Shown here: positions 1-64,000 of the stretch, in pieces
Layout of the letters: each line of letters opens with the position of its first letter
Position numbering within the stretch: position 1 is the stretch's first letter
DNA from: an uncultured Candidatus Saccharibacteria bacterium
GTDB lineage: Bacteria; Patescibacteriota; UBA1384; JACPKC01
Length of the DNA: 64,000 nucleotides
Assembly: GCA_964423885.1 (NCBI GenBank)
Contig: CAYRGD010000003.1
Location: forward strand, 73,270-137,269
Direction of reading: 5' to 3'
Position numbers and translations under genes: made by a program
The notes under the pieces: model-generated
The model's database searches: none
The model's input: the letters and a program-made list of their open reading frames with translations, nothing else
Told to the model about the DNA's origin: nothing

Positions 1-5
1 ATAGG

Positions 6-539
6 CTACTTATACACGTTGCTGATGAGCGTCACGATCATGTAGGCCGCGATCACGATCACGAAGCCGATGCCGGTATTGAGCATCCCCGCCTTGGCCT
101 CGGCGACCCCGCTCTGGTTGCCCGCGTTGAACAGGAACTTGATCGCGTTCACGAAGAACATGACCATCATGACGAGGCCCGCCAGGCTGATAAGCAGTCG
201 CGGCACCCCGATCGACAAGATAGCTTCCAGTGTCGCGAAGTTGCCACCGAGGCGGCTTGTGATGTTGACCGGATCGACGGTGTTAATAGTACCCGTCGTA
301 CCGGTTGCGCCGCTGGTGTTATTTGCAGCCGAACCGGTTTGAACTGGTGATCCGTTCGCGTTGGTAATGGCTCCTGTCGCTTCCGTGCCTGTCGCGGTAG
401 TTCCCGTCGAAGAAAAATCGAACCCAGTTATTTCGTCGGCCTGGCTTACGAAGCTTCCGGTGACATAAGCGGTGAATCCTACGCCCAAGACGAACACGCT
501 CAGGGCGCCAGTAGCGATCCCGACGCGTTTCCAGTTCAT
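6..539 (-). CDS. Small membrane protein, possibly TrbC/VirB2-type (T4SS-like) pilin family
   Basis: 177-aa ORF. N-terminal signal/TM segment, a Thr/Gly-rich linker, and two C-terminal hydrophobic helices, an architecture typical of VirB2/TrbC-like pilins. Assigned by pattern only. Confidence 0.4.
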   Translation of the reverse strand: MNWKRVGIATGALSVFVLGVGFTAYVTGSFVSQADEITGFDFSSTGTTATGTEATGAITNANGSPVQTGSAANNTSGATGTTGTINTVDPVNITSRLGGNFATLEAILSIGVPRLLISLAGLVMMVMFFVNAIKFLFNAGNQSGVAEAKAGMLNTGIGFVIVIAAYMIVTLISNVYK

Positions 540-1942
540 TGCGACTGCTCGTGCTGGAGGATCGCCGATACCTGCTGGGCCGCGGCCTCGATCGCGATCT
601 GGGCCGGCTGCTGCCTGGTACCCACGCGCTGGATGAGATCGTTGAAGATCGTGTCGACCTTGTCCGGGCGCTTGCTCTTGTACCAGTCGTCCGCGGTCTG
701 CTGCTGGTAGGTGAACGGATTGCCGGCGTTCTTGCGTTCGGTCGTGGTCGGGGTTTCGAGCGCCGGCTTCGGCGTCGGTCGGCTGTCGGCCGAACGGTAC
801 ATATCCCCGCGTTGGATCGCCAGGTTCGCGAGTACCTGCCAGGCGAGTACGGGATCCTTGGCGTTCTTGGTGACCGTTTCGATGTAGTACGACGGGTAGT
901 CGACCGGCACATCGGTATCTCGGACCTGCGGGAACGGCATGACGCTGTACTGCATCGTCGGCGCCTGCTGCTTGAAGGTCAGCTCGTAGTACTGGTACCC
1001 GAAGATCATGGCGGCCTTGCCGCTCATGAAGGCTTGGACATCGTTCGGCATCGAGGCGTTCCAGGTGTAGTACGGCTGGCTCGGGTCGGCGAAACTCGTG
1101 AACCGCTGGAGCGCTTCGGTGCCGGGGAAGGTGGTGTTGCCGACCGCGTCTTTGACTCCCAAGTGGAAACTGGCGTTCGTGTGCTGGGCCGAGACCATCT
1201 CGGTGCGGTTCTGGAGCATCATGGCGTACACGATGTCGGCCGCCCGCGACACGTTGTTGGCCGTTCCGGCGGCGAGGCCGGCGACCCGGATCGTGTCGCC
1301 GTCGCGTTCGGTCAGGAGTTGGACCGCCCGCTGGAGTTTGTCGTAGGTGTTGAACGGATCCTGCAGGAAGATCGCGTCGGCGTCGCGGCCGTTACGGTTC
1401 AATTCCGCGATCTTGGCGCTGAAGAGCGCGGTGTTGCGGTAGACCACCAGCGTGTCGACCGAATACGGTAATCCGTAGACCTTGCCGTCGAGGAACACGT
1501 CCTTGTCGACGATCGGTGCGAAGAGCGTCTTCAGGCGTTCTTCGTCGTTGGCCTTGTTCTGGACGAAGGCGGCCAGCAGGTTGTCCTGCATCGGGATAAG
1601 CTTGTCCTTGTGCCGCGGCATCCAGTCGTTGCGGATCGACCAGATATCCGGCCCCTGTCCTGCGGCGAGCGCCTCGGACACGGTCAGCTCGTACTCGTCG
1701 GCCGGGATCTGCTTGTAGACGATCGTCACGTTCGGGTTGTCGAGCTGGAACTCGTTGATGATCGGCTTGAAGACTTCGTCGGAATCGAACGGACGCCAGA
1801 TCGTGATCGTTTTCGGCGCTGCGGTGCCGCCGCTGCCGTTCGTACCGCCGGTATTGCCGTTATTCCGCGAGCAGGCGGTCAACGCCAAACCGACCAGGCA
1901 CAAGATGCCGATCCGTACCGCCGTGCGTGCCCGTAGTCGCAT
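536..1942 (-). CDS. Sugar ABC transporter substrate-binding lipoprotein (extracellular solute-binding protein family 1)
   Basis: Start trimmed to the internal Met (MRLRARTAV...LALTAC lipobox), which is preceded by an AAGGAGGG Shine-Dalgarno sequence. Shows the periplasmic solute-binding fold, with a Gly/Thr linker after the lipobox Cys. Confidence 0.7.
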   Translation of the reverse strand: MRLRARTAVRIGILCLVGLALTACSRNNGNTGGTNGSGGTAAPKTITIWRPFDSDEVFKPIINEFQLDNPNVTIVYKQIPADEYELTVSEALAAGQGPDIWSIRNDWMPRHKDKLIPMQDNLLAAFVQNKANDEERLKTLFAPIVDKDVFLDGKVYGLPYSVDTLVVYRNTALFSAKIAELNRNGRDADAIFLQDPFNTYDKLQRAVQLLTERDGDTIRVAGLAAGTANNVSRAADIVYAMMLQNRTEMVSAQHTNASFHLGVKDAVGNTTFPGTEALQRFTSFADPSQPYYTWNASMPNDVQAFMSGKAAMIFGYQYYELTFKQQAPTMQYSVMPFPQVRDTDVPVDYPSYYIETVTKNAKDPVLAWQVLANLAIQRGDMYRSADSRPTPKPALETPTTTERKNAGNPFTYQQQTADDWYKSKRPDKVDTIFNDLIQRVGTRQQPAQIAIEAAAQQVSAILQHEQSQ

Positions 1943-1976
1943 TGCCGCCCTCCTTGGTTGCCCCGAGTATACCATG

Positions 1977-2870
1977 CTAGCCGAGCGTGCCGCGCAGGAA
2001 CTCGCGGAAGGCCGGGCCGACGTCGTCGCGCGCAAGGGCGAACTCGACGACCGTTTTCAGGTACTCGAGCTTGTTGCCGGTGTCATAGTAGCGGCCGTTC
2101 TTGACCTCGGCCGCCAGTACGCGGTGGCCGTCGGCGAGCATGAGCTTCAGGGCGTCGTTGTAGTAGAGCTCGGCCGAGTCGCCGAGGCCCTCGAGCGCCT
2201 TGTCGAGATAGGTGAAGATCTCGGGCGTGAGCAGGAAACCCGAGACGGTCGCCAGATCGGACGGTGCGCCGGCCTTGCCCGGTTTTTCGACGAGCGTCTC
2301 GACGTCGACCAGGCCGGGCGCGATCTCGGCACCGCCCGCGAAGCCGTAGCGGGCGTAGTCGTCGTCGGACGCCGCGCGGATGCTCGCGAGCACCGAACAG
2401 CCGTGCTCGGCGTAGACGTCGACCAGCTGCCGGAAGCGCGACGGGCTGGCCACGATAAAGTCGTCGCTCCAGGTGTAGATGAACGGTTCGTCGCCGATAA
2501 GGTGGCGGACATTCAGGAGCGGCGTACCGTTGCCGTACGGCCCTTTCTGGCGCACGTAGGTAAAGTTGGCCATCGCGCTGATCGCCTCGATCTCGTCGAG
2601 CAGGTGCGCCTTCGATTCGCCGCCCATACGCAGATTCTCGACGAGCGACAGGTTGGGCGCGTCGAAGTGGTCTTCGATCGCGCGTTTCTGGTAGCCCGTC
2701 ACCAAAATGATTTCGGTGATGCCGGCCTCGACCAACTCTTCGACGACGTACTGGATAACCGGTTTATCCACAACCGGCAGCATCTCTTTCGGCAAGGCTT
2801 TCGTCGCGGGCAGGAACCGTGTCCCGAACCCGGCCGCTGGAATGACGGCTTTGCGGATCGTACGCGCCAT
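1977..2870 (-). CDS. galU: UTP--glucose-1-phosphate uridylyltransferase
   Basis: N-terminal KAVIPAAGFGTRFLPATKALPKEMLPVVDKPVIQY motif of sugar-1-P nucleotidyltransferases. GAAGGAG SD upstream of the start. Confidence 0.9.
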   Translation of the reverse strand: MARTIRKAVIPAAGFGTRFLPATKALPKEMLPVVDKPVIQYVVEELVEAGITEIILVTGYQKRAIEDHFDAPNLSLVENLRMGGESKAHLLDEIEAISAMANFTYVRQKGPYGNGTPLLNVRHLIGDEPFIYTWSDDFIVASPSRFRQLVDVYAEHGCSVLASIRAASDDDYARYGFAGGAEIAPGLVDVETLVEKPGKAGAPSDLATVSGFLLTPEIFTYLDKALEGLGDSAELYYNDALKLMLADGHRVLAAEVKNGRYYDTGNKLEYLKTVVEFALARDDVGPAFREFLRGTLG

Positions 2871-2890
2871 GGCGCTCCTTCGTGTTTCGG

Positions 2891-3289
2891 TCAGCTACGG
2901 GTTTTGACCGTCAGCCGGCGGGATTTCGAGCGGCTCAACTTGGGGATCGTGATCGTGAGGATGCCGTTCGCCAGCTGCGCGTCCGCGTTGTCGGCGTCGA
3001 CCGCGGTCGGCAGGGCGTAGGTGCGGCTGAACGAGCCCCAGTAGCATTCCTGGATGAAGTAATGGTCGCGGTCGACCACGTCGTTGCCACGCCGTTCCCC
3101 TTTGATCGTGACGGCCTCGTCGGTGATCGCCACATCGAGATCCTCGGGATTCACGCCCGCGATCGGGGCCTTCAAGACGACCGTGTCGTCGGTCTGGTAC
3201 GCGTCGATCGCCAGCTGTCCGCCGGCGTCTTCTTCGAGCCAGTCGTGTTCCAGTACGTCCCGAGCCTGCTTGTCCGTCGCGGTCGCCAT
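2891..3289 (-). CDS. Hsp20/alpha-crystallin family small heat-shock protein
   Basis: 132 aa. Has the alpha-crystallin domain pattern (…AIDAYQTDDTVVLKAPIAGVNPEDLDV…GILTITIPK). AAGGAGGG SD upstream. Confidence 0.85.
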   Translation of the reverse strand: MATATDKQARDVLEHDWLEEDAGGQLAIDAYQTDDTVVLKAPIAGVNPEDLDVAITDEAVTIKGERRGNDVVDRDHYFIQECYWGSFSRTYALPTAVDADNADAQLANGILTITIPKLSRSKSRRLTVKTRS

Positions 3290-3314
3290 GCGCCCTCCTT
3301 GCTTTCAGCCCATA

Positions 3315-4097
3315 CTACTTGCTTGGCGCCGCTGGGGCAACTGCGGCATGCGGCGGTTCGTAGGCCAGGGTACAGCCCCACACCGACGGCGCTCCGGCCA
3401 CGCGGAGTGCCTGGGCTGCGGCCGCGAGCGTCGCGCCGGTCGTGACCACGTCGTCGACAAGCACGACGGGTCCGGTGAGCGCCCGGCCATGCCACCGGAA
3501 CGCCCCGTCCATGTTGCGCCGCCGGTCAAGCTTGCTCAAGCCGACCTGCTGTTCGGTGGCCCGTGTCCGTCGCAAGCCGTCGCGGACAGGTGCGCCGAGT
3601 TGGCGGGACAGCTCGCGGGCAAGGTGGAGGGATTGGTTGTAGCCGCGCTCCCGTTCCCGCCGCCGGTCGAGCGCCAACGGGACGACCGCCTGCCAAGTCC
3701 GGCCGGCCAGGATATGCCAGCGTTCCTGCCACGCGTACCGGGCGAGCGGGGGCAACGCTGCCCAGAGGCCGCGGTACTTGGCGGCTTGGACGGCTGTCCG
3801 GATCGGCTCGGCGGTGTAGTCGGCGTAGCTCACGAGCCCGTCGAGGCGGGTGTCCGCCGTGTCAAAGGCGCAGAGTGCACCGGGCTCGCCGACCGCGCGG
3901 CCGCAGCGTTGGCAGTACCCCATTGGTACGGCAAGGACGCTGGCGGTACGGCAGGCGCCGCAGAACCAGTCCCCTGCGCTGCCGCAGCCCAGGCAGCGTA
4001 CCGGGAACAGTAGCGACAGCAGTTCGTCCCGCGCGACCTCGGCGAGCGGCCTCATCGCGAGCGGGACAGCCTGCTTGACAGCCGACGGTCGATCCAC
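3315..4097 (-). CDS. ComF-family protein (phosphoribosyltransferase domain, competence protein ComFC-like)
   Basis: Zn-finger-like CxxC…CxxC N-terminus and a C-terminal PRTase signature ([14 protein letters not shown]). The exact start is uncertain. Confidence 0.7.
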
Positions 4098-4144
4098 GAG
4101 TACTATTGTATACTTCGTATCGACGTGAGCGAACGAGGGAGACT

Positions 4145-5185
4145 ATGCGCTATCTTGTCACCGGCGTCGCCGGGTTCATCGGATCGTTCGTCGCCGAATC
4201 CTTGCTCAGCCGGGGCGACCAGGTGGTCGGCCTCGACAACGTGAACGACTACTACGACGTCCGGCTGAAGCGCGACCGGCTCGGCCGCTTGCTTGCGCAC
4301 AAGACGTTCGAGTTCCGCGAGCTCGATATCGCCGACCGCCCGGCGATGGCGGCACTCTTCGCCGAGGAGCCGTTCGACGCCGTGATCCACCTTGCCGCCC
4401 AAGCCGGCGTCCGCTACTCGATCGAACGCCCGGACGCGTATATCGACAGCAATTTGGTCGGGTTCGGCACTATCCTTGAAGGCTGCCGCCATGGCAAGGT
4501 CAAGCACTTGGTGTACGCCTCATCGAGTTCGGTCTACGGCGCCAACACCAAGTTGCCGTTTTCGGAACACGATCCGGTCAACCATCCGCTCTCGCTCTAC
4601 GCGGCGACGAAGAAGGCGAACGAGCTCATGGCGCACTCGTACTCGCACCTCTACGGCCTGCCCACGACCGGGTTGCGGTTCTTCACGGTCTACGGGCCGT
4701 GGGGGCGGCCGGACATGGCCTTGTTCCTGTTCACGAAACGGATCCTGGCTGGCGAGCCGATCCAGGTGTTCAACGAAGGCAAGATGGTGAGAGATTTCAC
4801 GTTCGTGGACGATATAGTAGAAGGGATCATTCGGGTCGCTGATCGGCCGGCCGAAGGCGCTGGCCACTGGGACGGTGCTGCGCCGGATCCGGCCACAAGT
4901 AGCGCACCCTTCCGGGTGTTCAATATTGGGAACAGCACGCCGGTTGAACTCATGCGCTACATCCGAGCACTCGAGTCGTCGTTGGGTGTCGAGGCGAAAC
5001 TCGAACTCCTGCCGATGCAGCCCGGCGATGTCCCCGCGACTGCTGCCGACGTGAGCGAACTCGCCGCCTGGACCGGCTTCATTCCTACGACGTCGGTCGA
5101 GGACGGTATCGCGCGGTTCGTGTCGTGGTACACGCCGTACTTCGAGGCGCGGGCAGCCGAAGAGCGGCAAGCGGTATCGGCATGA
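4145..5185 (+). CDS. NAD-dependent nucleotide-sugar epimerase/dehydratase (UDP-GlcA/UDP-GlcNAc 4-epimerase-like)
   Basis: Start at [14 protein letters not shown] (Rossmann GxxGxxG). Contains the YASSSSVYG and YAATK catalytic motif of extended SDR epimerases. GAGGGAG SD upstream. Confidence 0.85.
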
Positions 5186-6513
5186 CGCCGACCGCAAGCG
5201 CGCCAGTACGGGAAACGGAACAGGCGACGGCTGTCGCCCGGATCGCGGTCGTCGGATTGGGCTACGTCGGCTTGCCGTTGGCAGTCCGGTTCGCCCAGGC
5301 CGGGTTGCCTGTGGTCGGGTTCGATGTCAACGCGACCCGGATCGGCGCGCTCAAAGGCGGCGTCGACGCGACGAACGAGGTCGATGCCGCCGCGCTCGCG
5401 CAGCCGACGCTCACCTACTCAGACGATCCGTCGGTACTCCGTGACGCCGATTTCATCATCATCGCCGTGCCGACGCCGGTCACCGCCGCGAAGCAGCCCG
5501 ACCTCGAGCCGGTCCGCAGCGCTGCCCGCGTCGTCGGCAAGTACCTGTCGAAGGGCACGGTCGTCGTCTTGGAATCGACCGTGTACCCCGGTGTCACCGA
5601 AGACGTACTCGCGCCGATCCTGGCCGAGGAATCGGGGCTTGCGCTTGGTGCCGGCTTTTCGGTCGGTTACTCGCCCGAGCGGGCCAATCCCGGCGATACC
5701 GAGCACACCGTCGACAAGATCGTGAAGATCGTGTCCGGCATGGACGAGGCTACCCTCGACCGTGTCGACGCCGTGTACCGGTCTGTCTGCCTGGCCGGCA
5801 CCCACCGGGCGCCGAGTATCAAGACGGCGGAAGCCGCCAAGGTGATCGAGAACATCCAGCGCGACATCAACATCGCGCTCATGAACGAGCTGTCGGTCAT
5901 CTTCGGGAAACTTGGTCTCAATACCCAGGATGTCCTCGCTGCCGCTGGCACGAAGTGGAACTTCCACAAGTATGGCCCGGGGCTGGTGGGCGGCCACTGT
6001 ATTCCTGTCGACCCGTACTACCTGACCTATCTCTCTGAGACGATCGGCTACCATCCCGAAGTGATCCTAGCTGGCCGGCGGATCAACGACGCGATGGCCG
6101 GCACGGTCGCCGACCGGTGTATCCAGGCGCTCATCCAAACGGGACGCCCGGTCAAGGGTGCCCGGATCCTGGTTGCTGGCCTGACGTTCAAAGAAAACGT
6201 CAACGACACCCGGAACTCGAAAGTGGCCGACTTGATCGCGCGCCTCGAAACGTACGGCGTGACGGTGCTGCTCCATGACCCGCTCCTGTCGGACGACGAG
6301 ATCAAGCGTCGGTTCCATGGCGAGATCGTGCCCTCGGTTGCCGCCGCAGGCCCGATCGAAGCGCTTATCCTGGCCGTGCCGCACCAGGCGATCGTCACAC
6401 AATCCCTCCCGTCGCTCTTGAAGCAGGTGCAGCGGCCCGGCGTCTTCATCGATCTGCGCGGCATGTATCGCGGGGGCGCGATACCGGATGATATCGCCTA
6501 TCTGACACTGTAG
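5182..6513 (+). CDS. Nucleotide-sugar dehydrogenase (UDP-glucose/GDP-mannose dehydrogenase family, e.g. UDP-N-acetyl-hexosamine dehydrogenase)
   Basis: [18 protein letters not shown]-binding motif, with central and C-terminal UDPG_MGDP_dh domains. Start (ATGA overlap with the upstream gene) chosen at the internal Met. Confidence 0.85.
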
Positions 6514-6518
6514 GCCGC

Positions 6519-8591
6519 ATGGCGTCCGGAGCTATCCGCCGCTCATTGGCACGGTTCATTGTATTAAACGGCGTGATGCTCTGCGCGTTCGGGGTCTCTC
6601 GACTCTTGCCGTTCACGGCCCCGGTGTTGGGAGTGCCGCTTGTACTATTTCCCGGCTTCCTACTGGCGCTGTTCCTCGAGCAACTCACCGGCCGACGCGA
6701 ATCGCCGGCTGCGCTAGGACTCTGGTCGGTCGTGTTCGGGGTCAGCGTCGTGCCGGCCGGCGTCTACGCGGCCGAAACGTTCTTAGCTGTTACGCCGATG
6801 GTCGCGTTCGCTATGGCGTGGGCGGTCTCAGCCGGGTTGGCGGTTGCCGCGCTCGCGTGGTACAAGCTCGTGCCTGGGTACGAAGCTGCCGCATGGTCGT
6901 CTTGGCGCGGGTTCGTTGGGCCATGCGCGTTGGCGCTTGCCCTTGTGGCCGTCAATCTCCTGCTGTACCGGTTTATTCCTGAGGCCGACGGGTACTCGTA
7001 CCTCATATCGCTCCGCGCCATGGCGCAGGACCCGGTCGCGGTCGCCCGCGACACGCGGCCGGTGTTCCTGGCCGCGATGCAGCTGTGGTCGGCCATGCTC
7101 CGGCTCGATCCGTACTGGCTGTTCAAAGCGGTCATGCCGTTGTTCGGTGCGGCTGTCACCGCCGCCGCGGTGTGGTCGGTGGCTGCGCGGTCGGGCCTGA
7201 CGCGTCGCGCGGCGTTGCTCGCGGTCCTGCTGCCGTTTTCATTGCCCGTCTTTTTGCAGGAGTTGCTCATTACCCGGCCGCAGACCCTGGTGATTCTGGC
7301 GTTGCTGCCAGCGCTGTACCTGCTTGGCCGATCGGACCGCGAGCCGCGCGTACCCGACGCCTATCAGGGATTAGCCCTCATGGTCGCGGGGATCGCGGGA
7401 TTACGGATCCATACGCTGTCCGCGGTGCTGGTCGTCCTGGGCACGATCGGTACGGTGCGATCGCTCTGGCCATTGATCCGCCGCCGTCCGTTCGATGCTG
7501 CGTGCGCCACGGCGGGACTCTGCCTGGTGGCGCTGGGTTCCCCCTGGTTCTCCCGGATTGCCGCCGATGCCGGGCATGTCCTGTCCCAGCTCGGCCACAC
7601 GTTCGCTGCTGCCCGGTTCGATCCCTGGTTCATCGACCGGTACACGAACGTCGATGGCAATGAAGTCGGATGGCCGGGATGGAGCGCAGCCCTCTATTAC
7701 GGCTACAATCTCGGATTACTCCTGCCGGCCCTGCTCGCATACCGCATCTGGTCCCGCCGTACGGCGCAATCCCGCGCACCGGTATGGCCGGCTGCCGTCC
7801 TTGCAGGCGGATTCCTGTGCGTCGCCGAGGTATTACCCCGCTTCGGGTACGCGTACTTGCCGGATCGGGCCTGGCTGTTCGTCGGCGTCGCCGTCGCCGT
7901 CCTGGCGCCGTCCTGGCTGGCAGCGATCGATTCGTCGGTGTCCCGCCCGCTGTGGCGGATCGCAGGCGTTCTTGCGGTGGCCTCGCTCGTGGCCGCCTCA
8001 GGTGTCACGTATGCTAAGCAGGGATGGGTGAGCGACGCGGAATACCGCGCAGTGCCGTTCCTACGCGATACCCCGTCGGACGCCCAGTTTGTCGGGCAGG
8101 GCAGCGCCAGGATCGCGGTGCGGTATTTTGCCGACCGAACCTTTCTTGGTCTGCCATCGAACGTATGGACAAGCGATGATCCGAATGCGGTTGCGGCGTA
8201 CCTCGACCAGTCCGCAGCGGACGAGCAATCTGTTGCCGCCGAGCAGGTGCGACGCCGTGCAGAAGCCGCCGCTACCGTCGCGGCGCTCTTCGACCGATAC
8301 GCGGCGGCTCCGCTGCCCGATACCCGCGCGGCCGTGTTGCGGGACGCGCAGCGCCTTCTCGAGGCGGCAGCTTCGAGTGAAGCCGCCGATGTCCGGTACG
8401 AGGCTTCGGACCGATACGATCCGGCCGCTCCGGTCTATCTGCTTTATGACACGGGTAAGTTCCGGTCGCTCTATGGCCAGCGTGCTTGGTGGCGGGCCAG
8501 CAACGGCTATGGGGCTGACTTGGCGGCGTTCGATGCCCGGTACCAGATCGTCTATCGGCAGGACGGTTTGACCGTCTGGAAGGTGCGCTGA
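6519..8591 (+). CDS. Large polytopic membrane protein (>=12 predicted TM helices plus a ~200-aa C-terminal soluble domain). Possibly a GT-C-type glycosyltransferase or polymerase of the glycan cluster.
   Basis: 690-aa ORF in the high-GC coding frame. Hydrophobic helices run throughout the first ~480 aa. Sits inside the polysaccharide cluster. Confidence 0.5.
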   Translation: MASGAIRRSLARFIVLNGVMLCAFGVSRLLPFTAPVLGVPLVLFPGFLLALFLEQLTGRRESPAALGLWSVVFGVSVVPAGVYAAETFLAVTPMVAFAMAWAVSAGLAVAALAWYKLVPGYEAAAWSSWRGFVGPCALALALVAVNLLLYRFIPEADGYSYLISLRAMAQDPVAVARDTRPVFLAAMQLWSAMLRLDPYWLFKAVMPLFGAAVTAAAVWSVAARSGLTRRAALLAVLLPFSLPVFLQELLITRPQTLVILALLPALYLLGRSDREPRVPDAYQGLALMVAGIAGLRIHTLSAVLVVLGTIGTVRSLWPLIRRRPFDAACATAGLCLVALGSPWFSRIAADAGHVLSQLGHTFAAARFDPWFIDRYTNVDGNEVGWPGWSAALYYGYNLGLLLPALLAYRIWSRRTAQSRAPVWPAAVLAGGFLCVAEVLPRFGYAYLPDRAWLFVGVAVAVLAPSWLAAIDSSVSRPLWRIAGVLAVASLVAASGVTYAKQGWVSDAEYRAVPFLRDTPSDAQFVGQGSARIAVRYFADRTFLGLPSNVWTSDDPNAVAAYLDQSAADEQSVAAEQVRRRAEAAATVAALFDRYAAAPLPDTRAAVLRDAQRLLEAAASSEAADVRYEASDRYDPAAPVYLLYDTGKFRSLYGQRAWWRASNGYGADLAAFDARYQIVYRQDGLTVWKVR

Positions 8592-10480
8592 TGTGCGGGA
8601 TCGCGGGCAAGTGGTTGGCCGGGGGGCGGTCGGTCGCGACAAGCGACCTCGAACGGATGGGAACGGCGATCGCGCACCGCGGCCCCGATGACGCGGGCAG
8701 CTACCGTGCGCCCGACTGCTCGCTCGGGCTGGCGTTCCGGCGGCTCGCGATCGTCGACCTGTCGGAGCGCGGCCACCAGCCGATGCGCTACCGTGACCGG
8801 TTCACGATCGTGTTCAACGGGGAGATCTACAATTACCGCGAGGAACGCACGCGGCTCGAACGGCTCGGCCACCGTTTCGTCTCCGATACCGATACCGAGG
8901 TGATTCTGGCGCTCTACGCCGAGCACGGGCCAGCGTGCTTGCGGTATCTGCGCGGAATGTTCGCGTTCGCGATCTACGACGAACGGGAGCGGATCCTGTT
9001 CTGCGCCCGCGACCGGGTCGGGAAAAAGCCGTTCAAGTACTACTACGAGCGCGGCGTCTTCCTGTTCGCCTCGGAGTTGAAGGCGATCCTGACCCAGTCC
9101 GAGGTCGCGCGCGAGCCCGACGAGGCGGCGATCCACGATTACCTGACGTACCAGTACGTACCGGCACCGCAGACCGGTTTCGTCGGTATCAAAAAGCTGA
9201 AGCCGGGCCATTCGCTGACGCTCGATTGCCGTCGGGGCACGATCCACATCGACCGCTACTGGCAACTCGATTACACGAAGAAACTACGCTTGCCGGAGCT
9301 TGAATGGCAGGAGCGGATCCTTCGTACGCTCGACGAGGCGGTCAAGATCCGGATGGAGGCCGACGTGCCGCTCGGCGCGTTCCTGTCCGGAGGCATCGAC
9401 TCGAGCGCGGTCGTAGGGCTCATGAGCCGCCATGCGGCTCGGCCGGTCAAGACGTTTTCGATCGGCTTCGCCGAAGCCAAGTTCAACGAGCTTGCCTATG
9501 CCAGGCAGATTGCCGAACGCTTCGCGACCGACCATACGGAATTCGTGGTTCGGCCTGAAGCGATCGAAACGCTGCCCCTGCTGGTGCGCCACTACGAAGA
9601 GCCGTACGCCGACTCGAGCGCCCTACCTACCTACTACGTGAGCAAGCTGACCCGCGAGCATGTGACGGTCGCCTTGAACGGGGACGGCGGCGACGAAAAT
9701 TTCGCCGGCTACTCGCGCTACAGCGTCCAGCAGTTCTCGCTGCTGTACGATCGGTTCCGGCTCTTGAATAGCAGTCTGGCCGTACCGGCCGCGCGGCTGC
9801 TCTACCGTCGCATGCAGACCACGTTCGCCGAGCGGGCGCAGCGGTTCGCCGAGACGATGGCCAAGGATTATGCCCGGCGGTATGCCAATTACGTCTGCTA
9901 CTTCACGAACGAGGCGAAAGACGAGCTCTATACGCACGCCTTCAAGGAGCGGCTCCAGGCGGCCAACAGCGAAGATCTCATGGCCGACTTGTTCGTCGAG
10001 TCGGGAGCGCCCGACCGTATGGACCAGATGCTGTACGCCGATATCGCTGGCTACCTGCCCGACGACCTGCTTGCCAAGGTGGATATCGCGAGCATGGCCG
10101 TCTCGCTCGAAGGCCGGTCGCCGTTCCTCGACCACACGCTGCTCGAGCTGACCGCCCAGATTCCCTTCGACTTGAAGCTGCGGCCGTGGGACAAGAAGAA
10201 ATATATCTTGAAGCAAGCGCTTCGCGGCCTTGTGCCCGACGAGATCCTGTTCCGTCCGAAAATGGGCTTCGGCATTCCGGTCGAGGCATGGTTCCGCGGG
10301 GATCTGGCCGGCTACGTGGAATCCGTATTGCTGTCGCCCCGTGCGACCGCCCGGGGGTTGTTCAACGAGGCGGCGGTCAGGCGGTTGTTGCGCGCCCATC
10401 GCGAGACCAAGGTCAACTTCGGCCACCGCATCTGGGCGTTGCTCACACTCGAACTCTGGTTCCGCGAATACCTTGATTGA
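8591..10480 (+). CDS. asnB: Asparagine synthase (glutamine-hydrolysing), AsnB/WbpS-type amidotransferase
   Basis: N-terminal MCGIAG nucleophile. Contains the SGGIDSS PP-loop. 629 aa. TGATG overlap with the upstream gene. Confidence 0.9.
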   Translation: MCGIAGKWLAGGRSVATSDLERMGTAIAHRGPDDAGSYRAPDCSLGLAFRRLAIVDLSERGHQPMRYRDRFTIVFNGEIYNYREERTRLERLGHRFVSDTDTEVILALYAEHGPACLRYLRGMFAFAIYDERERILFCARDRVGKKPFKYYYERGVFLFASELKAILTQSEVAREPDEAAIHDYLTYQYVPAPQTGFVGIKKLKPGHSLTLDCRRGTIHIDRYWQLDYTKKLRLPELEWQERILRTLDEAVKIRMEADVPLGAFLSGGIDSSAVVGLMSRHAARPVKTFSIGFAEAKFNELAYARQIAERFATDHTEFVVRPEAIETLPLLVRHYEEPYADSSALPTYYVSKLTREHVTVALNGDGGDENFAGYSRYSVQQFSLLYDRFRLLNSSLAVPAARLLYRRMQTTFAERAQRFAETMAKDYARRYANYVCYFTNEAKDELYTHAFKERLQAANSEDLMADLFVESGAPDRMDQMLYADIAGYLPDDLLAKVDIASMAVSLEGRSPFLDHTLLELTAQIPFDLKLRPWDKKKYILKQALRGLVPDEILFRPKMGFGIPVEAWFRGDLAGYVESVLLSPRATARGLFNEAAVRRLLRAHRETKVNFGHRIWALLTLELWFREYLD

Positions 10481-10489
10481 TCGGCTGGC

Positions 10490-11164
10490 TCACTTGCCCT
10501 GGCGCCGGTCGCGGGTGCGGTACCACTCGATCGCCTGGTCGAGCTCCGCTTCGTTGAAATCCGGCCATAAAACGGGGGTGAAGTACAGTTCGCTGTAGGT
10601 CGATTGCCACGTCAGGAAGTTCGATAAACGTTGTTCGCCGCTTGTGCGGATAATGAGATCGGGGTCGGGGAGACCGGCGGAATCGAGATGATCAGCAATT
10701 GCCTGTTCGGTTACCGCTGCTCCGGCGTCCGTGATCCTATGGACGGCGCGAACGATCTCGTCACGGCCGCCATACGACAGGCATAACGTGAGCACGAGGC
10801 GTCGATTATCCTTCGTGACGGCGCGCAGCTCGCTAAGCGCCGCCTGAAGCGAATCGGGCAGCCGCGAAAGATCGCCCATTGTCCGAACCTGGACGCCTTG
10901 CTGGTAGAGTTCCGTCCGCTTGTCCCGCGCGTACCGCTCGAACAGTTGCATCAGGTGGCCGACCTCTTGGGTCCGCTGCCAGTTTTCGAGCGAAAAACCG
11001 TAGACCGTCAGGCAGGCGACGCCCCGACTGATCGCATGTTCGATGACGCGTGTCAGGTTATCCATGCCCTGGGTGTGGCCGAGCGCGATATCGAGCGCAT
11101 GAGCGCGTGCCCAGCGCCGGTTGCCGTCAAGGATAATGCCGATGTGCCTTGGAATGTCGCCCAC
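10490..11164 (-). CDS. uppS: Isoprenyl transferase (undecaprenyl-diphosphate synthase)
   Basis: HIGIILDGNRRWA motif, with a cis-prenyltransferase fold throughout. Confidence 0.9.
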   Translation of the reverse strand: MGDIPRHIGIILDGNRRWARAHALDIALGHTQGMDNLTRVIEHAISRGVACLTVYGFSLENWQRTQEVGHLMQLFERYARDKRTELYQQGVQVRTMGDLSRLPDSLQAALSELRAVTKDNRRLVLTLCLSYGGRDEIVRAVHRITDAGAAVTEQAIADHLDSAGLPDPDLIIRTSGEQRLSNFLTWQSTYSELYFTPVLWPDFNEAELDQAIEWYRTRDRRQGK

Positions 11165-11222
11165 AGTACTCCTGACACCCTCGCAACGATCAAGTCTACC
11201 CTATGTTCCCAAGAAAGTCTGC

Positions 11223-11228
11223 TAGAAT
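11223..11228 (+). promoter_or_regulatory. Candidate -10 element (TAGAAT) 7 nt upstream of the methyltransferase ATG, giving a possible leaderless transcript
   Basis: TAGAAT hexamer in the divergent uppS/MTase intergenic region. No convincing -35 or SD is present. Sequence inspection only. Confidence 0.25.
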
Positions 11229-11234
11229 CCGGCC

Positions 11235-12329
11235 ATGCGCACGGAACACCTCAGCTATCTTGTCGATCCCGAACGGCACGGTCCGTTGTCGCTCACGGAG
11301 TTTGCCCGGGAGGGCGGGCACGTGACGGCCGGCATCCTGCGTGCCGACACAGCCTGGTATCCGATCATCGGTGGAATTCCCCGCCTTCTCGTCGGCGAAC
11401 TTAGGACGACACTGCTCCAGACGCATGCCGATTTCTTCAAGGCATGGCGCGCCAAGTTGCCGGCCCAAGCGATCGCCGAGTGGCAGCAGGCGCTCGCCGT
11501 GATCCCCGATCTCGACCGGTTCCTTGCCCATCAGCGGCGGACGGCGGAAAGCTTCGCGTTCGAGTGGCGGCACATCTATCGCGAAAACAACTACGAACGT
11601 CAGAATTTTTTTCACTTCCTGGCTCCGTTCATTGGCGAGCGCGAGTTACGTCGGCAGATCACGCTCGATATCGGTTGCGGTTCGGGCCGGTTCACGAAAT
11701 GGGCGGCACAGAGCGGTACGGCAGTCTCGTTCGGCAGTGACCTGGGCGAGTCGGTAGCAGTCGCCTACGAGCTGACGAAAGAGCTTCCGAACGCCTGCAT
11801 CGTCCAGGCCGACATTTACGCGATGCCGTTCCGCGCCTCGATCGATATCGCCTACTCGATCGGCGTCCTGCATCACCTGCCCAAGCCGCAGGAGGGATTC
11901 GCCCGGCTGCCGCTGGTAGTGAAGCCCGGCGGCGAGCTGCTCATTTGGGTCTACAACCGTCGCAACAACGCCCGGGCGCTATACCTGTACGAGCCGCTCC
12001 GCGCCGTTGCGCGGCATCTGCCGAAGCGCTTGTTGCTTGCGCTCTGCTACCTGCCGGCTGCGCTTGTGCATGGCATCAATGTGCTCGGACACGGCCTGCG
12101 CCGTATGGGTTTTACGGGCGCTGCCAAGCGTTTGCCGTTCGCCTACTACATGCACTTCCCGTTCAACATGAAACTCAACGACGCGTTCGACGTATTGGCG
12201 ACGCCGAAAAGCAACTACTACCGCGTCGAAGAGATCCGGACCTGGTTCCGCGAGGCGGGTCTGAAACGGATCCGGACCCACGAGCATCCCGAGGCGGGGA
12301 TTACCGCGATAGGTACGCATGGCGACTAG
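11235..12329 (+). CDS. Class I SAM-dependent methyltransferase with an N-terminal Trm112-like/zinc-ribbon-like domain
   Basis: LDIGCGSGRFT motif I, with downstream motifs of the Methyltransf_11/12 fold. Confidence 0.75.
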   Translation: MRTEHLSYLVDPERHGPLSLTEFAREGGHVTAGILRADTAWYPIIGGIPRLLVGELRTTLLQTHADFFKAWRAKLPAQAIAEWQQALAVIPDLDRFLAHQRRTAESFAFEWRHIYRENNYERQNFFHFLAPFIGERELRRQITLDIGCGSGRFTKWAAQSGTAVSFGSDLGESVAVAYELTKELPNACIVQADIYAMPFRASIDIAYSIGVLHHLPKPQEGFARLPLVVKPGGELLIWVYNRRNNARALYLYEPLRAVARHLPKRLLLALCYLPAALVHGINVLGHGLRRMGFTGAAKRLPFAYYMHFPFNMKLNDAFDVLATPKSNYYRVEEIRTWFREAGLKRIRTHEHPEAGITAIGTHGD

Positions 12330-13428
12330 GCAGCGCATCGTTCATCTGATCGGATCGCTCGGGAGCGGCGGCTGCGAGCATATGCTGCTGCGGACGCTGC
12401 CCCGCCTGCACGACGAGCGGTTCGAGCAGACCGTCGTGACGTTGTTCGCACCGGGCAGCTTGACGTCTCGGTTCGAAGCGGCCGGCGTGGCCGTAGAGTC
12501 TGTTCGCGCGCGGTCGCTGCTGGAGCTTCCAGGCAACCGGGTCCGTACGGTACTCCGCGAGCTGCGGCCGGCGCTCGTGCTCACCTATCTTGCCCATGCC
12601 GACCTGGCCGGTCGGCTTATCGGACCGCGGCTCGGCGCACCGATCCTGCCGTTCCTTCGGACGACGTATAACGGGAACCGCTACTGGTCCGCCCGGCTGT
12701 TCGAGCGGTTGACCGCGCCGCTTGTCCGCCACTATCTGGCCAATTCCGAGGCGGTCGCATCATACTACGAGCGGTCGTACGGCATTGCCCGCGACCGGTT
12801 TACGGTGCTGCCGAACGGTATCGACCTCGCTGCGTACGACGCTGCCGACGGATCGCATATCCGCGCCGAGTTGGGCTTGGATCGACGCGAGCTGCTGATC
12901 GTTTGCGTCGCGAACTTGGCGCGCAACAAGGGCCACCGGTTCCTGCTCAATGCCTTCGACCGGATCGCCAACGAGTGGCCGCAGGTCCGTTTGGTGCTCG
13001 TGGGCGAGGGCGCGGAACAGGGTGCGCTCGAGGCGCAGCGGGCAATGTTGGCTGCGAAGGCTCGTATCCACCTCCTTGGCCGGCGGACGGACGTACCGGC
13101 GATACTCAAGGCGGGCGCGGTGTTCGCCCTGCCGACCGAGTTCGAGGGTATGTCGAATGCCATCCAAGAGGCGATGGCGGCGCGCTTGCCGATCATCACG
13201 ACGGATATTCCCGAGAACCGTGCACTCGTCGCCCACGACCGCTCCGGTCTGCTGGTGCCGGTCGGGGATGCGGCCGCACTTGCCGCTGCGCTCGTGCCGC
13301 TGCTCGACGACGCAGCGATGCGGGAACGGCTTGGCGCCGCTGCGCGGGAAACAGTCGAGGCGCGGTTTTCGATGGACGCGGTACTCGCCCAGTGGCGGAC
13401 GATGTTCGCAGCGCAGGCGCCGGCATGA
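12319..13428 (+). CDS. Glycosyltransferase family 4 (GT-B, group 1)
   Basis: C-terminal EFEGMSNAIQEAMAARLPIITTD motif (E-X7-E region). Confidence 0.8.
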   Translation: MATRQRIVHLIGSLGSGGCEHMLLRTLPRLHDERFEQTVVTLFAPGSLTSRFEAAGVAVESVRARSLLELPGNRVRTVLRELRPALVLTYLAHADLAGRLIGPRLGAPILPFLRTTYNGNRYWSARLFERLTAPLVRHYLANSEAVASYYERSYGIARDRFTVLPNGIDLAAYDAADGSHIRAELGLDRRELLIVCVANLARNKGHRFLLNAFDRIANEWPQVRLVLVGEGAEQGALEAQRAMLAAKARIHLLGRRTDVPAILKAGAVFALPTEFEGMSNAIQEAMAARLPIITTDIPENRALVAHDRSGLLVPVGDAAALAAALVPLLDDAAMRERLGAAARETVEARFSMDAVLAQWRTMFAAQAPA

Positions 13429-14219
13429 ACACGGTGAGCGTCCTGCTTGGGGTGCACAACGGCGAACGTACGCTCGGCCGGTGCCTTGCCAGTATCGCGG
13501 CCCAAACTGTACCGCCGCTCGAAATCGTCTGCGTCGACGACGCATCGACCGACGGCACTGCGGCCGTGATAGCCCGGTGGCAGCAACAGTTCCGGGGGGG
13601 TATGCTCCGTTGTATCCAGAACGCCCAGAACCTGGGCCTCACCAAATCGTTGAACGTGGGTCTCGCCACTGTCCGCGGCACCCATGTCGCCCGGATCGAT
13701 GCCGACGACTGGTGGCAGCCCGACAAACTGGCGCGGCAGCTCGCGTTCGTTGCGGCACGGCCGGAATGCGGCGTCGTCGGGACCGGGTACTGGAATATCG
13801 GGTCGAACCGCCGGACACGGATCAAGCCGCCCGAATCCGACGCAGCGATCCGGCGCACTATGTTTTTCCGCAACCCGTTCGCGCACAGCACGATCCTGTT
13901 CAACACGGCACTTGTCCGCTCGCTCGGCGGCTACGATACTGCCGTCCGGTACGGCCAGGACTACGAGCTCTGGCTGCGCTGCTGGCCGCACACGGCGTTC
14001 GCCAACCTGCCGGAACCGCTCTGCTCCCGCTCCGTAGGAGCAGGTACTATCTCGGCCGCGAAGCAGCGGCAGCAGATGCTGCAAGCGGCCCGGACACAGC
14101 TGCGGTATCTTCGCAGCTACCGGCGTCCGCCAAGAGATTACCTCGGCCTCATCGAGCCGGCTGCAGTCGCGTTTGTACCGGCCTGGATCCGCGACGCCAA
14201 GCGCGCCATCGTGGGATAG
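13425..14219 (+). CDS. Glycosyltransferase family 2
   Basis: Internal Met start MNTVSVLLGVHNGE…VCVDDASTDGT (GT-A DxD region). ATGA overlap with the upstream GT4 gene. The ORF-track N-terminal extension was rejected. Confidence 0.8.
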   Translation: MNTVSVLLGVHNGERTLGRCLASIAAQTVPPLEIVCVDDASTDGTAAVIARWQQQFRGGMLRCIQNAQNLGLTKSLNVGLATVRGTHVARIDADDWWQPDKLARQLAFVAARPECGVVGTGYWNIGSNRRTRIKPPESDAAIRRTMFFRNPFAHSTILFNTALVRSLGGYDTAVRYGQDYELWLRCWPHTAFANLPEPLCSRSVGAGTISAAKQRQQMLQAARTQLRYLRSYRRPPRDYLGLIEPAAVAFVPAWIRDAKRAIVG

Positions 14220-14222
14220 CGT

Positions 14223-15218
14223 ATGACTGTGTTTCTTCCGTTTACGGCGACGGGGTTAGGCGGCACGACTACCTTCGCGGCAAAGTTCAAGGCGGGCATG
14301 GAGGCGCGCGGGCATCGGGTGACGCTCGATGGCTCCGAGGGCTACGATGCGCTGCTCGCGATCGTCCAGTGCCCATTCCGTTACCTGCGCCATGCGAAGC
14401 GCCATGGCAAGCCGGTTATCCAGCGCCTCGATGGTACCTACTATTGGACAGTCGCAGGGTGGACGTTCCCGTTTCGCAACGCGAAAGCGGCACTGACACG
14501 TCACCTGTTTGCCGATGCTACCGTGTACCAAAGCGACTACAGCCGCGATGCGGCCAACCGGTTCCTGGGAGCGAAGCGCGGCAGGGAGGCGGTGATCTAC
14601 AACGGCGTCGATACCGCGCTGTTCTCTCCTCGCGGTCCGCACAATGATCTGCGCGAGCGGCCAGGGCAGACCGTCCTGTTTACCGCGTTGGCGTTCCGGC
14701 GTGAAAACCAGATACTGCCACTGCTTGCCGCGGTTGCCGCGTACCGGAGGCGTTACGATCCTGACGCGCTCTTGGCGATCGCCGGGACCTTTAAGGGCGC
14801 TGCGGCGGCGGTCCCGCAACGGTTCGCCCATCTGCGGCATACCAAGTGGCTCGGGCGGATCGAGAACAAAGCACTGCCTGCGTATGAGCGGGCGGCGGAC
14901 CTGTTTCTGTCCTCGGAATTGAATCCTGCCTGTCCGAACAACCTCATCGAGTCATTGGCGGCCGGCCTGCCCGTGGTCGCGATCGCCAACGGCGCGGTTG
15001 CTGAACTCGTGTCGAACGACGAAGGCCGCCTCGTCCCGTCGGAAACGTTGTTTTGGCGGAAGCGCCGTGAGAATCCGGCTGTGTTCGCGGAGGCGATCCA
15101 CGCGGCTATGCGGGACCGCGCCCGATTGTCGGCGAACGCACGGCGTCGCGCAGAGCGGGACTTTGGACTAGACTCCATGATTAGCAGCTATACGGATATC
15201 CTGAAGGCGTCCCTATGA
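14223..15218 (+). CDS. Glycosyltransferase (GT-B, GT4-like)
   Basis: C-terminal NNLIESLAAGLPVVAIANGAVAELV motif typical of GT1/GT4. Confidence 0.65.
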   Translation: MTVFLPFTATGLGGTTTFAAKFKAGMEARGHRVTLDGSEGYDALLAIVQCPFRYLRHAKRHGKPVIQRLDGTYYWTVAGWTFPFRNAKAALTRHLFADATVYQSDYSRDAANRFLGAKRGREAVIYNGVDTALFSPRGPHNDLRERPGQTVLFTALAFRRENQILPLLAAVAAYRRRYDPDALLAIAGTFKGAAAAVPQRFAHLRHTKWLGRIENKALPAYERAADLFLSSELNPACPNNLIESLAAGLPVVAIANGAVAELVSNDEGRLVPSETLFWRKRRENPAVFAEAIHAAMRDRARLSANARRRAERDFGLDSMISSYTDILKASL

Positions 15219-15865
15219 CGGCAGTACCGATTCGCCGGAAGTTCACGGACTTTACCGACCGCAAAGGCCGGGCAGCCTTCATTGCCAAGGCGTTCGCGGC
15301 AGAGCTCGCGGCGTCGGCAAGCGTGCTTGACGTCGGCAGTGACGTCAATACGCTGAAGCAGCTCGTGGGTCCGAAGGTCACCGGCATCGACCTGTACGGC
15401 GAGCCGGATATCCGCGTCGATTTCGAACAAGACCAGCTGACCCGCTTCAAGGACCGGGAGTTCGAGATGGTAGTGTGCACCGAAGTGCTCGAGCACCTCG
15501 ACAATTTCCATGACATGGCCCGGGAATGTTTCCGCGTGTCGGACCGGTACGTCCTTATTTCGTTGCCGAATTCGCTCAGCCTGTTCACGAAATGGAATAT
15601 CGTGTTCCACGGGACCGCCGGCAAGTTTTACGGCTTGCCGCTCGAGAAGCCCGATGATCGCCACCGCTGGTTTTTCGGCTACCAGGACGTCGACCGGTTT
15701 TTCGCCCGATGGGCGCCGGCTTGGGGCTTCGCGGCGACGAAAAAGTTCTTGACGATCAACTTTTCCGATTCCTGGCGGGGGAAGCTTGCCCGGATCGCCA
15801 CCAAATTCTTCCGTCTCAATAACGCGTCCCAGAGTTACTGGATGCTGTTTGAGCGGGAGCGCTAG
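15215..15865 (+). CDS. Class I SAM-dependent methyltransferase
   Basis: VLDVGSDVN motif I and MVVCTEVLEHL motif. ATGA-type overlap with the upstream gene. Confidence 0.7.
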   Translation: MTAVPIRRKFTDFTDRKGRAAFIAKAFAAELAASASVLDVGSDVNTLKQLVGPKVTGIDLYGEPDIRVDFEQDQLTRFKDREFEMVVCTEVLEHLDNFHDMARECFRVSDRYVLISLPNSLSLFTKWNIVFHGTAGKFYGLPLEKPDDRHRWFFGYQDVDRFFARWAPAWGFAATKKFLTINFSDSWRGKLARIATKFFRLNNASQSYWMLFERER

Positions 15866-17088
15866 TGCGCAAGCCGACCGTTCTGCTGTTCCAGCCGTTT
15901 CTTCGCCCGCCGGTGCTCAACATCGGCGCCTATGTGCGGCAGACCGTGTTCCGCGTGGTCGCTCCACGGCCGGACCGCCCAACCGGTTCCTTGGGTCTGC
16001 CGCCATTCGAGCAGGAGATCAAGCGGACGAAAACGACATGGTTGCACCGCATCCGCCGATTGGTCGGGATCCCCAATGTCAGGATCCGGCTCGATCCGCC
16101 ACGGACCGGCGACCTGTACTTGACCTACGCCTGCTTGCTGCTGACGCCGAAACCGTACTGCATCTACCTTGAAACGGGCCTGGCGCTCTACGCGTACGAC
16201 GCCGGTATCGCCCGGAACCCGATCGCCCGCCTTATCGCAGGCTTCCTCTTGACCCGACGCAATTGCCGGCAGGTCGTGTTCATGAGCGAGGCGTCGCGGA
16301 AAAGTTTTTTTGCGTCTGCGCGCTATCCGGGATGGGTACGGCGGTCGGTCGAAGCGAAGAGCCGCGTCATATATCCGATCCCGATCCGTAAACCCGCTCC
16401 CGTGAAACCAAAGCAGGCCGACGGTCCGATTAAGCTGCTGTTTCCCGGTACGTTTTATATCAAGGGCGGCGTCGAGACCGTGAGCGCATACGAACGGCTG
16501 CGCCGCCACCACGGCAACGTGACGCTGACCGTCGTGACGGCACTCCATGTCCTACGCCAATCCGATCGTGAACGTATGCGTTCGATCCCCGGATTGACGC
16601 TCCGCGACGCCTCGTTGACCGCCGACGAGATGGACGGACTCTACCGCAGCCACGACCTGTTCGTACTTCCGACCTACCGCGACGGTTTCGGCATGGTCGT
16701 GCTCGAAGCGCTTGCCTACGGGCTGCCGGCGATCGTCACCGACCAGTACGCGTTGCCTGAAATGGTCGTTGACGGGCAGAACGGTTTCGTAGTTCCTTCT
16801 CCCCTTAAGGATTACGATCCGGCTACGTACGAGCTGTTCGGGCGGTACTACAATCCCAAGGCGCTCTATGCGGAGCTGTTCCGCCTGCAGCGCGACGGCT
16901 CGCTGCAGCCTATAGAGGACTTTATCGTCGCGTCGGTCGAGCGATTCCTGAGGGATCCGGCTCTCGTAACGGCCATGTCGCAGGCGTCGCTCGACCGATA
17001 CCGGCGGATCTTCGATCCCGACCTGTTGGGCCGGGCGTTCGATGACGTCTTCGTCCACGCCGTGCGACCTAGGACTTCCCGCGGCTAG
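15865..17088 (+). CDS. Glycosyltransferase family 4
   Basis: GTG start overlapping the upstream stop (TAGTG). C-terminal GFGMVVLEALAYGLPAIVTD…NGFVV motif. Confidence 0.75.
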   Translation: MRKPTVLLFQPFLRPPVLNIGAYVRQTVFRVVAPRPDRPTGSLGLPPFEQEIKRTKTTWLHRIRRLVGIPNVRIRLDPPRTGDLYLTYACLLLTPKPYCIYLETGLALYAYDAGIARNPIARLIAGFLLTRRNCRQVVFMSEASRKSFFASARYPGWVRRSVEAKSRVIYPIPIRKPAPVKPKQADGPIKLLFPGTFYIKGGVETVSAYERLRRHHGNVTLTVVTALHVLRQSDRERMRSIPGLTLRDASLTADEMDGLYRSHDLFVLPTYRDGFGMVVLEALAYGLPAIVTDQYALPEMVVDGQNGFVVPSPLKDYDPATYELFGRYYNPKALYAELFRLQRDGSLQPIEDFIVASVERFLRDPALVTAMSQASLDRYRRIFDPDLLGRAFDDVFVHAVRPRTSRG

Positions 17089-18313
17089 CGTTATGCCGGC
17101 GATATTCGATCCCGAGCAGGATGACCCCGATGATCTGCAGTGCATACGCGTATCCGACGAAGCCGGCGAACGCACTTGCCGTCCGGCACCAGAGAAAGAT
17201 GCCTAGGGCGGCGATATAGGCTGCAACGGCGGCCCGGGTAGCCAGCCACGGCGTTCCGAGTCCCGTGAAGTATGTCGTCAGATAGGAACGGAGCGGCATA
17301 AAGGCAATGGTGCCGGAAGATGCCAAGGCCAACGGGTAACTTTCCTGGAACCGTCCGCCATACAAGGCCGCGAAACCCAGGCGGATGCCGATTGCCGCCA
17401 ACAGGGCGCCAATGCCCCCAAGCATCAGGTTCTGTAGGATGATGCGGCGATGGTCGAGCGCGGTCTGCCGGATGATTTTCGGCAGGTACGTGGCCGAGAG
17501 CGCGCTTACGAACCCGTTCGCCGCGCTCGCGAAGGCATACGCGAGCATGTACGTGCCGAGCGCTGCCTGGCCTGCCACGAGGCCGACGATGAGTGACTGT
17601 AGGCTTTCCGGAAGGGCAGCTGCCAGTTTTTGCAATGTGTACGCGGCCCCCTCGCGCAGCGGCAACCGGCTCCGCTCGTTCGGAATGGCGCGGGCCACGC
17701 TCCGGTAAAAGTACGTGATGCACCCGGCATTTACGATGAAGTATCCGGCGATCAGGCCGACGAGCGGCCAGTGGCGTGCCAGGCCGAAGACGAGTATTCC
17801 CGTGGAGAGCAGGTTCTGCAGCAGGATGCGCAGCGTCGGTGCGCGGAAATCCTGCTTGCCCTCATAATATGCGTACCAATTGTTGAGGCCGTAAAATACC
17901 GGTGCCGCGATCCCCGCGATCCCGAACGAGTAGCCGAGCCCCGGTTGACCCTGCGCAACATACCAGCTGCCAATAGTTACGAGGATGGCGGTCGTCAGCA
18001 GGTTCATCGCAGCATTGAGGCGGGTTGCGCCCAGAAGGATTTCCGGCTTCCCCTGTGCGACGCCGCGTAAACTGACGGTATTGAGTCCCGGTAGGCCTGC
18101 GAGCGAGGCGAGCGAGGCCGTGGCGAAGACGAATTGGTAGTTACCGTACAGTTCGGGTGACCCGAGGCGGGCGAAGGCGACCGATGTCGCGATCGAGAAC
18201 GCGCTCGCCGCGGTATACCGGAATCCGACCCAAAAACCGCTGGCAGCGAAGTACTGTACGTCGAGGCCGAGTTTTCGGCTCAGCGCATCAAGGAGTCGTC
18301 CGCCGTTGGTCAT
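17069..18313 (-). CDS. Polysaccharide biosynthesis protein/oligosaccharide flippase (Wzx/MOP superfamily)
   Basis: ~12-14 TM helices spread throughout. Start placed at the internal Met (MTNGG), which gives an ATGA overlap with the upstream GT4. An alternative start lies at 18346. Confidence 0.7.
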   Translation of the reverse strand: MTNGGRLLDALSRKLGLDVQYFAASGFWVGFRYTAASAFSIATSVAFARLGSPELYGNYQFVFATASLASLAGLPGLNTVSLRGVAQGKPEILLGATRLNAAMNLLTTAILVTIGSWYVAQGQPGLGYSFGIAGIAAPVFYGLNNWYAYYEGKQDFRAPTLRILLQNLLSTGILVFGLARHWPLVGLIAGYFIVNAGCITYFYRSVARAIPNERSRLPLREGAAYTLQKLAAALPESLQSLIVGLVAGQAALGTYMLAYAFASAANGFVSALSATYLPKIIRQTALDHRRIILQNLMLGGIGALLAAIGIRLGFAALYGGRFQESYPLALASSGTIAFMPLRSYLTTYFTGLGTPWLATRAAVAAYIAALGIFLWCRTASAFAGFVGYAYALQIIGVILLGIEYRRHNASRGKS

Positions 18314-19440
18314 GGACGCACGACGAGTTCCAGTAGCTTGCGGCATTCCCGGGCCACGTCGAAGTCCCGTTCGATCCGCTCACGCGCCTGCTGCCCGCGC
18401 GCCGTGCGTGCCCCGGAATCACCGATCAACGCGCGGAGCGCTGTTTCAAGGGCTGCGTGATCGCCGGCGGGAACGGTCGCGAACGCCGGGTCGTCGAGCA
18501 GGATGCACACGCCGCCTACGTCGCTGGCAACCGGTGCGCAGCCAGCAGCCATCGCCTCCATGAGCGCGTTCGGGAGCCCTTCGGCGTACGACGGCAAGAC
18601 GAAGATATCCATCGCTTTGAGTATGTCCGGGATGTCCGTGCGGTGACCAAGGAAGCGGATCTGCGGTCCGGCATAACGCCGGACCGCCTCGTCGCGTTCT
18701 TCGGTCGATCCTACGAGGAAGAACGTGACGTTCGGATGTTTCGGCGCAAGCACTGCGGCTACGGCGAGCAGATCGTCGTAGCCTTTCACCGATTCAAGGC
18801 GTCCGACGTAACCGACGAACACGTCGCCCGGGTTCTTCGGAAGGTCGGCGGCAGGACGGGCCGTGCGGAACCGGTCAAGGTCGACGCCGTTGTGGACGAC
18901 GGAGTGCGGGAGGTTCAATCGTTTGGCGACCGGCACGAGCCCTTCATGTAATAGTACGACGTGATGGGCGCTTTTCAGCACCAGGAGTCCGACCGTCCAG
19001 GCATAGAGACGCATGACGATGCCGACTACCGGGTTGCGCGGGAACCAGTTGATACCGGGAAACGTGTCGGTTTGGACGATGACGCGTTTGCCCATGATGC
19101 GCAGGAACGGGGCAGCGAGCGACGAGAAAAACATATGCTTGTTCACGAGGAACGCGTCCGGCCGTTCCCACTTCATGATACGCAGGAGTTCGGGAATGAG
19201 CGTCGGGATAATCCCGTAATTGATCGGATCAGGCAGGAACAGGTCCCATAGGCGGTAGATGGTGAGCGAGTCGGATACGACCTCTCGCCCGACTGGCGAC
19301 CCTGCTGTGACTACGACGACCCGACAATGTTTCGACAATTCGGTCGCGGTGGTGACCGCGCTCCGCATTGCGCGCCGTTCGCCGTGGACGGCATCCGCGA
19401 ACCGCGGGGCAATGAGTAGGATGGTCGGGCGGTTCGTCAT
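18310..19440 (-). CDS. Glycosyltransferase family 4
   Basis: Start at MTNRPTILLIAP. C-terminal EGLPNALMEAMAAGCAPVASDVGG motif. ATGA overlap with DUF2304. Confidence 0.8.
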   Translation of the reverse strand: MTNRPTILLIAPRFADAVHGERRAMRSAVTTATELSKHCRVVVVTAGSPVGREVVSDSLTIYRLWDLFLPDPINYGIIPTLIPELLRIMKWERPDAFLVNKHMFFSSLAAPFLRIMGKRVIVQTDTFPGINWFPRNPVVGIVMRLYAWTVGLLVLKSAHHVVLLHEGLVPVAKRLNLPHSVVHNGVDLDRFRTARPAADLPKNPGDVFVGYVGRLESVKGYDDLLAVAAVLAPKHPNVTFFLVGSTEERDEAVRRYAGPQIRFLGHRTDIPDILKAMDIFVLPSYAEGLPNALMEAMAAGCAPVASDVGGVCILLDDPAFATVPAGDHAALETALRALIGDSGARTARGQQARERIERDFDVARECRKLLELVVRP

Positions 19441-19784
19441 CGCCCGGCGTTCGGGTCGTCCGGCAGGTCGCGCAGCGCGAGCCTGGTCACGAGCCGGTTG
19501 AGCACCCGTTCGGTCCGGTCCGCTTTCACGTAGATACGGTAGGAGAGGAACAAGAGGAAAATATTGCCGATTCCCAGGATCGTGCCCACGCCGGCCTGCG
19601 GCCCCAGGATATGGTCGCGGACCCAAAACGTGACCCCGGGAAAGAACGCCATCACGAGAACGCCGAGCCAGGCTGCGAGCCAGAACAGGAAGACGGGCAA
19701 CGGCTCGCGCCGCCGCCGGAAATCGTCAAACGATTTCACGAGAACAAGGGCCGCGAAAAAGGCGGCGATGGCTTGGGCGATCAT
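19437..19784 (-). CDS. DUF2304 family small membrane protein
   Basis: 115 aa with three TM segments. Characteristically paired with a DPM1-like GT2 (the next gene), with an ATGA overlap. Confidence 0.65.
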   Translation of the reverse strand: MIAQAIAAFFAALVLVKSFDDFRRRREPLPVFLFWLAAWLGVLVMAFFPGVTFWVRDHILGPQAGVGTILGIGNIFLLFLSYRIYVKADRTERVLNRLVTRLALRDLPDDPNAGR

Positions 19785-20470
19785 CGGTCTCCTATGATGA
19801 CGCGGGTCGCGAACCGCAGGAACGTCACGACGGCCGTAATAGGGTTCTGCCCCTTGGCTTTCGAATAGTCGGTATAGATCGTTTTGACCGGCACCTCGGC
19901 AAGCGTCAGCCCGGCCTGCTTGGCCGCGTACAGGATTTCGGTGCAGATCTCGAAGCCGCCGGTGGTCAGGTGTAGCCGCTGCACCGCGCTACGGCTGTAG
20001 GCGCGGTAGCCGGACTGGGAGTCGGTCGTTTCGATCCCCCATCCGACGTGCAGGATAGCGTTCATGAGCTGGTTCCCGATCCGGCGGATGGCCGGCATGC
20101 CGGCCGGCTCCAAGAGCCGGGTACCGACGACAAGGTCGGCCTGGCCTGCGATGAGCGGTGCGAGTAGGCGGGGCAGGTCGGCGGGATCGTGCTGACCGTC
20201 GGCGTCCATCGTCACGACAAGGTCGGTATCGAGCTGCCGCGCCGCTGCCAAGCCGGTGGCCGTGGCGACGCCGACGCCGCGGTTGACGGGGTGGCGGAGT
20301 ACGGTCGCACCGGCATTCCGAGCTTCGGCTGCGGTGCCGTCGCGCGAGCCGTCGTCGACCACGATCCGGTCGATCCGGCCGATGCCGCCGAGTGTTGCGG
20401 GTAGCGCGCGGACGACGTCGCCGATCACCGGTGCTTCATTGTATGCGGGAATAAGGATCGCGAGCGTCAT
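19781..20470 (-). CDS. Glycosyltransferase family 2 (dolichyl/polyprenyl-phosphate sugar synthase-like)
   Basis: LAILIPAYNEA…VVDDGSRDGT motif. 229 aa, typical of DPM1/GtrB-like GT2. Confidence 0.8.
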   Translation of the reverse strand: MTLAILIPAYNEAPVIGDVVRALPATLGGIGRIDRIVVDDGSRDGTAAEARNAGATVLRHPVNRGVGVATATGLAAARQLDTDLVVTMDADGQHDPADLPRLLAPLIAGQADLVVGTRLLEPAGMPAIRRIGNQLMNAILHVGWGIETTDSQSGYRAYSRSAVQRLHLTTGGFEICTEILYAAKQAGLTLAEVPVKTIYTDYSKAKGQNPITAVVTFLRFATRVIIGDR

Positions 20471-21327
20471 GCCGAGCGCACCGCTGCAAGCTCGGCGGCC
20501 AACACGACGTTGGCGAGCAGCGAAATGACGGTCATCGGCCCGACGCCGCCCACGACCGGCGTTGCGAGCGCCGCGGTGTCCTTCGCGGCCTCGGTAATGT
20601 CGCCCTGCAGGACGCCATCTTGTTCGGACAACCCGACGTCGATCAGGACCGCACCCGGATCAACCATGGCGTCGGTGATGAGCCCTGCCCGGCCGACAGC
20701 GCTCACGACGATCGCGGCACCTCGTGTGACGGCAGCCAAATCAGCTGTCTTCGAGTCGGCCGGGACCACGTCGGCGCCGCGCGAGCGGAGCATGGCTGCG
20801 AGCGGCCGGCCGACGAGTCGGCCCTGACCGACGACAGCGATCCGCGTGTCGGCGATCGGCAACTTGTAGGCGGCAAGCAAGCGCAGGATGCCTTGCGGTG
20901 TCGCTGGCACGAATAGTTCGCGGCCAGCCTCAAGCGCGGCCTGGCTGACGCTCGTCAGGCCGTCGACGTCCTTGGCAGGCACGATCCGGTCGATGAGCTC
21001 CTGTTCGTCGATGCCAGGCACCGGAATAGGTAGCTGGAGGATGATTCCGTGGATTGCCGAGTCGCCGTTCAGCCGTTCGATCGCACTGCTAAGCATGTGT
21101 TCGACGCTGCTTGCATTGCCTGCGTCTAGCCGCACGGCCGTGACCGCGATCCCAAGCTCGGCGGCCTTCCGTTCCTTGGCGGCGACGTAGCGCCGTGTCC
21201 GCGGCTCGTCGCCCACCACAAGAATAGCCAGCCTCGGTGTCACGCCTGTTGCCGCAAGGGCGCGGACGCGCGCTGCCAAGTCCTGGGCGACGCCTGCTGC
21301 GATCTGGGTTCCGTCGATCCGTTGCAT
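20467..21327 (-). CDS. folD: Bifunctional methylenetetrahydrofolate dehydrogenase/cyclohydrolase
   Basis: Start at the internal Met MQRIDGTQIA. An Arg/Pro-rich N-terminal extension in the ORF track was rejected. FolD fold throughout. Confidence 0.9.
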   Translation of the reverse strand: MQRIDGTQIAAGVAQDLAARVRALAATGVTPRLAILVVGDEPRTRRYVAAKERKAAELGIAVTAVRLDAGNASSVEHMLSSAIERLNGDSAIHGIILQLPIPVPGIDEQELIDRIVPAKDVDGLTSVSQAALEAGRELFVPATPQGILRLLAAYKLPIADTRIAVVGQGRLVGRPLAAMLRSRGADVVPADSKTADLAAVTRGAAIVVSAVGRAGLITDAMVDPGAVLIDVGLSEQDGVLQGDITEAAKDTAALATPVVGGVGPMTVISLLANVVLAAELAAVRSA

Positions 21328-21382
21328 CGGCCTCGTTTCTGGCCGGAGCATACGGGACGCGCGCGGGAAGGGCAACCGCAGC

Positions 21383-22660
21383 TTAGTCGGCCGTAGGCGG
21401 CGGAAAGGCGCGGGCCAGGGCGGCAACCTGGGTCTTGATCGCGGCAAGCGCCGAGGCGTCGTCGCGCTGCTTGACCGCATCAAGCATGAAGGCGACGAGC
21501 GTATCAACCTGCGCTTCTTTGAATCCCCGCGTCGTGATCGCGGGTGTACCCAAGCGGAGTCCGCTCGGCTTGAAGGGCGGGCTCGGATCGTCCGGGATCG
21601 TGCTCTTGCTGGTGCTCACCCCGATCGTGTCGAAGATCCGCTCGGCCTCCCGCCCGTCGATCCCCCAGGATTTGAGACAGTCGATTACCATGAGGTGGTT
21701 GTCGGTGCCGCCAGTGACCAAGTTCGCGCCGCTGGCCAGGAATTGCTGGGCCATGCGCTTCGCATTCGCAAGTGTCTGCGCGGCGTAGGTTTTGTACTCG
21801 TCGGTCTGCGCCTCGCCTAAAGCGACGGCGATGCCCGCGACGGCGTTCATGTGCGGCCCGCCCTGGAAGCCAGGGAAGACGGCGCGGTCGATGAGGGTTG
21901 GTAGGTTTTCGATCGTTTTCTCTGGTGCCTTAAGCGGGTTGCCGACGGTGCCCTTTGACAGGATAAGGCCACCGCGCGGGCCGCGGAGCGTCTTGTGCGT
22001 AGTGGTCGTCATGACGTGGAAGCCGTGGTCGAGCGGGTTGTCGAACAAGCCGGCGGCGATGAAACCGGCGATGTGGGCCATGTCGGCCATCGCCACCGCG
22101 CCTACGTCCTTGGCGATGGCAGCGATCCGGGCGTAATCGATCGTCCGCGGGTAAGCGGAAAAGCCCGCTAGGATGATCTTGGGCTGTTCTTTGTTGGCAA
22201 CCGCCTCGAGCTCGTCGTAATCGATCTCGCCCGTCGCCACGTCCTTCATCCCGTACCGCACGAAGCGATAGAGCTTGCTCATGTACGTAACCGGCGCCCC
22301 GTGCGTCAGGTGGCCGCCATGGCTCAAATCCATGCCCAGGACCGTATCGCCAGGCTCGAGCCAGGCGAAGTAGACGGCGACGTTGGCCGGTGCGCCCGAC
22401 AAGGGCTGGACGTTGGCGTGGTCGGCGCGGAAGAGCGTTTTGGCGCGGTCGATCGTGAGCTGCTCGAGCTGGTCGGTGTAGGTCTGGCCGCCGTAGTAGC
22501 GTTTGCCGGGATAGCCCTCGGCGTACTTGTTCGTAAAGACGCTGCCGAGCGCATCAAGTACGCCTTGGCTCACGTAGTTTTCGCTCGCGATGAGGCATAA
22601 CTCGTCGCGTTGCCGAACGGCTTCGAGCGCGATCAGATCGGGGACCGACGGTTCGGACAT
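21383..22660 (-). CDS. glyA: Serine hydroxymethyltransferase
   Basis: Canonical SHMT sequence, including the PLP-lysine motif region TTTTHKTLRGPRGG. AAGGAG SD upstream. Confidence 0.95.
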   Translation of the reverse strand: MSEPSVPDLIALEAVRQRDELCLIASENYVSQGVLDALGSVFTNKYAEGYPGKRYYGGQTYTDQLEQLTIDRAKTLFRADHANVQPLSGAPANVAVYFAWLEPGDTVLGMDLSHGGHLTHGAPVTYMSKLYRFVRYGMKDVATGEIDYDELEAVANKEQPKIILAGFSAYPRTIDYARIAAIAKDVGAVAMADMAHIAGFIAAGLFDNPLDHGFHVMTTTTHKTLRGPRGGLILSKGTVGNPLKAPEKTIENLPTLIDRAVFPGFQGGPHMNAVAGIAVALGEAQTDEYKTYAAQTLANAKRMAQQFLASGANLVTGGTDNHLMVIDCLKSWGIDGREAERIFDTIGVSTSKSTIPDDPSPPFKPSGLRLGTPAITTRGFKEAQVDTLVAFMLDAVKQRDDASALAAIKTQVAALARAFPPPTAD

Positions 22661-22675
22661 GGTACTCCTTGCGTA

Positions 22676-24022
22676 TTACGCGGTTGGCGTGAGCGCTGCG
22701 GCGGCGACCGCTGCCCGCCCGACCGACAGGTACGTGAAACCGAGTTCGCGCATCCGAGCAGGATCGTACAAGTTGCGGCCGTCGACGACCCGAGGTACGG
22801 CCAAGACGTCTTTCAGACGCCCAAGATCGGCCGAGCGGAACTCCTCCCATTCGGTCAGGATGACCAGCAGGTCTGCGCCGCTGGCTGCTGCGTAGGCGTC
22901 GGCGGCAAATTCGATGTCCGGCAACTTTGGCTTGGCCTGACTGGCTGCGATCGGGTCATACGCGCGGACCTTCGCGCCGCGCCGGACAAGGTCGGGAATG
23001 ATATCGAGCGCCGGCGCCTCGCGGACGTCGTCGGTGTTCGCCTTGAAGGCTAGTCCCCAAACAGCGACTGTCGCACCGTTGAGCGACGGGACGAGCGCCG
23101 AGGCCTGTTCGACCAGCCGGCGCCGTTGGCTGAAGTTGACTGCCTCGACGGCGTCGAGCAGGCCGGATCCGACACCGGCCCCACGGGCCATGCTGATGAG
23201 CGCGCGGACGTCTTTGGGGAAGCACGAACCGCCGTAGCCGACACCGGCGTGCAGGCTTGCCCGCCGCCCGATGCGGCTGTCCAGGCGCATGCCCTCGCTC
23301 ACTTTCGTGACATCGGCGCCGACCGATTCCGCCAGTTCGGCGATCGAATTGATAAAGCTGATTTGCGTGGCAAGGTAGGCGTTGGCGGCGTACTTCGTGA
23401 GCTCGGCGGTCCGGCGGTCGCTGGCGACGACGGGAGCGTTGAGCGGGGCGTAGATGCCGGCCAGGAGCTCGAGGGCTGTGACGTCGTCCGTGCCAAGCAC
23501 GATTCGGTCGGGACGGAGGAAATCATCGACGGCGGAGCCCTCGCGCAGGAATTCGGGATTGTTCACGACCCGCACCGCGTTGCCAGCGGTGCGGCGCAGG
23601 ATCGCCTCGACGCGGTCCCCGGTGCCGACGGGCACCGTGCTCTTGATCGCGACGACCGGCGGCGGCTGCCGGCCCGAGCGTTCGAGCGCCTCGCCGACCG
23701 ACTGAGCGGCCTGGTCGATATAGCGGAGGTCGGCGCTGCCGTCGGGCAGGCTCGGGGTGCCGACCGCAATGAACACTGCCGCTGCCTCGCGGATCCCGTC
23801 GGCGATGTCGGTCGTGAACCGCAGGCTGCCCTTGTCGCGGTTTATGCGCAGGAGTTCGGCGAGACCTGGTTCATGGATCGGACTGGCGCCCCGGTTGAGA
23901 CTTTCCACCTTCGCCGCGTCGATGTCGATGCCGACGACACGGTGGCCGAGCTCGGCCAGACAGGCGGCCTGCACGAGCCCGACGTAGCCGGTTCCTAGGA
24001 CAGCGATCGGATACGGTGTCAT
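22676..24022 (-). CDS. ugd: UDP-glucose 6-dehydrogenase
   Basis: Start at MTPYPIAVLGTGYVGL. Full UDPG_MGDP_dh N/central/C-terminal domains. Confidence 0.85.
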   Translation of the reverse strand: MTPYPIAVLGTGYVGLVQAACLAELGHRVVGIDIDAAKVESLNRGASPIHEPGLAELLRINRDKGSLRFTTDIADGIREAAAVFIAVGTPSLPDGSADLRYIDQAAQSVGEALERSGRQPPPVVAIKSTVPVGTGDRVEAILRRTAGNAVRVVNNPEFLREGSAVDDFLRPDRIVLGTDDVTALELLAGIYAPLNAPVVASDRRTAELTKYAANAYLATQISFINSIAELAESVGADVTKVSEGMRLDSRIGRRASLHAGVGYGGSCFPKDVRALISMARGAGVGSGLLDAVEAVNFSQRRRLVEQASALVPSLNGATVAVWGLAFKANTDDVREAPALDIIPDLVRRGAKVRAYDPIAASQAKPKLPDIEFAADAYAAASGADLLVILTEWEEFRSADLGRLKDVLAVPRVVDGRNLYDPARMRELGFTYLSVGRAAVAAAALTPTA

Positions 24023-24076
24023 CGTACGGCCTATGCTAGCTGCGCCGCACCTTCCGGACAACCCGGCCGCGACGCG

Positions 24077-24655
24077 TCAAAAGCGGATGAAGCGCAGAAA
24101 GCGGTCGGCCAGCTCCTCGCCGCGGGTCGTGCGTTCGGGCAGGTGTTGGGCGAGCCGGGCTCGCACCTCGGCCGGCTCGACATTAGCCAGATGGACCGTG
24201 CGGATCGGCAGCAACCGATTGGTGGTTTCCAGGTATAAGTGACCGCCGCGCGGCTCATCGATGAGCCAGAAGGACTTGAGCTGCGACCACGCATAGACGG
24301 TCGCGCCCGCCGTGAAGCCGGTTGCGTCCACGGTGTAGCGGATATCGTCGGGCCGCTTGCGCGCCTGCTGGATAAAGACGGCGGTACCCACCACCGCCAC
24401 CGCGAGCGCCGAGTAATCTTTGAGCCACAGGAACACGCCGGCGAACGCGAGCCCTACCACAGTCGCCCCGGCAATCCACAGCCATGACTTTTCGTAGTAC
24501 GCGAATGCGGGCGCTTCCCAGGCGATCCGCGAGGTGTCCGCCGCCCCGGCCGAGAGTTCGTCGACCGCTGCCGCCGGTTTCGTGCGTTTCGTCGATGCCA
24601 TGATGCATCCAGTATACCAGCTCGCCTCGACAGCGGTTGTCCGCCGCAGGTACAC
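24077..24655 (-). CDS. Membrane protein with two TM helices followed by a bacterial PH-like (YdbS/DUF304-like) domain
   Basis: Architecture only: two TM helices, then a ~100-aa soluble domain. Low sequence certainty. Confidence 0.4.
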   Translation of the reverse strand: MYLRRTTAVEASWYTGCIMASTKRTKPAAAVDELSAGAADTSRIAWEAPAFAYYEKSWLWIAGATVVGLAFAGVFLWLKDYSALAVAVVGTAVFIQQARKRPDDIRYTVDATGFTAGATVYAWSQLKSFWLIDEPRGGHLYLETTNRLLPIRTVHLANVEPAEVRARLAQHLPERTTRGEELADRFLRFIRF

Positions 24656-24666
24656 TCCTGCGTGAG

Positions 24667-24756
24667 GGAGAGGTGGCCGAGCGGTTGAAGGCGGCGGTCT
24701 TGAAAACCGTTAGGCGCGTAAGCGTCTCGTGGGTTCGAATCCCACCCTCTCCGCCA
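24667..24756 (+). tRNA. tRNA-Ser (anticodon TGA)
   Basis: Cloverleaf read by eye: acceptor GGAGAGG/CCTCTCC, anticodon loop CTTGAAA, long variable arm, T-loop GGTTCGAATCC, encoded CCA. Confidence 0.85.
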
Positions 24757-24828
24757 ATCGTACGTCTGCTACAATCCGGCCAGTATCGGAGGGTTGCGGC
24801 GCGTACAGGCGCGCGCGGAAGGATTCGC

Positions 24829-25128
24829 ATGAAAGGGTTTGTAGAATTTATCCGGGAGCAGGGCGTGGTCGGTTTGGCGGTCGGTTTTATCCTCGGCGGT
24901 TCCGTGGCGAAGGTCGTCACGGCGCTGGTCGACGACATCGTCAATCCGATCCTCGGGATCCTGCTCGGCTCGGCCGGCGGCCTGCGGGCGGCGTCGGTCC
25001 AGATGGGCTCGGCGACGCTCAAGTACGGCGACCTGTTGAGCGTGCTCATCGACTTTTTGGTGGTGGCGTCGGTGGTCTACTTCGGCGTGAAGGGCCTGGG
25101 CCTCGACCGGCTCGACCGGAAGAAGTAA
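24829..25128 (+). CDS. mscL: Large-conductance mechanosensitive channel
   Basis: MKGFVEFIREQGVVGLAVGFILG… matches the MscL N-terminus and TM1. 99 aa. Confidence 0.9.
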   Translation: MKGFVEFIREQGVVGLAVGFILGGSVAKVVTALVDDIVNPILGILLGSAGGLRAASVQMGSATLKYGDLLSVLIDFLVVASVVYFGVKGLGLDRLDRKK

Positions 25129-25201
25129 GCCGCTTCCCTCTGTCTGCTCCGCGCAAGATATGGTTAGATAGCCCAAAGTAGCCACAAAACGCGAGGTACC
25201 T

Positions 25202-25450
25202 ATGGCAGGAAACGCACTGCAGAAACCGGTAAACGTCAGCGAGACATTAGCAGCAGTCGTCGGCGCAGGGCCGATGCCGCGCTCCGAGGTGACCAAGAAG
25301 ATCTGGGAATACATCAAGGCGCACAACCTGCAGGATCCGACCAACAAGCGCAACATCAATGCCGACGATGCGTTAAAGGCCGTGTTCGACGGCAAGGCTG
25401 TCGTCAACATGTTCGAAATGACCAAGTTGGTCTCGGCGCACCTCTCCTAA
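25202..25450 (+). CDS. SWIB/MDM2 domain protein
   Basis: 82 aa. Carries the …LWEYIKAHNLQDPTNKRNINADDALKAVF… signature of bacterial SWIB domains. Confidence 0.8.
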   Translation: MAGNALQKPVNVSETLAAVVGAGPMPRSEVTKKIWEYIKAHNLQDPTNKRNINADDALKAVFDGKAVVNMFEMTKLVSAHLS

Positions 25451-25459
25451 GAGGGGCCT

Positions 25460-25549
25460 GGAAGGGTCGCATAGTGGCCGAGTGCGCGCGCTTGGAAAGC
25501 GCGTAGGCCCGCAAGGGTCTCGAGGGTTCGAATCCCTCCCCTTCCGCCA
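25460..25549 (+). tRNA. tRNA-Ser (anticodon GGA)
   Basis: Acceptor GGAAGGG/CCCTTCC. Anticodon stem CGCGC/GCGCG with loop TTGGAAA. Long variable arm. T-loop GGTTCGAATCC. CCA encoded. Confidence 0.85.
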
Positions 25550-25565
25550 GAAATCCACACGAGCC

Positions 25566-25931
25566 ATGACACAGGCTGCATTCACGACGATCGACACATA
25601 CATCGCAGCCGCCCAACCCGCAGCGCAGCCGGTCTTGGAGCGAATCCGGACGATCGTCCGCCGCCTGGCGCCGACGGCGGCCGAAGCGATCAGCTACGGG
25701 ATGCCGACGTTCAAGCTCGACGGCAAAAACCTTGTTCACTTCGCGGCGTTCACGCACCATATCGGCCTCTACCCGACCCCGTCGGGGACAGCGGCGTTCG
25801 CGAGCCGGTTGGCCCCGTACAAATTCGCCAAGGGCTCGATCCGGTTCCAGATCGACGAACCGATCCCGTACGACCTCATTGAGGATATCGTCATCTTCCG
25901 GATCAGGGAGTGCCAGGGTGCGGAGGCGTGA
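25566..25931 (+). CDS. DUF1801 (YdhG-like) domain protein
   Basis: Internal Met start located just after the tRNA. Has the …ISYGMPTFKLDGKNLVHFAAF… pattern of DUF1801. Confidence 0.7.
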   Translation: MTQAAFTTIDTYIAAAQPAAQPVLERIRTIVRRLAPTAAEAISYGMPTFKLDGKNLVHFAAFTHHIGLYPTPSGTAAFASRLAPYKFAKGSIRFQIDEPIPYDLIEDIVIFRIRECQGAEA

Positions 25932-26239
25932 TGGACTACGGTGAGTTCAAGGCCGGTGTCTACCGCCATTTCAAGGGGCCGATGTATATGGTACTCGGCC
26001 TCGGCAAGGACGCGAACGACGACAACCGCAAGGTCGTGATCTATATCGGTTTGGAACTCGACGAGCAGAAAACCGGTCCGCGCATCTCGGTCCGTACCTA
26101 CGAGAACTTCTACTGCTACGTCGATCCGACCACGAAAGCGACCGTTGGCAAGCACGATCCCGGCGCCGTGCCGCGGTTCGCCTACGTCGGTCCGACCTGG
26201 GAAGGCATCCGTGATCCGGCAGACCAGCCAGGCGCGTAA
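25931..26239 (+). CDS. DUF1653 domain protein
   Basis: GVYRHFKGPMYMVLG…VVIYIGL pattern. ATG overlaps the upstream stop (TGATG). Confidence 0.65.
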   Translation: MDYGEFKAGVYRHFKGPMYMVLGLGKDANDDNRKVVIYIGLELDEQKTGPRISVRTYENFYCYVDPTTKATVGKHDPGAVPRFAYVGPTWEGIRDPADQPGA

Positions 26240-26504
26240 GCGGCTGCTCGTCATTCCGGGCGTCGGTACATCGATCGCGCAGGATCTGCACGATATCGGC
26301 ATCGAATCCGTCGATGATCTCAAAGGCAAAGATCCTCAAGCGCTCTACGACGAATCCAACGCGTTCGCCGGAGCCGTTCAGGACCGTTGCTTGCTGTACG
26401 TCTTTCGCTGCGCTGTCTATTACGCCGAGGGCGGTCGGGATTCCGAGAAGCTCAAGTGGTGGAACTGGAAAGACGCCGGCGGAACAGCTACCCTTGCGCC
26501 ATGA
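26211..26504 (+). CDS. Helix-hairpin-helix DNA-binding protein (Cdd1/'pathogenicity locus' PF11731-like)
   Basis: LLVIPGVGTSIAQDLHDIGIESVDDLKGKDPQALYDE motif. A putative GTG start overlaps the upstream gene. The start is uncertain. Confidence 0.5.
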   Translation: MIRQTSQARKRLLVIPGVGTSIAQDLHDIGIESVDDLKGKDPQALYDESNAFAGAVQDRCLLYVFRCAVYYAEGGRDSEKLKWWNWKDAGGTATLAP

Positions 26505-27037
26505 CACAACCACAACTGGCAACCTTCGGTGCAGGGTGTTTTTGGGGGACGGAAGCGGCGGCCAAAAAGCTGCCGGGCATCCTCAAAACCGAGGCCGGCT
26601 ACATGGGCGGCTCGACCGAGGCCCCGAGCTACGAGGACGTGCTCACCGACACGACCGGCCATGTCGAGGTGGTGCAGGTGACGTTCGATCCGGCAGCCGT
26701 CAGCTACCGCCAGCTGCTCGAGCTGTTCTGGCTCATCCACAACCCGACGCAAGGCAACCGGCAGGGCAACGATGTCGGGACGCAGTACCGGTCGGTGATC
26801 TTTTACCATTCCGACGAGCAGTGCCGCGACGCCGAGGCGTCCAAGGCCGAGTTGTCGGCATCCGGCTTGTACGCGGAGCCGATCACGACGGCGATCGAAC
26901 CGGCCGGCACTTTTTGGAAGGCCGAGGACTACCACCAGCAGTACCTCGCGAAAAATCCTGGCGGCTACTGCCACGTCAATATGGGCAAGGTGAACGAGTT
27001 CGTCGCCAAGGAGTTCGGCGGTGCGCATGGCGCATAG
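26501..27037 (+). CDS. msrA: Peptide-methionine (S)-S-oxide reductase
   Basis: ATFGAGCFWGTE active-site motif at the N-terminus. ATGA overlap with the upstream gene. Confidence 0.9.
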   Translation: MTQPQLATFGAGCFWGTEAAAKKLPGILKTEAGYMGGSTEAPSYEDVLTDTTGHVEVVQVTFDPAAVSYRQLLELFWLIHNPTQGNRQGNDVGTQYRSVIFYHSDEQCRDAEASKAELSASGLYAEPITTAIEPAGTFWKAEDYHQQYLAKNPGGYCHVNMGKVNEFVAKEFGGAHGA

Positions 27038-27521
27038 CGACGCGGCTACGGTCGACGACTACCTGGCCGAGTTATCCGACGAGCAGCGCGACACCGTCGC
27101 GGCGGTGCGCGGAGCGATCCTGCGGCACCTGCCCAAGGGATACGAGGAAGGCATGCGCTGGGGCATGATCGCGTACACGGTCCCGCTTGCCCGGTATCCG
27201 GATACGTACAACGGCCAGCCGCTCGAGCTGGCCGGTCTGGCCGTACAGCGGCACGGGTACAGCCTGTACCTTATGAGCGTGTACAGCCACGAACCGACGA
27301 AGCGCTGGTTTGAGCAGGAGTGGACGAAGACCGGCAAGCCGCTCCGGATGGGTAAGTCGTGCGTGCGGTTCAAGCGACTCGACGACATACCGCTCGAGCT
27401 TATCGGCCAGTTGATCGCGCGGGTACCGGTCGACGACTACCTTGCGTACTACGAGCAGACGCTGGATGCCCGCAGCAAACGCACGAAAGGCAGCGGCGTA
27501 CGCGGAAAGGACATAGCATGA
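27021..27521 (+). CDS. DUF1801 (YdhG-like) domain protein, second copy
   Basis: …MRWGMIAYTVP… pattern. 166 aa. Confidence 0.65.
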   Translation: MRMAHSDAATVDDYLAELSDEQRDTVAAVRGAILRHLPKGYEEGMRWGMIAYTVPLARYPDTYNGQPLELAGLAVQRHGYSLYLMSVYSHEPTKRWFEQEWTKTGKPLRMGKSCVRFKRLDDIPLELIGQLIARVPVDDYLAYYEQTLDARSKRTKGSGVRGKDIA

Positions 27522-27847
27522 TCACGTACGACGACTTCGCGAAACTCGACATCCGGATCGGTACCGTGGTAGGTGCCGAGCGGATCGAGGGTGCGGATAC
27601 GTTGCTGAAGCTCATGGTTGATCTGGGCGAGGAAGCGCCCCGGCAGATCGTGGCCGGTATCGCGCCGATCATTTCCGAACCGGGCGAGCTTATCGGGAAA
27701 CAGATGCCGATCCTTACGAATCTCGAACCACGGACGATCCGAGGTGTTGAGAGCCAAGGGATGATCCTGGCGGCCGGCGATGCGAACGATCTGCCGGTCC
27801 TCCTGCATCCCGCCCGTGAATTGCCAGCCGGCAGCGAAGTCCGATAA
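27518..27847 (+). CDS. tRNA-binding domain protein (CsaA/Trbp111/EMAP-like OB fold)
   Basis: LDIRIGTVVGAERIEGADTLLKLMVDLGEEAPRQIVAGI…GVESQGMILAA motif. ATGA overlap with the upstream gene. Confidence 0.8.
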   Translation: MITYDDFAKLDIRIGTVVGAERIEGADTLLKLMVDLGEEAPRQIVAGIAPIISEPGELIGKQMPILTNLEPRTIRGVESQGMILAAGDANDLPVLLHPARELPAGSEVR

Positions 27848-27862
27848 TCCAAAGGAGCCTCT

Positions 27863-28258
27863 ATGGATGAAGCCGAAAAGAAAAAGCTGACCGAGAAGCT
27901 GACGCCCGAGGAGTACGAGATTACCCAGAGCGCCGGCACCGAAGCGCCGTTCACAGGAAAGTACTACTCGCATCACGAACGTGGTATGTATGCCTGCAAG
28001 GTGTGCGGACACGAGTTGTTCGGATCCGACACGAAGTTCGATTCCGGCACCGGCTGGCCGAGTTTCACCGAGCCTGCGAACTTAGCGAACATCGAATTGG
28101 TTCCGGACGATACCCACGGGATGCACCGAACCGAGGTGCGGTGCAAGCACTGCGGCGCGCATCTGGGCCACGTGTTCGACGACGGTCCGCGCGACCGCGG
28201 CGGCAAACGCTACTGCATCAATTCCTGCTCGCTCGATTTCAAACAGGCTGACGCCTAG
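27863..28258 (+). CDS. msrB: Peptide-methionine (R)-S-oxide reductase
   Basis: CxxC…CxxC zinc site and the catalytic RCKHCGAHLGHVFDDGP motif. Confidence 0.9.
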   Translation: MDEAEKKKLTEKLTPEEYEITQSAGTEAPFTGKYYSHHERGMYACKVCGHELFGSDTKFDSGTGWPSFTEPANLANIELVPDDTHGMHRTEVRCKHCGAHLGHVFDDGPRDRGGKRYCINSCSLDFKQADA

Positions 28259-30435
28259 GCGCTCGGCGTCGGGCGCTGCCGTAAGCCGTAGGTCTGGATC
28301 GCCTGGCGGAACGTCTGTTCGACGTTCCGGTACTGGGCGTACAACTCCTCGCTCGCGTCTTTCGTGAGCCAGGACGAACGGATCGCCTGGTCGAACGATT
28401 TGTCGCCGAGGATGACTTGATCGAAGAGCCCGACCAGCGTGCCGAGCGCCGTGTGCCGGCGTTCCTGTTCGAGGCGCTGCTGGCTCACGAGTTGTTCGAG
28501 TTGCCGCTTGAAGGCGTCGAACTGCGGTTTCAATTTGCCGGGATCGGTCACGTCGACCTGGCCGAGGTCGAGCGAGACGAGTTCGGCGGCCCGGCGCAGA
28601 TCCGGGAGTTTGAGGAGGAGGAGCTTCGACCGCCGCTCGATTTCTTCGTGCTGCCGGGGATTGCCGCGGGCGAGCGGCAAGAGGCCGAAGCCCTGTTGCT
28701 GCCCGGCGAGCCGCTCGAGCTCGTTCACGAGTTCCATGGCGTCGTCGACCAGGGCGAGCGCGGCGAGCGCGGCTTTCACGTCGGCCTGGCTTTCCTCGTA
28801 GTCCCGCGTGAGATCCAGCTGGGTGCGGGCGAGCTCGGCCAGCCGCTGCCGCGCCTGCGCGACCGCTTGGTCGGCCTGCTTCTGCTGTCCGGCGATATGC
28901 TTGCCGAGCGCGGCAGCGAGTTCGCCGATCAGATCCTTGGCCCGCGCCTGCTCGAGCGTGCCGGCCGGCACGACGCCGGCCACCGCCTCGCAGGACAGCG
29001 CCAGCCAGGCCGGCCACGGCTCCGGGCTGTGCAGGTTCCGTACCCGTTCCCGCGCCTCGCGTGCCGCTAAGAGCAGTTGGTAGACACCCAGGAACGGCTC
29101 CGTCCGGCTTGTGAGGTACCGCCCAGCCTGTTCCGGGGTGCCGCCCAACTGGGCGTGCTCGATGCGGAACGGTTCGAGCGCTTGCTTCGGGTCGCCGGCC
29201 AGGCCGACGAGCAGCGCGAATGACAACAGGTCGTTGTAGCCGCGGATCGCCGGCGTGAGCGCCGGCTTTTTCGTCTGCTGCAGCGCCAGCTGGGCCTTCA
29301 TGTGCGCGGCCAGACGGACCAGGTCGACGGCCGGCTGCTGCGTCATTTTCTGGAGCGCGCCGGTGAGCGACTTGGCCAGGCCGGTCGCGGTCGTGCCGGC
29401 AGTTTGGGTGCGCTCGCCGCTCGCGAGCACCTGGTCGAGCGCGATATCGAAGAACGTGCCCGCTGCCCGGCGCAGGAGCAATTCCGTCGGCGTCCGTTCG
29501 GTGATGCCATGCAGGGCGACGACGCAGTCGGCGACCGTGTTCCGTGCGGCGTCGACCGCGGTTTCCTCGGCGGTCAGCCGGTCGGTGATCCGGCGGTCAG
29601 CGAGTAAGGTGTCGATCTCGCTGCCGGTCCGGTCGAGCTGGTCGATCACGGTTGCCGCCTTGCCGCCCAGCGCTTCCAGATCCTGGTACTTCGTCCGGAT
29701 CCGGTCGGCCAACAACTCGAGTTCGCTCGACTGGAGCGTCTCAGGATCGACGGATAAGCCGACTTCCTTGGCCGGTTCTTGGATGATGCCCAACACATCC
29801 CGTTTCCAGGCGCCGTAGAGTTCGTCGGTCCGGGTGCGTGCGGCCTGCTCCCGTTCGATCGCGCGCTGGGTGCGGAGCTCGACCTCGCCGAACCGCTGTG
29901 TCCCGAGCTCACCGCCGCCGAACTCAGCGACCATGGCGTCCCGCTGCGTGGCCAGGTCGGCCAGGAACTGTTCGAGTTCGCCGGCCGTCTGTTCGGTGCG
30001 GGCCGTCTGCGTCTCCAGCGCGAAGCCTCGTTCCTTGAGCTCGGGTACCAGTGGCTCCATGCCCGTGATAAGCGAGCGCAGGCGGGCCAGGCGTTCGGGA
30101 AAGTGGCGGGCCTCGGTTTCAGTGAGCGCGAGCGCCGACAGCGCCTCGGCGTGGTCACGGTGGGCGCGGCGCAAACGGGTCAGCTCTACGAGCTTGGCCT
30201 GTAATTCGCGCTCGATCCGCTCCTGTTCCTCGCGTTCGGCTGCGGCTTTGGCCCGGAACTCCGCCACGAGCTCGCGCGGGTCGAACGGCGTGCCGTCGGC
30301 CGGTTCTGCCGGCATGGGCGCCTCGGCTGCTTCCGGCACGACTGCCGGCTCGGGGCCGGTAAGCGGCGGCGTATCGAAGACCGACAGGAACGGGGCGTCG
30401 CTCTCGTCGGCGGTCGGGACGGTTGTCTCGCTCAC
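28255..30435 (-). CDS. Hypothetical acidic coiled-coil protein (726 aa)
   Basis: Long ORF with a GTG start and a GGAGGT SD. Ala/Glu/Leu/Arg/Gln-rich heptad-like segments throughout. No recognisable catalytic motif. Confidence 0.6.
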   Translation of the reverse strand: MSETTVPTADESDAPFLSVFDTPPLTGPEPAVVPEAAEAPMPAEPADGTPFDPRELVAEFRAKAAAEREEQERIERELQAKLVELTRLRRAHRDHAEALSALALTETEARHFPERLARLRSLITGMEPLVPELKERGFALETQTARTEQTAGELEQFLADLATQRDAMVAEFGGGELGTQRFGEVELRTQRAIEREQAARTRTDELYGAWKRDVLGIIQEPAKEVGLSVDPETLQSSELELLADRIRTKYQDLEALGGKAATVIDQLDRTGSEIDTLLADRRITDRLTAEETAVDAARNTVADCVVALHGITERTPTELLLRRAAGTFFDIALDQVLASGERTQTAGTTATGLAKSLTGALQKMTQQPAVDLVRLAAHMKAQLALQQTKKPALTPAIRGYNDLLSFALLVGLAGDPKQALEPFRIEHAQLGGTPEQAGRYLTSRTEPFLGVYQLLLAAREARERVRNLHSPEPWPAWLALSCEAVAGVVPAGTLEQARAKDLIGELAAALGKHIAGQQKQADQAVAQARQRLAELARTQLDLTRDYEESQADVKAALAALALVDDAMELVNELERLAGQQQGFGLLPLARGNPRQHEEIERRSKLLLLKLPDLRRAAELVSLDLGQVDVTDPGKLKPQFDAFKRQLEQLVSQQRLEQERRHTALGTLVGLFDQVILGDKSFDQAIRSSWLTKDASEELYAQYRNVEQTFRQAIQTYGLRQRPTPSA

Positions 30436-30505
30436 GGGTACCTCCAGCCTTGTCAGCTTGCCTGTTTGTATAGATACTCAACGAGCTTCGTCAAGGCGGT
30501 GGCGC

Positions 30506-32243
30506 ATGGCCGATTCCCAAGTCCAAGAGGTCAAAGACCGGATCGATATCGTCGACCTGATTACGCAGTACCTCCCCCTGAAACGGTCCGGCACGAACTT
30601 CAAGGGCCTCTGCCCGTTCCACCGTGAACGCTCGCCGTCTTTCATGGTTCACCCCGAACGCCAGAGCTTCAAATGCTTCGGCTGCGGCGAGGCGGGCGAC
30701 GTGATCACGTTCCTGCAGAAAGCCGAGGGGCTCACCTTTCCCGAGGCGCTGCGGCTGCTTGCCGACCGGGCTAACATCGAACTCCGGCCGCAGACCATGG
30801 CCGAGCAGCGGGACAAGGACGAGAAAACCCAACTCTACCGCCTGAACGCTGCGACGGCAGCGTTCTTCCACCATATCCTGACGGCGACGGACGCCGGCGC
30901 CCCGGCACGTAGCTACCTTGCCGGACGCAAGGTCGCCCCGGCGACCATCGACACCTTCCAGATCGGGTTCGCCCCGGCTGCGGGCGGCCTGGGGCCGTGG
31001 CTCGCGAAGCAGGGATTCCGGCCGGCCGACCTTAATCTGGCCGGCCATCCGGAACGGTTCCGATCCCGCGTCATGTTCCCGATCCGTGATCCGCTCGGCC
31101 ATGTGCTCGGTTTCACCGGCCGGCTGATCGACGACGTGCCGGACGCGCCGAAGTACTTGAATACCCCGGAAACGCCGATTTTCAAGAAGAGCAAGGCCGT
31201 CTACGGCTTGTACGAAGGCAAGGACGCGATCCGGCAGTACCAAGTGGCGATCCTGCTCGAGGGTCAGATGGACGTGGTACTTTCGCATCAAGTGGGTGTC
31301 CGGTTGGCCGTCGCCTCGTCGGGCACCGCGTTGACCGCCGACCACCTGAAGGCGGTGCGCCGGTACGCGCCGAAGCTGCTCCTTGCGTTCGATGCGGATG
31401 CAGCCGGCCAGACAGCGGCCGAGAAAGCGGTGGCGCTCGCCGCAGCCGCCGAGCTGTCGGTCAAGGTGGTGACGATGCCCGACGGGTTGAAGGACGCGGG
31501 CGAGGCGATCGAACGCGACCCGAAGCTGTGGCAGCAGGCGATCGGGGCGGCCCGTCCGGCGATGCGCTGGCTCATCGACAGCATGTGCGCCCGGTTCGGC
31601 ACGGCCGACGGCACGGCTAAAAAACTGGTCGCCCGGGCCGTACTCCCGCATATCCGTGCGATCGTCGACCCGGTCGAGCAGGCCCATGCGGTCGGCGAGC
31701 TGGCCCGCTCGCTCGCCGTACCCGAGCAGGCGATCCTCGACGCGCTCGCCCGCTCGCCCGCGCCGGCCGCAGCTGCCGGACAGACCGCTGCCCCGCCGAT
31801 TCCTGCGCCGGCCGAACCGCGCCCGATCGTCGAACGCCTGCTCGGCCTACTCCTTGTCCGTCCTGGGCTTCTGTCCGCAAATGAGCCGAGCGCAGCGCAG
31901 TTGCCGGCCGGCAGCTTCGCCGCGCGGCTATCCAAGACGATGGCGGCATGCTATACTGGCCCTACGCAGACAGCTGCGGATTTTTTGACATCGATCCACC
32001 GTCAGTCCTCCCGGGAAGACCAACTTGCCGTCACGGCCCTGGTCGCCGACACCGAACACTGGATCGCCGAGGGAATCGATCCCACGGCGGTCGCGGGCGA
32101 GCTCGCCGACCGGCTCCGGTCGGGCGAACGCGAGGAGCTTAAGCGGTCGATGGCAGCCAGGATCGCCGCCGCCGAGGCGACCGGCGACCGGACGCAGGTG
32201 AAAACGTTGATGACCGAGCTGCAAGCCATGTTGAAACCACACG

Positions 32244-32257
<14 letters not shown>
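30506..32257 (+). CDS. dnaG: DNA primase
   Basis: Zinc-ribbon region [16 protein letters not shown]…[15 protein letters not shown], then a TOPRIM region (…EGQMDVV…). The internal Met was chosen as the start. Confidence 0.9.
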
Positions 32258-33368
<1,111 letters not shown>

Positions 33369-33375
33369 GCCGACC

Positions 33376-34257
33376 ATGCCGCGCGTCCGTCCCTCTGCCG
33401 CTGGCCTCATGGTGGCAGCACTCCTCGGGCTTACGGCGCTCGGACTGTTCCTGCGCCTCGCGTTCGCGGGCTCGCTCCACGTCGATCCGGTGGCGTTCCG
33501 GCTCGGCCCGGTTGCCGTACACTGGTACGGCCTCTTCGGCATGCTTGCCCTGGCGCTCGGCCTGCCCTGGACGATCGCGCGCGCCAAGCGTGCCGGGCTG
33601 CCTGCCGGCACGGCAGAATCCGCACTGATCGCCGCGACGCTCATGGGTCTCGTCGGCGCCCGGCTTGTCTATGTCCTCGAGAACCTGCCGTATTACAGCG
33701 GCCACGCCGCTGAAATCCTGCACGTTGCCACCGGAGGCCTATCGGTCCACGGCATGCTTCTTGGCGGGTTCCTAGGAGCGGCTGCGGCCTGCACTGTGCT
33801 GGGCATCGACCCGTGGCGGCTCGTTGACGCGGCGGTGCCGGCGCTGCTCTTCGGTATGGTCCTGGGCCGGTTCGGCAACTTCACGAACGCGGAGATACTC
33901 GGCTACCCGACCGCGGTGCCTTGGAAGATGTTCGTCGAGCCGGCTGCCCGCCCGGTATTGTACGCCGGTGCCGCGTACTTTCATCCGGTCTTCCTCTACG
34001 ACGCAGCGCTCAATGCGGCCGTGCTTGCCGGACTGCTTGTACTGGAACGCCGGGCCGTCTTCCGCGGTGAACGGTTCTTTTGGTTCCTGGCCGCGGTCAG
34101 TGTGACACGTTTCGTCGTGGAGCACTGGCGGATCAACGAGCCGTCGACCGTCGGCATAGTATCGCCCGCGCAGTGGACATCACTTGCGCTCGCAGCGGTC
34201 GCGGCTGTGGTGATCGCGCTAGGGCGTACCCGTCTCTTAGGGTTCGAGCGGGTCTGA
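33376..34257 (+). CDS. lgt: Prolipoprotein diacylglyceryl transferase
   Basis: VHWYGLFGML…GRFGNFTNAEILG signature of Lgt. Confidence 0.85.
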   Translation: MPRVRPSAAGLMVAALLGLTALGLFLRLAFAGSLHVDPVAFRLGPVAVHWYGLFGMLALALGLPWTIARAKRAGLPAGTAESALIAATLMGLVGARLVYVLENLPYYSGHAAEILHVATGGLSVHGMLLGGFLGAAAACTVLGIDPWRLVDAAVPALLFGMVLGRFGNFTNAEILGYPTAVPWKMFVEPAARPVLYAGAAYFHPVFLYDAALNAAVLAGLLVLERRAVFRGERFFWFLAAVSVTRFVVEHWRINEPSTVGIVSPAQWTSLALAAVAAVVIALGRTRLLGFERV

Positions 34258-35142
34258 CACGCCTGGCAGCACATCGGTCTCGTCAGCGGCGGACCGGGCG
34301 AGCGCGGCCAGCAGCTCGTCGGGCGATTCGCTTCCCCGGACACGGATGCGTGGCAAGAGCAAGCGGACCGAGTCCGGTGTCGCTACTCCGGACACGGTGG
34401 TGACCCCGAACGTGTACCCAACGTAGTCGGCCGTGCGGGCGACCTCGTCGGTCACCTTGCCCGACGGATAACTCACGGCCGTGACAGGTCTGCCGGTCAG
34501 CTGTTCGAGCACCTGGCGGCTGACGAGCAGCTCGTCGCGTACCCGCTGCGGCGGTGCGGTGGCCAGGTTGAGGTGGCTCACCGTGTGGGAGCCGATCTCG
34601 ATGCCTGCGTCAGCGAGCGCCTTCACCTGCGTCCGGGTCAGGTACCGGCCGTCGGGATCATCGAGCTTGCCAGTGATGACGAAGGCGACCGCTGTCATCC
34701 CGCGCGCCGCGAGCGCCGGGTAGACAGCGCTGAACAAGTCGGTGTAGCCGTCGTCGAACGAGAGGATGACGCTCTTTGCCGGGATGCGGCCGGTCAGGAA
34801 CTGGGCCGGCGTGACCGCGGTATACCCGGCCGTCGCCAGCGCGTCCAGCTGCCGGGCGAACAGGTCGGGCGTTACCGACAGATCGTAGCCGAGCGGGTCA
34901 TCGGCTTGGGATACGGTTCGGACGTAGTGGTACATAAGGATCGGTACTGCCGTCGGCGCGACGCCTTGCGCCGGTACGCGGACGGTCGTCGGCACCGCCG
35001 CCGGCTGCGCCAGGCCGGGACGTTCGGCCAAAAACGGACGGTCGAGCGGCCCGCCCCAGTTGGCGACTACGTACGCGCCGAGCGCCAGGCAAGCCAGGGC
35101 GCCGAGGGCTGACAGGAAACCCGCGAGCAGCGGTTTACCCAT
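34237..35142 (-). CDS. Polysaccharide deacetylase family protein (CE4)
   Basis: Internal Met start (MGKPLLAGF…, a signal anchor). Contains ILSFDDGYTDL (the Asp-Asp metal motif) and TGRPVTAVSYPSG. The low-complexity N-terminal extension in the ORF track was rejected. Confidence 0.8.
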   Translation of the reverse strand: MGKPLLAGFLSALGALACLALGAYVVANWGGPLDRPFLAERPGLAQPAAVPTTVRVPAQGVAPTAVPILMYHYVRTVSQADDPLGYDLSVTPDLFARQLDALATAGYTAVTPAQFLTGRIPAKSVILSFDDGYTDLFSAVYPALAARGMTAVAFVITGKLDDPDGRYLTRTQVKALADAGIEIGSHTVSHLNLATAPPQRVRDELLVSRQVLEQLTGRPVTAVSYPSGKVTDEVARTADYVGYTFGVTTVSGVATPDSVRLLLPRIRVRGSESPDELLAALARSAADETDVLPGVSDPLEP

Positions 35143-35677
35143 GGCGCGGGATCCAGACGGGTTCGCGGACGCCCTGCTCGGCATTGACGGCCCGCGCGGC
35201 TGCGAAGAGCGCGTCCGACAGGCGGTTGAGGTAGCGGAGCGTCGTCGGTGCGACGGGGCTGGTGGCAGCGAGCGCGACCACGGTCCGCTCCGCCCGCCGG
35301 GCCGTGGCTCGGGCGACGTGGAGCGCTGCTGCCAGCGGATGGCCGCCCGGCAGGACGAACCGGGTGAGCGGCGGCGCGGTAGCCCACCAGGTGTCAATGA
35401 GCTGTTCGAGCTCACCGATCCGCTCCTCGCCGACCGCCGGGAGGCCGCCGTCGGGGTCAGCGAGCGATGCCCCGATCACGAACAGGTCGGCCTGCAGGTG
35501 ACGGATGACGGACGCGTACGGCTTTTGGGCGAGCGTGTGGCACCAACCAAGCAAGGCGTTCACTTCGTCGACCGTACCGATCGCGTCGAATACGGGATCG
35601 GCTTTCGACCGCCGCCCGTCGTCGAGCAGGCCGGACGTGCCAGTATCGCCGGTTTTCGTGTAAATCGGGCTAGGCAT
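35135..35677 (-). CDS. Cob(I)yrinic acid a,c-diamide adenosyltransferase, PduO type
   Basis: IYTKTGDTGTSGLL N-terminal motif of the PduO/MMAB family. Start trimmed to the internal Met. Confidence 0.8.
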   Translation of the reverse strand: MPSPIYTKTGDTGTSGLLDDGRRSKADPVFDAIGTVDEVNALLGWCHTLAQKPYASVIRHLQADLFVIGASLADPDGGLPAVGEERIGELEQLIDTWWATAPPLTRFVLPGGHPLAAALHVARATARRAERTVVALAATSPVAPTTLRYLNRLSDALFAAARAVNAEQGVREPVWIPRHG

Positions 35678-37055
35678 CGCATTGGCTGGCGGCATCGGCC
35701 GCGGCGACCGCGACCGCCTCGGCGTACGACGGGAACGCGTGGACGAGTTCCGGGATAGCATGGACAGGGGCGCCGAGTTTCATCGCGAGTGCGACTTCGT
35801 GGATGAGTTCCCCCGCGTGCGGCGAGGCGATAGCGCATCCCAGGATCTTGCCGGTCTGTTGGTCGGCGACGAGTTTCACGAACCCGGCCGGTGCTTGGTC
35901 GATGAGCGCCCGGCCGAGCGTCGCGATGTCGGCCCGTCCGACGGCGATCGCCCGACCGGCGGCGCGCAGTTCCGCCTCGGTGCTCCCGACTGCCGCGATC
36001 TCAGGGTCGGTCGCGAGCGCCCGCGGCAGGACGCGCAGGTCGACCGACCGTTTCTGCGGGTGCGTCAGGTTGTGCGCGACGATCATGCCTTCGTAGTGGG
36101 CGGTGCTCGTGAACCTGGGCAGCGTCGTCACGTCGCCGACCGCCCAGATGTGCGGCACCGACGTACGCAGGTGCTGGTCGGTCGTAATACCGCCCTTTTC
36201 GATTGCGACGCCGATCCGTTCCAGCTCTAATCCTTCGACGTTCGGGGCCATGCCGGCCGCGACGAGCAGCTTCGTGGCCGTATACGCGCGCTTGCCATCG
36301 CCGCCTTCGCCCGTGACGGTCACCGCGTCGGTGGTACCGCGCGCGGCCGTCGCCTTGAAGCCGGTACGCACCGTGACGCCGAAGCCCTCAAGCTGGCTGC
36401 GGATGAGCGCCGCTACGTCCTCGTCTTCGTGCCCCAGGAGCTGCGGCCCGTATTCCAAGACGGTGACGTCGCAGCCGAACGTCGCCATGAGCTGGGCGAA
36501 CTCGACCCCGACCGGTCCGCCACCAAGCACCAGGAGAGAATCAGGTACGTGGTCGAGCTCAAGCATCTCGCGATGGGTCAGGAACGGCGTCGTAGCCAGG
36601 CCGTCGACCGGCGGTGCCTGGCACCGGCTGCCGGTGGCGATCACGAACTGCCGGCCGGCAAGCCGTACCGTCCCTACTTCAAGCGTATGGATATCGACGA
36701 ACGAGGCTGCGCCGTGTACTAACGTGACGCCCTCGCCCCGCAGGGTGTCGGCGGTCATGTGGCGGGCGGCGGTCTGGGCGACGACGTGGTCTTTGTACGC
36801 CTTGACCTTGCGGTAGTCGACCGGGGCGTCGTAGGCGCCCAGACCGAACTGGTCGGCGTGGGCTGCCAAGGAATGGATTCGGGCAACCCGCAGGAGCGCC
36901 TGGGTGGGTACGCAGGCCGTGTTCGGGCACTCGCCGCCAAGGTGGCGGTCGCGTTCCACCAGCGCGACCCGCGCCCCTTCGGCCGCCGCGCCGCGCGCCG
37001 CAGCCAAACCGGCCGCTCCGCCACCGATCACGATCACGTCGAAGGACTGTTCCAT
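35670..37055 (-). CDS. FAD-dependent pyridine nucleotide-disulfide oxidoreductase (class I; dihydrolipoamide dehydrogenase/mercuric reductase-like)
   Basis: DVIVIGGGAAGLAAA FAD motif, the GGECPNTACVPTQ redox-active disulfide, and a C-terminal dimerisation domain ending in the HAFPSYAE motif. Confidence 0.8.
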   Translation of the reverse strand: MEQSFDVIVIGGGAAGLAAARGAAAEGARVALVERDRHLGGECPNTACVPTQALLRVARIHSLAAHADQFGLGAYDAPVDYRKVKAYKDHVVAQTAARHMTADTLRGEGVTLVHGAASFVDIHTLEVGTVRLAGRQFVIATGSRCQAPPVDGLATTPFLTHREMLELDHVPDSLLVLGGGPVGVEFAQLMATFGCDVTVLEYGPQLLGHEDEDVAALIRSQLEGFGVTVRTGFKATAARGTTDAVTVTGEGGDGKRAYTATKLLVAAGMAPNVEGLELERIGVAIEKGGITTDQHLRTSVPHIWAVGDVTTLPRFTSTAHYEGMIVAHNLTHPQKRSVDLRVLPRALATDPEIAAVGSTEAELRAAGRAIAVGRADIATLGRALIDQAPAGFVKLVADQQTGKILGCAIASPHAGELIHEVALAMKLGAPVHAIPELVHAFPSYAEAVAVAAADAASQCDA

Positions 37056-37075
37056 GCGGGTATTGTACCCACGAA

Positions 37076-37819
37076 TCAGGCGGCGGTCAGTTGGATAAGT
37101 GGCGCGGCGGAAAAGTCCGGGGCCGTGAGGCCGTACCGCTGCCACCAGCGCGGCGGGATGCCGGTGTCGGCCAGCCAGAGCGACCCGACGAGCGCGGCCG
37201 CGTACGGCTTCAATGTCCCGGTTTTCGGGTAACCGAGCGTGATGGTTTTGTCGGCGCGGAAGGCCGGCGTGGTCGCCCGGCCTGTGGTGGCGTCCATGCC
37301 CGACGGCAGATCGACCGCGAGCTTCGGTACGGCGTACTTGCCGCAGGCGAAGATAAGCTCGCGGACCGGTTCGGCGAGCACGGATCCTTCGAGGCCGTAG
37401 CCGATCATCCCGTCGAGGATGAGGTCGGTATCGGGCAGGAGCGCGCCCGGATCGAAGACGCGGATCCCGTACTGCTCGGCCAGGTCGAGCTGCTGGCTTG
37501 TGAACGGCTTGACCGCCGACCGCTCCTGGCAGAGCAGGATCACCGGCACGGCGCCCCAGCTCGCGAGCTTGCGCGCTGCCGCTACGGCGTCGGCCCCGTT
37601 GTGCCCGCCGCCAGCCAGCACGAGCACGCGCTTGCCGGCCAGGCCGCCCAGCATCGTCCGGATCCGTTCGGCAATGAGCAGGCCGGCGACTTCGGCCGAG
37701 GCGGCCAGGAACAGGCCGGCCTGCAGGTCGAGCGCCTCGTCGACCGCGCGCATCTGGTCGGCGGTCACGCTCCCCAGGCCGTGGCCGGTCACGGGGTCGG
37801 GATCAGCGTGCGTCGACAA
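37076..37819 (-). CDS. NAD(P)H-hydrate epimerase (YjeF N-terminal domain)
   Basis: …KRVLVLAGGGHNGADAVAAAR… YjeF_N signature. Confidence 0.7.
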   Translation of the reverse strand: MSTHADPDPVTGHGLGSVTADQMRAVDEALDLQAGLFLAASAEVAGLLIAERIRTMLGGLAGKRVLVLAGGGHNGADAVAAARKLASWGAVPVILLCQERSAVKPFTSQQLDLAEQYGIRVFDPGALLPDTDLILDGMIGYGLEGSVLAEPVRELIFACGKYAVPKLAVDLPSGMDATTGRATTPAFRADKTITLGYPKTGTLKPYAAALVGSLWLADTGIPPRWWQRYGLTAPDFSAAPLIQLTAA

Positions 37820-38144
37820 GGGCGTTCGTGACGAGTCCGATGAGCCAGAGCACGACCGCGCCCATGAGGGCGGCGGTGAACGTGGTGATGTCGAAGCCCT
37901 TGATCACCGTTTGGACGAACCACAGCATGAGCGCGTTGATCACGAACGTGAACAGTCCAAGCGTCAGGATATTCACTGGCAGCGTAAGCAACAGCAGGAT
38001 CGGCCGGACGATCGCGTTCACGAGACCGAGCAGTAGTGCGGCCCCGAGCGCGGCGTAGAGGTTGTCGACCATGAATCCGGGCACGACGTACGCGACCAAG
38101 AGCAATGCCAGCGCGTTGATCAGCCACCGCAAGAGAATGAACAT
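37803..38144 (-). CDS. Phage-holin-4-like/YvlD family small membrane protein
   Basis: 113 aa and almost entirely TM helices (MFILLRWLINALALLLVAYVVPGF…). GGAGG SD upstream of the internal Met. Confidence 0.55.
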   Translation of the reverse strand: MFILLRWLINALALLLVAYVVPGFMVDNLYAALGAALLLGLVNAIVRPILLLLTLPVNILTLGLFTFVINALMLWFVQTVIKGFDITTFTAALMGAVVLWLIGLVTNALVDAR

Positions 38145-38184
38145 AGAGAGCCTCCAATCTTGCTTACATCCTAGCACAAGGCAA

Positions 38185-38210
38185 GAAAAAACCCCGAGAG
38201 GATCGGGGTT
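38185..38210 (-). terminator. Rho-independent terminator (stem AACCCCGA/TCGGGGTT, with a T-run on the minus strand)
   Basis: Read directly from the sequence. Lies downstream of the minus-strand gene 38218-38913. Confidence 0.55.
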
Positions 38211-38217
38211 GATACTA

Positions 38218-38913
38218 TTACGCAATCGATCTGGCAGCCGGAGCCGCCACGGATACGTCCGGGTATGGCCGGGCGATTGCCCAACCAATGAGTTCTCCGC
38301 CGTAGCACTCGCACAAGTCGACGAGCTGCTCGCAGCGCTCTTCCAGATCGGGGTCGATCGGCAATTCGGGCTGCAGCCGCCGCAAATGGCCAAGGATACC
38401 GCCGAAGCCGATCACGGCCGGCAGGATCGCTTTCTGGAAGACCTCATACCGCAGACTCTTGGTCGCTGCCGCGGTATTCGGTATCGGGCACTCGATCCGG
38501 TCGAGCGTCTCCGCGATTTCGGCGTACAGCTCGCAGCCGAGCTTCACGACATGGATCGCTGCGGCGATGAATCTGCGCCGTTGCTTCGTGAGCGCGTAGG
38601 TGGACGGTGGTCCGCCTGCCAGGAACAGGCTTCGAAAAAAGATCTCGAGCCTCAATTCGGGGGCCTGTTGCTGGCAGACCCGCGCGAAGCACGCCGGCCC
38701 GAAGCCGTACGGCGGCGAGACTTTGTCGTTCGGCCGGCCTGGGTCCCGCTTCGGGGTGATGAGCCGGTAGCATGTATCGATAAACCGCTGCCGGCTCATC
38801 GACGCAAGGCGTGTGACCTGGTCGCCGATTGCGACCCGTGAGGAATCGTATCGCATTCGGGGATGTCTCCTTTTATAGAATTGTAAAGGTAAAAACCGCC
38901 TGCACCCTACCAT
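38218..38913 (-). CDS. Hypothetical protein
   Basis: 231-aa ORF in the coding-like frame. No recognisable motif. Confidence 0.45.
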   Translation of the reverse strand: MVGCRRFLPLQFYKRRHPRMRYDSSRVAIGDQVTRLASMSRQRFIDTCYRLITPKRDPGRPNDKVSPPYGFGPACFARVCQQQAPELRLEIFFRSLFLAGGPPSTYALTKQRRRFIAAAIHVVKLGCELYAEIAETLDRIECPIPNTAAATKSLRYEVFQKAILPAVIGFGGILGHLRRLQPELPIDPDLEERCEQLVDLCECYGGELIGWAIARPYPDVSVAAPAARSIA

Positions 38914-38974
38914 ATCTCCAGGGTATTCTCAATGCTGAACCGGTTTGGTACAGTACCCGCGTTCAATCCGATAT

Positions 38975-39049
38975 TCCCGGATAGCTCAACGGCAGAGCAA
39001 CTCGCTGTTAACGAGTAGGTTGCTGGTTCGAATCCAGCTCCGGGAGCCA
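38975..39049 (+). tRNA. tRNA-Asn (anticodon GTT)
   Basis: Acceptor TCCCGGA/TCCGGGA. D-arm GCTCAACGGCAGAGC. Anticodon loop CTGTTAA. T-loop GGTTCGAATCC. CCA encoded. Confidence 0.85.
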
Positions 39050-39053
39050 ACAC

Positions 39054-39078
39054 AAAAACCCCCAACATTGGGGTTTTT
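39054..39078. terminator. Bidirectional rho-independent terminator (AAAAACCCC–loop–GGGGTTTTT)
   Basis: Read directly from the sequence. Lies immediately 3' of tRNA-Asn. Confidence 0.7.
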
Positions 39079-39145
39079 GTTGAATTTTGACTATTGTGAG
39101 GGAGGGGTATGATCTATATGAGCAGGTTCTAAATTACGGAGGGCT

Positions 39146-40894
39146 ATGTCCAAACTCAATGTAGACCAAAAAACCATACATGATTTGCTAACAGATAAGA
39201 AAGCAGATTTCCTAATACCAGATTATCAGAGACCTTATGCGTGGGATGAAGACCAGTGCCAAACGCTGTGGGACGATATAACGGCTTTCGCATTTCCCAA
39301 TAATGACCACACCCAATTCGATAAAAACGAAGAATATTTTCTTGGCTCTATCGTTACCTTTAAGAATGAAAATAGGCAGCTTGAGGTTATTGACGGTCAG
39401 CAACGCCTAACTACGCTGATGCTTATCTTGAGGGCATTCTACGATAGATTCGCTAATGCACAGGATCCTAATTCTACATCGACCAGAGCAATGATCGAAA
39501 AGTGTCTGTGGAGAATTGATGAATTTGGCCGCGTAGACAAGGATACGCTCAAGATCAACTCGGAAGTTGCTACAGACCATGACAAGGACGAGTTTTTAGA
39601 ATTATTGCGCAGCGGACAATCTGCAACAGGAAAAAGTCAGTACGCAAAAAATTACGATTTCTTTAAACAAAAGATTAATGAACTAGCTGAAAACGCGATC
39701 CCCAACTTCCCGTATCTGCCCGCCCGCATCCTTGGTAACTGTATTTTGTTACCAATTGAGGCTGAGTCACAAGATACGGCGCTAAGGATATTCTCGACCC
39801 TCAATGATCGTGGTTTGCCACTTTCTGACGCCGACATTTTCAAGGCGCAATTCTATAAATACTTTAATGATAAAAGCCAAAACCAAAAGGACGAGTTTAT
39901 TGAGGATTGGAAGAACCTAGAAGATGTAACGAGTAAGATTTTCCACCCAAATACTGGCACGCCGATGGACGAACTCTTTACTCGTTATATGTACTACTTG
40001 CGTGCCAAAGAAGGCAATAAGAATACTACAGTAGAGGCTCTGCGCAAGTTTTACGAGCGGGGTAAATATAAATATCTCAAGGAAGACAATACCATTGAAA
40101 ACCTAAAGTCTCTGGCACTTTTTTGGGAAAATGTGGCACGACAAAATGAAGAAATATTTTCGGAAGATGTCCTTAAAAAGTTGTTTATTTTGAACTATGC
40201 ACCTAATGGCATGTGGCAATATATGACATCAGTATATTTCCTGCAAAACAAGAATGATGACGAAACACTGGATGAGACACCATTTGTAGATTTTCTCGAT
40301 AAGATCACTGCTTTCATTTTTGCCTACGCGATAACTAGCCCAGGTGTAAATGCGTTAAGAACGCCTGTATTTGATGAAATGATTAATATCATCAATGGTA
40401 TTGATGTTAGTTTCTCTGGTCGTAAGTTCAACCCGCACCAGGCAAGGTCGTTTTTTGATAACTACAAGTTCACCAATGGTCGCCCAATAACGCGCTCCAT
40501 CATTACATGGTATGCCTTCACTTTTAAAGGTCAGCCGTTGCTTGATATTGGCGAAACATTTCAGTTGGAACATATCTTCGCCAGAAAACGACAAGACATG
40601 GAAGGTGGACTCGTAAATGCAGCTAATCTCGAGTCGCTAGGCAATAAAATTTTACTCGAAGAAAGTATCAACATCAGGGCATCTGATTTCAGTTTTAAGG
40701 ATAAGAAAAAGATTTATAGCGGTGAGGGACGACGAGGTAGGAATCAAGAAAAAAGTAAAATAGCCGAAATTGAAAACATGATAGAGCGCACCAAGTTTGA
40801 TGAAAATGACATTGCTGAACGCAATAAGACTATTCTCGATAGATTCTTTGATTTCTTAGACAAAGAAAACTTACTGTCTGACTTAATAGATTAG
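39146..40894 (+). CDS. DUF262/DUF1524 two-domain nuclease (GmrSD/SspE/BrxU-like type IV restriction-type enzyme)
   Basis: N-terminal FLIPDYQRPYAW and DGQQRLTTL motifs (DUF262, a ParB-like NTPase). C-terminal QLEHIFARK…N…N region consistent with the DUF1524 His-Me finger. AT-rich codon usage. Confidence 0.75.
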   Translation: MSKLNVDQKTIHDLLTDKKADFLIPDYQRPYAWDEDQCQTLWDDITAFAFPNNDHTQFDKNEEYFLGSIVTFKNENRQLEVIDGQQRLTTLMLILRAFYDRFANAQDPNSTSTRAMIEKCLWRIDEFGRVDKDTLKINSEVATDHDKDEFLELLRSGQSATGKSQYAKNYDFFKQKINELAENAIPNFPYLPARILGNCILLPIEAESQDTALRIFSTLNDRGLPLSDADIFKAQFYKYFNDKSQNQKDEFIEDWKNLEDVTSKIFHPNTGTPMDELFTRYMYYLRAKEGNKNTTVEALRKFYERGKYKYLKEDNTIENLKSLALFWENVARQNEEIFSEDVLKKLFILNYAPNGMWQYMTSVYFLQNKNDDETLDETPFVDFLDKITAFIFAYAITSPGVNALRTPVFDEMINIINGIDVSFSGRKFNPHQARSFFDNYKFTNGRPITRSIITWYAFTFKGQPLLDIGETFQLEHIFARKRQDMEGGLVNAANLESLGNKILLEESINIRASDFSFKDKKKIYSGEGRRGRNQEKSKIAEIENMIERTKFDENDIAERNKTILDRFFDFLDKENLLSDLID

Positions 40895-40899
40895 AGGGC

Positions 40900-41361
40900 A
40901 TGCACGAGCCATATCTCACCTCATTCTTGCAAGGCAAATCTCCAGACCACCGAGGTCGCTTTCATCGCGACATCATCGCGTTCTCCAATAAGGAACTGGA
41001 GCAGTACCACGATTACATTCAGTGGATCTTCCCGCTCACCGAGAAAAGCGTGGCAATGTCGTGGACCCCTATTCTTGAGGATGTTGAAGTAATTCAACAG
41101 CTTAGAGCTGATAGAGCAGTTCTCGAAAATATGCGAGCTGCTTTGAGAGGGATGCAACGCTTTTATGCGGAAACAGACCATTGGTTACGACGCAACAACC
41201 ACAACCACCTTCGCATTGCCCGTATTCTCAAGTCAGCGGTGCTGTTAGGCCTTACAGAAGAAGCCGAACATTTTTACACGTTCATTCTTCATCGGCTTGG
41301 AGATAGTCAATCGGTAACAGATGAGAGCTTGGAATTTTGGAGGAATAGTATCGCTAAGTAG
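40900..41361 (+). CDS. OGFr_N-like domain protein (homolog of the opioid growth factor receptor conserved N-terminal region). Function unknown.
   Basis: The YHDYIQWIFPLTE and HNHLRIARILKSAVLLGLTE motifs match the HSYIQWLFPLRE and HNNLRITRILKSLGELGLE motifs of OGFR as recalled from memory. Starts 5 nt after the nuclease gene. Confidence 0.6.
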   Translation: MHEPYLTSFLQGKSPDHRGRFHRDIIAFSNKELEQYHDYIQWIFPLTEKSVAMSWTPILEDVEVIQQLRADRAVLENMRAALRGMQRFYAETDHWLRRNNHNHLRIARILKSAVLLGLTEEAEHFYTFILHRLGDSQSVTDESLEFWRNSIAK

Positions 41362-41383
41362 GGTATTGTCGGTCGGTGCGGAG

Positions 41384-41884
41384 CTAGTCTTTCGGAAGCG
41401 GGATGGGTTCGCTTGGATCGTCCGTCGGATGGGGCGATTCGTGCGGTGGGTGCATCATCCCTTTCGGTACGGGTATCGGACGACTTGGGTCGTCGATCCT
41501 AGGACGTGGTGCCGGCGTAGTGGTTTTCGGGATTGGTATAGGCTCGCTGAGGTCTGTATCGCTTGATTGCGGTGTGCCGGGCGCAGTGCGCAGTTGGCTG
41601 GGCAACGGGATTGGATCGCTCAGCTGCTCGACTCGGCGCGTCACGCCGGTTCTGGGTTTTGGGATCGGCTGATGACGTGCGTCATGGGGAGCGGCCTCTG
41701 CGCTGGCACTGCCACCAGTAAGGAGCGCTGCTGCGGCACCGATGCTGGTAATGAACCGGCGCCATGATGACGGCTCTCGGGCAGACTTTTCTGGCGTGAC
41801 CGGATCTGTCGATGCTGCGCGCTGATCCGCATCTTCGGGCGTGAATCCTTCGCGTTCACCCATGTATCCTCCTTTGTTTGACAA
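41384..41884 (-). CDS. Tat-signal secreted proline-rich repeat protein ([DESR]PIP[ILVK]P[KS] repeats)
   Basis: SWRRFITSIGAAAALL twin-arginine signal, then five copies of the PIPxPK/PIPLPS motif. 166 aa. Confidence 0.55.
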   Translation of the reverse strand: MSNKGGYMGEREGFTPEDADQRAASTDPVTPEKSAREPSSWRRFITSIGAAAALLTGGSASAEAAPHDARHQPIPKPRTGVTRRVEQLSDPIPLPSQLRTAPGTPQSSDTDLSEPIPIPKTTTPAPRPRIDDPSRPIPVPKGMMHPPHESPHPTDDPSEPIPLPKD

Positions 41885-41902
41885 TTATATCACCGACAAC
41901 GA

Positions 41903-43228
41903 TCATTTCCGGGTGAGTACGGCCAGTGTCTCGATGTGCGGCGTTTGTGGGAAGAAATCGAACGGCTGGATGGACGTTGGTTGGTACGTTGCCACAAGGA
42001 GCTTGAGGTCGCGGGCAAGTGTCGCCGGGTCGCAGGAGACGTAGGCGATACGCTCGGGCATATCGCGCAGCAGGGCGTCGATAACCTGCCGCTCCAGGCC
42101 GGTGCGGGGCGGGTCGACGATCACGGTCGTATCCGGCAGAAGTCGGTTGCGTACAAGGTAATTGGCAGCGGTCGAACCTACCGATATCGTGTCGCTCTCG
42201 CGGTCGAGCGCTGCGGCATTCCGCTTGGCATCGTCGATCGCCTGCCTGTGTGATTCCACGAGCGTGAGTGGTGTCGAGCTGCCGGCCGCGCCGAACCCCA
42301 TGAGTCCTACGCCGGCGTAGAGGTCGGTGATCCGAACGGATCCGGCCAACTGTTCCTGTAGTGCCGCCAGCAACAACTCCGCCGCTTCGACGTTGGCCTG
42401 GAAGAAACTCGTCGCGTCGTACGATAACCGGAGTGTCCCAACGCGCTCGGTCAGTACGCGGCTGCCCGCGAGCACCGTTGTCCGGTCGAACCGGGCCACC
42501 TGGTCACGCGCGTCGTTGGCCGACCAGACGATGCCGGTCACGGGCAATTCGTCGAAGTACCCGACAAGCGACGGGTCGGGCGCGATACCCGATGTCGCAA
42601 CCAGGTGGACCACCAGCTCGTTGCCGTGCACGCTGCGGCGGAAGATGACGTTCCGTAATCCTTCGCGGTTGCCGCGCGGCGACCAGATCGGATGGGATGC
42701 TGCATTGGCCCACGCGCTGATCCGCTCGAGCAGGCCGGCGGCGGATTCCCCGAACAACGCCGAGCCCTGGGCAGGGTCGATCTGGGTGTCGCTGCCAGGT
42801 AGAAGTGTGCCGAGTACGATGCCATCCTCGCGTTCGGCGAACGCGTAGGCGATACGGTTGCGGTAGCCCCATTCTTGCGGCGACGCGGTGATCGGACGGA
42901 TCGGGGTGTCAGTGAGGCCGCCGATCCTGCGTAAGGCGTCGCGTACGATCCGTTCCTTGGCGGCGAGCTGGGCGCCGTACGCGATGTGCGCCCAGGTCGC
43001 GCCGCCGAGCTGGGCAGCCGGAAACGGCGGCGGTACCCGGCTGGCCGATGGCTCAAGGATCTCTGTCGCCGTTCCGCGGGCCCAGCGGGCCGTTTCCTTG
43101 GTGAGCCTGACGCGCACATGTTCATTGGGTGCGCCGCCCGCTACGAACACGGCTCGGCCGTCGGGCAGACGGCCGATCGTGTCGCCGCCGGCAATGAGAT
43201 CGGTGGTACGGATATCGAGGTCGGGCAT
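41903..43228 (-). CDS. rlmD: 23S rRNA (uracil-5-)-methyltransferase RlmD/TrmA family (TRAM domain plus class I MTase)
   Basis: Start at the internal MPDLDIRTTDLIAGGDTIGRL (TRAM domain). C-terminal DLYAGVGLMGF motif I and the catalytic region of the m5U methyltransferases. The N-terminal extension in the ORF track was rejected. Confidence 0.8.
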   Translation of the reverse strand: MPDLDIRTTDLIAGGDTIGRLPDGRAVFVAGGAPNEHVRVRLTKETARWARGTATEILEPSASRVPPPFPAAQLGGATWAHIAYGAQLAAKERIVRDALRRIGGLTDTPIRPITASPQEWGYRNRIAYAFAEREDGIVLGTLLPGSDTQIDPAQGSALFGESAAGLLERISAWANAASHPIWSPRGNREGLRNVIFRRSVHGNELVVHLVATSGIAPDPSLVGYFDELPVTGIVWSANDARDQVARFDRTTVLAGSRVLTERVGTLRLSYDATSFFQANVEAAELLLAALQEQLAGSVRITDLYAGVGLMGFGAAGSSTPLTLVESHRQAIDDAKRNAAALDRESDTISVGSTAANYLVRNRLLPDTTVIVDPPRTGLERQVIDALLRDMPERIAYVSCDPATLARDLKLLVATYQPTSIQPFDFFPQTPHIETLAVLTRK

Positions 43229-43313
43229 CGGTTCTTCCTGTATGTTCGCGTTCCTGCTTGCGCTATGATAACCGACCGGCCTGTTGCCGGGCAGACGCAC
43301 GCAAGGAGGAGCC

Positions 43314-43796
43314 ATGGACGCCGCCGTCGAAGACCAGGTGCAGACGCACGACCAGCTCGAAGGGGCGCTCGGCCAAGCGACGGCCGCGCTGCTGCCGCGC
43401 CGGATCAGTCTCATCGAAAAATACAAGGCCGAGATCAAGATCGCCCGCGAGACCTTGAAGGCCGCGCTCGACGAGAGCCCGGAGTACGAACAGGCCTCGG
43501 TCGAGGCCGCTGCCGCTGCCCAGAAGAAGAAACAGCTCAAGGAGCAGCTCTGGTCGAGCCAAGACCATCAGGCGTTGGTTTGGAAGATCAAGGAAAACCA
43601 AGAAGAGATCGCGGTGTTGGAAGAAAGCCTGACAGCCGAGCTCATGCAGCTCTTCCAGACGCAGCAGGTCGACGAGGTGCCTGACGAGAACGGCGAGCCG
43701 CGCAAGTTCAAGATCACCGCGAAACTACTGCCGAAAGCCGCGAACAAGAGCCCGTTCGACCGTGACGCGCAAGCGCCGGGGATGGTTATCGGGTAG
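43314..43796 (+). CDS. Hypothetical coiled-coil protein
   Basis: AAGGAGGAG SD 6 nt upstream of the internal Met. 160 aa, charged and helical. Confidence 0.5.
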   Translation: MDAAVEDQVQTHDQLEGALGQATAALLPRRISLIEKYKAEIKIARETLKAALDESPEYEQASVEAAAAAQKKKQLKEQLWSSQDHQALVWKIKENQEEIAVLEESLTAELMQLFQTQQVDEVPDENGEPRKFKITAKLLPKAANKSPFDRDAQAPGMVIG

Positions 43797-43829
43797 CATA
43801 GGGCGCGTACCCGCAGTGAAAGGAACGGT

Positions 43830-44243
43830 ATGAACGCACATATCTCGCCCTATCTCACGTTTGACGGCAATTGCAAGGAGGCGCTCGAGTTCTACGGCCA
43901 CGTCTTGGGCGGCACCGTCGAGCTGCATCCGTTCAAGGAATACGACACGGACGGGCAGGGCGACCCCGCTTTTGCCGACAAGATCATGCACGGCATGCTG
44001 CAGCACGACGCCGTCAGTTTTATGGCGAGCGATAAGGCGCTCCCGGGTGAGTACGTAGTCGGCAACCACATGAGCATGTCGATCTCGGGCACCGACGCCG
44101 ATTACCTGCGCGCGGCGTTCGCCGGCTTGGCCGAGGGCGGCACGGTAGCGATGCCGCTCGAGAAGCAGGTCTGGGGCGACGAGTTCGGGATGTTGACCGA
44201 CAAGTTCGGGATCGTCTGGATGGTCAATATCTCGGCGAAGTAA
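43830..44243 (+). CDS. VOC-family/PhnB-like (glyoxalase fold) protein
   Basis: 137 aa. PhnB-like pattern (…YLTFDGNCKEALEFY…FGIVWMVN). Confidence 0.7.
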   Translation: MNAHISPYLTFDGNCKEALEFYGHVLGGTVELHPFKEYDTDGQGDPAFADKIMHGMLQHDAVSFMASDKALPGEYVVGNHMSMSISGTDADYLRAAFAGLAEGGTVAMPLEKQVWGDEFGMLTDKFGIVWMVNISAK

Positions 44244-44267
44244 CCAGCTGCCACAGTAGGACGAACA

Positions 44268-44297
44268 AAACGGGATGCCTTGAACGGCATCCCGTTT
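44268..44297. terminator. Bidirectional terminator with a perfect 12-bp stem (AAACGGGATGCC/GGCATCCCGTTT)
   Basis: Read directly from the sequence. Lies between convergent genes. Confidence 0.65.
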
Positions 44298-44318
44298 ACG
44301 TGTGTGTTCCGCGCGTGG

Positions 44319-45806
44319 TCAGTTCTTGGCGACGACGTGGAAGCCGCGGACCGGCTTCAAGAGCGCGTAGAGAACCGATGCGCCCTCGACCGCGTTCACG
44401 AACGGCATGAGCAGGAAAGTTGCCAGATAGATACCGAACTTTTTCACGAACGGGAAATCAGTATCGAGCAGGTTGCGGTAGGCGCCTACCAGGTAGATCG
44501 CCGCGTACCCGCCTTGCAATAAGGCCGCTGCCACGGCCAGCGGGGCCGGGAAGTACCCGCCGCCGAACGCGATGTTGGCGAGCGTGACGATCGGGCCGAG
44601 CCAGGCGACCATCCAGAGGAACATGTTGATCATGAGTAGGAAGCGCGTCCGGAACCGGATGTCTTGGTCGAACGCCAGGAACATGAGGCCGTTGAACCAG
44701 CGGCGGCGCTGCTTCAGGATGTCGGATACCGTGAACGGCGACTGCTCGCGGATAGCGCCGTCGACCCAGCCGAACCGGATACCGCGGTCGGATGCCTTGA
44801 ACGCGAAGTACGCGTCTTCGGTGATCGACTGTTCCGGCGACAGGTCGAAGCCAATGGCCTGCTCGACCGCAGCGGGCACGAGGACGTACGAGCCGTGCAT
44901 CCCGAAGAGCGGCTTACCGAAGAACTTGTACTGGAATCGGAAGCGGCCCAGGTCGTCGCCGGTACGGATACTGTCCGCGGCCGTGATGAACAGGTTGCGG
45001 TTGTACTCGTAGGCGTTGTACTTGATCTCGCCCTGGCCGATTTTCATGGCGTTCGCGGGATCATTGACGAACTCGTGGATGCCGACGACGGCCGATTCGG
45101 TCACGACGCTCTCTTCGTCGAGGTGCAGGAGCCAAGTGTCCGGGTGGCCGGCGCTGTGATGGTGCGGCGTATTCCGCGCTTCCACCAAGTAGTGGAGGGC
45201 CCGCGCCTTGTATTTGGCAGTGCTGCCTGTCCGGTAATCCGTGGGGACGACATGGAACTGGGTGTTGAGGGCGTTCGTGACCGTGTCGGCGACCGCGATA
45301 TCCGTGACGACGTCGATCATAAAGTCGGCGCCCATGCGGAACAGGACGGCCGACGTTTCGCTGACTGAACGTTCAAGCGCCTTGGCGTTGTCGCCGCGCG
45401 AGACATACGTAACGACCAACCGTTTGCCGGGATTCCAACCGGTCCGGCGGAACTGTTCGAGCGCCGAACGCTCTTTGGCGCGGGGCGAGCCGTAGGCCAG
45501 AAGTCCGGCCACGTTGGCGATCACGACGAGGAAGCCGGTGAACCAGAAGAACTTCGAGAGGTAGAGTGCGGTGGCAAGCGGGGTCGTGAGCGTGCTCGGA
45601 TCGTTGTTGACGAAGAAGTGCCCGAATAGGAACGCGTACCCGATAAGAGGCAGTACGACCGACGCGTAATAGACCGCGTTGTCGACCGCAGCCGAGAGCT
45701 GTGCGGGTACGTGGGCAACCGAGGTATCGAACGACGGTGCGAATGCGGCCTGACGTTGCTTCATACGGGCAAGCTCCTTCGTTGGGATGACGCGGGAATA
45801 TACCAA
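44319..45806 (-). CDS. Processive-type glycosyltransferase family 2 membrane protein (QxxRW motif: QRRRWFNG)
   Basis: N-terminal TM helices, a GT-A catalytic core (…HLDEESV…), QRRRW, and C-terminal TM helices. Resembles cellulose/PNAG/chitin-synthase-like enzymes. Confidence 0.7.
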   Translation of the reverse strand: MVYSRVIPTKELARMKQRQAAFAPSFDTSVAHVPAQLSAAVDNAVYYASVVLPLIGYAFLFGHFFVNNDPSTLTTPLATALYLSKFFWFTGFLVVIANVAGLLAYGSPRAKERSALEQFRRTGWNPGKRLVVTYVSRGDNAKALERSVSETSAVLFRMGADFMIDVVTDIAVADTVTNALNTQFHVVPTDYRTGSTAKYKARALHYLVEARNTPHHHSAGHPDTWLLHLDEESVVTESAVVGIHEFVNDPANAMKIGQGEIKYNAYEYNRNLFITAADSIRTGDDLGRFRFQYKFFGKPLFGMHGSYVLVPAAVEQAIGFDLSPEQSITEDAYFAFKASDRGIRFGWVDGAIREQSPFTVSDILKQRRRWFNGLMFLAFDQDIRFRTRFLLMINMFLWMVAWLGPIVTLANIAFGGGYFPAPLAVAAALLQGGYAAIYLVGAYRNLLDTDFPFVKKFGIYLATFLLMPFVNAVEGASVLYALLKPVRGFHVVAKN

Positions 45807-45892
45807 CGGACGTGAGAGGTGTCAAGAGATCTGGGTGACCGCCTGTTGACATACTCCAGTGGCAGTGCTATTGTCTCACGTTCGTAAAGTAT

Positions 45893-46084
45893 TTGTATTC
45901 CATTATGACCCACACGCCCTACTTCATCCTGCTCGCGCTCTACGCCGGCTTCGTGGCCAGCGTTGTTGCGGTCAACGTCGCCGTGTTGGCGCTTACCGCC
46001 GTACTGCAACGGTTCTGGTCGTGGCAGCGCCGCCGTGCCGAGCGGACCGCGCCGGTGCCGCAGGGAGCTGTCGCCAATGCGTAA
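45893..46084 (+). CDS. Small two-TM membrane protein (63 aa)
   Basis: A hydrophobic ORF immediately upstream of, and overlapping (ATGCGTAA), the next gene in the operon. Confidence 0.4.
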   Translation: MYSIMTHTPYFILLALYAGFVASVVAVNVAVLALTAVLQRFWSWQRRRAERTAPVPQGAVANA

Positions 46085-46730
46085 GGCTGCCCGTTTCAAG
46101 GCTGCGTTGCGGCGGTTCACGGCCCCGGTGCCGTTCCTGCTGCTCGGGATCGTGTCGATCGCCGTCTCGGCGTTCGTGTTTTTGAACGGCTTCGAGCTGG
46201 CGACGAACGTGAATATCCCCTACGCGTTCGCGATCGAACCCGTGCCTGTCGCCGGCCTGGTCGCCGACAACCGGTCCGACGAGGTAGCGGCCCGCCCCGA
46301 GACGGCCGTGGGTAACTTCGGCGAGCCGAAATACCTGAAAGTCGCGACGCAGACGACCCGGCTGCCGCTGGTCCCCGGCGTCGAGGCGGGCGGCGAGTTC
46401 CTGGCCCGGGCCGCGGTCGGCCACGTGGTGCTGCTGGGTACCGCCAAGAGCGGCAACCTGGGCAACGCGCTCGTGTACTTGCGTACCAGCTGGCGGAGCG
46501 TCGCCCACCCGGAACAGATCGTCCCGGGAACGAACGTCTTCGTCGATACCGACCGTGATTGGCGCTACATGTACCGGGTGACCGAGGTCGCCGACCTGGC
46601 GGCCGGGACGCCGTACCTTGTGCCCGACAGCGTCAAGGCGCACCTCGGTATCGCGTTCGTGAGCGAGAGCGGTACGAGCGTCCGACTCGTGCTCGCGGAC
46701 TTCGTCAATATCCAAAACATCCAGCAATGA
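46077..46730 (+). CDS. Hypothetical signal-anchored secreted protein (217 aa)
   Basis: N-terminal TM/signal (FLLLGIVSIAVSAFVFL). ATGA overlap with the downstream GT2. No catalytic Cys, so it is not a sortase. Confidence 0.5.
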   Translation: MRKAARFKAALRRFTAPVPFLLLGIVSIAVSAFVFLNGFELATNVNIPYAFAIEPVPVAGLVADNRSDEVAARPETAVGNFGEPKYLKVATQTTRLPLVPGVEAGGEFLARAAVGHVVLLGTAKSGNLGNALVYLRTSWRSVAHPEQIVPGTNVFVDTDRDWRYMYRVTEVADLAAGTPYLVPDSVKAHLGIAFVSESGTSVRLVLADFVNIQNIQQ

Positions 46731-47998
46731 GCAACGAATTCATCCTGCTTCGGAACGCTACGATCTTCTTCGCCACGATCATGTTGGTGAAGTACTACGC
46801 GTTCCTGTTACTGGCGCCGTTCCATGCGCTCAAGGAAGCTTGGCGGGCCGAGCGGCTGCGTCGCCAGGCTATCGTGCCGGGGCAGTACCGGCCGCGCGTC
46901 AGCGTCATCATCCCGGCCTGGAACGAGGCGGTCGGTATCCTGGGAACCGTCCGGTCGGTGCTCGCGAACGCGTATCCTGATATCGAGGTCGTGATCGTGA
47001 ACGACGGTTCGACCGACGATTCCGACGCCGTGGTGCGCCAATTCCTGCAGGAACAGAAACTCGCCCCGCTCCACCCGAGCGCAAAGCTCCGCTATACGTA
47101 CAAAGAGAACGGCGGCAAGGGTACGGCGCTCAACGAAGGTATCCGGCAGGCGACGGGCGAGATTATCCTGACCGTCGACGCCGACTCCGCGCTCCATCCG
47201 GAAGCTGTCGAGCGGCTCGTCCGCTACTTCGAGGATCCGAGCGTGGACGCTGCGGTCGGCAACGTCAAGGTCGCCAAGAATCCGACGCTCATCGGCCTCT
47301 TGCAGCAGCTCGAGTACCTGTTCGGGTTCTACTTCAAGCGCGCCCACTCGGTGCTCGACGCCGAGTACATTTTCGGTGGTGCCTGCGCGGCCTTCCGCAA
47401 AGACGCGACGTTCGTCCGGCTCGGCCTGTTCGACGAAGCCAACAAGACCGAGGACATCGAGATGTCGCTGCGGGCCCGCTACAACGGCCTCACCAGCGTC
47501 TACATGGAAGACGTGATCTGCTACACCGAAGGTGCCAGCTCTATCCAAGGACTCGTGAACCAACGGCTCCGGTGGAAGAAGGGGCGTTTCGATACCTTGG
47601 CGCGCTACCGCCGCATGTTCTTCTCGCTCGATCCCAAGCATAACCGGTTCCTGGCCTGGTTCATCCTGCCGTACACGCTCCTGTCCGAGCTGCAGCTGCT
47701 GTTCGAACCGCTCGGCATCGCCCTGCTCGTTACCTACAGTATCGTCTCGGCCGACTTCCTGTCGTTGGCGCTCGGCATCCTGTTCGTGTTCGTGACCTAT
47801 CTCGTGAACGCGCTCTTCGCCGGTGGCCCGGCCGACTTGAAGCTCTTCCCGCTGTTCCTGGTCACCTGGCCGCTGTTCTACTTCTTGGTATGGATCGAAT
47901 GGCTCGCGCTCGTGAAAAGTATGGCAATGGTCGTCCGCGGCGACGACATCGTCTGGCAGCGCTGGGACCGCAAAGGCATTACGGAGGCACACGCATGA
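46727..47998 (+). CDS. Processive glycosyltransferase family 2 (PgaC/IcaA/cellulose-synthase-like; QRLRWKKG motif)
   Basis: VSVIIPAWNEA, VNDGSTDDS, TVDADS (DxD) and QRLRW motifs, flanked by N- and C-terminal TM helices. Confidence 0.8.
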   Translation: MSNEFILLRNATIFFATIMLVKYYAFLLLAPFHALKEAWRAERLRRQAIVPGQYRPRVSVIIPAWNEAVGILGTVRSVLANAYPDIEVVIVNDGSTDDSDAVVRQFLQEQKLAPLHPSAKLRYTYKENGGKGTALNEGIRQATGEIILTVDADSALHPEAVERLVRYFEDPSVDAAVGNVKVAKNPTLIGLLQQLEYLFGFYFKRAHSVLDAEYIFGGACAAFRKDATFVRLGLFDEANKTEDIEMSLRARYNGLTSVYMEDVICYTEGASSIQGLVNQRLRWKKGRFDTLARYRRMFFSLDPKHNRFLAWFILPYTLLSELQLLFEPLGIALLVTYSIVSADFLSLALGILFVFVTYLVNALFAGGPADLKLFPLFLVTWPLFYFLVWIEWLALVKSMAMVVRGDDIVWQRWDRKGITEAHA

Positions 47999-49185
47999 AA
48001 ACCCGCGAACTCGTTCTCTACACGATCGGCTTCATCCTCGCCTCGCTCTACTCGGCCAACGTGGTGACCGGCAGCCTGCTGCACGTGTCGCTGTCACCCG
48101 AGTCGATCCGCCAGTTCGTCGCCGACCGCACGGAGGCTAAAACGGTCTCGGGCGGCGGCGCTTGCTCGGCCGACGCGGCACTGGTGCTGTCTGCGTCCAG
48201 CGAACCCCACCTTGCCAAACTCGCCGAATACCAAGAGGCGTGTTCGTCGCTCGTTGCCGGCGAGCTGATGCTCTTTACCGATATGCCGAACAGCGACACC
48301 GATGCCTATGCCAGGGCGACCGCGTTCGCGGCGACGCTGAAGGCGTTCAAGGCTGCCGGCGTCCGGCCGCTCGTCATGGTCGAGCCGGTCACGGACTGGG
48401 GCCTCATCGACTTCGCGGAATTCAATTCGGGCTTCTATGACAGTTGGCTCAAAACCTACTTCCAGACGCTCCGTGCTGCCGGGATCACCGACGCCGACAT
48501 GGGCACCTGGGGCCCGTTCCCGGAGGCGAACCTGCCGTACTGGAACAACGCGAACGCCACGCCGGCCGACTTCGCGAACGTCGTCAACCGCTACCTGCGC
48601 ATCATGAAGCAGGTGTTTCCCGGTGCCAGCGGCACGGTACTGTTGAATTCCGCGACCTACGAAACCACCGACTTCGAGTGGCGGAACGGCGAGTACGTCA
48701 GCCTGCGTGCGTACGTGACCGGCCTCGACAAGACGCTGGTGACGAGTTTCGGCCTGCAGGGATTCCCGTGGATGCCCGACGCGACCCAGACGGGCCCGGG
48801 GATCTTCGACGCCGGCGAGTACTTGAACTGGCACCTGGCGGCCGAAGCGGCCGACCTCTTAGGCACGAAGGACGTGTGGTTCAACACCGGCACCTTCGGC
48901 GCCAAATACACGCTCGACCAGGACAAGACGGTGACGCTCGCGCCGGCGAAGCGTGCCGATATGCTTAACGGGATCCTCGACGAGGCCCTGAAGCTCAAGA
49001 CGGCGGGGTACCGGATCCGCATCAACCTTTTCGCTGAAAACAAGCGCACCGTCGCCGAAGCGACCGACTGGTCGTACTGGCCGACTGGCGGGCAGCTGAC
49101 CTCGCCCCATATGCCCGTGTTCACCGCCTTTGCCCGGCGCGCCGCCCAGGCCCAGATCCCGCTCTCGCTGTTCGACACCAAGTAG
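47995..49185 (+). CDS. Hypothetical signal-anchored extracytoplasmic protein, possibly a glycoside-hydrolase-like accessory of the GT2 synthase
   Basis: ATGA overlap with the GT2 gene. N-terminal TM region. No motif recognised. The functional call is by analogy only. Confidence 0.45.
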   Translation: MKTRELVLYTIGFILASLYSANVVTGSLLHVSLSPESIRQFVADRTEAKTVSGGGACSADAALVLSASSEPHLAKLAEYQEACSSLVAGELMLFTDMPNSDTDAYARATAFAATLKAFKAAGVRPLVMVEPVTDWGLIDFAEFNSGFYDSWLKTYFQTLRAAGITDADMGTWGPFPEANLPYWNNANATPADFANVVNRYLRIMKQVFPGASGTVLLNSATYETTDFEWRNGEYVSLRAYVTGLDKTLVTSFGLQGFPWMPDATQTGPGIFDAGEYLNWHLAAEAADLLGTKDVWFNTGTFGAKYTLDQDKTVTLAPAKRADMLNGILDEALKLKTAGYRIRINLFAENKRTVAEATDWSYWPTGGQLTSPHMPVFTAFARRAAQAQIPLSLFDTK

Positions 49186-49260
49186 CGCCGCCGCCGCCGG
49201 TTTGCTACGCTAGCTAGGCACATCGCGCCTGCTGCGCGGAGCATCGGTAAGGAGAGGGTA

Positions 49261-52200
49261 TTGATGGCTGACGACCACGCCGCAGTACGCGGATCATCGC
49301 TGTCGCGCAAGCTGCGCGCATCGCGGACGTTGCTCCCGCAGCTCCAGGTACTCCACGACCGGTTGCTCGACCGCTCGTCCCTCTACAATAGCTGGCACTT
49401 GCAGCCGTACGCGCTGCCGTTGCACGGTGCGCTGTTGGTCGGTCTTGTCGCCTTCGGCGTGGCGGTCGTCTTCCAGTCCGTCGCGGTGGTACGGGCGGCC
49501 AACGCCTGCGAATCCGTAGCGACCGGCAACTGGACGAACCCGGCCACGTGGACCAGTTGCGGCGGCACGGTTCCCGGCGCCGCCGATACCGTCACGATCC
49601 AATCGGGCCACACCGTGACCGTGGACGACGACGCGGCCGCGTCGAGCGTGGTTATTACCGCGAACAATACGGCCGGCGGCAACGGGATCACGATCGCGGC
49701 GGGCAAGACCTTAGCGGTAACAGGCGCGGTCACGATTACCGCCCCTACGATGAACACCACGAACGGGACGCTCGCAGTGGGCAGCGGATCGCTCATGGCC
49801 GGCAGCATCGCGATCGGGGGCGCTACCACAAACCGCATCGGCCAGCTGACCCTGTCAACGGGTACGGTGACGACAACCGGCAGCGTGACGTTCACCGGCA
49901 CAGCCGCTTCGGCGCGATTCATCTCGACCGGCGCAAGCACGGCCAATATCAGCGGGGATTTCGGATCCGGCGGCACGGTGACGACAAGCGGCACCGGCAC
50001 AATCCGGTTCACGGGCAACGCAGCGCAGTCCATCGGCGCCTATACCACCTATAACAATCTTGAGGTCGCCAGTACCGGCGGCAGCGTCTCGTTCCTGGGT
50101 ACGGCCACGATCGGCGGCACGCTCACGGTCAGTTCGGGGACGCTCGATATTGCCGGCGTCACCACCGTCGTGACCGGCGCGACGCTCATCCAGGGTACGT
50201 TGCAGGTGAGTAATACGGCAGGCAACAAGACGTTCGGCGACATCACTGTCGCCAACGGCGGCACGGTGAGCTTCACCGCGGCCGAGGCGATCGCCATGAA
50301 CGGCAACCTGGCGGTCAACGGCGCCGGGGCGATTACCGGCACGACCGGTCTCTGGACCTTCCAACGCGCCGGGGGCGGTACAATTTCAGGGTCGGCAACC
50401 GCGGTGACGCTTACGAGTGCGACCTTCACGACCGACTACGCGGTCTCGATCCCGTTCAGCGTCCCGACGATCACCGTTACCGGCGTGACGCTCACGAACA
50501 ACAGCACGGTCACGGCTGCCACTGCGCTGTCGGGAACCGGTTCGTTCATCCAGGGAACCAATGCGACGCTCAATCTCGGCGGTACGTCGGCGATCACGGC
50601 GCTCACCGCCACGGCCAGCCCGAACACAGTCCAGTATGTGAGTACGACGGGTGCGCAGACGCTCAAGGGCATTGCCTATCACCACCTTGTCGTGGCCAAG
50701 TCGGCCCAGATCGGCACGCTCGGCGGGGCCGTGACCGTCAACGGCAACCTCGCGGTCAGCTCCGGGAGCCTGAACGACGGCGGGTTCCAGATCACGGGGA
50801 ACGCCACCGGCACGCTGACGGTCGCATCCGGCGCGACGCTGCGGCTGGGGACAACCGCTGCCAGCACCGCCTTCCCCACCGGCTTCGTCGGCGCCAATAT
50901 CTCGCTGCCAGCAGGTTCGACCGTGGTCTACAACTCGAACCCGGCGCAAACGATCGCGGTACCGGTCGCGTACGCGAACCTGTCATTGGTCGCGACAGCC
51001 GCGAGTACGAAGACGCTGGCCGGGCCGCTGACGGTCAACGGCACCCTCAACGTCGGGTCGAACAACACCCTGGCCGATGCCGGCAACCTTGTCACCGCCA
51101 AGGAGAATATCGTGATGACCGGGGCCTATACCGGCACCAATAAAGTATTGCTCACCGGCAGCGCGTCGGGCCATACCCTGACTGGCACAGGCAGTTACGC
51201 CGCCATCGAGCTCGACGACAGCAACGGCGCTTCGCACGCGACCGCGCTCACGGTCACCGGCCCGTTGACGCTCACGGCCGGCACCTGGACGGCCTCGAAT
51301 ACGTTGAGCGTCGGCGGCGCCACGACGATCAACGGCACGCTCGCGATCGCGTCGACGACCGGCACCAAGACGTTCGCGGCGGTCACTGTCGCCTCGGGCG
51401 GCACGCTGCGCTTTACCGCCGCCGAAGCGCTGGACGGCAGTGGCACGCTCACTGTCGCATCGGGCGGCACGGTCGATTTCGTTGCGGCCGGCATCATCAA
51501 TCTTGCCGCCGATTTCGCGATCAACGGCACGGGCGCGCTTACGGGTACGAGCGGCACCTGGACCTTCTCGAAGCCCGGTGGCACCGGCACGATCGGCGGA
51601 TCGGTGTCGTCGTTGACGTTCCCGGGCAACGTATCCTTCACGACGAGCTATACAGTAGCCTACCCGTTGACCGTGAACGGCATGGCTGTCGGCGCCAGCG
51701 CAGCCATTAGCAACCCGTCGACGATGACCGTGAACGGGACGCTGTCCGGCACCGGCACCTTCATCCAAGGGATCGGCACGGTACTCAATGTACGGTCGGT
51801 CAGCATCACGAACCTGGGAGCGAGTGCGACTGGCAACATAGTCCGCTACATCGACGGCGGCGGAACCGTGAAGGGCACGACGTACAACGATCTTGAGATC
51901 GCCGAGACGCCCGGGGCGACCGCCTCGGCCCAGGGCACCCTGGTGGTGCTCGGCAACCTCGTGGCTACCTCGGGCATCCTGAACCCGGCCGGCAGCACAT
52001 TTACCGTCATGGGCTCGACCGACATCTACGAGGCGATCCGCGACGTGAGCGGCGGCGGATCCGGCGGCAACAATACCTTCGAGGGGCCGGTCACCGTCCA
52101 TCCTGGCGCCGACTGGATCGGGATTCCGGGCGAGGTGGTCGATTACCACTTCAAGAACGGGTTGACGATGAACGGCAACAGCTTCGTCGCCGGGTCGGGC

Positions 52201-53970
52201 ACCTACTTCTTCGAAGGCAACGACCAGACGCTTGCGGGTTCGCTCACGGCGGACTTCCGGATCATGCAGGTGGACGGCATCACGCTTGCGGCCAGTACCG
52301 GCTTCGATATCAGCAATACGCTCACGCTGGCATCCGGTGCGCGGATCGTGCCGGATCCGGCGGCAGCCATCAACGGCTCGACGCAGCAAGGCACATTGAC
52401 GGGCAACGGCAGTGTGGACGTGACCCGCACCGCCGCGACCGCGGATTTTGCGAGCCAGTACAATTTCTCGGTCAATGTCCTGACGGGCGTCGAGGTCCGC
52501 TACGTCGGCACGGCGGCCCAGGTGCTGAGCTCCGCGCCATACGTAGACGTCACGATCGATAACCCGTCCGGCGTCACGCTGCCGGCCGACGTTACAGTGG
52601 GCGGTACGCTCGCGCTCACGCATGGCCTGGTCGCGACCGGGGCGAGCCGCCTGATCATGGGCAGCAGCGGTTCGGTCGCCAGGACCGACGGGTACGTCGT
52701 CGGCCGGTTCCAGAAAGCGGTGCCGACCGGTGCGCCGGCACTCACCTTCGAGATCGGCGACGCGACGCAGTACGCGCCGCTCGATATCGCGTTCACGGGC
52801 GTGACCTCGTCCGGCGATCTGCTCGCAAGCGTCACGTCCGCCGACCATCCAGATATCGCCAATTCGGGCCTGGCGTACAACAAGAGCGTCAACCGGTACT
52901 GGACGATGGAGCAGATCGGCCTTGTCTTCGGCAGCTACGATGCCACCTTCCACTTCGTGTCGAGCGACCTTGATCCCGGCACCGACATGGCCTCGCTCGC
53001 CGTCGCAAAGAAGGACGCATCATGGACGTTGCCTGCGCCCGGTATCCGCACCGCGACCAGTACCCAGGCTACCGGCATGACGGACTTCAGTGACTACGTA
53101 CTCGGCAAGGCCGGGTCCGACCAGGCGCCTGTAGCCAGCGCGGTGACGGTGTCGGGCAGTACTGCGCTCGGCAGCACATTGCTCGGCGGCTACACCTATA
53201 CGGATGCCGAGGGCGACCTTGAGGGTACAAGCACGTTCCGCTGGCTGCGCAACGGCACGCCGATCCCCGGCGCGACCGCAGCTACCTACGTGATTACGGC
53301 CGACGACCTGGGTGCGACCCTGACGTTCGAAGTGACGCCGGTTGCACAAAGCGGAACGACGCCCGGCCTGCCGGCAGTGAGCGCAGGATTCTCGGTGCCG
53401 GTGCCGTCTGATGGCAGTAGTGAGGATGGGGATACTGGGAATGATACCGGTGGTACCGTCGAGGATAATGCTGGGACGGACGACAACGACTCCTCGACGC
53501 ATAGTGCCAGTACGTCCAATCGGCCGCAGTCGGGAACCAGCCTCGTGCAACCAGGCAGCCTGCTGCTACCATTGCTGCCGCCCGTGAACTTCATGGCGGA
53601 TACGGCCAAGAGCTTAGCAGGCCAACCGTTCATACTATTGCTCCTGCTATCGCTCTGCTGCCTCGTGCTCTACCGCTGGCCCTGGATCCTGGCCTGGCTC
53701 CACGACGACCTCTATGTCGGTCGGCTCGACCGGTCGCTGGAGGTTGAGGATGTGAAGACCTTGTTCGACGCGGCTGGTACCGTCGACTCGGTCCGCGTGC
53801 ACGACCGGCCGACCCACCGGAACCTGCGGTACGCGTTCGTCCGGATGCGGACCGACGCCCAAGCGCGGAAAGCGATGAAGACCTTGCATGGCAAAGACGT
53901 CCGCGGCCATGCGCTCACCGTCCGGCGTGTCCGTGATCTCTGGAGGCCGCACGATGACGCGAACCGCTGA
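49261..53970 (+). CDS. Giant (1569 aa) repeat-rich surface protein with an N-terminal signal anchor, Thr/Gly/Ser/Ala-rich beta-helix-like repeats, a C-terminal TM helix and a C-terminal RRM-like domain
   Basis: Uninterrupted 4.7 kb ORF with a TAAGGAGAGGG SD. Repetitive GTxTxTG segments. The C-terminal ~120 aa comprise a hydrophobic helix (FILLLLLSLCCLVLY) and then LYVGRL…LRYAFVRM (RNP2/RNP1-like). Confidence 0.7.
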   Translation: MMADDHAAVRGSSLSRKLRASRTLLPQLQVLHDRLLDRSSLYNSWHLQPYALPLHGALLVGLVAFGVAVVFQSVAVVRAANACESVATGNWTNPATWTSCGGTVPGAADTVTIQSGHTVTVDDDAAASSVVITANNTAGGNGITIAAGKTLAVTGAVTITAPTMNTTNGTLAVGSGSLMAGSIAIGGATTNRIGQLTLSTGTVTTTGSVTFTGTAASARFISTGASTANISGDFGSGGTVTTSGTGTIRFTGNAAQSIGAYTTYNNLEVASTGGSVSFLGTATIGGTLTVSSGTLDIAGVTTVVTGATLIQGTLQVSNTAGNKTFGDITVANGGTVSFTAAEAIAMNGNLAVNGAGAITGTTGLWTFQRAGGGTISGSATAVTLTSATFTTDYAVSIPFSVPTITVTGVTLTNNSTVTAATALSGTGSFIQGTNATLNLGGTSAITALTATASPNTVQYVSTTGAQTLKGIAYHHLVVAKSAQIGTLGGAVTVNGNLAVSSGSLNDGGFQITGNATGTLTVASGATLRLGTTAASTAFPTGFVGANISLPAGSTVVYNSNPAQTIAVPVAYANLSLVATAASTKTLAGPLTVNGTLNVGSNNTLADAGNLVTAKENIVMTGAYTGTNKVLLTGSASGHTLTGTGSYAAIELDDSNGASHATALTVTGPLTLTAGTWTASNTLSVGGATTINGTLAIASTTGTKTFAAVTVASGGTLRFTAAEALDGSGTLTVASGGTVDFVAAGIINLAADFAINGTGALTGTSGTWTFSKPGGTGTIGGSVSSLTFPGNVSFTTSYTVAYPLTVNGMAVGASAAISNPSTMTVNGTLSGTGTFIQGIGTVLNVRSVSITNLGASATGNIVRYIDGGGTVKGTTYNDLEIAETPGATASAQGTLVVLGNLVATSGILNPAGSTFTVMGSTDIYEAIRDVSGGGSGGNNTFEGPVTVHPGADWIGIPGEVVDYHFKNGLTMNGNSFVAGSGTYFFEGNDQTLAGSLTADFRIMQVDGITLAASTGFDISNTLTLASGARIVPDPAAAINGSTQQGTLTGNGSVDVTRTAATADFASQYNFSVNVLTGVEVRYVGTAAQVLSSAPYVDVTIDNPSGVTLPADVTVGGTLALTHGLVATGASRLIMGSSGSVARTDGYVVGRFQKAVPTGAPALTFEIGDATQYAPLDIAFTGVTSSGDLLASVTSADHPDIANSGLAYNKSVNRYWTMEQIGLVFGSYDATFHFVSSDLDPGTDMASLAVAKKDASWTLPAPGIRTATSTQATGMTDFSDYVLGKAGSDQAPVASAVTVSGSTALGSTLLGGYTYTDAEGDLEGTSTFRWLRNGTPIPGATAATYVITADDLGATLTFEVTPVAQSGTTPGLPAVSAGFSVPVPSDGSSEDGDTGNDTGGTVEDNAGTDDNDSSTHSASTSNRPQSGTSLVQPGSLLLPLLPPVNFMADTAKSLAGQPFILLLLLSLCCLVLYRWPWILAWLHDDLYVGRLDRSLEVEDVKTLFDAAGTVDSVRVHDRPTHRNLRYAFVRMRTDAQARKAMKTLHGKDVRGHALTVRRVRDLWRPHDDANR

Positions 53971-56560
53971 CCGCGTGTACCGCCGCCTGCTTGCTCTGAC
54001 CCTGCTCGTATCCCTCCAGGTCTTGGGTATCCAGGTGACAGCCCCGTTCGTGGCGACGGAACACGACGACGCCGTGAAAACCTCTGCCCAATCCGCTTTC
54101 GCCACCCTCCCACTCGCCTTCGAGCCGAACCTCGGCCAGGCCGAGGATTCGGTGGACTTCCTCGTCCACCACGGCCAAGCCGTGACGGCGTTTTCCAGTA
54201 CGGGCACCACGACCAGCGTGGGCGGGAGGCAGGTGACGATGTCGCTTACCGGTGCTGCAGAACAGGCGTTCAGCGGCACTGAAGAGCTTCCCTCGAAGAC
54301 GAACTACTTCCTTGGCAACGACCAATCCAACTGGCAGTCGGATATCCCGAACTACGGCAGGCTGCTGGCCAAGGATGTCTATCCAGGCATCGACTTAGCC
54401 TACTACGGCACCAACTCGCAGCTGGAACATGATTTCATCGTCAGTCCCGGTGCGGACTACAAGCGGATCGCGTTCGGTTTCACCGGCCAGGACGATCTGT
54501 TGCTGGATGATGGCGGCAATCTCGTCTTAAAGGCTGGCGACGATACCTTGACCCTCAATGCCCCGGTCACGTACCAAGTCGGCGACCATGACAAACACAC
54601 GATCCCGAGCAGCTTCGAACTCAAGGACGGCACCGTCACGGTCGCTGTGGCGGATACCTATGATCCGGCGAAACCGCTCGTGATCGACCCGGTGTTGTCG
54701 CTCGTGTATTCGACGTATTTGGGAGGGAGTGACTACGATGAAGGCTATAGTATCGCAAGCGACCCGAACGGGAATATTATTCTCTCTGGCCGCACGCTCT
54801 CGATGAATTTCCCTACGTCTACGCCATACCAAGCAGGTAACGCTGGTGGCGCGTACGACGCGTTCGTGCTCAAGCTCGATCCTGATGGCTTAGGATTGGT
54901 GTATTCGACCTATCTCGGAGGCACCGGCGGTGATGAGGGTTACAACGTTGCGGTCGACTTTAATGGTAATGCCTATCTCATCGGCTACACGACCTCGACG
55001 GATTTTCCGACGGCGTCGCCATTCCAAGCTGTCCACGGCGGCGGTGTGTACGACGCGTTTCTTACCAAGATCAACGCATCGGGTTCAGCGCTTACGTACT
55101 CAACCTATCTCGGTGGGAGCGGCTCAGACTTCGGGTATGACATCGCGCTGGATGCAGGCGGCAGCGCGTACGTGGTCGGCAGAACTGCCTCGACCAACTT
55201 TCCGACCAGCTCGCCTATCCAGGGATCGAACGGCGGCGGCTACGATGTCTTTCTGACGAAATTCACTGCTACAGGTTCGGCGTTAGCGTATTCGACCTAC
55301 ATCGGTGGGAGTAACAACGATCAGGCAAGCAGTATTGTTCTTGACGCAACAAATAACGCCTACGTCGCCGGACAAACGCGCTCGGTAAATTTTCCAACCG
55401 TAGCTCCATACCAGGCTGCGATCGCAGGCGGTGCCGATGCGTTCGTAACAAAGGTCAATGCATCGGGTTCGGCGCTGGCATACTCCAGCTATCTTGGAGG
55501 TGGTACTGGCGATGATTTGGGCTTCGGCGTTGCCGTTGACGGCGACGGAAATATGTACGTCATGGGGAACACGGCATCCACGGACTTCCCGACGGTGTCG
55601 CCGCTCCAGGCCGCGAATGGCGGCGGCTACGATGTCTTTCTGACGAAATTCACTGCGGCAGGCTCGGCGCTGACATATTCGACCTACATTGGCGGAAGCA
55701 GTACGGATTTCGGCTACGGCTTCGTGATCGATGAAAACCAGAACGCGTTCGTTGCCGGCTTTACGAACTCAACGAACTTCCCCACTGCTTCGGCGTACCA
55801 GGCCACGTACGGCGGCGGTCCTGACGATGCCTTTATCATGCACTTGGATGCGACCGGTTCGGCGCTGGCATACTCCACGTTCCTGGGTGGAAGTGGCGAT
55901 GATATCGCAAACAATCTCATCATCGACCTCAGCGGGAATGTGTATGTCACGGGCTACACTGGATCGACTAACTTTCCAACCGCCAATGCGTTCCAAGGAG
56001 CAAGAGCCGGTGGCAACGACGCCTACATCACCCAGCTCACCGAACACACCGTCGACCTTGAAGCCCGCGTGAATCCAAGCCTGAACTTCGCTGTCGGCAG
56101 TGCTAGCTGTGCCCTCGGCACGCTTTCGATTACCCAGACCCAACAGTGCACGTACACGCTGTCGGCAGCCACCAACGGGGAGTCGGGGTATGCGGTTTCA
56201 TACCTTCCAGCTGCGACGCTCACGAGCGGCGGGAACACGATTACTGCTCTTAGTTCGCCTACAGCCAGTACGCTCAATACCGAACAGTTCGGGTTGAACT
56301 TGGCTGCCAATACGGCAGTTGGCTCGCATACGGCAGCGGATTTCGGTGCGGTTCCGAGCGGCGGATCCGGTACTGTGGCAGCCAACTACGCTACGGCGAA
56401 CTCGTTCAAGTTCGCGACGGCTGGCGACCAAGTCGCGTCGTCCGTCGGGCCGTCGCTCGCGACCACGTATACCGTGTCGACCATTGCCAACATCGGCAAC
56501 ACGACGGAGGCCGGAACCTATAGCACGACGATCACATACAATATCGTCGCGGGGTACTAG
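53954..56560 (+). CDS. Secreted SBBP/beta-propeller-repeat protein with a DUF7948-like N-terminal domain (paralog 1)
   Basis: Signal peptide LLALTLLVSLQVLG. N-terminal PLAFEPNLGQAEDSVDFLV domain. About 12 repeats of …YSTYLGGSG.D.G..IA.D..GN.Y..G.T.S.NFPT…DAF..K.N. Its start overlaps the giant gene by 17 nt. Confidence 0.75.
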   Translation: MTRTADRVYRRLLALTLLVSLQVLGIQVTAPFVATEHDDAVKTSAQSAFATLPLAFEPNLGQAEDSVDFLVHHGQAVTAFSSTGTTTSVGGRQVTMSLTGAAEQAFSGTEELPSKTNYFLGNDQSNWQSDIPNYGRLLAKDVYPGIDLAYYGTNSQLEHDFIVSPGADYKRIAFGFTGQDDLLLDDGGNLVLKAGDDTLTLNAPVTYQVGDHDKHTIPSSFELKDGTVTVAVADTYDPAKPLVIDPVLSLVYSTYLGGSDYDEGYSIASDPNGNIILSGRTLSMNFPTSTPYQAGNAGGAYDAFVLKLDPDGLGLVYSTYLGGTGGDEGYNVAVDFNGNAYLIGYTTSTDFPTASPFQAVHGGGVYDAFLTKINASGSALTYSTYLGGSGSDFGYDIALDAGGSAYVVGRTASTNFPTSSPIQGSNGGGYDVFLTKFTATGSALAYSTYIGGSNNDQASSIVLDATNNAYVAGQTRSVNFPTVAPYQAAIAGGADAFVTKVNASGSALAYSSYLGGGTGDDLGFGVAVDGDGNMYVMGNTASTDFPTVSPLQAANGGGYDVFLTKFTAAGSALTYSTYIGGSSTDFGYGFVIDENQNAFVAGFTNSTNFPTASAYQATYGGGPDDAFIMHLDATGSALAYSTFLGGSGDDIANNLIIDLSGNVYVTGYTGSTNFPTANAFQGARAGGNDAYITQLTEHTVDLEARVNPSLNFAVGSASCALGTLSITQTQQCTYTLSAATNGESGYAVSYLPAATLTSGGNTITALSSPTASTLNTEQFGLNLAANTAVGSHTAADFGAVPSGGSGTVAANYATANSFKFATAGDQVASSVGPSLATTYTVSTIANIGNTTEAGTYSTTITYNIVAGY

Positions 56561-56583
56561 AACGGATCCCGCACTACAACGAA

Positions 56584-56610
56584 GAAGACGCCTGTGCGGC
56601 GTCTTCTGTT
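56584..56610. terminator. Bidirectional terminator (stem GAAGACGCC/GGCGTCTTC) between convergent genes
   Basis: Read directly from the sequence. Confidence 0.6.
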
Positions 56611-56629
56611 CGGTTCGCGAAGAAACGGT

Positions 56630-56902
56630 TTAGGCTTCTTTCGGGCGCGCTTCGTTCACGCGGATCGTGCGGCCGTCCAGGTCCTTCTCGTTCCAGAGCT
56701 GGATCGCAGCCTGGGCCTCTTCGGGCGAGCCCATCTCAACGAAGCCGAAACCCTTCGACTGGCCGGTCGCCCGGTCCATGATCACGCTCGCCGACGCCAC
56801 GGTACCGGCCTGTTCGAAGGCGGTGCGGAGGCTGGCATCGGTGGTGTTGTACGACAGGTTGCCGACGTAAAGCTTGGCTTTGTTCTCTTGGGTGTTGTCC
56901 AT
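56630..56902 (-). CDS. RNA-recognition-motif (RRM) RNA-binding protein
   Basis: KLYVGNL (RNP2) and KGFGFVEM (RNP1). 90 aa, starting at the internal Met with an AAGGA SD. Confidence 0.85.
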   Translation of the reverse strand: MDNTQENKAKLYVGNLSYNTTDASLRTAFEQAGTVASASVIMDRATGQSKGFGFVEMGSPEEAQAAIQLWNEKDLDGRTIRVNEARPKEA

Positions 56903-57062
56903 AAAGTATCCTTCTTGCTTACTTGCTGACTGCTGTACGAGAGCGCCGTATCGACCACACTGGCCACTTCCAGGACAGTATACCGAAAGATCGGAATGCA
57001 ACCAGGTGGACAACGGGGCCGGATCGCGGTATAGTCCTTTGGTTCACCAAGGGAATCCTCCT

Positions 57063-58883
57063 ATGACCGACCCGACCACCATCCGCAATATCGCGATCAT
57101 CGCCCACGTCGACCACGGCAAAACCACGCTCGTCGACGGACTCTTGAAGCAGTCCAAACTGTTCCGCGAGAACGAGGCCGCCATGGGCCAGGAACTCATC
57201 ATGGATTCCAACGACCAGGAACGCGAGCGCGGGATCACGATCCTGGCCAAGCAGACCTCGGTCACCTGGAACGGGTACAAGATCAACATCGTGGATACGC
57301 CCGGCCACGCGGATTTCGGCGGCGAGGTCGAACGGACGCTCAACCTGGCCGACGGCGTCGTGCTCGTGATCGACGCCAAAGAAGGCCCGATGCCGCAGAC
57401 CAAGTTTGTCCTGAAGAAAGCGCTCGAGCTGAAGCTCCGCCCGATCGTCGTCATCAACAAGATCGATAAGCCCGACGCGCGGGTCGACGAGGTCGTCTCG
57501 CTCACCTCGGACCTGTTCCTCGACCTGGCGACCGACGACAGCCAGCTCGAGTTCCCGATCTACTACGCGATCGGCCGCGACGGGAAAGCCTGGGCCGAGA
57601 TGCCGGCCGATCCCACGGCCCCGGCCGACCTGGCGCCGCTGTTCGAAGGCATCATCGAGCACGTACCGGCGCCGCACGTGGAAACCGGTCCGTTCCAGTT
57701 GCTGGTCGCCTCGCTCGACTGGGACAACTACCAAGGCAAGTATGCGATCGGCCGCATCCGCCGCGGCAGCATCAAGGCTGGCCAGCGCGTCATGATCGTG
57801 GGCGAGCAGGGTGCACCGCTCGCCGCAGCGGTCGACAAGGTTTTCGTGAACGTGGGCCTCAAGCGCGACGAGGTCGCCGAGGCGGGGGCGGGCGAGATCG
57901 TGGCCCTGACCGGCCTTGCGGCCGCAAGTATCGGCGATACGGTTGCCGACCCGGCCGACGCCACGGCCCTGCCTCGGATCAGCGTCGAGGAGCCGACGCT
58001 CAAGATGACCGTGGGCGCCAACACCTCGCCGTTCGCGGGCCGTGAGGGCAAGTTCGTGACCAGCCGCCAGATCCTCGACCGCATCAAGAAAGAGCTCGAA
58101 GTGAACGTCGCCATTAAGATGGAAGAGACGCCCGGCGGTGAGTTCGTGCTGGCCGGCCGCGGCGAACTCCACCTGTCGGTCTTCATCGAAACGATGCGGC
58201 GCGAGGGATACGAACTGCAGGTCGGCAAGCCGCAAGTAGTGACCAAAGTGGTCGACGGCACCACCGTCGAACCGGTCGAGGAATTGATCGTCGACGTGGC
58301 CGAGGAATATGCCGGTGCGGTCACGGCTGAGCTGGGCCGACGACGCGCGGTGTTCATGGGTCAGCAGCCGAATACCGACAGTTCGGTACGGCTCACGTTC
58401 GAGGCGACCACGCGCGCGCTACTCGGCCTGCGTAGCCAGCTACTTACCTTATCGCGCGGTACGGCGGTGATGAACTCGCTGTTCCTGCGGTTCGCGCCGG
58501 TCGCCGCTGCGCTGCCCAAGCTGCGCAATGGCGCATTGGTTGCATCGGATACCGGCAAGGCGGTCGCCTACGGGTTGGATATCGCCCAGGGCCGGGGTAT
58601 CACCTTCATTCCGCCGCAGACGCAGGTGTACGAAGGGATGATCGTGGGCCTCAACTCGCGCGAAACCGACCTGGAAATCAACGTCACCAAGGAAAAGAAG
58701 CTCACCAATATCCGCGCGTCCGGTTCCGACGACGCGATCGTGCTCACCCCGTTCACGAACTTGAGCCTCGAAGAGTGCTTGGACTTCCTCGAAGAGGACG
58801 AACTGCTCGAAGTAACACCCGCCAGCCTGCGACTGCGCAAGCGGCTGCTCAAGGCCAACGACCGGGCCAAAGCGCGTAAGTGA
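57063..58883 (+). CDS. typA: Translational GTPase TypA/BipA
   Basis: NIAIIAHVDHGKTTL G1 motif and DTPGHADF G3 motif. Full TypA length (606 aa). Confidence 0.95.
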   Translation: MTDPTTIRNIAIIAHVDHGKTTLVDGLLKQSKLFRENEAAMGQELIMDSNDQERERGITILAKQTSVTWNGYKINIVDTPGHADFGGEVERTLNLADGVVLVIDAKEGPMPQTKFVLKKALELKLRPIVVINKIDKPDARVDEVVSLTSDLFLDLATDDSQLEFPIYYAIGRDGKAWAEMPADPTAPADLAPLFEGIIEHVPAPHVETGPFQLLVASLDWDNYQGKYAIGRIRRGSIKAGQRVMIVGEQGAPLAAAVDKVFVNVGLKRDEVAEAGAGEIVALTGLAAASIGDTVADPADATALPRISVEEPTLKMTVGANTSPFAGREGKFVTSRQILDRIKKELEVNVAIKMEETPGGEFVLAGRGELHLSVFIETMRREGYELQVGKPQVVTKVVDGTTVEPVEELIVDVAEEYAGAVTAELGRRRAVFMGQQPNTDSSVRLTFEATTRALLGLRSQLLTLSRGTAVMNSLFLRFAPVAAALPKLRNGALVASDTGKAVAYGLDIAQGRGITFIPPQTQVYEGMIVGLNSRETDLEINVTKEKKLTNIRASGSDDAIVLTPFTNLSLEECLDFLEEDELLEVTPASLRLRKRLLKANDRAKARK

Positions 58884-58904
58884 GAGGCTTCCTGGTAACG
58901 CGCA

Positions 58905-58929
58905 CTGCCCCGACCAATGGTCGGGGCAG
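58905..58929. terminator. Bidirectional terminator (stem CTGCCCCGAC/GTCGGGGCAG)
   Basis: Read directly from the sequence. Lies between convergent typA and the DUF378 gene. Confidence 0.6.
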
Positions 58930-58936
58930 TCTCGTC

Positions 58937-59149
58937 TTACTTGGAATCCATCATCTTGCCGCCCATCATGACGACAATATAGAGCGCCGCGATACCGACC
59001 AGGTCGTACACGACCTTGGCCGCCATCGACATGTCGCCGCCCGTCAGCGAACCGACGAGGTTGTAGCCGAAGAAGCCGACAAGACCCCAATTCAAGGCGC
59101 CGACGATCACAAGGATCCACGCCACCCAATCCAAGGCATTCATCTTCAT
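58937..59149 (-). CDS. DUF378 family small membrane protein
   Basis: 70 aa with two TM helices and the ALNWGLVGFFGYNLV signature. Confidence 0.7.
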   Translation of the reverse strand: MKMNALDWVAWILVIVGALNWGLVGFFGYNLVGSLTGGDMSMAAKVVYDLVGIAALYIVVMMGGKMMDSK

Positions 59150-59234
59150 CTGCCCTCACCCCCTCCCGCCCACTATGGAATTGTTACGTCCATACTACCA
59201 GACGATGAGAATCGGCTGAAACCGAACCCGTGCG

Positions 59235-59263
59235 TTGACGGCCCGCCGATGACCGTGTATCGT
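59235..59263 (+). promoter_or_regulatory. Candidate sigma70-type promoter (TTGACG–17 nt–TATCGT) about 550 nt upstream of SBBP paralog 2
   Basis: Hexamers and spacing read from the sequence. No experimental support. Confidence 0.3.
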
Positions 59264-59714
59264 TGGGCGTCGAACAAGAGAAGGCAACATCTTCGCCCCG
59301 CGTGAAGGTGTTTCTCTTTTTTCACCTTAATACTTAAGAAGGAGGTATGTCAGATTGAATTCGTCATGACCCGATACGGTCCGAACAGTACTTAGAGAAA
59401 GGATTCGTATCACTTGAGAAGAAGTAGACAAAAGACCCAACGCGGCACGAAGAACGCCGCGCGAAAACTGCCCCAGCAACCGAAGCGCCGTCTCCTCGAG
59501 AGGCAACGACAGGAACGCTCTCGGGAGTCCGTGCGTAGTGCCGGCAGAGGTTAAGCAAAGCAAAGAAGAAGCTTCGGAGCAGCAAGGCGGCGTAACCGCC
59601 GCCGCTTCGCCCCGCGAGAAACGGCCGAAAGGCCATCTCGACCAGCCGTTCGTTCGGTTGGTCTTGCAAGCGGCCGCGAACAACTAACACACGCCAGCCT
59701 GGCTGGCACGACCG

Positions 59715-59763
59715 GACCCGATTCCCTCGGCTTGCGTAGCGCAACCGGGAACCGGGTCTTTTT
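59715..59763 (+). promoter_or_regulatory. Terminator/attenuator-like hairpin in the leader (12-bp stem with 1 mismatch, 20-nt loop, TTTTT), followed by TATACT 26 nt upstream of the ATG
   Basis: GACCCGATTCCC…GGGAACCGGGTC then TTTTT. A near-consensus -10 (TATACT, 59783-59788) follows. Confidence 0.3.
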
Positions 59764-59813
59764 CCTGTCCAACTCCGGACGTATACTGGAACCAACCAAG
59801 GAGGTACCGCTTC

Positions 59814-62423
59814 ATGACGCACCGACGACTACTTGCGCTGGTTTTGCTCGTATCCCTCCAAGCACTAGGTCTCCAGATCACAGCCCCGAGCCGTGACGAC
59901 ACTGCTACGGCCGCCGCCCAATCCGCCTTCGCCACCCTCCCGCTCGCCTTCGAACCCAATATGGGGCAGGCGGATAGCTCGGTGGATTTCCTCGTCCACC
60001 ACGGCCAGGCGGTAACGGCATTTTCCAGCGCGGGTACGATCACAAGCGTCGGAGACAAACAGATCACGATGTCATTGGATGGCGCAGCCGCCCAAGTTTT
60101 TTCGGGCAGCGATGAGCTCTCATCCAAAACCAACTACTTCGTTGGCAATGACCAGTCCCAGTGGCACTCAGATATCCCGAACTTCGGGAAGTTACTGGCG
60201 AAAAATGTGTATCCCGGCATCGATCTCGCCTACTATGGCACGAACTCGCAGCTGGAACATGATTTCATCGTTGCTCCGGGCGTCGATTACCGGCAAATCG
60301 CGTTCGGTTTCACCGGGCAGGACAACCTGGCCTTAGACGATGACGGCAACCTCGTCTTGAAAGCCGGCGACGACACCCTGACCCTGAATGCCCCGGTGAC
60401 GTACCAGACCGACACCAACTCGAAACACACCATCCCGAGCAACTTCGAGTTGCACGACGGCACCGTCACGATTGCCGTGGCGGACACGTACGATCCGGCG
60501 AAACCGCTCGTGATCGATCCGGTACTGTCGCTCGTGTACTCGACGTACTTGGGCGGGAGCGGGTATGAGACAGGCAGTGTCATCGAGCTTGACGGCAACA
60601 ATATTGCAGTCGACCCATCCGGTAATACCTATATCGTCGGGGAAACCTCGTCCTCTAATTTTCCGACCGCCTCGCCGTACCAGGCCGCCCTTGGCGGGGG
60701 AGACAACGACTTCTACGTTGCGAAATTCAATCCTTCTGGTAGTGCGCTGGTCTACTCGACGTACATCGGTGGATCGGGTGCAGAGAACACGCCGTCCATT
60801 GCCGTGGATATTTCGGGTGACGTCTATATGACTGGCGGGACGAGATCGACAAACTTCCCGGTCGTGGGCGCGTTTCAGGCGAGCCATGCGGGCGGTACGG
60901 ACGATGCGATTCTCCTGAAGTTGAATGCTGCTGGTTCCGCACTAACATACTCGACCTACTTCGGGGGGACCGGCCAGGACAATGGTCCCGGAGGCGGGAC
61001 GTCGGTTGCCGTCGACTCCTCGGGCAATGCGTATATCACCGGCTCAACGAGCTCGTCCAATCTTCCAACGCTGTCACCAATCCAGGGAAGTTATAGTGGC
61101 GGTGTGAACGATGCATTTATTGTGAAGTTCAATGCTACGGGCTCGGCGCTTATCTATTCCACCTACCTTGGCGGCAACAGCAGTGATATCGGCGCTGAAA
61201 TCGCAGTTGACGCATCAGGGAGTGCCTACGTGGTGGGGCTTACCTCGTCGAGCACATTTCCCACCACGGCACCGTTCCAAGCGAGCAGTGGCGGCGGATT
61301 CGACGCGTTCGTCACGAAGCTGAATCCGGCCGGATCGGCGCGCGTGTATTCAACCTATCTCGGTGGCAGCGGCGACGATCGAGGGTTTGGCATCGCCATC
61401 GATTCGAGCGGGAACGCATATATTGTCGGAAAGACGTCCTCGTCGAACTTCCCCACCGTCTCGCCAATCCAGGCGACATACGGCGGCTCAGGCGACGCGT
61501 TCGTCACGAAGCTCAATGCCGTTGGTTCAGCGCTGACATATTCAACCTTCGTCGGCGGCTCAGGCGATGACGAAGGGTACGAGATCGGACTTGATAGTGG
61601 CAATAACGCATATATTACCGGTTACACGGATTCGTCCAACTTTCCGATGAGTTCGGCATATCAAGCGAGTAATGCCGGTGGAGCGGATGCGTTCGTGACA
61701 AAGATGAACGCAGCGGGCTCGGCGTACGGATACTCCACCTATCTCGGTGGCAGCGGTACGGATTTTGGTAATAGCCTGGCTGTACGCTTGGACGGTGATG
61801 TCTACGTGACCGGCAGTACGGCCTCGACGAACTTCCCGACAAAGTCGCCCTTCCAGGCCAGCAATGCCGGTGGGACGAATGACGCGTTCGTCTTCCAGCT
61901 CACCGAGCATGCCGTCGACCTTGCCGCCCGTGTCGACCCGACCCTCACCTTCGCGGTGGGCAGCACGAGTTGCGCCCTTGGCACGCTCTCGACTACCCAG
62001 ACGCAACAGTGCACGTACACGCTGTCGGCTGCGACCAACGGCGAGTCGGGCTATACGATTACGTACCTGCCTGCCGCGACATTGACCAGCGGCTGGAATA
62101 CGATTGACGCCCTAGGCTCGATGACGGCCAGTACGCTTAATACGGAACAGTTCGGTATCAATCTTGCAGCCAATACCGCAGCGGGCTCGCATACGGCCAC
62201 GGATTTCGGCGCGGCACCCTCGGGCGGATCCGGCCTTGTAGTAGGCAGCTACGTCACGGCTGATGTGTTTAGATTCCTCACTGCCGGCAGTGCCCTCGCA
62301 GCCTCGTTCGGCCCGTCGCTTACCACGGTCTATACTGTCTCGACCATCGCGAATATCGGGAACACGACCGAGGCCGGGGCGTACGGTACGACGATTACCT
62401 TCAACATAGTTGCGGGATACTAG
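59814..62423 (+). CDS. Secreted SBBP/beta-propeller-repeat protein with a DUF7948-like N-terminal domain (paralog 2)
   Basis: AAGGAGG SD. N- and C-terminal regions are highly similar to the 53954-56560 protein (PLAFEPNMGQADSSVDFLVHHGQAVTAFSS…; C-terminal …STIANIGNTTEAG.Y.TTIT.NIVAGY). Confidence 0.75.
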   Translation: MTHRRLLALVLLVSLQALGLQITAPSRDDTATAAAQSAFATLPLAFEPNMGQADSSVDFLVHHGQAVTAFSSAGTITSVGDKQITMSLDGAAAQVFSGSDELSSKTNYFVGNDQSQWHSDIPNFGKLLAKNVYPGIDLAYYGTNSQLEHDFIVAPGVDYRQIAFGFTGQDNLALDDDGNLVLKAGDDTLTLNAPVTYQTDTNSKHTIPSNFELHDGTVTIAVADTYDPAKPLVIDPVLSLVYSTYLGGSGYETGSVIELDGNNIAVDPSGNTYIVGETSSSNFPTASPYQAALGGGDNDFYVAKFNPSGSALVYSTYIGGSGAENTPSIAVDISGDVYMTGGTRSTNFPVVGAFQASHAGGTDDAILLKLNAAGSALTYSTYFGGTGQDNGPGGGTSVAVDSSGNAYITGSTSSSNLPTLSPIQGSYSGGVNDAFIVKFNATGSALIYSTYLGGNSSDIGAEIAVDASGSAYVVGLTSSSTFPTTAPFQASSGGGFDAFVTKLNPAGSARVYSTYLGGSGDDRGFGIAIDSSGNAYIVGKTSSSNFPTVSPIQATYGGSGDAFVTKLNAVGSALTYSTFVGGSGDDEGYEIGLDSGNNAYITGYTDSSNFPMSSAYQASNAGGADAFVTKMNAAGSAYGYSTYLGGSGTDFGNSLAVRLDGDVYVTGSTASTNFPTKSPFQASNAGGTNDAFVFQLTEHAVDLAARVDPTLTFAVGSTSCALGTLSTTQTQQCTYTLSAATNGESGYTITYLPAATLTSGWNTIDALGSMTASTLNTEQFGINLAANTAAGSHTATDFGAAPSGGSGLVVGSYVTADVFRFLTAGSALAASFGPSLTTVYTVSTIANIGNTTEAGAYGTTITFNIVAGY

Positions 62424-62462
62424 GTTGCCCGGCGGCCTGTTCTTGGGTAGGATTCGACAGTT

Positions 62463-63200
62463 ATGACACACGACGCTCCCGCACTCGAGATCGACAAGCT
62501 CGTCAAACGCTACGGCAATGCTACGGCCGTGAACGGTATATCGCTCACGATCAAGCAAGGCGAGTTCTTCGGGTTTTTGGGCCCCAACGGCGCGGGCAAG
62601 TCGTCGACGATCCACTGCATCACCGGTATCGCGACGATTACCAAAGGCCATATCCGGGTCTTCGGCCACGACGTCGAACGCGACTACCGGGCCGCCCGGG
62701 CGTTGGTCGGCCTGTCGCCGCAAGAGGCGAACATCGACATCTTCGCCGAAACCTGGAAGATCCTCGACTACGTTGGCGGCTACTACGGCTTGCCGGGCCC
62801 GGTGCGTAAACAGCGGATCGACGAGCTGCTGGAGCGGTTCGAGCTGACGGAACACCGGCGCAAGGAATTCCGGGCGTTGTCGGGCGGCCTCAAGCGCCGG
62901 GTGATGCTTGCGCGGGCGATGGTGCACAATCCGCCGCTCCTTATTCTCGACGAGCCGACCGCTGGCGTGGACGTGGAGCTGCGCCACGAGCTCTGGCAGT
63001 ACCTGCGCGAGCTCAACAAGGAAGGCAAGACGATCATTTTGACCTCGCACTATCTGGAAGAAGTCGAGCTGCTCTGCCAGCGGGTCGCGATCGTCAACAA
63101 GGGAACAATCGTGGCCGACGACAGGATCGAGGCGTTCACGAAAGGCGGTAAGAAGCTCGAGGAAACCTACCTCGCACTGACGAAGGGGCTCCATGCGTAA
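62463..63200 (+). CDS. ABC transporter ATP-binding protein (ABC-2 exporter type)
   Basis: Walker A GPNGAGKSS, signature LSGGLKRR, and Walker B LLILDEPTAGVD. Confidence 0.9.
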   Translation: MTHDAPALEIDKLVKRYGNATAVNGISLTIKQGEFFGFLGPNGAGKSSTIHCITGIATITKGHIRVFGHDVERDYRAARALVGLSPQEANIDIFAETWKILDYVGGYYGLPGPVRKQRIDELLERFELTEHRRKEFRALSGGLKRRVMLARAMVHNPPLLILDEPTAGVDVELRHELWQYLRELNKEGKTIILTSHYLEEVELLCQRVAIVNKGTIVADDRIEAFTKGGKKLEETYLALTKGLHA

Positions 63201-63963
63201 GACGAACTGGATCGGGCTCGGGATGATGGTCCGGCGCGAGGTCGAGCGGATGCTCGGTGCCGCGGTGCAGACCTTGGTGACGCCGTGGATCAGCGCCCTG
63301 CTCTACATCTTTATTTTCGGGCGCGTCGTGGGCGGGCAGATCTCGAGCTTCGGCGAGTGGAGTTATATCGACTTCGTCCTGCCGGGCGTGCTCATGATGA
63401 GCCTCATCAACGCCGCGTTCGCCCACTCGAGCTTTTCGGTGTACTTCGGCCGGTTCACGAAGAACATCGAAGAAGTGTTAGTGGCGCCGCTGTCGTACGG
63501 CGAGATCATCGCGAGTTACGTGATCGGCGGAGTGATCCGTGGCCTGGTCGTGGGCGCGGGCATCTACCTGATCGCCGTGCTCTTCAGCGCCGCGACCGTG
63601 AACCATCTGGGTTTGTTCCTGTTCTACTCGATCGCGGTGTCGGCGATCTTCTCGCTCGTCGGCATGGTCGTGGGCCTGTGGGCCAAGAGCTTCGAGCAAC
63701 TGTCGGTCTTGAGCGTCTTCGTGTTTACGCCGCTCACGTTTTTGGGCGGGGTCTTCAACTCGATCAGCATGTTCCCGCAGGGCATCCAGACGGTCGTCCG
63801 CCTGAACCCGTTCTTCTACTTTATCGGCGGCATCCGCTACTCGATGATCGGGTTCCAGGAATCGAGCCAGGTGCTCGGTTTGGGGCTTATCCTTGTCCTG
63901 CTTGTCGGCTCGGCACTGCTGGTTAATTTGCTCTTCCGGCGCGGGTACGGGATCCGCGTCTAA
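63193..63963 (+). CDS. ABC-2 family transporter permease
   Basis: Six TM helices. Overlaps the upstream ATPase gene by 8 nt. ABC-2 type membrane domain. Confidence 0.85.
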   Translation: MRKTNWIGLGMMVRREVERMLGAAVQTLVTPWISALLYIFIFGRVVGGQISSFGEWSYIDFVLPGVLMMSLINAAFAHSSFSVYFGRFTKNIEEVLVAPLSYGEIIASYVIGGVIRGLVVGAGIYLIAVLFSAATVNHLGLFLFYSIAVSAIFSLVGMVVGLWAKSFEQLSVLSVFVFTPLTFLGGVFNSISMFPQGIQTVVRLNPFFYFIGGIRYSMIGFQESSQVLGLGLILVLLVGSALLVNLLFRRGYGIRV

Positions 63964-64000
63964 CCATGATGAGGGTAGCTGCGGCCATCTGCCTGCTGGG

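Follow-up and report, generated by a model that had tools for sequence, protein, structure and literature searches.

Between a tRNA-Asn(GTT) gene and a convergent host gene, the 64-kb window (the whole stretch of DNA that was analysed) contains a GC-poor segment of approximately 2.3 kb, hereafter the islet, which has room for two open reading frames only, ORF1 and ORF2. The features of the locus are as follows.

38975-39049, + strand: tRNA-Asn(GTT) gene (ARAGORN; Rfam RF00005, 71 bits, E 1e-14), the left landmark and presumably a host gene
39052-39089, + strand: terminator-like hairpin (39052-39080) and T-run (terminator scan, inverted repeat I7), with an 11-bp stem, ACAAAAACCCC/GGGGTTTTTGT, and a 7-nt loop
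39087-39113, + strand: candidate sigma-70-like promoter of a two-gene transcript, TTGACT, 15 nt, TATGAT (picked out by eye)
39138-39143, + strand: Shine-Dalgarno-like GGAGGG, 2 nt before the ATG of ORF1 (read from the sequence)
39146-40894, + strand: ORF1, 582 aa, putative single-chain GmrSD-like type IV restriction endonuclease (Pfam, PADLOC and PDB matches)
40895-40899, + strand: 5-nt spacer AGGGC; GAGGG (40894-40898) overlaps the ORF1 stop codon
40900-41361, + strand: ORF2, 153 aa, all-alpha protein of the OGFr_N family (Pfam OGFr_N, E 5e-14)
41362-41383, no strand: right junction, 22 nt from the ORF2 stop to the stop of the convergent gene, with no tRNA-end repeat inside
41384-41884, convergent: GC-rich host gene for a Tat-signal proline-rich repeat protein

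The AT-rich terminator-like hairpin (39052-39080) may already belong to the imported DNA, and we place the left junction of the islet somewhere in 39050-39090. The candidate promoter was not reported by the promoter scan because its spacer is short. Because the terminator scan found no terminator between ORF1 and ORF2, the two genes are probably co-transcribed, and they are possibly also translationally coupled. A search against Rfam found no non-coding RNA at the locus besides tRNA-Asn.

Composition and surroundings of the islet

The islet is compositionally foreign DNA. Its GC content is 41.5% (39050-41370), compared with 63.7% in the remainder of the window. Among segments of 2,321 bp (mean 63.8%, sd 2.6%), the minimum elsewhere is 57.3%; the islet falls short of the mean by about 8.6 sd, and no other strong compositional anomaly occurs in the 64 kb. 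The GC contents of the ORF1 and ORF2 genes are 40% and 47%, respectively, and their GC3 values are 0.43 and 0.51, versus 0.77-0.90 in six host genes. A preliminary description of this DNA had reported a low-GC islet in a GC-rich host, and both base composition and codon usage bear this out. It had also noted two co-oriented genes 5 nt apart and an islet ending about 20 bp before the next host gene, in agreement with the AGGGC spacer and the 22 nt measured at the right junction. Two other statements hold in part. The proteins were said to be rich in Lys and Asn, which is true of ORF1 (Lys, Asn and Ile; FYMINK 0.34) but not of ORF2 (FYMINK 0.22). The composition was said to switch immediately after tRNA-Asn and its terminator; the segment does abut the 3′ end of the tRNA gene, but the GC content already sags about 100 bp upstream of that gene, in the intergenic promoter region. 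The flanking host genes are intact, with GC contents of 61-71%, and both junctions lie in short intergenic spacers. The neighbouring genes are of the housekeeping kind, encoding RpoD, Lgt, lipoamide dehydrogenase (Lpd), YjeF_N, RlmD and a glycosyltransferase (GT2).

How might this segment have been acquired? In abutting the 3′ end of a tRNA gene, in its foreign composition and in its putative defence cargo, it resembles tRNA-linked genomic (defence) islands. Unlike these islands, however, it has neither an integrase nor an att-like direct repeat, and it holds two genes only. No integrase or transposase gene is found between about 28 and 54 kb, and an alignment of the tRNA 3′ half and the hairpin to 39100-42100, on both strands, gave no repeat of the tRNA 3′ end (best local alignment 10-11, versus a shuffle mean of 11.75 and a maximum of 18). 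The preliminary description had seen neither an integrase nor such a repeat, and on this point we concur. The repeats present at the islet are 10-11 nt long and at chance level only. An 11-nt near-repeat, AGGGTATT(C/G)TC, at 38920 and 41360, which brackets the tRNA gene and the islet, was rejected as one of 15 similar chance families. Of the long contigs with RlmD homologues, the two best (65% and 61% identity) showed no synteny and no tRNA gene near RlmD. Because no empty site was found, we infer the insertion from composition alone, and its route is likewise a matter of deduction; a decayed island is a possible origin. A shared vehicle, such as a transposon or cassette, was also considered and rejected, in that the 300-nt flanks of GmrSD homologue loci (81 upstream, 77 downstream) have no nucleotide similarity to the flanks in the window; the search gave no transposon or cassette ends common to these loci. 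In an unrelated low-GC contig (L087), a GmrSD gene with 60% identity lies 440 bp 3′ of a tRNA-Asn(GTT) gene.

ORF1, a GmrSD-like protein, and its relatives

The initial assignment of ORF1 as a DUF262/DUF1524 nuclease is upheld by its matches to Pfam GmrSD_N (formerly DUF262; E 8e-42, residues 11-236) and GmrSD_C (formerly DUF1524; E 2e-6, 28.2 bits against a cutoff of 23, residues 466-564). From the N to the C terminus, the protein consists of a ParB/DUF262 NTPase domain, a helical linker and a DUF1524 His-Me finger. DGQQR at residues 83-87 is invariant in our alignment (A2), as are E475, H476, N500 and N509. The DUF262 protein 9jfl_B is matched in the PDB (1e-10). Among the PADLOC models, ORF1 matches Orf5 (1e-42) and HEC-06 (PDLC04154; E 8e-39, residues 3-561, profile positions 6-554 of 569) with moderate scores of about 130-145 bits, that for Orf5 being slightly above that for HEC-06. 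Judged from its sequence, in which the DGQQR and EH motifs are both intact, ORF1 belongs to the GmrSD-like type IV restriction enzymes and forms a single chain.

A GmrSD-family type IV enzyme is expected to depend on modified DNA for cleavage, for example DNA containing glucosyl-hmC, and to protect against phages. Other GmrSD-like nucleases are BrxU, which is associated with BREX, and SspE, which senses phosphorothioates. Both share the DUF262 NTPase domain with ORF1. The PADLOC SspE models, however, match only the N-terminal domain of ORF1 (about 120-170 residues) and miss its C-terminal half, SspE in the PDB is matched with an E value of only 0.004, and no BREX, Ssp or Dnd genes lie near ORF1.

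The closer likeness is to HEC-06, GmrSD and Eco94GmrSD, type IV enzymes that, like ORF1, carry DUF262, a helical linker and DUF1524 on a single chain of about 570-580 aa. HEC-06 is a GmrSD-like protein that has been validated as a single-gene defence, and its protection is abolished by the substitutions Q79A and R80A, in the second Q and the R of DGQQR, or E471A and H472A, in EH (Payne et al. 2024 preprint, bioRxiv 10.1101/2024.01.29.577857). These residues have counterparts at almost equal positions in ORF1, Q86/R87 and E475/H476, and, as given above, the HEC-06 model aligns with residues 3-561 of ORF1. Both types are often embedded in or located beside type I restriction-modification (R-M) systems and on mobile DNA. 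In contrast, the match of ORF1 to the HEC-06 model is only moderate (about 130 bits), and the setting of ORF1 is a very small islet beside a tRNA gene, not an Hma or R-M operon.

Approximately 7,900 homologues of ORF1 were found, and relatives with about 70% identity occur across phyla, in Gammaproteobacteria, the Candidate Phyla Radiation and cyanobacteria. The mean gene GC content of this clade is 34%, and in hosts of 52-60% GC its genes stand out as sharply bounded low-GC islets of a single gene. Their neighbours vary, including hsdR-like genes, hsdM, tyrosine recombinases and NYN proteins. The nearest relatives (76% identity) either precede a type I R-M operon or adjoin an unrelated 161-aa protein, the latter on a contig from the sequencing run that also yielded the organism of the window. 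The ORF1 clade is thus a promiscuous low-GC gene.

ORF2 and the OGFr_N family

ORF2, which the preliminary description had called OGFr_N-like and without a known role in defence, is a true member of that family (E 5e-14, 52.7 bits against a Pfam cutoff of 22), and the second half of the statement also agrees with our searches: PADLOC has no OGFr_N model, and the literature searched (defence, phage, jumbo phage, ARH, ADP-ribose) contained nothing on a prokaryotic or viral role for OGFr_N/PF04664. We found 52 homologues of ORF2. All 19 invariant columns of our family alignment (A1) are present in ORF2, and the family-invariant residues include D16, R20, E34, H37, Q41, W42, P45, S50, H101, N102, R105, R108 and W147. 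The AF2 model of ORF2 has a pLDDT of 92; no solved structural relative of OGFr_N was found. Because the invariant His, Asp, Asn and Arg residues look catalytic, we infer that ORF2 may well be an enzyme. The N-terminal domain of the eukaryotic opioid growth factor receptor (OGFr/OGFRL1; PF04664) shares the family-invariant residues with ORF2, which passes the Pfam threshold for this domain; unlike eukaryotic OGFr, ORF2 is a bare 150-aa core that lacks the C-terminal repeats. The name ‘receptor’ is uninformative with regard to the bacterial role, and domain fusions and gene neighbours rather suggest an enzyme of ADP-ribose/NAD metabolism.

A profile search gave 5,213 cluster representatives of OGFr_N, mostly stand-alone in architecture, from bacteria, jumbo phages, giant viruses and megaplasmids. 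Two members are fused to an ADP-ribosylglycohydrolase (ARH), and one of these is 43% identical to ORF2. OGFr_N genes adjoin those for SIR2 (locus L127) and NUDIX (loci L133 and L120), an ARH gene lies 4.6 kb from OGFr_N in L120, and NADAR and Deltex-C domains occur among the 136 ORFs nearest to OGFr_N genes. Because the family is fused to ADP-ribosylglycohydrolase and located beside SIR2 and NUDIX in phages, ORF2 may belong to an NAD+/ADP-ribose network. These links consist of a handful of fusions and neighbours, mostly of distant members in large viruses that have many NAD-related genes anyway. All-against-all clustering gave no recurrent neighbour family of OGFr_N, and many members lie amid ordinary chromosomal genes, such as those for FKBP/rhodanese, IMPDH-like proteins and peptidases.

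The subclade of ORF2 is found in a different setting. A relative with 67% identity adjoins DUF4238 and a serine recombinase, and one with 47% identity is the last gene of a type I R-M/PDC-S11-like nuclease operon, within an element that also has a serine recombinase; one close relative overlaps the preceding gene by 4 nt. Counting ORF2 itself beside GmrSD, all three members with context are thus located on mobile or defence DNA next to nuclease or defence genes. Because all three sit beside nucleases, OGFr_N could be a portable accessory to nucleases in general.

Interpretations of the two-gene islet

We consider it fairly probable that the locus is a minimal acquired defence islet, in which a stand-alone nuclease is accompanied by independent cargo, a gene that possibly belongs to an NAD/ADP-ribose network. 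According to this explanation, about 2.3 kb of low-GC DNA would have been inserted between tRNA-Asn and the convergent gene of a poorly sampled host of about 64% GC. Its functional core would be ORF1, a GmrSD-like type IV restriction enzyme that works as a single polypeptide. By analogy with those members of the family that have been characterised, the DUF262 domain would bind and hydrolyse NTP via DGQQR, and the DUF1524 His-Me finger (E475/H476) would cut incoming DNA that carries base modifications of the phage type; such modification-dependent cleavage by ORF1 is proposed on the strength of the same analogy. Because unmodified host DNA would be spared, neither a methylase nor a partner protein would be needed. 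ORF2 would be independent cargo, probably co-transcribed, and not a dedicated partner of the nuclease; its family is large and its members usually stand alone, and its closest subclade appears to travel on mobile or defence DNA beside different nucleases.

A more specific proposal can only be put forward tentatively, namely that OGFr_N is an enzyme of NAD+/ADP-ribose conflict networks, and that the ORF2 subclade is a new stand-alone or accessory anti-phage (or anti-counter-defence) gene; the eukaryotic domain would then be a catalytic module inherited from such systems. A slightly less likely view is that ORF2 is an independent conflict gene that either defends by itself or counteracts ADP-ribosylation or NAD manipulation by phages, and that is stacked beside the nuclease and uncoupled from it. 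Each of the three subclade contexts involves a different system, and the occurrence of the family in jumbo phages and giant viruses, the ARH fusions and the SIR2 and NUDIX neighbours would fit this view; against it, the contexts number only three, many family members are surrounded by ordinary chromosomal genes, and support from PADLOC is lacking. This reading overlaps with that of an islet with independent cargo and differs from it only by giving ORF2 a defence phenotype.

Do the two genes belong together? The preliminary description took their tight spacing as a sign of a two-component module, and it named non-co-occurrence beforehand as refuting. Non-co-occurrence is what we found. Of 86 loci that encode GmrSD relatives with 57-76% identity, none has an OGFr_N gene (at least 600 bp of downstream sequence is present at 58 of the first 84), and a GmrSD gene is present in none of 59 OGFr_N contexts. 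These counts show that there is no conserved ORF1-ORF2 pairing. Accordingly, we regard it as improbable that ORF1 and ORF2 together constitute a new anti-phage module of two components in which the OGFr_N protein acts as a sensor, regulator or co-effector of the GmrSD nuclease. The two genes, both of them foreign, do have the look of a functional operon, since they share one orientation and are separated by 5 nt without a terminator; the nearest relatives of ORF2 directly adjoin nuclease or defence genes, one of them with the 4-nt overlap; and a unique pairing would by itself be compatible with a lineage-specific functional link. However, the GmrSD clade maintains about 70% identity across phyla in the absence of OGFr_N, HEC-06-type proteins defend alone (bioRxiv 10.1101/2024.01.29.577857), OGFr_N is without a PADLOC model, and the two genes themselves differ in GC content (40% versus 47%) and GC3 (0.43 versus 0.51). 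That the islet is an assembly or binning chimera, or that the tRNA gene and the low-GC segment are ancestral, is very improbable: the source genome is uncultured and unannotated, no empty site was found for comparison, and the relative with a 65% identical RlmD has a genome of 44% GC, which shows that GC content varies in the host lineage, but a Logan contig from a separate assembly (SRR12712864) has identical junctions and runs unbroken from host genes through tRNA-Asn and the two ORFs to 124 bp into the host gene on the right, the junctions lie in short spacers between intact host genes of 61-71% GC, and the gap in GC3 to all six host genes compared is 0.3-0.4.

The islet itself appears routine, a mobile type IV restriction gene beside a tRNA gene and not a new two-gene immune system. 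The ORF1 clade shows how far a low-GC nuclease travels, often as an insert of one gene whose compositional boundaries are sharp. The passenger of interest is OGFr_N, a family of about 5,200 clusters with strictly conserved, catalytic-looking residues that is also found in defence islands. If OGFr_N is an ADP-ribose-processing enzyme, it would be an added component of the NAD-centred arms race between phages and bacteria, and a testable hypothesis would be at hand for a human protein domain that is poorly understood.

Composition and origin of the islet

The preliminary description had noted a low-GC segment directly 3′ of the tRNA-Asn gene, and this observation was confirmed. The GC content is 41.5% in the islet (39050-41370) versus 63.7% in the remainder of the window, the lowest value among other 2,321-bp windows of the 64 kb is 57.3%, and a 1-kb GC profile of the whole 64 kb contains no second compositional anomaly. 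Likewise, GC3 is 0.43 for the GmrSD-like nuclease gene (ORF1) and 0.51 for the OGFr_N-family gene (ORF2), versus 0.77-0.90 for six flanking host genes. The features are arranged as follows.

38975-39049, tRNA-Asn(GTT)
39052-39089, hairpin and T-run directly after tRNA-Asn
39146-40894, ORF1, 582 aa
40900-41361, ORF2, 153 aa
41384-41884 (-), convergent GC-rich host gene

The two ORFs are separated by 5 nt, and 22 nt lie between the end of ORF2 and the stop codon of the convergent gene. An assembly chimera at the islet is unlikely, because one separately assembled Logan contig (SRR12712864) runs from the same host genes through the tRNA and the two ORFs into 124 bp of the right flank. The 166-aa product of the convergent gene, which has no Pfam match, carries the twin-arginine signal SWRRFITSIGAAAALL together with repeated (D/E)PIP(L/I/V)PK motifs; the Logan contig breaks off inside this gene, probably because of the repeats. 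Elsewhere in the window (49261-53970, +), a 1,569-aa ORF combines an AIR9-type Ig domain with an RRM_1 RNA-recognition motif at its C terminus (E 8e-12), a domain combination that is unusual among bacterial proteins.

How might the islet have arrived? Horizontal transfer is well supported. As the preliminary description had reported, integrase genes are absent (about 10 kb was covered on each side) and the tRNA-Asn end is not repeated near the islet; other repeats there are short and at chance level. An 11-nt near-repeat, AGGGTATT(C/G)TC, at 38920-38930 and 41360-41370 would bracket tRNA-Asn and the islet, but 14 other families of short repeats in this 2.9-kb region were statistically indistinguishable from it. 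A search for an empty site through the nearby host gene RlmD yielded none: in this thinly sampled host lineage the best RlmD homologues are 61-65% identical, and their contigs have no synteny with the window. By RlmD similarity the closest relative (L154, JGI Ga0376277_0005752; 65% identity) has a genome of 44% GC versus 64% here, so GC content differs greatly among members of this poorly sampled lineage. An SLFN_AlbA_2 and HATPase_c_4 protein that matches pAgo-associated PADLOC models is encoded downstream of that RlmD. A decayed integrase island is a possible origin, and we suggest that homology-facilitated illegitimate recombination, with the tRNA gene as its anchor, is another.

The nuclease as a mobile single gene

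Both domain assignments of the preliminary description were borne out by Pfam, with GmrSD_N (DUF262; E 8e-42) and GmrSD_C (DUF1524; above the Pfam threshold) in ORF1 and OGFr_N in ORF2 (52.7 bits; cutoff 22). ORF1 also matches the PADLOC Orf5 models (1e-42) and, across nearly its full length, the HEC-06 models (8e-39); SspE models match its N-terminal domain only, and the nearest solved chain is the DUF262 protein 9jfl_B (1e-10). In the preprint in which HEC-06 was defined, it is reported to be protective as a single gene, and its protection is abolished by mutation of the last two residues of DGQQR (Q79A, R80A) or of the EH pair (E471A, H472A) (10.1101/2024.01.29.577857). Both of these mutation-sensitive motifs are intact in ORF1, with DGQQR of the NTPase at residues 83-87 and EH of the nuclease at E475-H476, and are invariant in 30 close homologues.

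Identity within the ORF1 clade stays at about 70% across Chromatiaceae, Pectobacterium, Vibrio, Prochlorothrix, Anaerolineae, Bacteroidales, Desulfobacterales and Moraniibacteria, and its genes have a mean GC content of 34% irrespective of the host. Where the host genome has 52-60% GC (L030, L032, L033, L050 and L054), they form sharp-edged low-GC inserts that scarcely exceed the length of the gene; a single gene has moved cleanly there, with neither shared flanking sequence nor an obvious vehicle. Because the flanks of the homologue loci have no nucleotide similarity to those of the window, no common vehicle is visible. The neighbours of the clade include hsdR-like helicases (8 loci), tyrosine recombinases (6), hsdM (5) and NYN proteins (5), a mixture in keeping with published accounts, in which GmrSD-like genes are embedded in other systems. 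The closest known relative (76%; Logan SRR12712864_74495) stems from the sequencing run that also covers the organism of the window, but lies on a 35% GC contig, consistent with a low-GC community member as donor pool.

In the region L087:4485-6743 of an unrelated metagenomic contig of roughly 35% GC, a 60% identical homologue also stands on the 3′ side of a tRNA-Asn(GTT) gene, 440 bp away and in the same orientation; convergent genes for Hypoth_Ymh and a type I restriction R subunit come after it. Within the spacer, at about 4776-4808 (gaacaacggac...tccgtatgtc), the anticodon arm of the tRNA is repeated in degenerate form. Two tRNA-Asn-linked cases of this nuclease are suggestive and no more.

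Pairing of the nuclease with OGFr_N

The preliminary description had proposed that the two genes act together, for example as a two-component anti-phage or anti-MGE module, and had named a lack of co-occurrence elsewhere as refuting this. We searched from both sides. With a profile of 33 OGFr_N sequences, no OGFr_N gene was found in 86 nuclease loci (4 genomic and 80 metagenomic, with relatives 57-73% identical to ORF1, plus the two closest known relatives at 76%; at least 600 bp of downstream sequence in 58 of the first 84). One of the 76% relatives lies upstream of hsdR-hsdM-hsdS; next after the second comes a 161-aa protein that is unrelated. Conversely, no GmrSD gene was present in 13 genomic or metagenomic and 46 viral OGFr_N contexts, where all-against-all clustering of neighbours revealed no recurrent partner family. 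The pairing is thus absent from both sides, the outcome that the preliminary description had named as refuting, and the two-component module is not supported.

Three ORF2 homologues are more than 45% identical, two of them with usable context. Downstream of the first (67%) are an unknown 154-aa gene, a DUF4238 gene and a gene for a large serine recombinase. The second (47%; in L003:6405-8462) closes an operon and overlaps the gene before it, which encodes 161 aa, by 4 nt. The gene order in this operon is hsdM, hsdS, two unknown genes, hsdR, PDC-S11/NucS_C-like nuclease, 161-aa gene and OGFr_N, and the surrounding element also encodes a serine recombinase and a Toprim protein. This arrangement at the end of a type I R-M operon may itself be an embedded candidate system. 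All three contexts, the window included, are on mobile, low-GC DNA beside different nucleases, which fits ORF2 as a defence-island cargo gene and speaks against a GmrSD-specific partner. More distant members lie among ordinary chromosomal genes or in a phage replication module.

The OGFr_N family

ORF2 has no match in PADLOC or NCBIfam. A profile search of 1.84 billion representatives recovered 5,213 OGFr_N clusters, the majority stand-alone proteins of 145-185 aa, and the family extends to jumbo-phage-sized and giant-virus contigs, Xanthomonas and Stenotrophomonas jumbo phages, a 595-kb megaphage and megaplasmids. Its invariant residues (D16, R20, E34, H37, Q41, W42, P45, S50, H101, N102, R105, R108 and W147) look like those of an active site rather than a scaffold. 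The AF2 model of ORF2 is confident (pLDDT 92) and all-alpha; Foldseek against the PDB gave no informative solved relative (best E 0.25), PDB sequence and profile searches were empty, and the sole viral structural match was a Marseillevirus 'OGFr'.

Two representatives are fused to an ADP-ribosylglycohydrolase (ARH; E 5e-56 and 7e-61), and the OGFr_N part of one is 43% identical to ORF2, with only three known homologues closer; another representative carries an ACT domain. On three viral contigs of 208-461 kb, SIR2 immediately follows OGFr_N (L127:6001-7499) or NUDIX immediately precedes it (L133:123-1427 and L120:455-6549, the latter with an ARH gene 4.6 kb upstream), and these may represent a phage NAD/ADP-ribose module. 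NADAR and Deltex-C domains occur among the 136 nearest ORFs. Taken together, these clues suggest a place for OGFr_N in the NAD+/ADP-ribose network; as most of the contexts are those of distant family members, we regard this reading as possible but less likely than not.

The locus is best read as a stand-alone GmrSD/HEC-06-like type IV restriction islet of a known kind, in which ORF2 is a hitch-hiking member of an uncharacterised, widespread family. The remaining interest lies in the OGFr_N family itself, rather than in its pairing with the nuclease.

Follow-up and report, generated by a model that had tools for sequence, protein, structure and literature searches.

The OGFr_N domain (Pfam PF04664) is found in the N-terminal region of vertebrate OGFR and OGFRL1. 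To our knowledge, the domain has not been assigned a biochemical activity in any organism from the first description of the vertebrate 'receptor' onwards. Stand-alone OGFr_N proteins of approximately 146–190 aa are common in bacteria, and the PGAP name 'opioid growth factor receptor-related protein' is already in use for such genes (e.g. WP_005742763.1 from Pseudomonas megaplasmid pMPPla107 and WP_035557762.1 from Halomonas sp. KO116). The other protein type considered here is represented by the GmrSD/BrxU/SspE-type DUF262-DUF1524 enzymes, which act as single proteins. DNA with glc-hmC is restricted by GmrSD, and the phage counters this with IPI*, an injected protein that blocks the enzyme. 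T-even-like phages, the classical targets of GmrSD, also inject ADP-ribosyltransferases (T4 Alt/ModA/ModB). We know of no described GmrSD system that includes an OGFr_N component. In the literature that could be searched, no paper was found that connects OGFr_N with bacteria, with defence against phages or with ADP-ribose.

At the locus described here, a gene of the first type directly follows a gene of the second. Analyses covered the window, i.e. the whole 64,000-nucleotide stretch of DNA. The features of the locus are listed below with the evidence used for each of them.

38975..39049, + strand: tRNA-Asn (GTT), left edge of the islet (ARAGORN; Rfam tRNA, 71 bits)
39052..39080, + strand: terminator-like hairpin with an 11-bp stem and a following T-run, 3' of the tRNA (inverted-repeat and terminator scans)
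39050..41370, no strand assigned: low-GC islet of approximately 2.3 kb with two genes only (GC profile)
39146..40894, + strand: full-length GmrSD-family type IV restriction enzyme, 582 aa (Pfam, PADLOC, homolog coverage)
40895..40899, + strand: 5-nt spacer AGGGC between GmrSD stop and OGFr_N start (sequence; terminator scan)
40900..41361, + strand: stand-alone, all-alpha OGFr_N protein, 153 aa (Pfam PF04664, 52 direct homologs, AlphaFold2, fold match)

The ORF at 40900-41361 (+) is intact and encodes 153 aa between an ATG start and a TAG stop. The motifs by which it was initially recognized are YHDYIQWIFPLTE (residues 36-48) and HNHLRIARILKSAVLLGLTE (residues 101-120). For profile assignment, hmmscan was run with PF04664 as originally proposed. 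The protein scored 52.7 bits against OGFr_N (E=5.1e-14), where the gathering cutoff is 22 bits, and the model that gave this match is derived from vertebrate OGFR proteins. On this score, the match is true homology and not chance likeness of motifs. NCBIfam contains no model that matches the window OGFr_N protein, PADLOC-DB v2 yielded 0 matching families, and the sole match in PHROGs was phrog_38436, which is annotated as of unknown function. The size of the family was estimated in three ways: contigs from one genome per species gave at least 587 matches, a word-indexed search at least 3163 clusters, and an exhaustive HMM search at least 5203 cluster representatives at 50% identity. By these comparisons, the window protein is an ordinary, intact member of the bacterial OGFr_N family.

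Structure prediction with AlphaFold2 gave an all-alpha model with nine helices and a pLDDT of 92.2. Foldseek returned a single significant match, the predicted model of a Marseillevirus 'opioid growth factor receptor' in BFVD (E=4.6e-6, TM 0.69). Against the PDB, nothing below E=0.2 was obtained with Foldseek, and a profile search of PDB sequences was empty. All further structure matches were generic and comprised protein-binding helical repeats only. The AlphaFold and Foldseek run suggested in the original prediction has hence provided a confident model and a fold shared with viral OGFR, with no solved relative among the matches; consequently, there is no mechanism to borrow. Pfam score, homologs and the viral fold match together bear out that the gene encodes a stand-alone prokaryotic OGFr_N homolog. 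The novelty implied for a prokaryotic homolog was overstated, as PGAP names such genes already.

The islet is set off from its surroundings by base composition, with GC values of 0.36-0.49 within and 0.63-0.72 outside. The GmrSD gene has a GC content of 39.9% and the OGFr_N gene of 47.2%, compared with approximately 63–66% for flanks and genome. The left edge is formed by the tRNA-Asn gene, and tRNA genes are typical insertion hot spots. The hairpin at 39052-39080 sets the tRNA apart from the two-gene unit, and at the far end the islet meets a convergent host gene. Neither an integrase nor tandem repeats were found around the islet, and the search for att repeats detected only chance-level 11-nt repeats with no convincing pair. 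The window contains no rRNA. The same host-GmrSD-OGFr_N arrangement was recovered in an independent short-read assembly (L081). Judged from composition and position, the islet clearly represents imported, horizontally acquired DNA. The difference of 7 points in GC suggests that GmrSD and OGFr_N do not necessarily have a common history. The closest relatives of the OGFr_N protein are encoded by low-GC Bdellovibrionales and CPR bacteria.

The 582-aa upstream ORF was assigned to GmrSD by both of its Pfam domains (GmrSD_N, E=8e-42; GmrSD_C, E=2e-6 and 28.2 bits against a cutoff of 23), which correspond to a DUF262 ParB-like NTPase and a DUF1524 His-Me nuclease. It also matched PADLOC models of Orf5/HEC-06/SspE type with E-values down to 1e-42. 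Alignment with homologs of 577-580 aa from many phyla covered 99-100% of the length at 68-76% identity, and the gene is on these grounds considered intact. This level of identity is kept between members from Chromatium, Pectobacterium, Vibrio, Prochlorothrix, Anaerolineae, Moraniibacteriota and others. Identity of 68-76% across many phyla is characteristic of cassettes that consist of one gene and move very readily, and by this pattern the subfamily is such a cassette. A search of viral contigs with the GmrSD protein found no relatives.

As initially claimed, OGFr_N lies 5 nt downstream of this DUF262/DUF1524 nuclease gene in the same orientation. The GmrSD stop codon TAG occupies positions 40892-40894, the OGFr_N ATG starts at 40900, and the terminator scan found no terminator-like site in between. 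From the 5-nt gap and the absent terminator, both genes are probably co-transcribed. A purine-rich GAGGG stops 1 nt short of the OGFr_N ATG; given this short distance, translational coupling is likelier than a canonical Shine-Dalgarno site.

The original prediction had taken this junction as a hint that OGFr_N serves the nuclease as partner, sensor or immunity factor, and had proposed a survey of homologs for conserved neighbours. For this survey, 212 OGFr_N loci besides the window were used (80 genomic, 4 from closest relatives, 48 viral and 80 metagenomic). With the window GmrSD as tblastn query, none of the 212 loci contained GmrSD, and the sole match was the window's own contig. Scanning of the OGFr_N loci for DGQQR, the hallmark motif of DUF262, revealed no further DUF262 gene. 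The reverse comparison was made at the loci of the closest GmrSD homologs. Downstream of GmrSD at these loci (74-76% identity) lies an unrelated 161-aa ORF (L214), a type I R-M operon (L215) or DUF2779 (L216-L218); OGFr_N was present at 0 of these 5 loci (L214-L218). The 161-aa gene behind the closest homolog was considered as an OGFr_N relative and rejected, as it bears no relation to OGFr_N. It is also unrelated to a 161-aa gene located upstream of OGFr_N in L083.

The GmrSD pairing is thus not conserved, and by both surveys GmrSD plus OGFr_N is not a conserved system. Since the pairing is absent from the surveys of either side, GmrSD does not have an obligate partner in OGFr_N, nor an antitoxin or immunity factor, and the corresponding part of the original prediction is left unsupported. 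It is improbable that OGFr_N is a dedicated GmrSD partner (sensor, regulator, or immunity/antitoxin component) within one two-gene defence system. Such a system would explain why the genes lie on one strand, 5 nt apart and with no terminator between them, and why both are foreign to the host; OGFr_N is likewise the last gene behind a restriction subunit in L133 (HsdR) and in L083 (HsdR plus a NucS-like gene). However, among the loci surveyed the pairing is confined to the window organism, the GmrSD subfamily spreads as a single gene, the GC contents differ, and OGFr_N is without a PADLOC model.

Within the family, the window protein falls into a less common subclade of low GC and is 45-67% identical to P0002, P0003, P0004, L001-L003 and L133. 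Several members of this subclade adjoin defence genes. In L003, OGFr_N has a type III REase (E=2e-184) as neighbour, together with an AbiP2 reverse transcriptase (E=2e-174); in L001, the neighbour is an LmuB-like SMC ATPase. In L133, OGFr_N starts 31 nt after HsdR and is accompanied by an OLD/AriA-like ATPase and HsdS/HsdR, while L083 carries type I R-M and PDC-S11 genes with OGFr_N in last position. With the window included, 5 of approximately 8 informative loci of the close subclade (at least 45% identity) have defence-gene neighbours. By gene content, the close subclade tends to sit in defence islands generally and not with GmrSD. Of the proposed defence association, a weaker form accordingly holds for the close subclade, and the GmrSD-specific form does not.

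Most other bacterial members are found in lineage-specific housekeeping synteny, e.g. beside tdh/kbl in Brevundimonas, gpsA/EVE in Methylobacterium and TauE in Microvirga, and syntenic housekeeping contexts also occur in SAR116-like marine bacteria. Among viruses, OGFr_N is encoded by small genes of cultured jumbo phages (e.g. Xanthomonas phage Xoo-sp13 and Stenotrophomonas phages) and of contigs in the size range of jumbo phages. The OGFr_N proteins of giant viruses (NCLDV) carry UCH, OTU/UBA, FYVE and NADAR domains. In one alpha-like RNA virus (L117), the domain is part of a polyprotein with the order methyltransferase-OGFr_N-FtsJ-helicase-RdRp. Macro 'X' domains occupy the equivalent polyprotein position in other viruses. 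The same spread over hosts and viruses is seen for NADAR and Macro domains in a published survey, which does not mention OGFr_N (PMC9503650).

These contexts bear on whether the window gene is a pure passenger, that is, a housekeeping-type metabolic or repair OGFr_N with no role in phage conflict that has only the tRNA-linked insertion hot spot in common with GmrSD. The prevalence of housekeeping synteny (Methylobacterium, Microvirga, Brevundimonas, SAR116-like bacteria) and the different GC contents of the two genes would agree with a passenger. We consider it unlikely, though a serious candidate, given that the close subclade lies beside bona fide defence genes in 5 of approximately 8 informative loci and that jumbo phages and giant viruses commonly carry members of the family; genes involved in conflicts typically show both patterns.

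For functional clues, fusions of OGFr_N with other domains were collected. The fusion partners of OGFr_N include each of the three unrelated folds of ADP-ribosyl hydrolases, i.e. ARH, NADAR and Macro. Fusions with ARH (ADP_ribosyl_GH) were found in L003 (E=2e-33), L181 (E=6e-63), P0284 and P0292 and span at least two distinct ARH subtypes. Both subtypes also occur as separate genes directly downstream of OGFr_N (L191/L195 and L198). Fused in some loci and encoded by separate adjoining genes in others, ARH and OGFr_N therefore display a fusion/fission pattern. The ARH-OGFr_N fusion matched 0 families in PADLOC-DB v2. NADAR is fused to OGFr_N in L118 (E=4e-38) and in the giant-virus protein L127 (E=8e-23), with a sub-threshold match in L129; it is further encoded near OGFr_N in L090 (3 genes away) and L086. 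The Macro fusion (P0402) contains a canonical domain of MacroD/YmdB type (E=4e-47). Ten long proteins from the top of an unbiased whole-library OGFr_N search were also scanned for partner domains. Confident partners were detected in 3 of the 10, all of them ADP-ribosyl hydrolases; one more protein gave a marginal match to Mdv1 only.

Genes next to OGFr_N were also evaluated. SIR2 adjoins OGFr_N in L066, L073 and L107 (E <=1e-41), a T4-type polynucleotide kinase-phosphatase (Pnkp) in L088, L103/L128 and L106, and an RNA ligase follows 5 nt downstream in L087. ADP-ribose and RNA-repair families filled 15 of 802 slots located 0-2 genes from OGFr_N versus 4 of 1708 further off, and 4 near versus 1 far after subtraction of self-hits; this enrichment was rejected as proof, since neighbours that had caught the eye beforehand supplied the queries and the counts are inflated. 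Sampled without bias, 148 genes immediately beside OGFr_N included 4 FtsK_gamma, 2 SIR2, 2 Pnkp and 2 HD genes, whereas each of these families had fewer than 2 members among 148 control genes taken 5-7 positions away. As evidence for links between OGFr_N and ADP-ribose enzymes, the adjacency signal is modest and the fusion signal strong. With a limited set of queries, no ADP-ribose-related gene was found beside the window OGFr_N or elsewhere in the window. A nucleic-acid- or nucleotide-related role, as originally suspected, is plausible in its nucleotide-related part; the clues point to ADP-ribose/NAD chemistry and not to DNA cleavage.

The fusions and adjacencies could also be read in the opposite direction. 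OGFr_N would then be a 'writer', i.e. a new NAD+-consuming or ADP-ribosylating effector, with Macro, ARH and NADAR as antidotes as in pairs of DarT-DarG type. Interchangeable pairing with Macro, ARH and NADAR is indeed the pattern of ADP-ribosyltransferase toxins (PMC9503650). Yet thousands of OGFr_N proteins, including the window copy, stand alone with no adjacent eraser, and a toxin in this situation would kill. The position beside SIR2, which is a writer itself, suits an eraser or processing role better, and the all-alpha fold is unlike known ARTs. A writer is accordingly scarcely probable at all.

Conservation was determined from 171 distinct OGFr_N domains of bacteria, phages, giant viruses and one RNA virus. 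Two conserved blocks were located in the window protein.

40999..41049, + strand: conserved block 1, E-x2-H-D-Y-I-Q-W-I-F-P-L-x-E-x-S, residues 34-50 (conservation, alignments)
41200..41223, + strand: conserved block 2, H-N-H-L-R-I-A-R, residues 101-108 (conservation)

Eight polar residues are at least 97% conserved in the 171 domains (E34, H37, Q41, S50, H101, N102, R105 and R108), and the same level is reached by W42, F44, P45, F88 and W147. The window protein retains every invariant residue of block 1 (E34, H37, Q41, W42, F44, P45 and S50). Its block 2 contains H101, N102, R105 and R108 of the family pattern H-N-x-L-R-[IL]-[TS]-R. Residue 107 is Ala in the window protein; Thr or Ser occupies this position in 169 of the 171 domains and Ala in 2, and the Ala107 copy may be impaired. 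Interpretation of the blocks as an HD-domain or metal site ('HD...HNH') was rejected, as D38 and H103 vary outside bacteria. The two His, the Glu and the two Arg seem to resemble a phosphoesterase or hydrolase site rather than a protein-binding surface.

We regard it as very improbable that OGFr_N is a non-catalytic, receptor-like domain, in line with the vertebrate literature, which binds a peptide, nucleic acid or ADP-ribosylated target and thereby directs the enzymes fused to it. Two His, Glu, Asn, Gln, Ser and two Arg are almost invariant, as is more usual for active sites, and there would be nothing to target for the thousands of copies made up of a single domain. A binding domain would nevertheless accord with the helical-repeat-like all-alpha fold, for which only generic matches to protein-binding repeats were obtained, and with fusion to enzymes of diverse activity, including UCH and OTU deubiquitinases.

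The reading preferred here, to which we assign a probability of about 0.55, is that OGFr_N is a mobile accessory gene in a defence islet and not the partner of GmrSD, and that the domain most likely acts on an ADP-ribose-containing molecule. The horizontally acquired OGFr_N gene is the distal gene of the two-gene low-GC islet, with the mobile type IV GmrSD as proximal gene. It is regarded as a separate cargo gene that, within its close subclade, shows a tendency to insert into defence islands. The domain itself would most likely be a small enzyme, and less likely a ligand-binding module, for an ADP-ribose-containing molecule. Candidate substrates are ADP-ribose phosphate or cyclic phosphate (RNA repair of Tpt1/KptA type), the O-acetyl-ADP-ribose produced by sirtuins, or a macromolecular ADP-ribosyl adduct. 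This role is suggested by the fusions to three hydrolase folds, the adjacency to sirtuin and RNA-repair genes, and the invariant polar cluster. In the islet, the protein may serve as an accessory that removes or processes ADP-ribose-type modifications or signals from phage infection. It might act alongside GmrSD and not through it, and could, as a matter of speculation, complement GmrSD against phages that combine hypermodified DNA with injected ADP-ribosyltransferases.

Several observations count against this preferred reading. Most bacterial OGFr_N genes reside in housekeeping neighbourhoods without an informative partner, only 2 SIR2 and 2 Pnkp genes occurred among the 148 unbiased immediate neighbours, and the window copy has no ADP-ribose gene beside it and carries Ala107. 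A more far-reaching version is put forward tentatively, and we would sooner doubt than accept it in full. OGFr_N would be a hitherto unrecognized, structurally novel enzyme domain of the NAD+/ADP-ribose network that takes its place beside Macro, ARH, NADAR and 2H as an 'eraser' or processing domain and is used by hosts and viruses in conflicts and in RNA repair. Animals would have inherited it as the core of OGFR, and its task in the islet would be to reverse ADP-ribosylation by phages, as an accessory to phage defence next to GmrSD. If true, a new fold would be added to the ADP-ribose 'eraser' toolkit, the presence of OGFr_N in jumbo phages, giant viruses and an RNA virus would be explained, and the biology of OGFR/OGFRL1 in animals would need to be re-read. 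The comparative evidence narrows the functional question of the family to a short list of enzyme assays.

With the N-terminal region of vertebrate OGFR/OGFRL1, the window protein has the blocks H-[DN]-Y-I-Q-W-x-F-P and H-N-x-L-R-[IL]-x-R in common. It shares the same Pfam domain and a predicted all-alpha fold that is related to the viral 'OGFR' model. In contrast to vertebrate OGFR, it is prokaryotic, consists of the domain only (153 aa), is without the C-terminal repeat region and has Ala107 instead of Thr/Ser. On sequence grounds, it is not to be called a receptor, and none of the present results bears on the binding of opioid peptides such as [Met5]-enkephalin. The bacterial OGFR-related proteins named by PGAP have the same stand-alone single-domain layout (approximately 150-190 aa), but the examples are only 30-34% identical to the window protein, which belongs to the rarer low-GC subclade. 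Macro, ARH, NADAR and 2H phosphoesterases have a phyletic pattern like that of OGFr_N (bacteria, jumbo phages, NCLDVs and RNA-virus polyproteins), and two invariant His plus Arg are likewise present in the 2H phosphoesterases. The OGFr_N fold, however, is unrelated to these groups and has no detectable sequence or structure similarity to them; the likeness is proposed in the sense of 'works like' and not of membership. Among GmrSD/BrxU/SspE-type DUF262-DUF1524 enzymes, the upstream gene is a full-length member. Compared with these systems, the locus is ordinary and its arrangement a one-off, and the ADP-ribose hypothesis at the level of the family, moderately well supported by the comparative evidence, appears to be new.

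The GmrSD nuclease gene (window 39146-40894, plus strand) encodes a member of a subfamily of 577-580 aa that was recovered from Chromatium, Pectobacterium, Vibrio, Prochlorothrix, Anaerolineae, Moraniibacteriota and Bacteroidales. Its 68-76% identity across very distant phyla implies a wide and very recent horizontal spread of the subfamily. At the loci of the closest GmrSD homologs (L214-L218), the gene downstream changes from locus to locus and is a 161-aa ORF, a type I R-M gene or DUF2779. The following features were recorded within the OGFr_N gene, at the edges of the islet and elsewhere in the window:

window 41218-41220, OGFr_N codon 107, Ala
window 38920-38930 and 41360-41370, imperfect direct repeat of 11 nt, AGGGTATT[C/G]TC, bracketing tRNA-Asn and the islet
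window 41384-41884, minus strand, proline-rich ORF of 166 aa, converging on the islet
window 24667-24756 and 25460-25549, a pair of tRNA-Ser genes with TGA and GGA anticodons, approximately 700 nt apart

Position 107 is occupied by Thr or Ser in 169/171 OGFr_N family domains, and in all closest relatives of the window protein, versus Ala in the window copy, the activity of which may be altered or reduced given this residue. Repeats of the 11-nt size class often arise by chance in the islet region, and the repeat search there returned 12 families of this kind. The convergent ORF contains four copies (DPIPLPSQ, EPIPIPKT, RPIPVPKG and EPIPLPKD) of the motif [DE]P[SI]xPIP[LVI]PK; a tandem-repeat search detected no DNA tandem repeat at its position.

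In CPR-like and low-GC bacteria, a small-gene module recurs around OGFr_N. It comprises an FtsK_gamma winged-helix protein of approximately 120 aa (upstream in 7 loci), an unannotated protein of approximately 140 aa whose N-terminus has a HAD-like DxDGT motif (present in 6-7 loci), and a conserved protein of 153-154 aa with no function assigned (directly downstream in 3 loci). The module loci were grouped as follows:

L001, L003, L136, L181, L198, L206, L207
L076, L140, L147, L157
L002, L003, L082

On two megaplasmids, pMPPla107 (L220) and a Halomonas plasmid (L221), genes annotated by PGAP as WYL-domain regulators lie at most a few genes from OGFr_N. A 361-aa ORF at L191:5900-6985 is a candidate WYL-domain regulator by eye only.

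Fusion partners of OGFr_N include ARH, NADAR and Macro, i.e. the three unrelated ADP-ribosyl-hydrolase folds, at these loci and in these proteins:

L003:6188-7444, L181:292-1680, proteins P0284 and P0292, ARH fused to OGFr_N
L118:7347-8480, L127:7353-9758, NADAR fused to OGFr_N
protein P0402, Macro fused to OGFr_N

The same ARH subtypes as in the fusions are encoded by separate genes directly 3' of OGFr_N in L191/L195 and L198.

In proteins of eukaryote or giant-virus type (P0268; L123-L125; L129-L131), OGFr_N is also joined to ubiquitin-system domains (a UCH peptidase, or OTU together with UBA), and P0268 (2438 aa) carries three OGFr_N domains in tandem. An 8.5-kb IMG/VR contig (L117) encodes, at positions 166-6837, a 2223-aa alpha-like RNA-virus polyprotein with the domain order viral methyltransferase, OGFr_N, FtsJ-like methyltransferase, SF1 helicase and RdRp. 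Here, OGFr_N occupies the slot that is held by macro 'X' domains in other plus-strand RNA viruses.

Follow-up and report, generated by a model that had tools for sequence, protein, structure and literature searches.

Genes and features of the locus

The window, that is the whole stretch of 64,000 nucleotides that was analysed, contains a giant open reading frame in which a repeat-rich surface protein continues through a hydrophobic helix into an RRM domain. The features of this gene and of its neighbours are the following (positions in the window):

45846..45874, + strand: candidate sigma-70-like promoter (TTGACA-17-TATTGT with TG) preceding a five-gene surface operon; 10/12 consensus matches only
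46727..47998, + strand: PgaC/IcaA-like family-2 processive glycosyltransferase (Pfam, NCBIfam; exact product on record)
47995..49185, + strand: 396-aa protein (orf396) with an N-terminal hydrophobic segment (exact product on record)
49249..49258, + strand: Shine-Dalgarno (SD) sequence aaggagaggg of the giant gene, 6 nt before ATG 49264
49264..53970, + strand: giant gene, a single 1568-aa ORF with its TGA stop at 53968..53970 (ORF list, frame statistics, database records)
49264..49428, + strand: conserved basic N-terminal segment of ~55 aa (LSRKLR.SRTL.PQLQ..HDRLLDR..LYN.WHLQP), from comparison with the related genome L001
49435..49491, + strand: hydrophobic segment 1, a signal peptide or signal anchor (Kyte-Doolittle 2.48), followed by an invariant VVRAANAC
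49507..52617, + strand: Thr/Gly/Ser/Ala-rich ectodomain repeats with a weak G8-like match, probably beta-rich as judged from composition
52618..53112, + strand: conserved beta-sandwich domain (TFEIGDA...NRYWT; AF2 pLDDT ~95)
53131..53361, + strand: Ig-like domain (AIR9 A9 / ZirU-like; sub-cutoff HMM matches, AF2)
53362..53589, + strand: disordered, acidic, S/T/G/D/N-rich and hypervariable stalk of about 65-75 aa (pLDDT <50)
53593..53595, + strand: internal in-frame ATG, proposed earlier as an alternative start (SD inspection, homologue alignment)
53626..53700, + strand: transmembrane (TM) helix 2, carrying the motif L.CLVLYRWPWILAWL, which is interfacial and near-invariant (Kyte-Doolittle 2.43, AF2 helix)
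53710..53931, + strand: RRM domain with RNP2 LYVGRL at 53710..53727 and RNP1 LRYAFVRM at 53824..53847 (Pfam, phmmer, AF2, Foldseek)
53932..53967, + strand: short basic disordered C-terminal tail (alignment, AF2)
53954..56560, + strand: gene whose product combines DUF7948 and an SBBP beta-propeller with a CPR Pam-pilin domain at the C-terminus (Pfam, NCBIfam; exact product on record)
56630..56902, - strand: standalone 90-aa RRM protein of the canonical Rbp type, acidic, divergent from typA/bipA (Pfam, NCBIfam)

The promoter candidate is one of a divergent pair. The glycosyltransferase was matched by Pfam Glycos_transf_2 (E 3e-36) and by NCBIfam PgaC_IcaA (E 2.5e-46, a match that does not reach the equivalog cutoff), and the stop codon of its gene overlaps the start of the next one (ATGA). 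For orf396, the product of this next gene, no match was found in Pfam, NCBIfam, PDB, PADLOC or PHROGs. Downstream, the SBBP/Pam-pilin gene overlaps the end of the giant gene by 17 nt and is preceded by an SD sequence (GGAGG) at 53942..53946. Its product scored 121 bits with NCBIfam CPR_Pam_pilin_C (cutoff 55), and a further match to this model, at 59814..62423, reached 105 bits. The overlapping start and stop codons link the glycosyltransferase, orf396, giant and SBBP/Pam-pilin genes into a translationally coupled surface operon, in which Pfam and NCBIfam scans identified no protease, kinase or other signalling partner. Pam chaperones were absent from the ORFs scanned, and the giant protein itself had no match to the NCBIfam Pam models. 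Long antisense shadow ORFs overlap the giant gene.

The standalone RRM gene lies 2.7 kb downstream of the RRM that ends the giant protein. Its product matches Pfam RRM_1 with an E-value of 1e-21, exceeds the NCBIfam Rbp_regulator cutoff of 100 with 105 bits and has a pI of 4.85. The likeness between both RRMs, which had been noticed by the sequence-only reading, corresponds to 34% identity over 76 aa (E 3e-12).

The giant protein was compared with an orthologue of 1567 aa and 67% identity from a related Patescibacteria MAG (L001) and with a distant metagenome fragment (L002/P0185) from a genome of ~50% GC, whose tail is 34-38% identical. In L001 the standalone RRM is 93% identical and the synteny is kept. 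Among the sequences searched, the combination of ectodomain, TM helix and RRM occurs in only two genomes and one fragment, which suggests a lineage-specific invention of uncertain importance.

Domain architecture and membrane topology

From its N-terminus onwards, the giant protein consists of a basic segment, hydrophobic segment 1, an ectodomain of ~1370 aa, the disordered stalk, hydrophobic helix 2, the RRM and a short basic tail. The N-terminal segment, which is 67% identical in L001 (dN/dS 0.19) and contains 7 K/R versus 4 D/E, would be either a cytoplasmic stretch or an extended n-region of a signal peptide. A Kyte-Doolittle scan of the whole protein revealed exactly two hydrophobic segments. 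The ectodomain repeats are also present in distant homologues whose C-termini differ, and the beta-sandwich domain is also found in surface proteins of many phyla; in a Foldseek search with a 450-aa model, no PDB match of this domain ranked above the RRM matches. The Ig-like domain was matched by Pfam IG_AIR9 (E 1e-5; 25.6 bits, below the cutoff of 27.5) and by NCBIfam ZirU_fam (E 3e-10, also below cutoff), and AF2 modelled its strands at pLDDT 70-80. The stalk is only 21% identical between the window and L001 (dN/dS 0.83). S/T/G/P/D/E/N make up 74-79% of it in these two sequences and 57% in L002.

Helix 2 has the full sequence PFILLLLLSLCCLVLYRWPWILAWL (~53626..53700) and is separated by a spacer of merely three residues (H-D-D) from beta-1 of the RRM (LYVGRL). 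The sequence-only reading of the tail was correct in this respect, as the sequence is as quoted and the hydrophobic helix stands directly before the RRM in the same frame. With 79% identity to L001, an identical interfacial motif and a dN/dS of 0.18, helix 2 is more conserved than the protein on average. Its Arg/Trp-rich interfacial motif is conserved as well, the Pro of the motif being His in L002. The stalk and the flank preceding the helix are neutral to acidic, and the part following the helix is positively charged (net +7 to +12). By the rules of topology, this positive-inside distribution argues for a cytoplasmic placement of the RRM: the ectodomain would be located outside and the strongly basic RRM (pI ~10.8) would lie flat on the inner face of the membrane. 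The topology proposed earlier, in which one TM helix connects a huge extracellular part with a cytoplasmic RRM, is thus supported by the two hydrophobic segments and the charge distribution, with the orientation being a predicted one.

Surface proteins with a C-terminal sorting signal carry a sorting motif, a hydrophobic helix and then a short charged tail. Reading the ~30 residues before helix 2 in the three homologues yielded no LPXTG, PEP or GlyGly motif. Without such a motif, and with a folded domain of ~86 aa as its tail, the giant protein was rejected as a sortase substrate or sorting-signal protein.

The RRM domain of the tail

The RRM-like character that had been read from the sequence of the tail is recognised by Pfam RRM_1 (PF00076) with an E-value of 8e-12 for the whole protein and of 2e-13 for the last 125 aa. 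The match covers model positions 1-69 of 70 at 45-50 bits (cutoff 20.7), and RRM_1 was also flagged in the products of L001 and L002. A phmmer search with the tail RRM matched 55 distinct PDB chain sequences, nearly all of them RRM or RNA-binding proteins (PABP, PUB1, HuR). In the AF2 model of the tail, a helix (12-34) is followed by the order b1-a1-b2-b3-a2-b4 at pLDDT ~90 (E38-46, H51-59, E64-71, E78-85, H88-98, E109-112), and the same fold recurs in the 450-aa AF2 model. Foldseek assigned a probability of 1.0 to matches with solved RRMs, the best one being the bacterial Elav-like RRM 7qzp (TMt 0.84, 35% identity).

Across the three homologues, RNP2 reads LYVG[RGN]L and RNP1 reads LR[YH][AG]FV[RK]M. 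All three keep the aromatic residues of these motifs, with Y at RNP2-2, Y (His in one homologue) at RNP1-3 and F at RNP1-5. Positions 1-2 of RNP1 are non-canonical, as they lack K/R-G; the form L-x-Y-A-F/Y-V, however, is that of RRM1 from yeast Pab1 and from yeast Pub1 in the phmmer alignments. The domain is basic (pI 10.8) and evolves under a dN/dS of 0.33 relative to L001. With 61% identity to L001 it changes at about the rate of the ectodomain, whereas the standalone RRM and TypA are 93-94% identical, which disfavours a conserved essential RNA partner. NCBIfam Rbp_regulator gave 49 bits for the tail RRM, below the cutoff of 100.

SPOR domains have an RNP-like fold, bind peptidoglycan and are extracytoplasmic. 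A SPOR assignment was rejected, since a Pfam scan at E<=1 yielded only RRM_1 and a chance match to MAAL_N and the predicted site of the tail is cytoplasmic.

Continuity of the giant reading frame

The ORF 49261..53970 on the + strand, as delimited earlier, is present and has 1569 aa if counted from the TTG at 49261. The likeliest start is the following codon, ATG 49264, because of the SD sequence aaggagaggg 6 nt upstream and because exactly the 1568-aa product is on record; the identical protein is contained both in an NCBI contig and in a Logan assembly made independently (SRR12712864). Gene callers recorded one product in 3/3 assemblies (NCBI and Logan for the protein of the window, NCBI for L001). 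Between 53300 and 53970, the giant frame (frame 0) is free of stop codons, while the other two frames contain 7 and 9, and its GC3 of 0.62-0.90 is maintained across stalk and tail. A stop-free stalk junction would be expected by chance at 0.03-0.05 per lineage. In L001, ectodomain, TM helix and RRM share one stop-free frame despite the 21% identity of the stalk, and in L002 the end of the Ig domain, an S/T/P stalk, the TM helix and the RRM are likewise in one frame, open to the contig edge. In neither sequence does a stop codon separate the repeat protein from the TM-RRM part. The giant protein is one real polypeptide, neither two genes nor an artefact.

An artefactual fusion, in which a sequencing or assembly error or a recent stop loss had joined a secreted repeat protein and a small neighbour, retains next to no probability. 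GC-rich genomes do yield long chance open frames, and antisense shadow ORFs lie on the giant gene. However, the identical 1568-aa protein in the independent Logan assembly of SRR12712864 and the same open frame in two homologues exclude the sequencing error or lost stop considered by the sequence-only reading. As the architecture is uninterrupted both in the 67%-identity orthologue and in the homologue of ~50% GC with 34-38% tail identity, and as the TM helix and the RRM are under purifying selection, an artefact is effectively refuted. Another suggestion of the earlier reading, an internal start, would imply that ribosomes also or mainly initiate at ATG 53593 and produce a 125-aa TM-RRM protein resembling RtmR, its continuity with the giant protein being incidental. 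Such small TM-RRM proteins do exist, as RtmR itself demonstrates, and for a product of 125 aa the predicted topology would be unchanged. The Met is kept in the window and in L001 (F-M-A-D-[TV]-A-K-S), the matching codon of L002 is TTG, which is able to initiate, and a weak promoter-like match (9/12) precedes the ATG within the stalk at 53441..53469. Yet this TTG replaces Met by Leu, the promoter-like match is missing from L001, and no SD sequence precedes the ATG in the window or in L001, although a GGAGG-like SD is found at most genes checked. The stalk furthermore has the composition of a protein linker, unlike an intergenic spacer, and gene callers recorded a single product in three assemblies. 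As a stop codon is absent in 3/3 homologues, every round of translation of the giant gene necessarily yields the fusion. The internal start is thereby weakened and appears very unlikely.

Possible functions of the membrane-tethered RRM

With moderate confidence, we regard the giant protein as a single-pass membrane-anchored surface protein of the CPR/Patescibacteria type which would double as a membrane-tethered RNA-binding protein. Export or anchoring would be brought about by the N-terminal hydrophobic segment. The ectodomain is most likely an adhesin or fibre and, anchored in the membrane, may pair with the Pam-domain tip protein encoded downstream. Binding of single-stranded RNA at the membrane is a putative activity of the tail RRM, suggested by the retained aromatic residues of RNP1 and RNP2, by purifying selection and by the precedent of RtmR. 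In this way the giant protein could capture or regulate transcripts at the membrane beside its own surface structure, the most plausible targets being mRNAs for envelope and surface-structure proteins, including those of its own translationally coupled operon. Some features speak against a role in RNA binding. With a spacer of 3 residues between helix and RRM, the RNA-binding sheet could be sterically hindered by the membrane nearby; moreover, RNP1 lacks K/R-G and the Rbp_regulator score of 49 stays below the cutoff of 100 that the standalone RRM passes.

In many domains with an RRM or RRM-like fold (UHMs, ACT-like folds), the ligand is a protein and not RNA. The fusion could accordingly be real with an RRM that does not act on RNA, serving either as a folded, basic cytoplasmic plug that fixes the topology and keeps a single-helix anchor from being extracted under load or as a module that docks a cytoplasmic partner. 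A domain of pI 10.8 located 3 residues from the helix could rest on anionic lipids, RNP1 positions 1-2 are non-canonical, and the tail evolves at the rate of the ectodomain and not like a housekeeping RRM. Since PamR, PamC and PamD are anchored by a C-terminal TM helix alone, anchoring also is a live need in the CPR envelope. We nevertheless consider this rather unlikely: three solvent-exposed base-stacking aromatic residues are kept across 34-62% identity, the same RNP1 variant is present in RRM1 of the RNA-binding proteins Pab1 and Pub1, a mere stopper would not need a canonical RRM, and RtmR, the only membrane RRM studied, needs its RNP residues and binds RNA. A different possibility is outside-in signalling, in which engagement or pulling of the ectodomain, for instance upon contact with a host, shifts the tail to another oligomeric state or induces cleavage in the stalk and the membrane, so that the RRM is released or activated and reprograms mRNAs. 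A sensor-sized ectodomain joined to a nucleic-acid-binding domain by a single helix would fit this idea, as would the above-average conservation of helix 2 with its helix-perturbing R-W-P-W motif, the disordered, protease-accessible stalk just outside the membrane and the life of CPR bacteria as host-attached episymbionts. But the operon is devoid of any identified protease, kinase or other signalling partner, the Pro of R-W-P-W is His in L002 and the hypervariability of the stalk speaks against a specific cleavage site. We therefore give little credence to such signalling, which would be the counterpart, at the level of RNA, of ToxR/CadC or of regulated proteolysis of the anti-sigma/Notch type. 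In the form of a single-chain post-transcriptional switch, the ectodomain would sense, by mechanical force or through a ligand, that the cell is attached to a host or surface, and pass this on through the conserved helix or regulated proteolysis to RRM action on mRNAs. Although this proposal is quite unlikely to be correct, it would mean that contact acts directly on regulation at the level of RNA, with neither a kinase nor a transcription factor in between.

Bacterial RRM proteins are known almost only as small soluble proteins, and CPR-type bacteria have tiny genomes and a host-attached life. If the tail of the giant protein does bind RNA, as we favour, an adhesin or fibre encoded in an operon for exopolysaccharide and a Pam pilin would be physically linked to the localisation or control of RNA at the membrane, and the protein would be a compact and testable model of post-transcriptional regulation tethered to the membrane. 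Should the RRM be only an anchor, it is still a clean and conserved case of an unexpected domain combination, and the giant ORF is a caution against splitting such ORFs during annotation.

Comparison with known systems

Direct coupling of an extracytoplasmic domain to a cytoplasmic nucleic-acid-binding domain is known from the single-pass proteins ToxR and CadC. These have an N-terminal DNA-binding winged helix and a small periplasmic sensor, whereas the giant protein has a C-terminal RNA-type domain behind an adhesin-like ectodomain. In RNase Y of Gram-positive bacteria and in eukaryotic AKAP1, a TM helix holds an RNA-binding domain at the membrane and thereby organises RNA metabolism spatially. 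Unlike the giant protein, however, both are anchored N-terminally, use KH/HD or KH/Tudor domains and lack a large ectodomain as well as an RRM. The standalone bacterial RRMs (cyanobacterial Rbp type, RbpB of Bacteroides, AB-Elavl of A. baumannii, 7qzp) share Pfam family and fold with the giant's tail. They are, however, soluble single-domain proteins of 80-110 aa, while the RRM of the tail has a basic pI, is joined to a TM helix and stays under the Rbp_regulator cutoff.

The Pam pilus of CPR bacteria resembles the present case in its host type and in surface-structure proteins with a C-terminal TM anchor, which is how PamR, a small RbmA-like FnIII protein, as well as PamC and PamD are held (bioRxiv 10.64898/2026.03.03.709456). 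An anchor of the PamR kind combines such a C-terminal helix, which the giant protein has, with an N-terminal donor strand by which the last pilin is completed. The giant gene directly precedes a gene for a protein with a Pam pilin C-terminal (PamT-like) domain and is coupled to it in translation. Yet none of the Pam proteins as described has a cytoplasmic domain, and RNA or an RRM is never mentioned (bioRxiv 10.64898/2026.03.03.709456). By the NCBIfam Pam models the giant protein was not recognised as a component of the Pam pilus; its neighbours at 53954..56560 and 59814..62423 pass CPR_Pam_pilin_C.

The closest likeness in kind is RtmR from Vibrio fischeri, which combines two TM helices with a cytoplasmic RRM, binds RNA via RNP1/RNP2 and restrains the SYP exopolysaccharide biofilm (PMC12265689). 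Membrane-embedded bacterial RRM proteins were first characterised in 2025 with RtmR and presented as a new class (PMC12265689). The topology called highly unusual by the sequence-only reading is thus indeed unusual, but with RtmR as a precedent it is no longer without parallel (PMC12265689). The same precedent applies to the earlier suggestion that the protein might couple surface events to RNA or be an RNA-binding anchor. In both proteins a C-terminal RRM is held by integral helices on the cytoplasmic face of the membrane (a predicted location for the giant protein), and both share the theme of surface polysaccharide or biofilm, as the giant's operon contains a PgaC-like synthase. RtmR is nevertheless a Gammaproteobacterial protein of 160 aa that has N-terminal TM helices, no ectodomain, a linker of ~20 aa before the RRM, a canonical RNP1 and murI as a convergent neighbour (PMC12265689). 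In the giant protein, by contrast, one TM helix follows an extracellular region of ~1370 aa, the linker has 3 residues, RNP1 is a variant and the host is of CPR type, and the neighbouring genes encode the family-2 glycosyltransferase, the SBBP/Pam protein, an RRM protein and TypA. Measured against the published description of RtmR, membership was rejected, as size, number of TM helices, ectodomain, host and synteny differ. By analogy, the giant protein would rather be a rare, conserved giant relative in kind of the membrane-embedded bacterial RNA-binding proteins, in which the idea of an RRM at the membrane appears to have been realised a second time, independently, at the cytoplasmic end of a giant surface protein of CPR-type bacteria.

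Identification of the C-terminal RNA-recognition motif

The sequence-only reading had described a 1569-aa frame at 49261..53970 (+) coding for a giant surface protein, and this frame is present in the ORF listing of the window. The TTG at 49261 is, judged from its sequence context, probably not the true start. The following codon is an ATG (49264), with aaggagaggg ending 6 nt upstream of it, and the exact 1568-aa product from this ATG is on record in one NCBI contig and one Logan assembly. The last 125 residues of this product (hereafter the tail, comprising a TM helix, an RRM and a short basic C-terminus) read MADTAKSLAGQPFILLLLLSLCCLVLYRWPWILAWLHDDLYVGRLDRS...TVRRVRDLWRPHDDANR, exactly as previously quoted.

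The suggestion that the tail contains an RRM-like domain was borne out by a Pfam search, which recognised RRM_1 over model positions 1-69/70 (E 8e-12 for the full protein and 2e-13 for the tail; 45-50 bits vs a cutoff of 20.7). A phmmer search of the tail against PDB sequences yielded 55 distinct chain sequences, nearly all named RRM or RNA-binding proteins, with PABP, PUB1 and HuR among the best matches. The AlphaFold2 model of the tail shows a single long helix (residues 12-34) followed by the order b1-a1-b2-b3-a2-b4 (pLDDT ~90), and its best Foldseek match is the Elav-like RRM of Acinetobacter (7qzp; 35% identity, TMt 0.84). Across the homologues RNP2 reads LYVG[RGN]L and RNP1 reads LR[YH][AG]FV[RK]M; the three RNP positions for base-stacking aromatics are retained, and RNP1 takes the form L-x-Y-A-[FY]-V that Pab1 RRM1 and Pub1 RRM1 show in the alignments. 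HMM match, fold and RNP motifs all place the tail in the RRM_1 family, and the Pfam scan ruled out a SPOR or other RNP-like domain.

The proposed resemblance to the standalone 90-aa RRM encoded downstream was also found (34% identity over 76 residues, E 3e-12). The RRM and basic C-terminus of the giant protein contain 19 K/R vs 12 D/E (pI 10.8), whereas the standalone RRM has a pI of 4.85. With an identity of only 34% and opposite charge, a recent duplication of the neighbouring gene can be rejected as the origin of the tail.

One protein or two

The fused architecture very probably represents a single protein, as far as the reading frame and its homologues can tell. Between 53300 and 53967 the frame is free of stops, while the other two frames contain seven and nine, and its GC3 stays at 0.62-0.90 throughout stalk, helix and RRM. 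A lost stop codon due to a sequencing error, which had been considered as the source of the fusion, is very unlikely, and so is an assembly error, since an identical 1568-aa protein is encoded on a Logan contig from SRR12712864, an independent assembly. A stop codon separating the repeat protein from a small TM-RRM gene was looked for in the two related loci, L001 (MAG contig JAYRIO010000087.1) and L002 (a distant metagenome homologue), and is absent from both. The probability of a stop-free junction arising by chance is 0.03-0.05 per lineage at the local base composition.

The other alternative, a separate or additional short product starting at the internal Met at 53593, finds little support. 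This Met is kept in L001, and a weak sigma-70-like promoter match (ATGATA-17-GATAAT, 9/12, 53441..53469) is located within the stalk-coding sequence, ~125 nt ahead of the Met codon. However, this match has no counterpart in L001, and the equivalent residue in L002 is a Leu (codon TTG). Moreover, most of the checked gene starts in the window are preceded by a GGAGG-like Shine-Dalgarno sequence at 5-10 nt, including those of the 396-aa gene, the giant gene, both SBBP genes, GmrSD and the standalone RRM, but none was found before the internal ATG, either in the window or at its L001 equivalent. As no stop interrupts the frame, the fusion protein would in any case necessarily be produced at every translation of the giant gene.

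The minus strand over the giant gene (49383..53633) contains several long antisense ORFs, e.g., one of 656 aa at 50983..52953. They merely shadow the GC-rich, repetitive coding sequence and are not genes themselves.

Architecture of the giant protein

By Kyte-Doolittle analysis, each of the two full-length proteins has exactly two hydrophobic segments, at residues 58-76 and ~1451-1475. Ahead of the stalk, the following parts can be distinguished:

49264..49428 (+), basic, conserved N-terminal segment (~55 residues; 67% identity, dN/dS 0.19), preceding the first hydrophobic segment
repeat region of ~1000 residues, rich in T/G/S/A, with a weak G8-like match
beta-sandwich domain TFEIGDA...NRYWT, ~165 residues (model pLDDT ~95)
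Ig-like domain resembling AIR9 and ZirU

The N-terminal segment is either that part of a signal anchor which lies in the cytoplasm or a lengthened n-region of a signal peptide. For such an n-region it is unusually long, and it may belong to the kind of extended signal peptide that very large secreted proteins carry, or form a second cytoplasmic segment. The first hydrophobic segment is followed by an invariant VVRAANAC with an invariant Cys. An Lgt gene is present in the window (33376..34257), but VVRAANAC is not a canonical lipobox.

The beta-sandwich is common to surface proteins of Gemmatimonadota, Dehalococcoidia, Eisenbacteria and others, which lack an RRM and differ in their C-termini (e.g., DUF11). 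The stalk is disordered (pLDDT <50) and acidic, with S/T/G/P/D/E/N making up 74-79% of its residues in the window and L001 and 57% in L002. Its length depends on the definition used, being 66 residues by composition count, ~75 by the coordinates 53362..53589 and ~80 by the low-pLDDT residues 245-324 of the model. The cytoplasmic end of the TM helix reads L.CLVLYRWPWILAWL both in the window and in L001, against ARYWHWIVALVF in L002. From the helix the chain passes via H-D-D into the RRM and the short basic C-terminus. As the RRM is basic and the outer flank neutral to acidic, the positive-inside rule makes a cytoplasmic location of the RRM likely.

Homologues and conservation

When the GTDB species genomes were scanned with the tail, a single locus was obtained, L001, from a MAG labelled 'Patescibacteria group bacterium'. 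Its ORF of 1567 aa has the same architecture as the giant protein and is 67% identical to it overall. Between the window and L001, identity reaches 94% for TypA and 93% for the standalone RRM, which implies that the two genomes are close relatives and that the surface protein is fast-evolving. The standalone acidic RRM gene (56630..56902, -) is divergent from typA/bipA (pair 56630..58883); this arrangement is kept in L001 (5478..6432), and the 93-94% identity of the pair stands against 61-67% for the adjoining giant protein. From the Ig-like domain to the helix the two giant proteins share only 21% identity (dN/dS 0.83), yet this stretch is stop-free and in frame in both. Helix and RRM exhibit dN/dS values of 0.18 and 0.33, respectively, so both are under purifying selection.

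An exhaustive HMMER search with the tail against 1.84 billion representative proteins returned the orthologue cluster (E<1e-30) and a 200-aa fragment, P0185, which defines L002. The rest of the best 150 matches listed were multi-RRM, mostly eukaryote-like proteins outscoring by summed domains, and distant TM-RRM tails may rank below these 150, among further such proteins. P0185 originates from a 921-bp JGI contig of ~50% GC with the frame open to the contig edge. It reads ...TVEVTPVALSGTSPG, the end of the Ig-like domain, and continues with an S/T/P-rich stalk, a hydrophobic helix and an RRM starting DQLYVGNLDRS..., making it a third homologue with the same fusion (tail identity 34-38%).

A word-indexed protein search with the 125-aa tail gave no match, and with a profile of the three tails it gave only the L002 fragment and P0239. 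The latter was dismissed as a relative, being an ordinary 86-aa RRM in an unrelated Suf/Fe-S locus. Searching with the C-terminal 570 aa of the giant protein retrieved 88 surface proteins from many phyla sharing the repeats, the beta-sandwich and the Ig-like domain, none of which (0/88) contains an RRM; as all listed matches were <1000 aa, the protein index may under-sample giant proteins. Two scans of metagenome contigs (single tail and tail profile) found no relatives and missed even L002, so absence there is weak evidence. Judged from these searches, the tail architecture appears to be rare and lineage-restricted.

Operon and genomic neighbourhood

The giant gene is the fourth in a plus-strand set of five genes with overlapping or tight junctions; the genes upstream of it are translationally coupled, with ATGA overlaps.

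45846..45874 (+), good sigma-70-like promoter candidate upstream of the set, one of a divergent pair (45797..45874)
ending at 46730 (+), gene 1, unannotated membrane protein of ~217 aa
46727..47998 (+), gene 2, PgaC/IcaA-like processive family-2 glycosyltransferase (GT2)
47995..49185 (+), gene 3, unannotated membrane protein of 396 aa
49264..53970 (+), gene 4, the giant protein
53954..56560 (+), gene 5, protein of 868 aa; Shine-Dalgarno GGAGG, 17-nt overlap with the end of the giant gene

Neither of the two unannotated membrane proteins matched Pfam, NCBIfam, PADLOC or PHROGs, and for the 396-aa protein PDB sequences gave no match either. The gene-5 protein consists of DUF7948, an SBBP beta-propeller and, at its C-terminus, a PamT-like domain that scores 121 bits with the NCBIfam model CPR_Pam_pilin_C, above the cutoff of 55. 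A 66%-identical paralogue of ~868 aa with the same domains, its C-terminal Pam domain likewise above the NCBIfam cutoff, is encoded at 59814..62423. The ~650 nt upstream of this second gene (59160..59813) contain no convincing ORF and no Rfam match, and may represent a long leader or have a regulatory role. In L001 the ORF following the giant gene (4979..5416) codes for a 145-aa Pam domain alone, without an obvious signal peptide, which points either to a deletion or to a modular build of the tip proteins of a CPR Pam-type fibre. The label of L001 and the Pam domains indicate a CPR-type host, despite the window's G+C content of ~64%.

The only Rfam matches in the window are three tRNAs, with nothing close to the giant gene. 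A tRNA gene (38975..39046) is directly followed by a low-GC island (both together 38975..41361; island GC 0.47-0.51 vs ~0.64) with a GmrSD-type restriction endonuclease (39146..40894; Pfam GmrSD_N, E 8e-42, plus GmrSD_C) and a 153-aa ORF without family match. It looks like a horizontally acquired defence islet. An ORF within 37803..38393 (-) carries a Phage_holin_4_2 domain (mycobacterial 4-TMS holin, E 1e-31); it is surrounded by housekeeping genes and adjoined by the tRNA/GmrSD islet.

Possible role of the tail

The combination of ectodomain, stalk, helix and RRM in a single chain is conserved. We infer that the ectodomain is exposed and resembles an adhesin or fibre, that the stalk spans the wall, that the helix serves as membrane anchor and that the RRM lies in the cytoplasm, close against the membrane. 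By analogy, the tail would bind single-stranded RNA at the inner membrane face and could tether or regulate transcripts there, plausibly those of its own surface/exopolysaccharide operon. This proposal is based on the likeness to the membrane RRM protein RtmR of Vibrio fischeri, the retained RNP aromatic residues and the purifying selection, and we give RNA binding as the function an even chance at best. Speaking against it, positions 1-2 of RNP1 are non-canonical, and the tail stays below the NCBIfam Rbp_regulator cutoff, while the standalone RRM exceeds it. Furthermore, the tail evolves at the pace of the ectodomain (61% identity vs 93% for the standalone RRM), and the three-residue linker may limit access to the beta-sheet. 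The main rival for its function is a basic folded plug or docking module unrelated to RNA. Outside-in signalling or a regulated release of the RRM would be more adventurous and is improbable.

Comparison with known systems

Pam pili, as defined in a 2026 preprint (bioRxiv 10.64898/2026.03.03.709456), occur in CPR bacteria only; donor-strand exchange builds them, and proteins with C-terminal TM helices tether them. The preprint contains no mention of RNA or RRM. The NCBIfam Pam models did not match the giant protein, which is thus not a Pam component by HMM. A sortase-type substrate was discarded, as reading the residues that precede the helix gave no sorting motif and the tail folds into a domain. 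A defence-system or phage origin was likewise discarded, with no match in PADLOC or PHROGs.

The closest precedent is RtmR (VF_2432). This 160-aa protein carries a cytoplasmic RRM and, at its N-terminus, two TM helices; it fractionates with membranes, requires its RNP1/RNP2 residues, crosslinks to many RNAs and restrains the SYP exopolysaccharide biofilm via RscS; its authors regard it as a new class of bacterial RNA-binding protein (PMC12265689). The giant protein may work in a similar way. However, it differs from RtmR in size, number and position of helices, taxon and synteny, and is therefore not a member of the RtmR family. Membrane-tethered RRM proteins are thus already known from bacteria, and the giant protein would be a rare, lineage-restricted variant of them.
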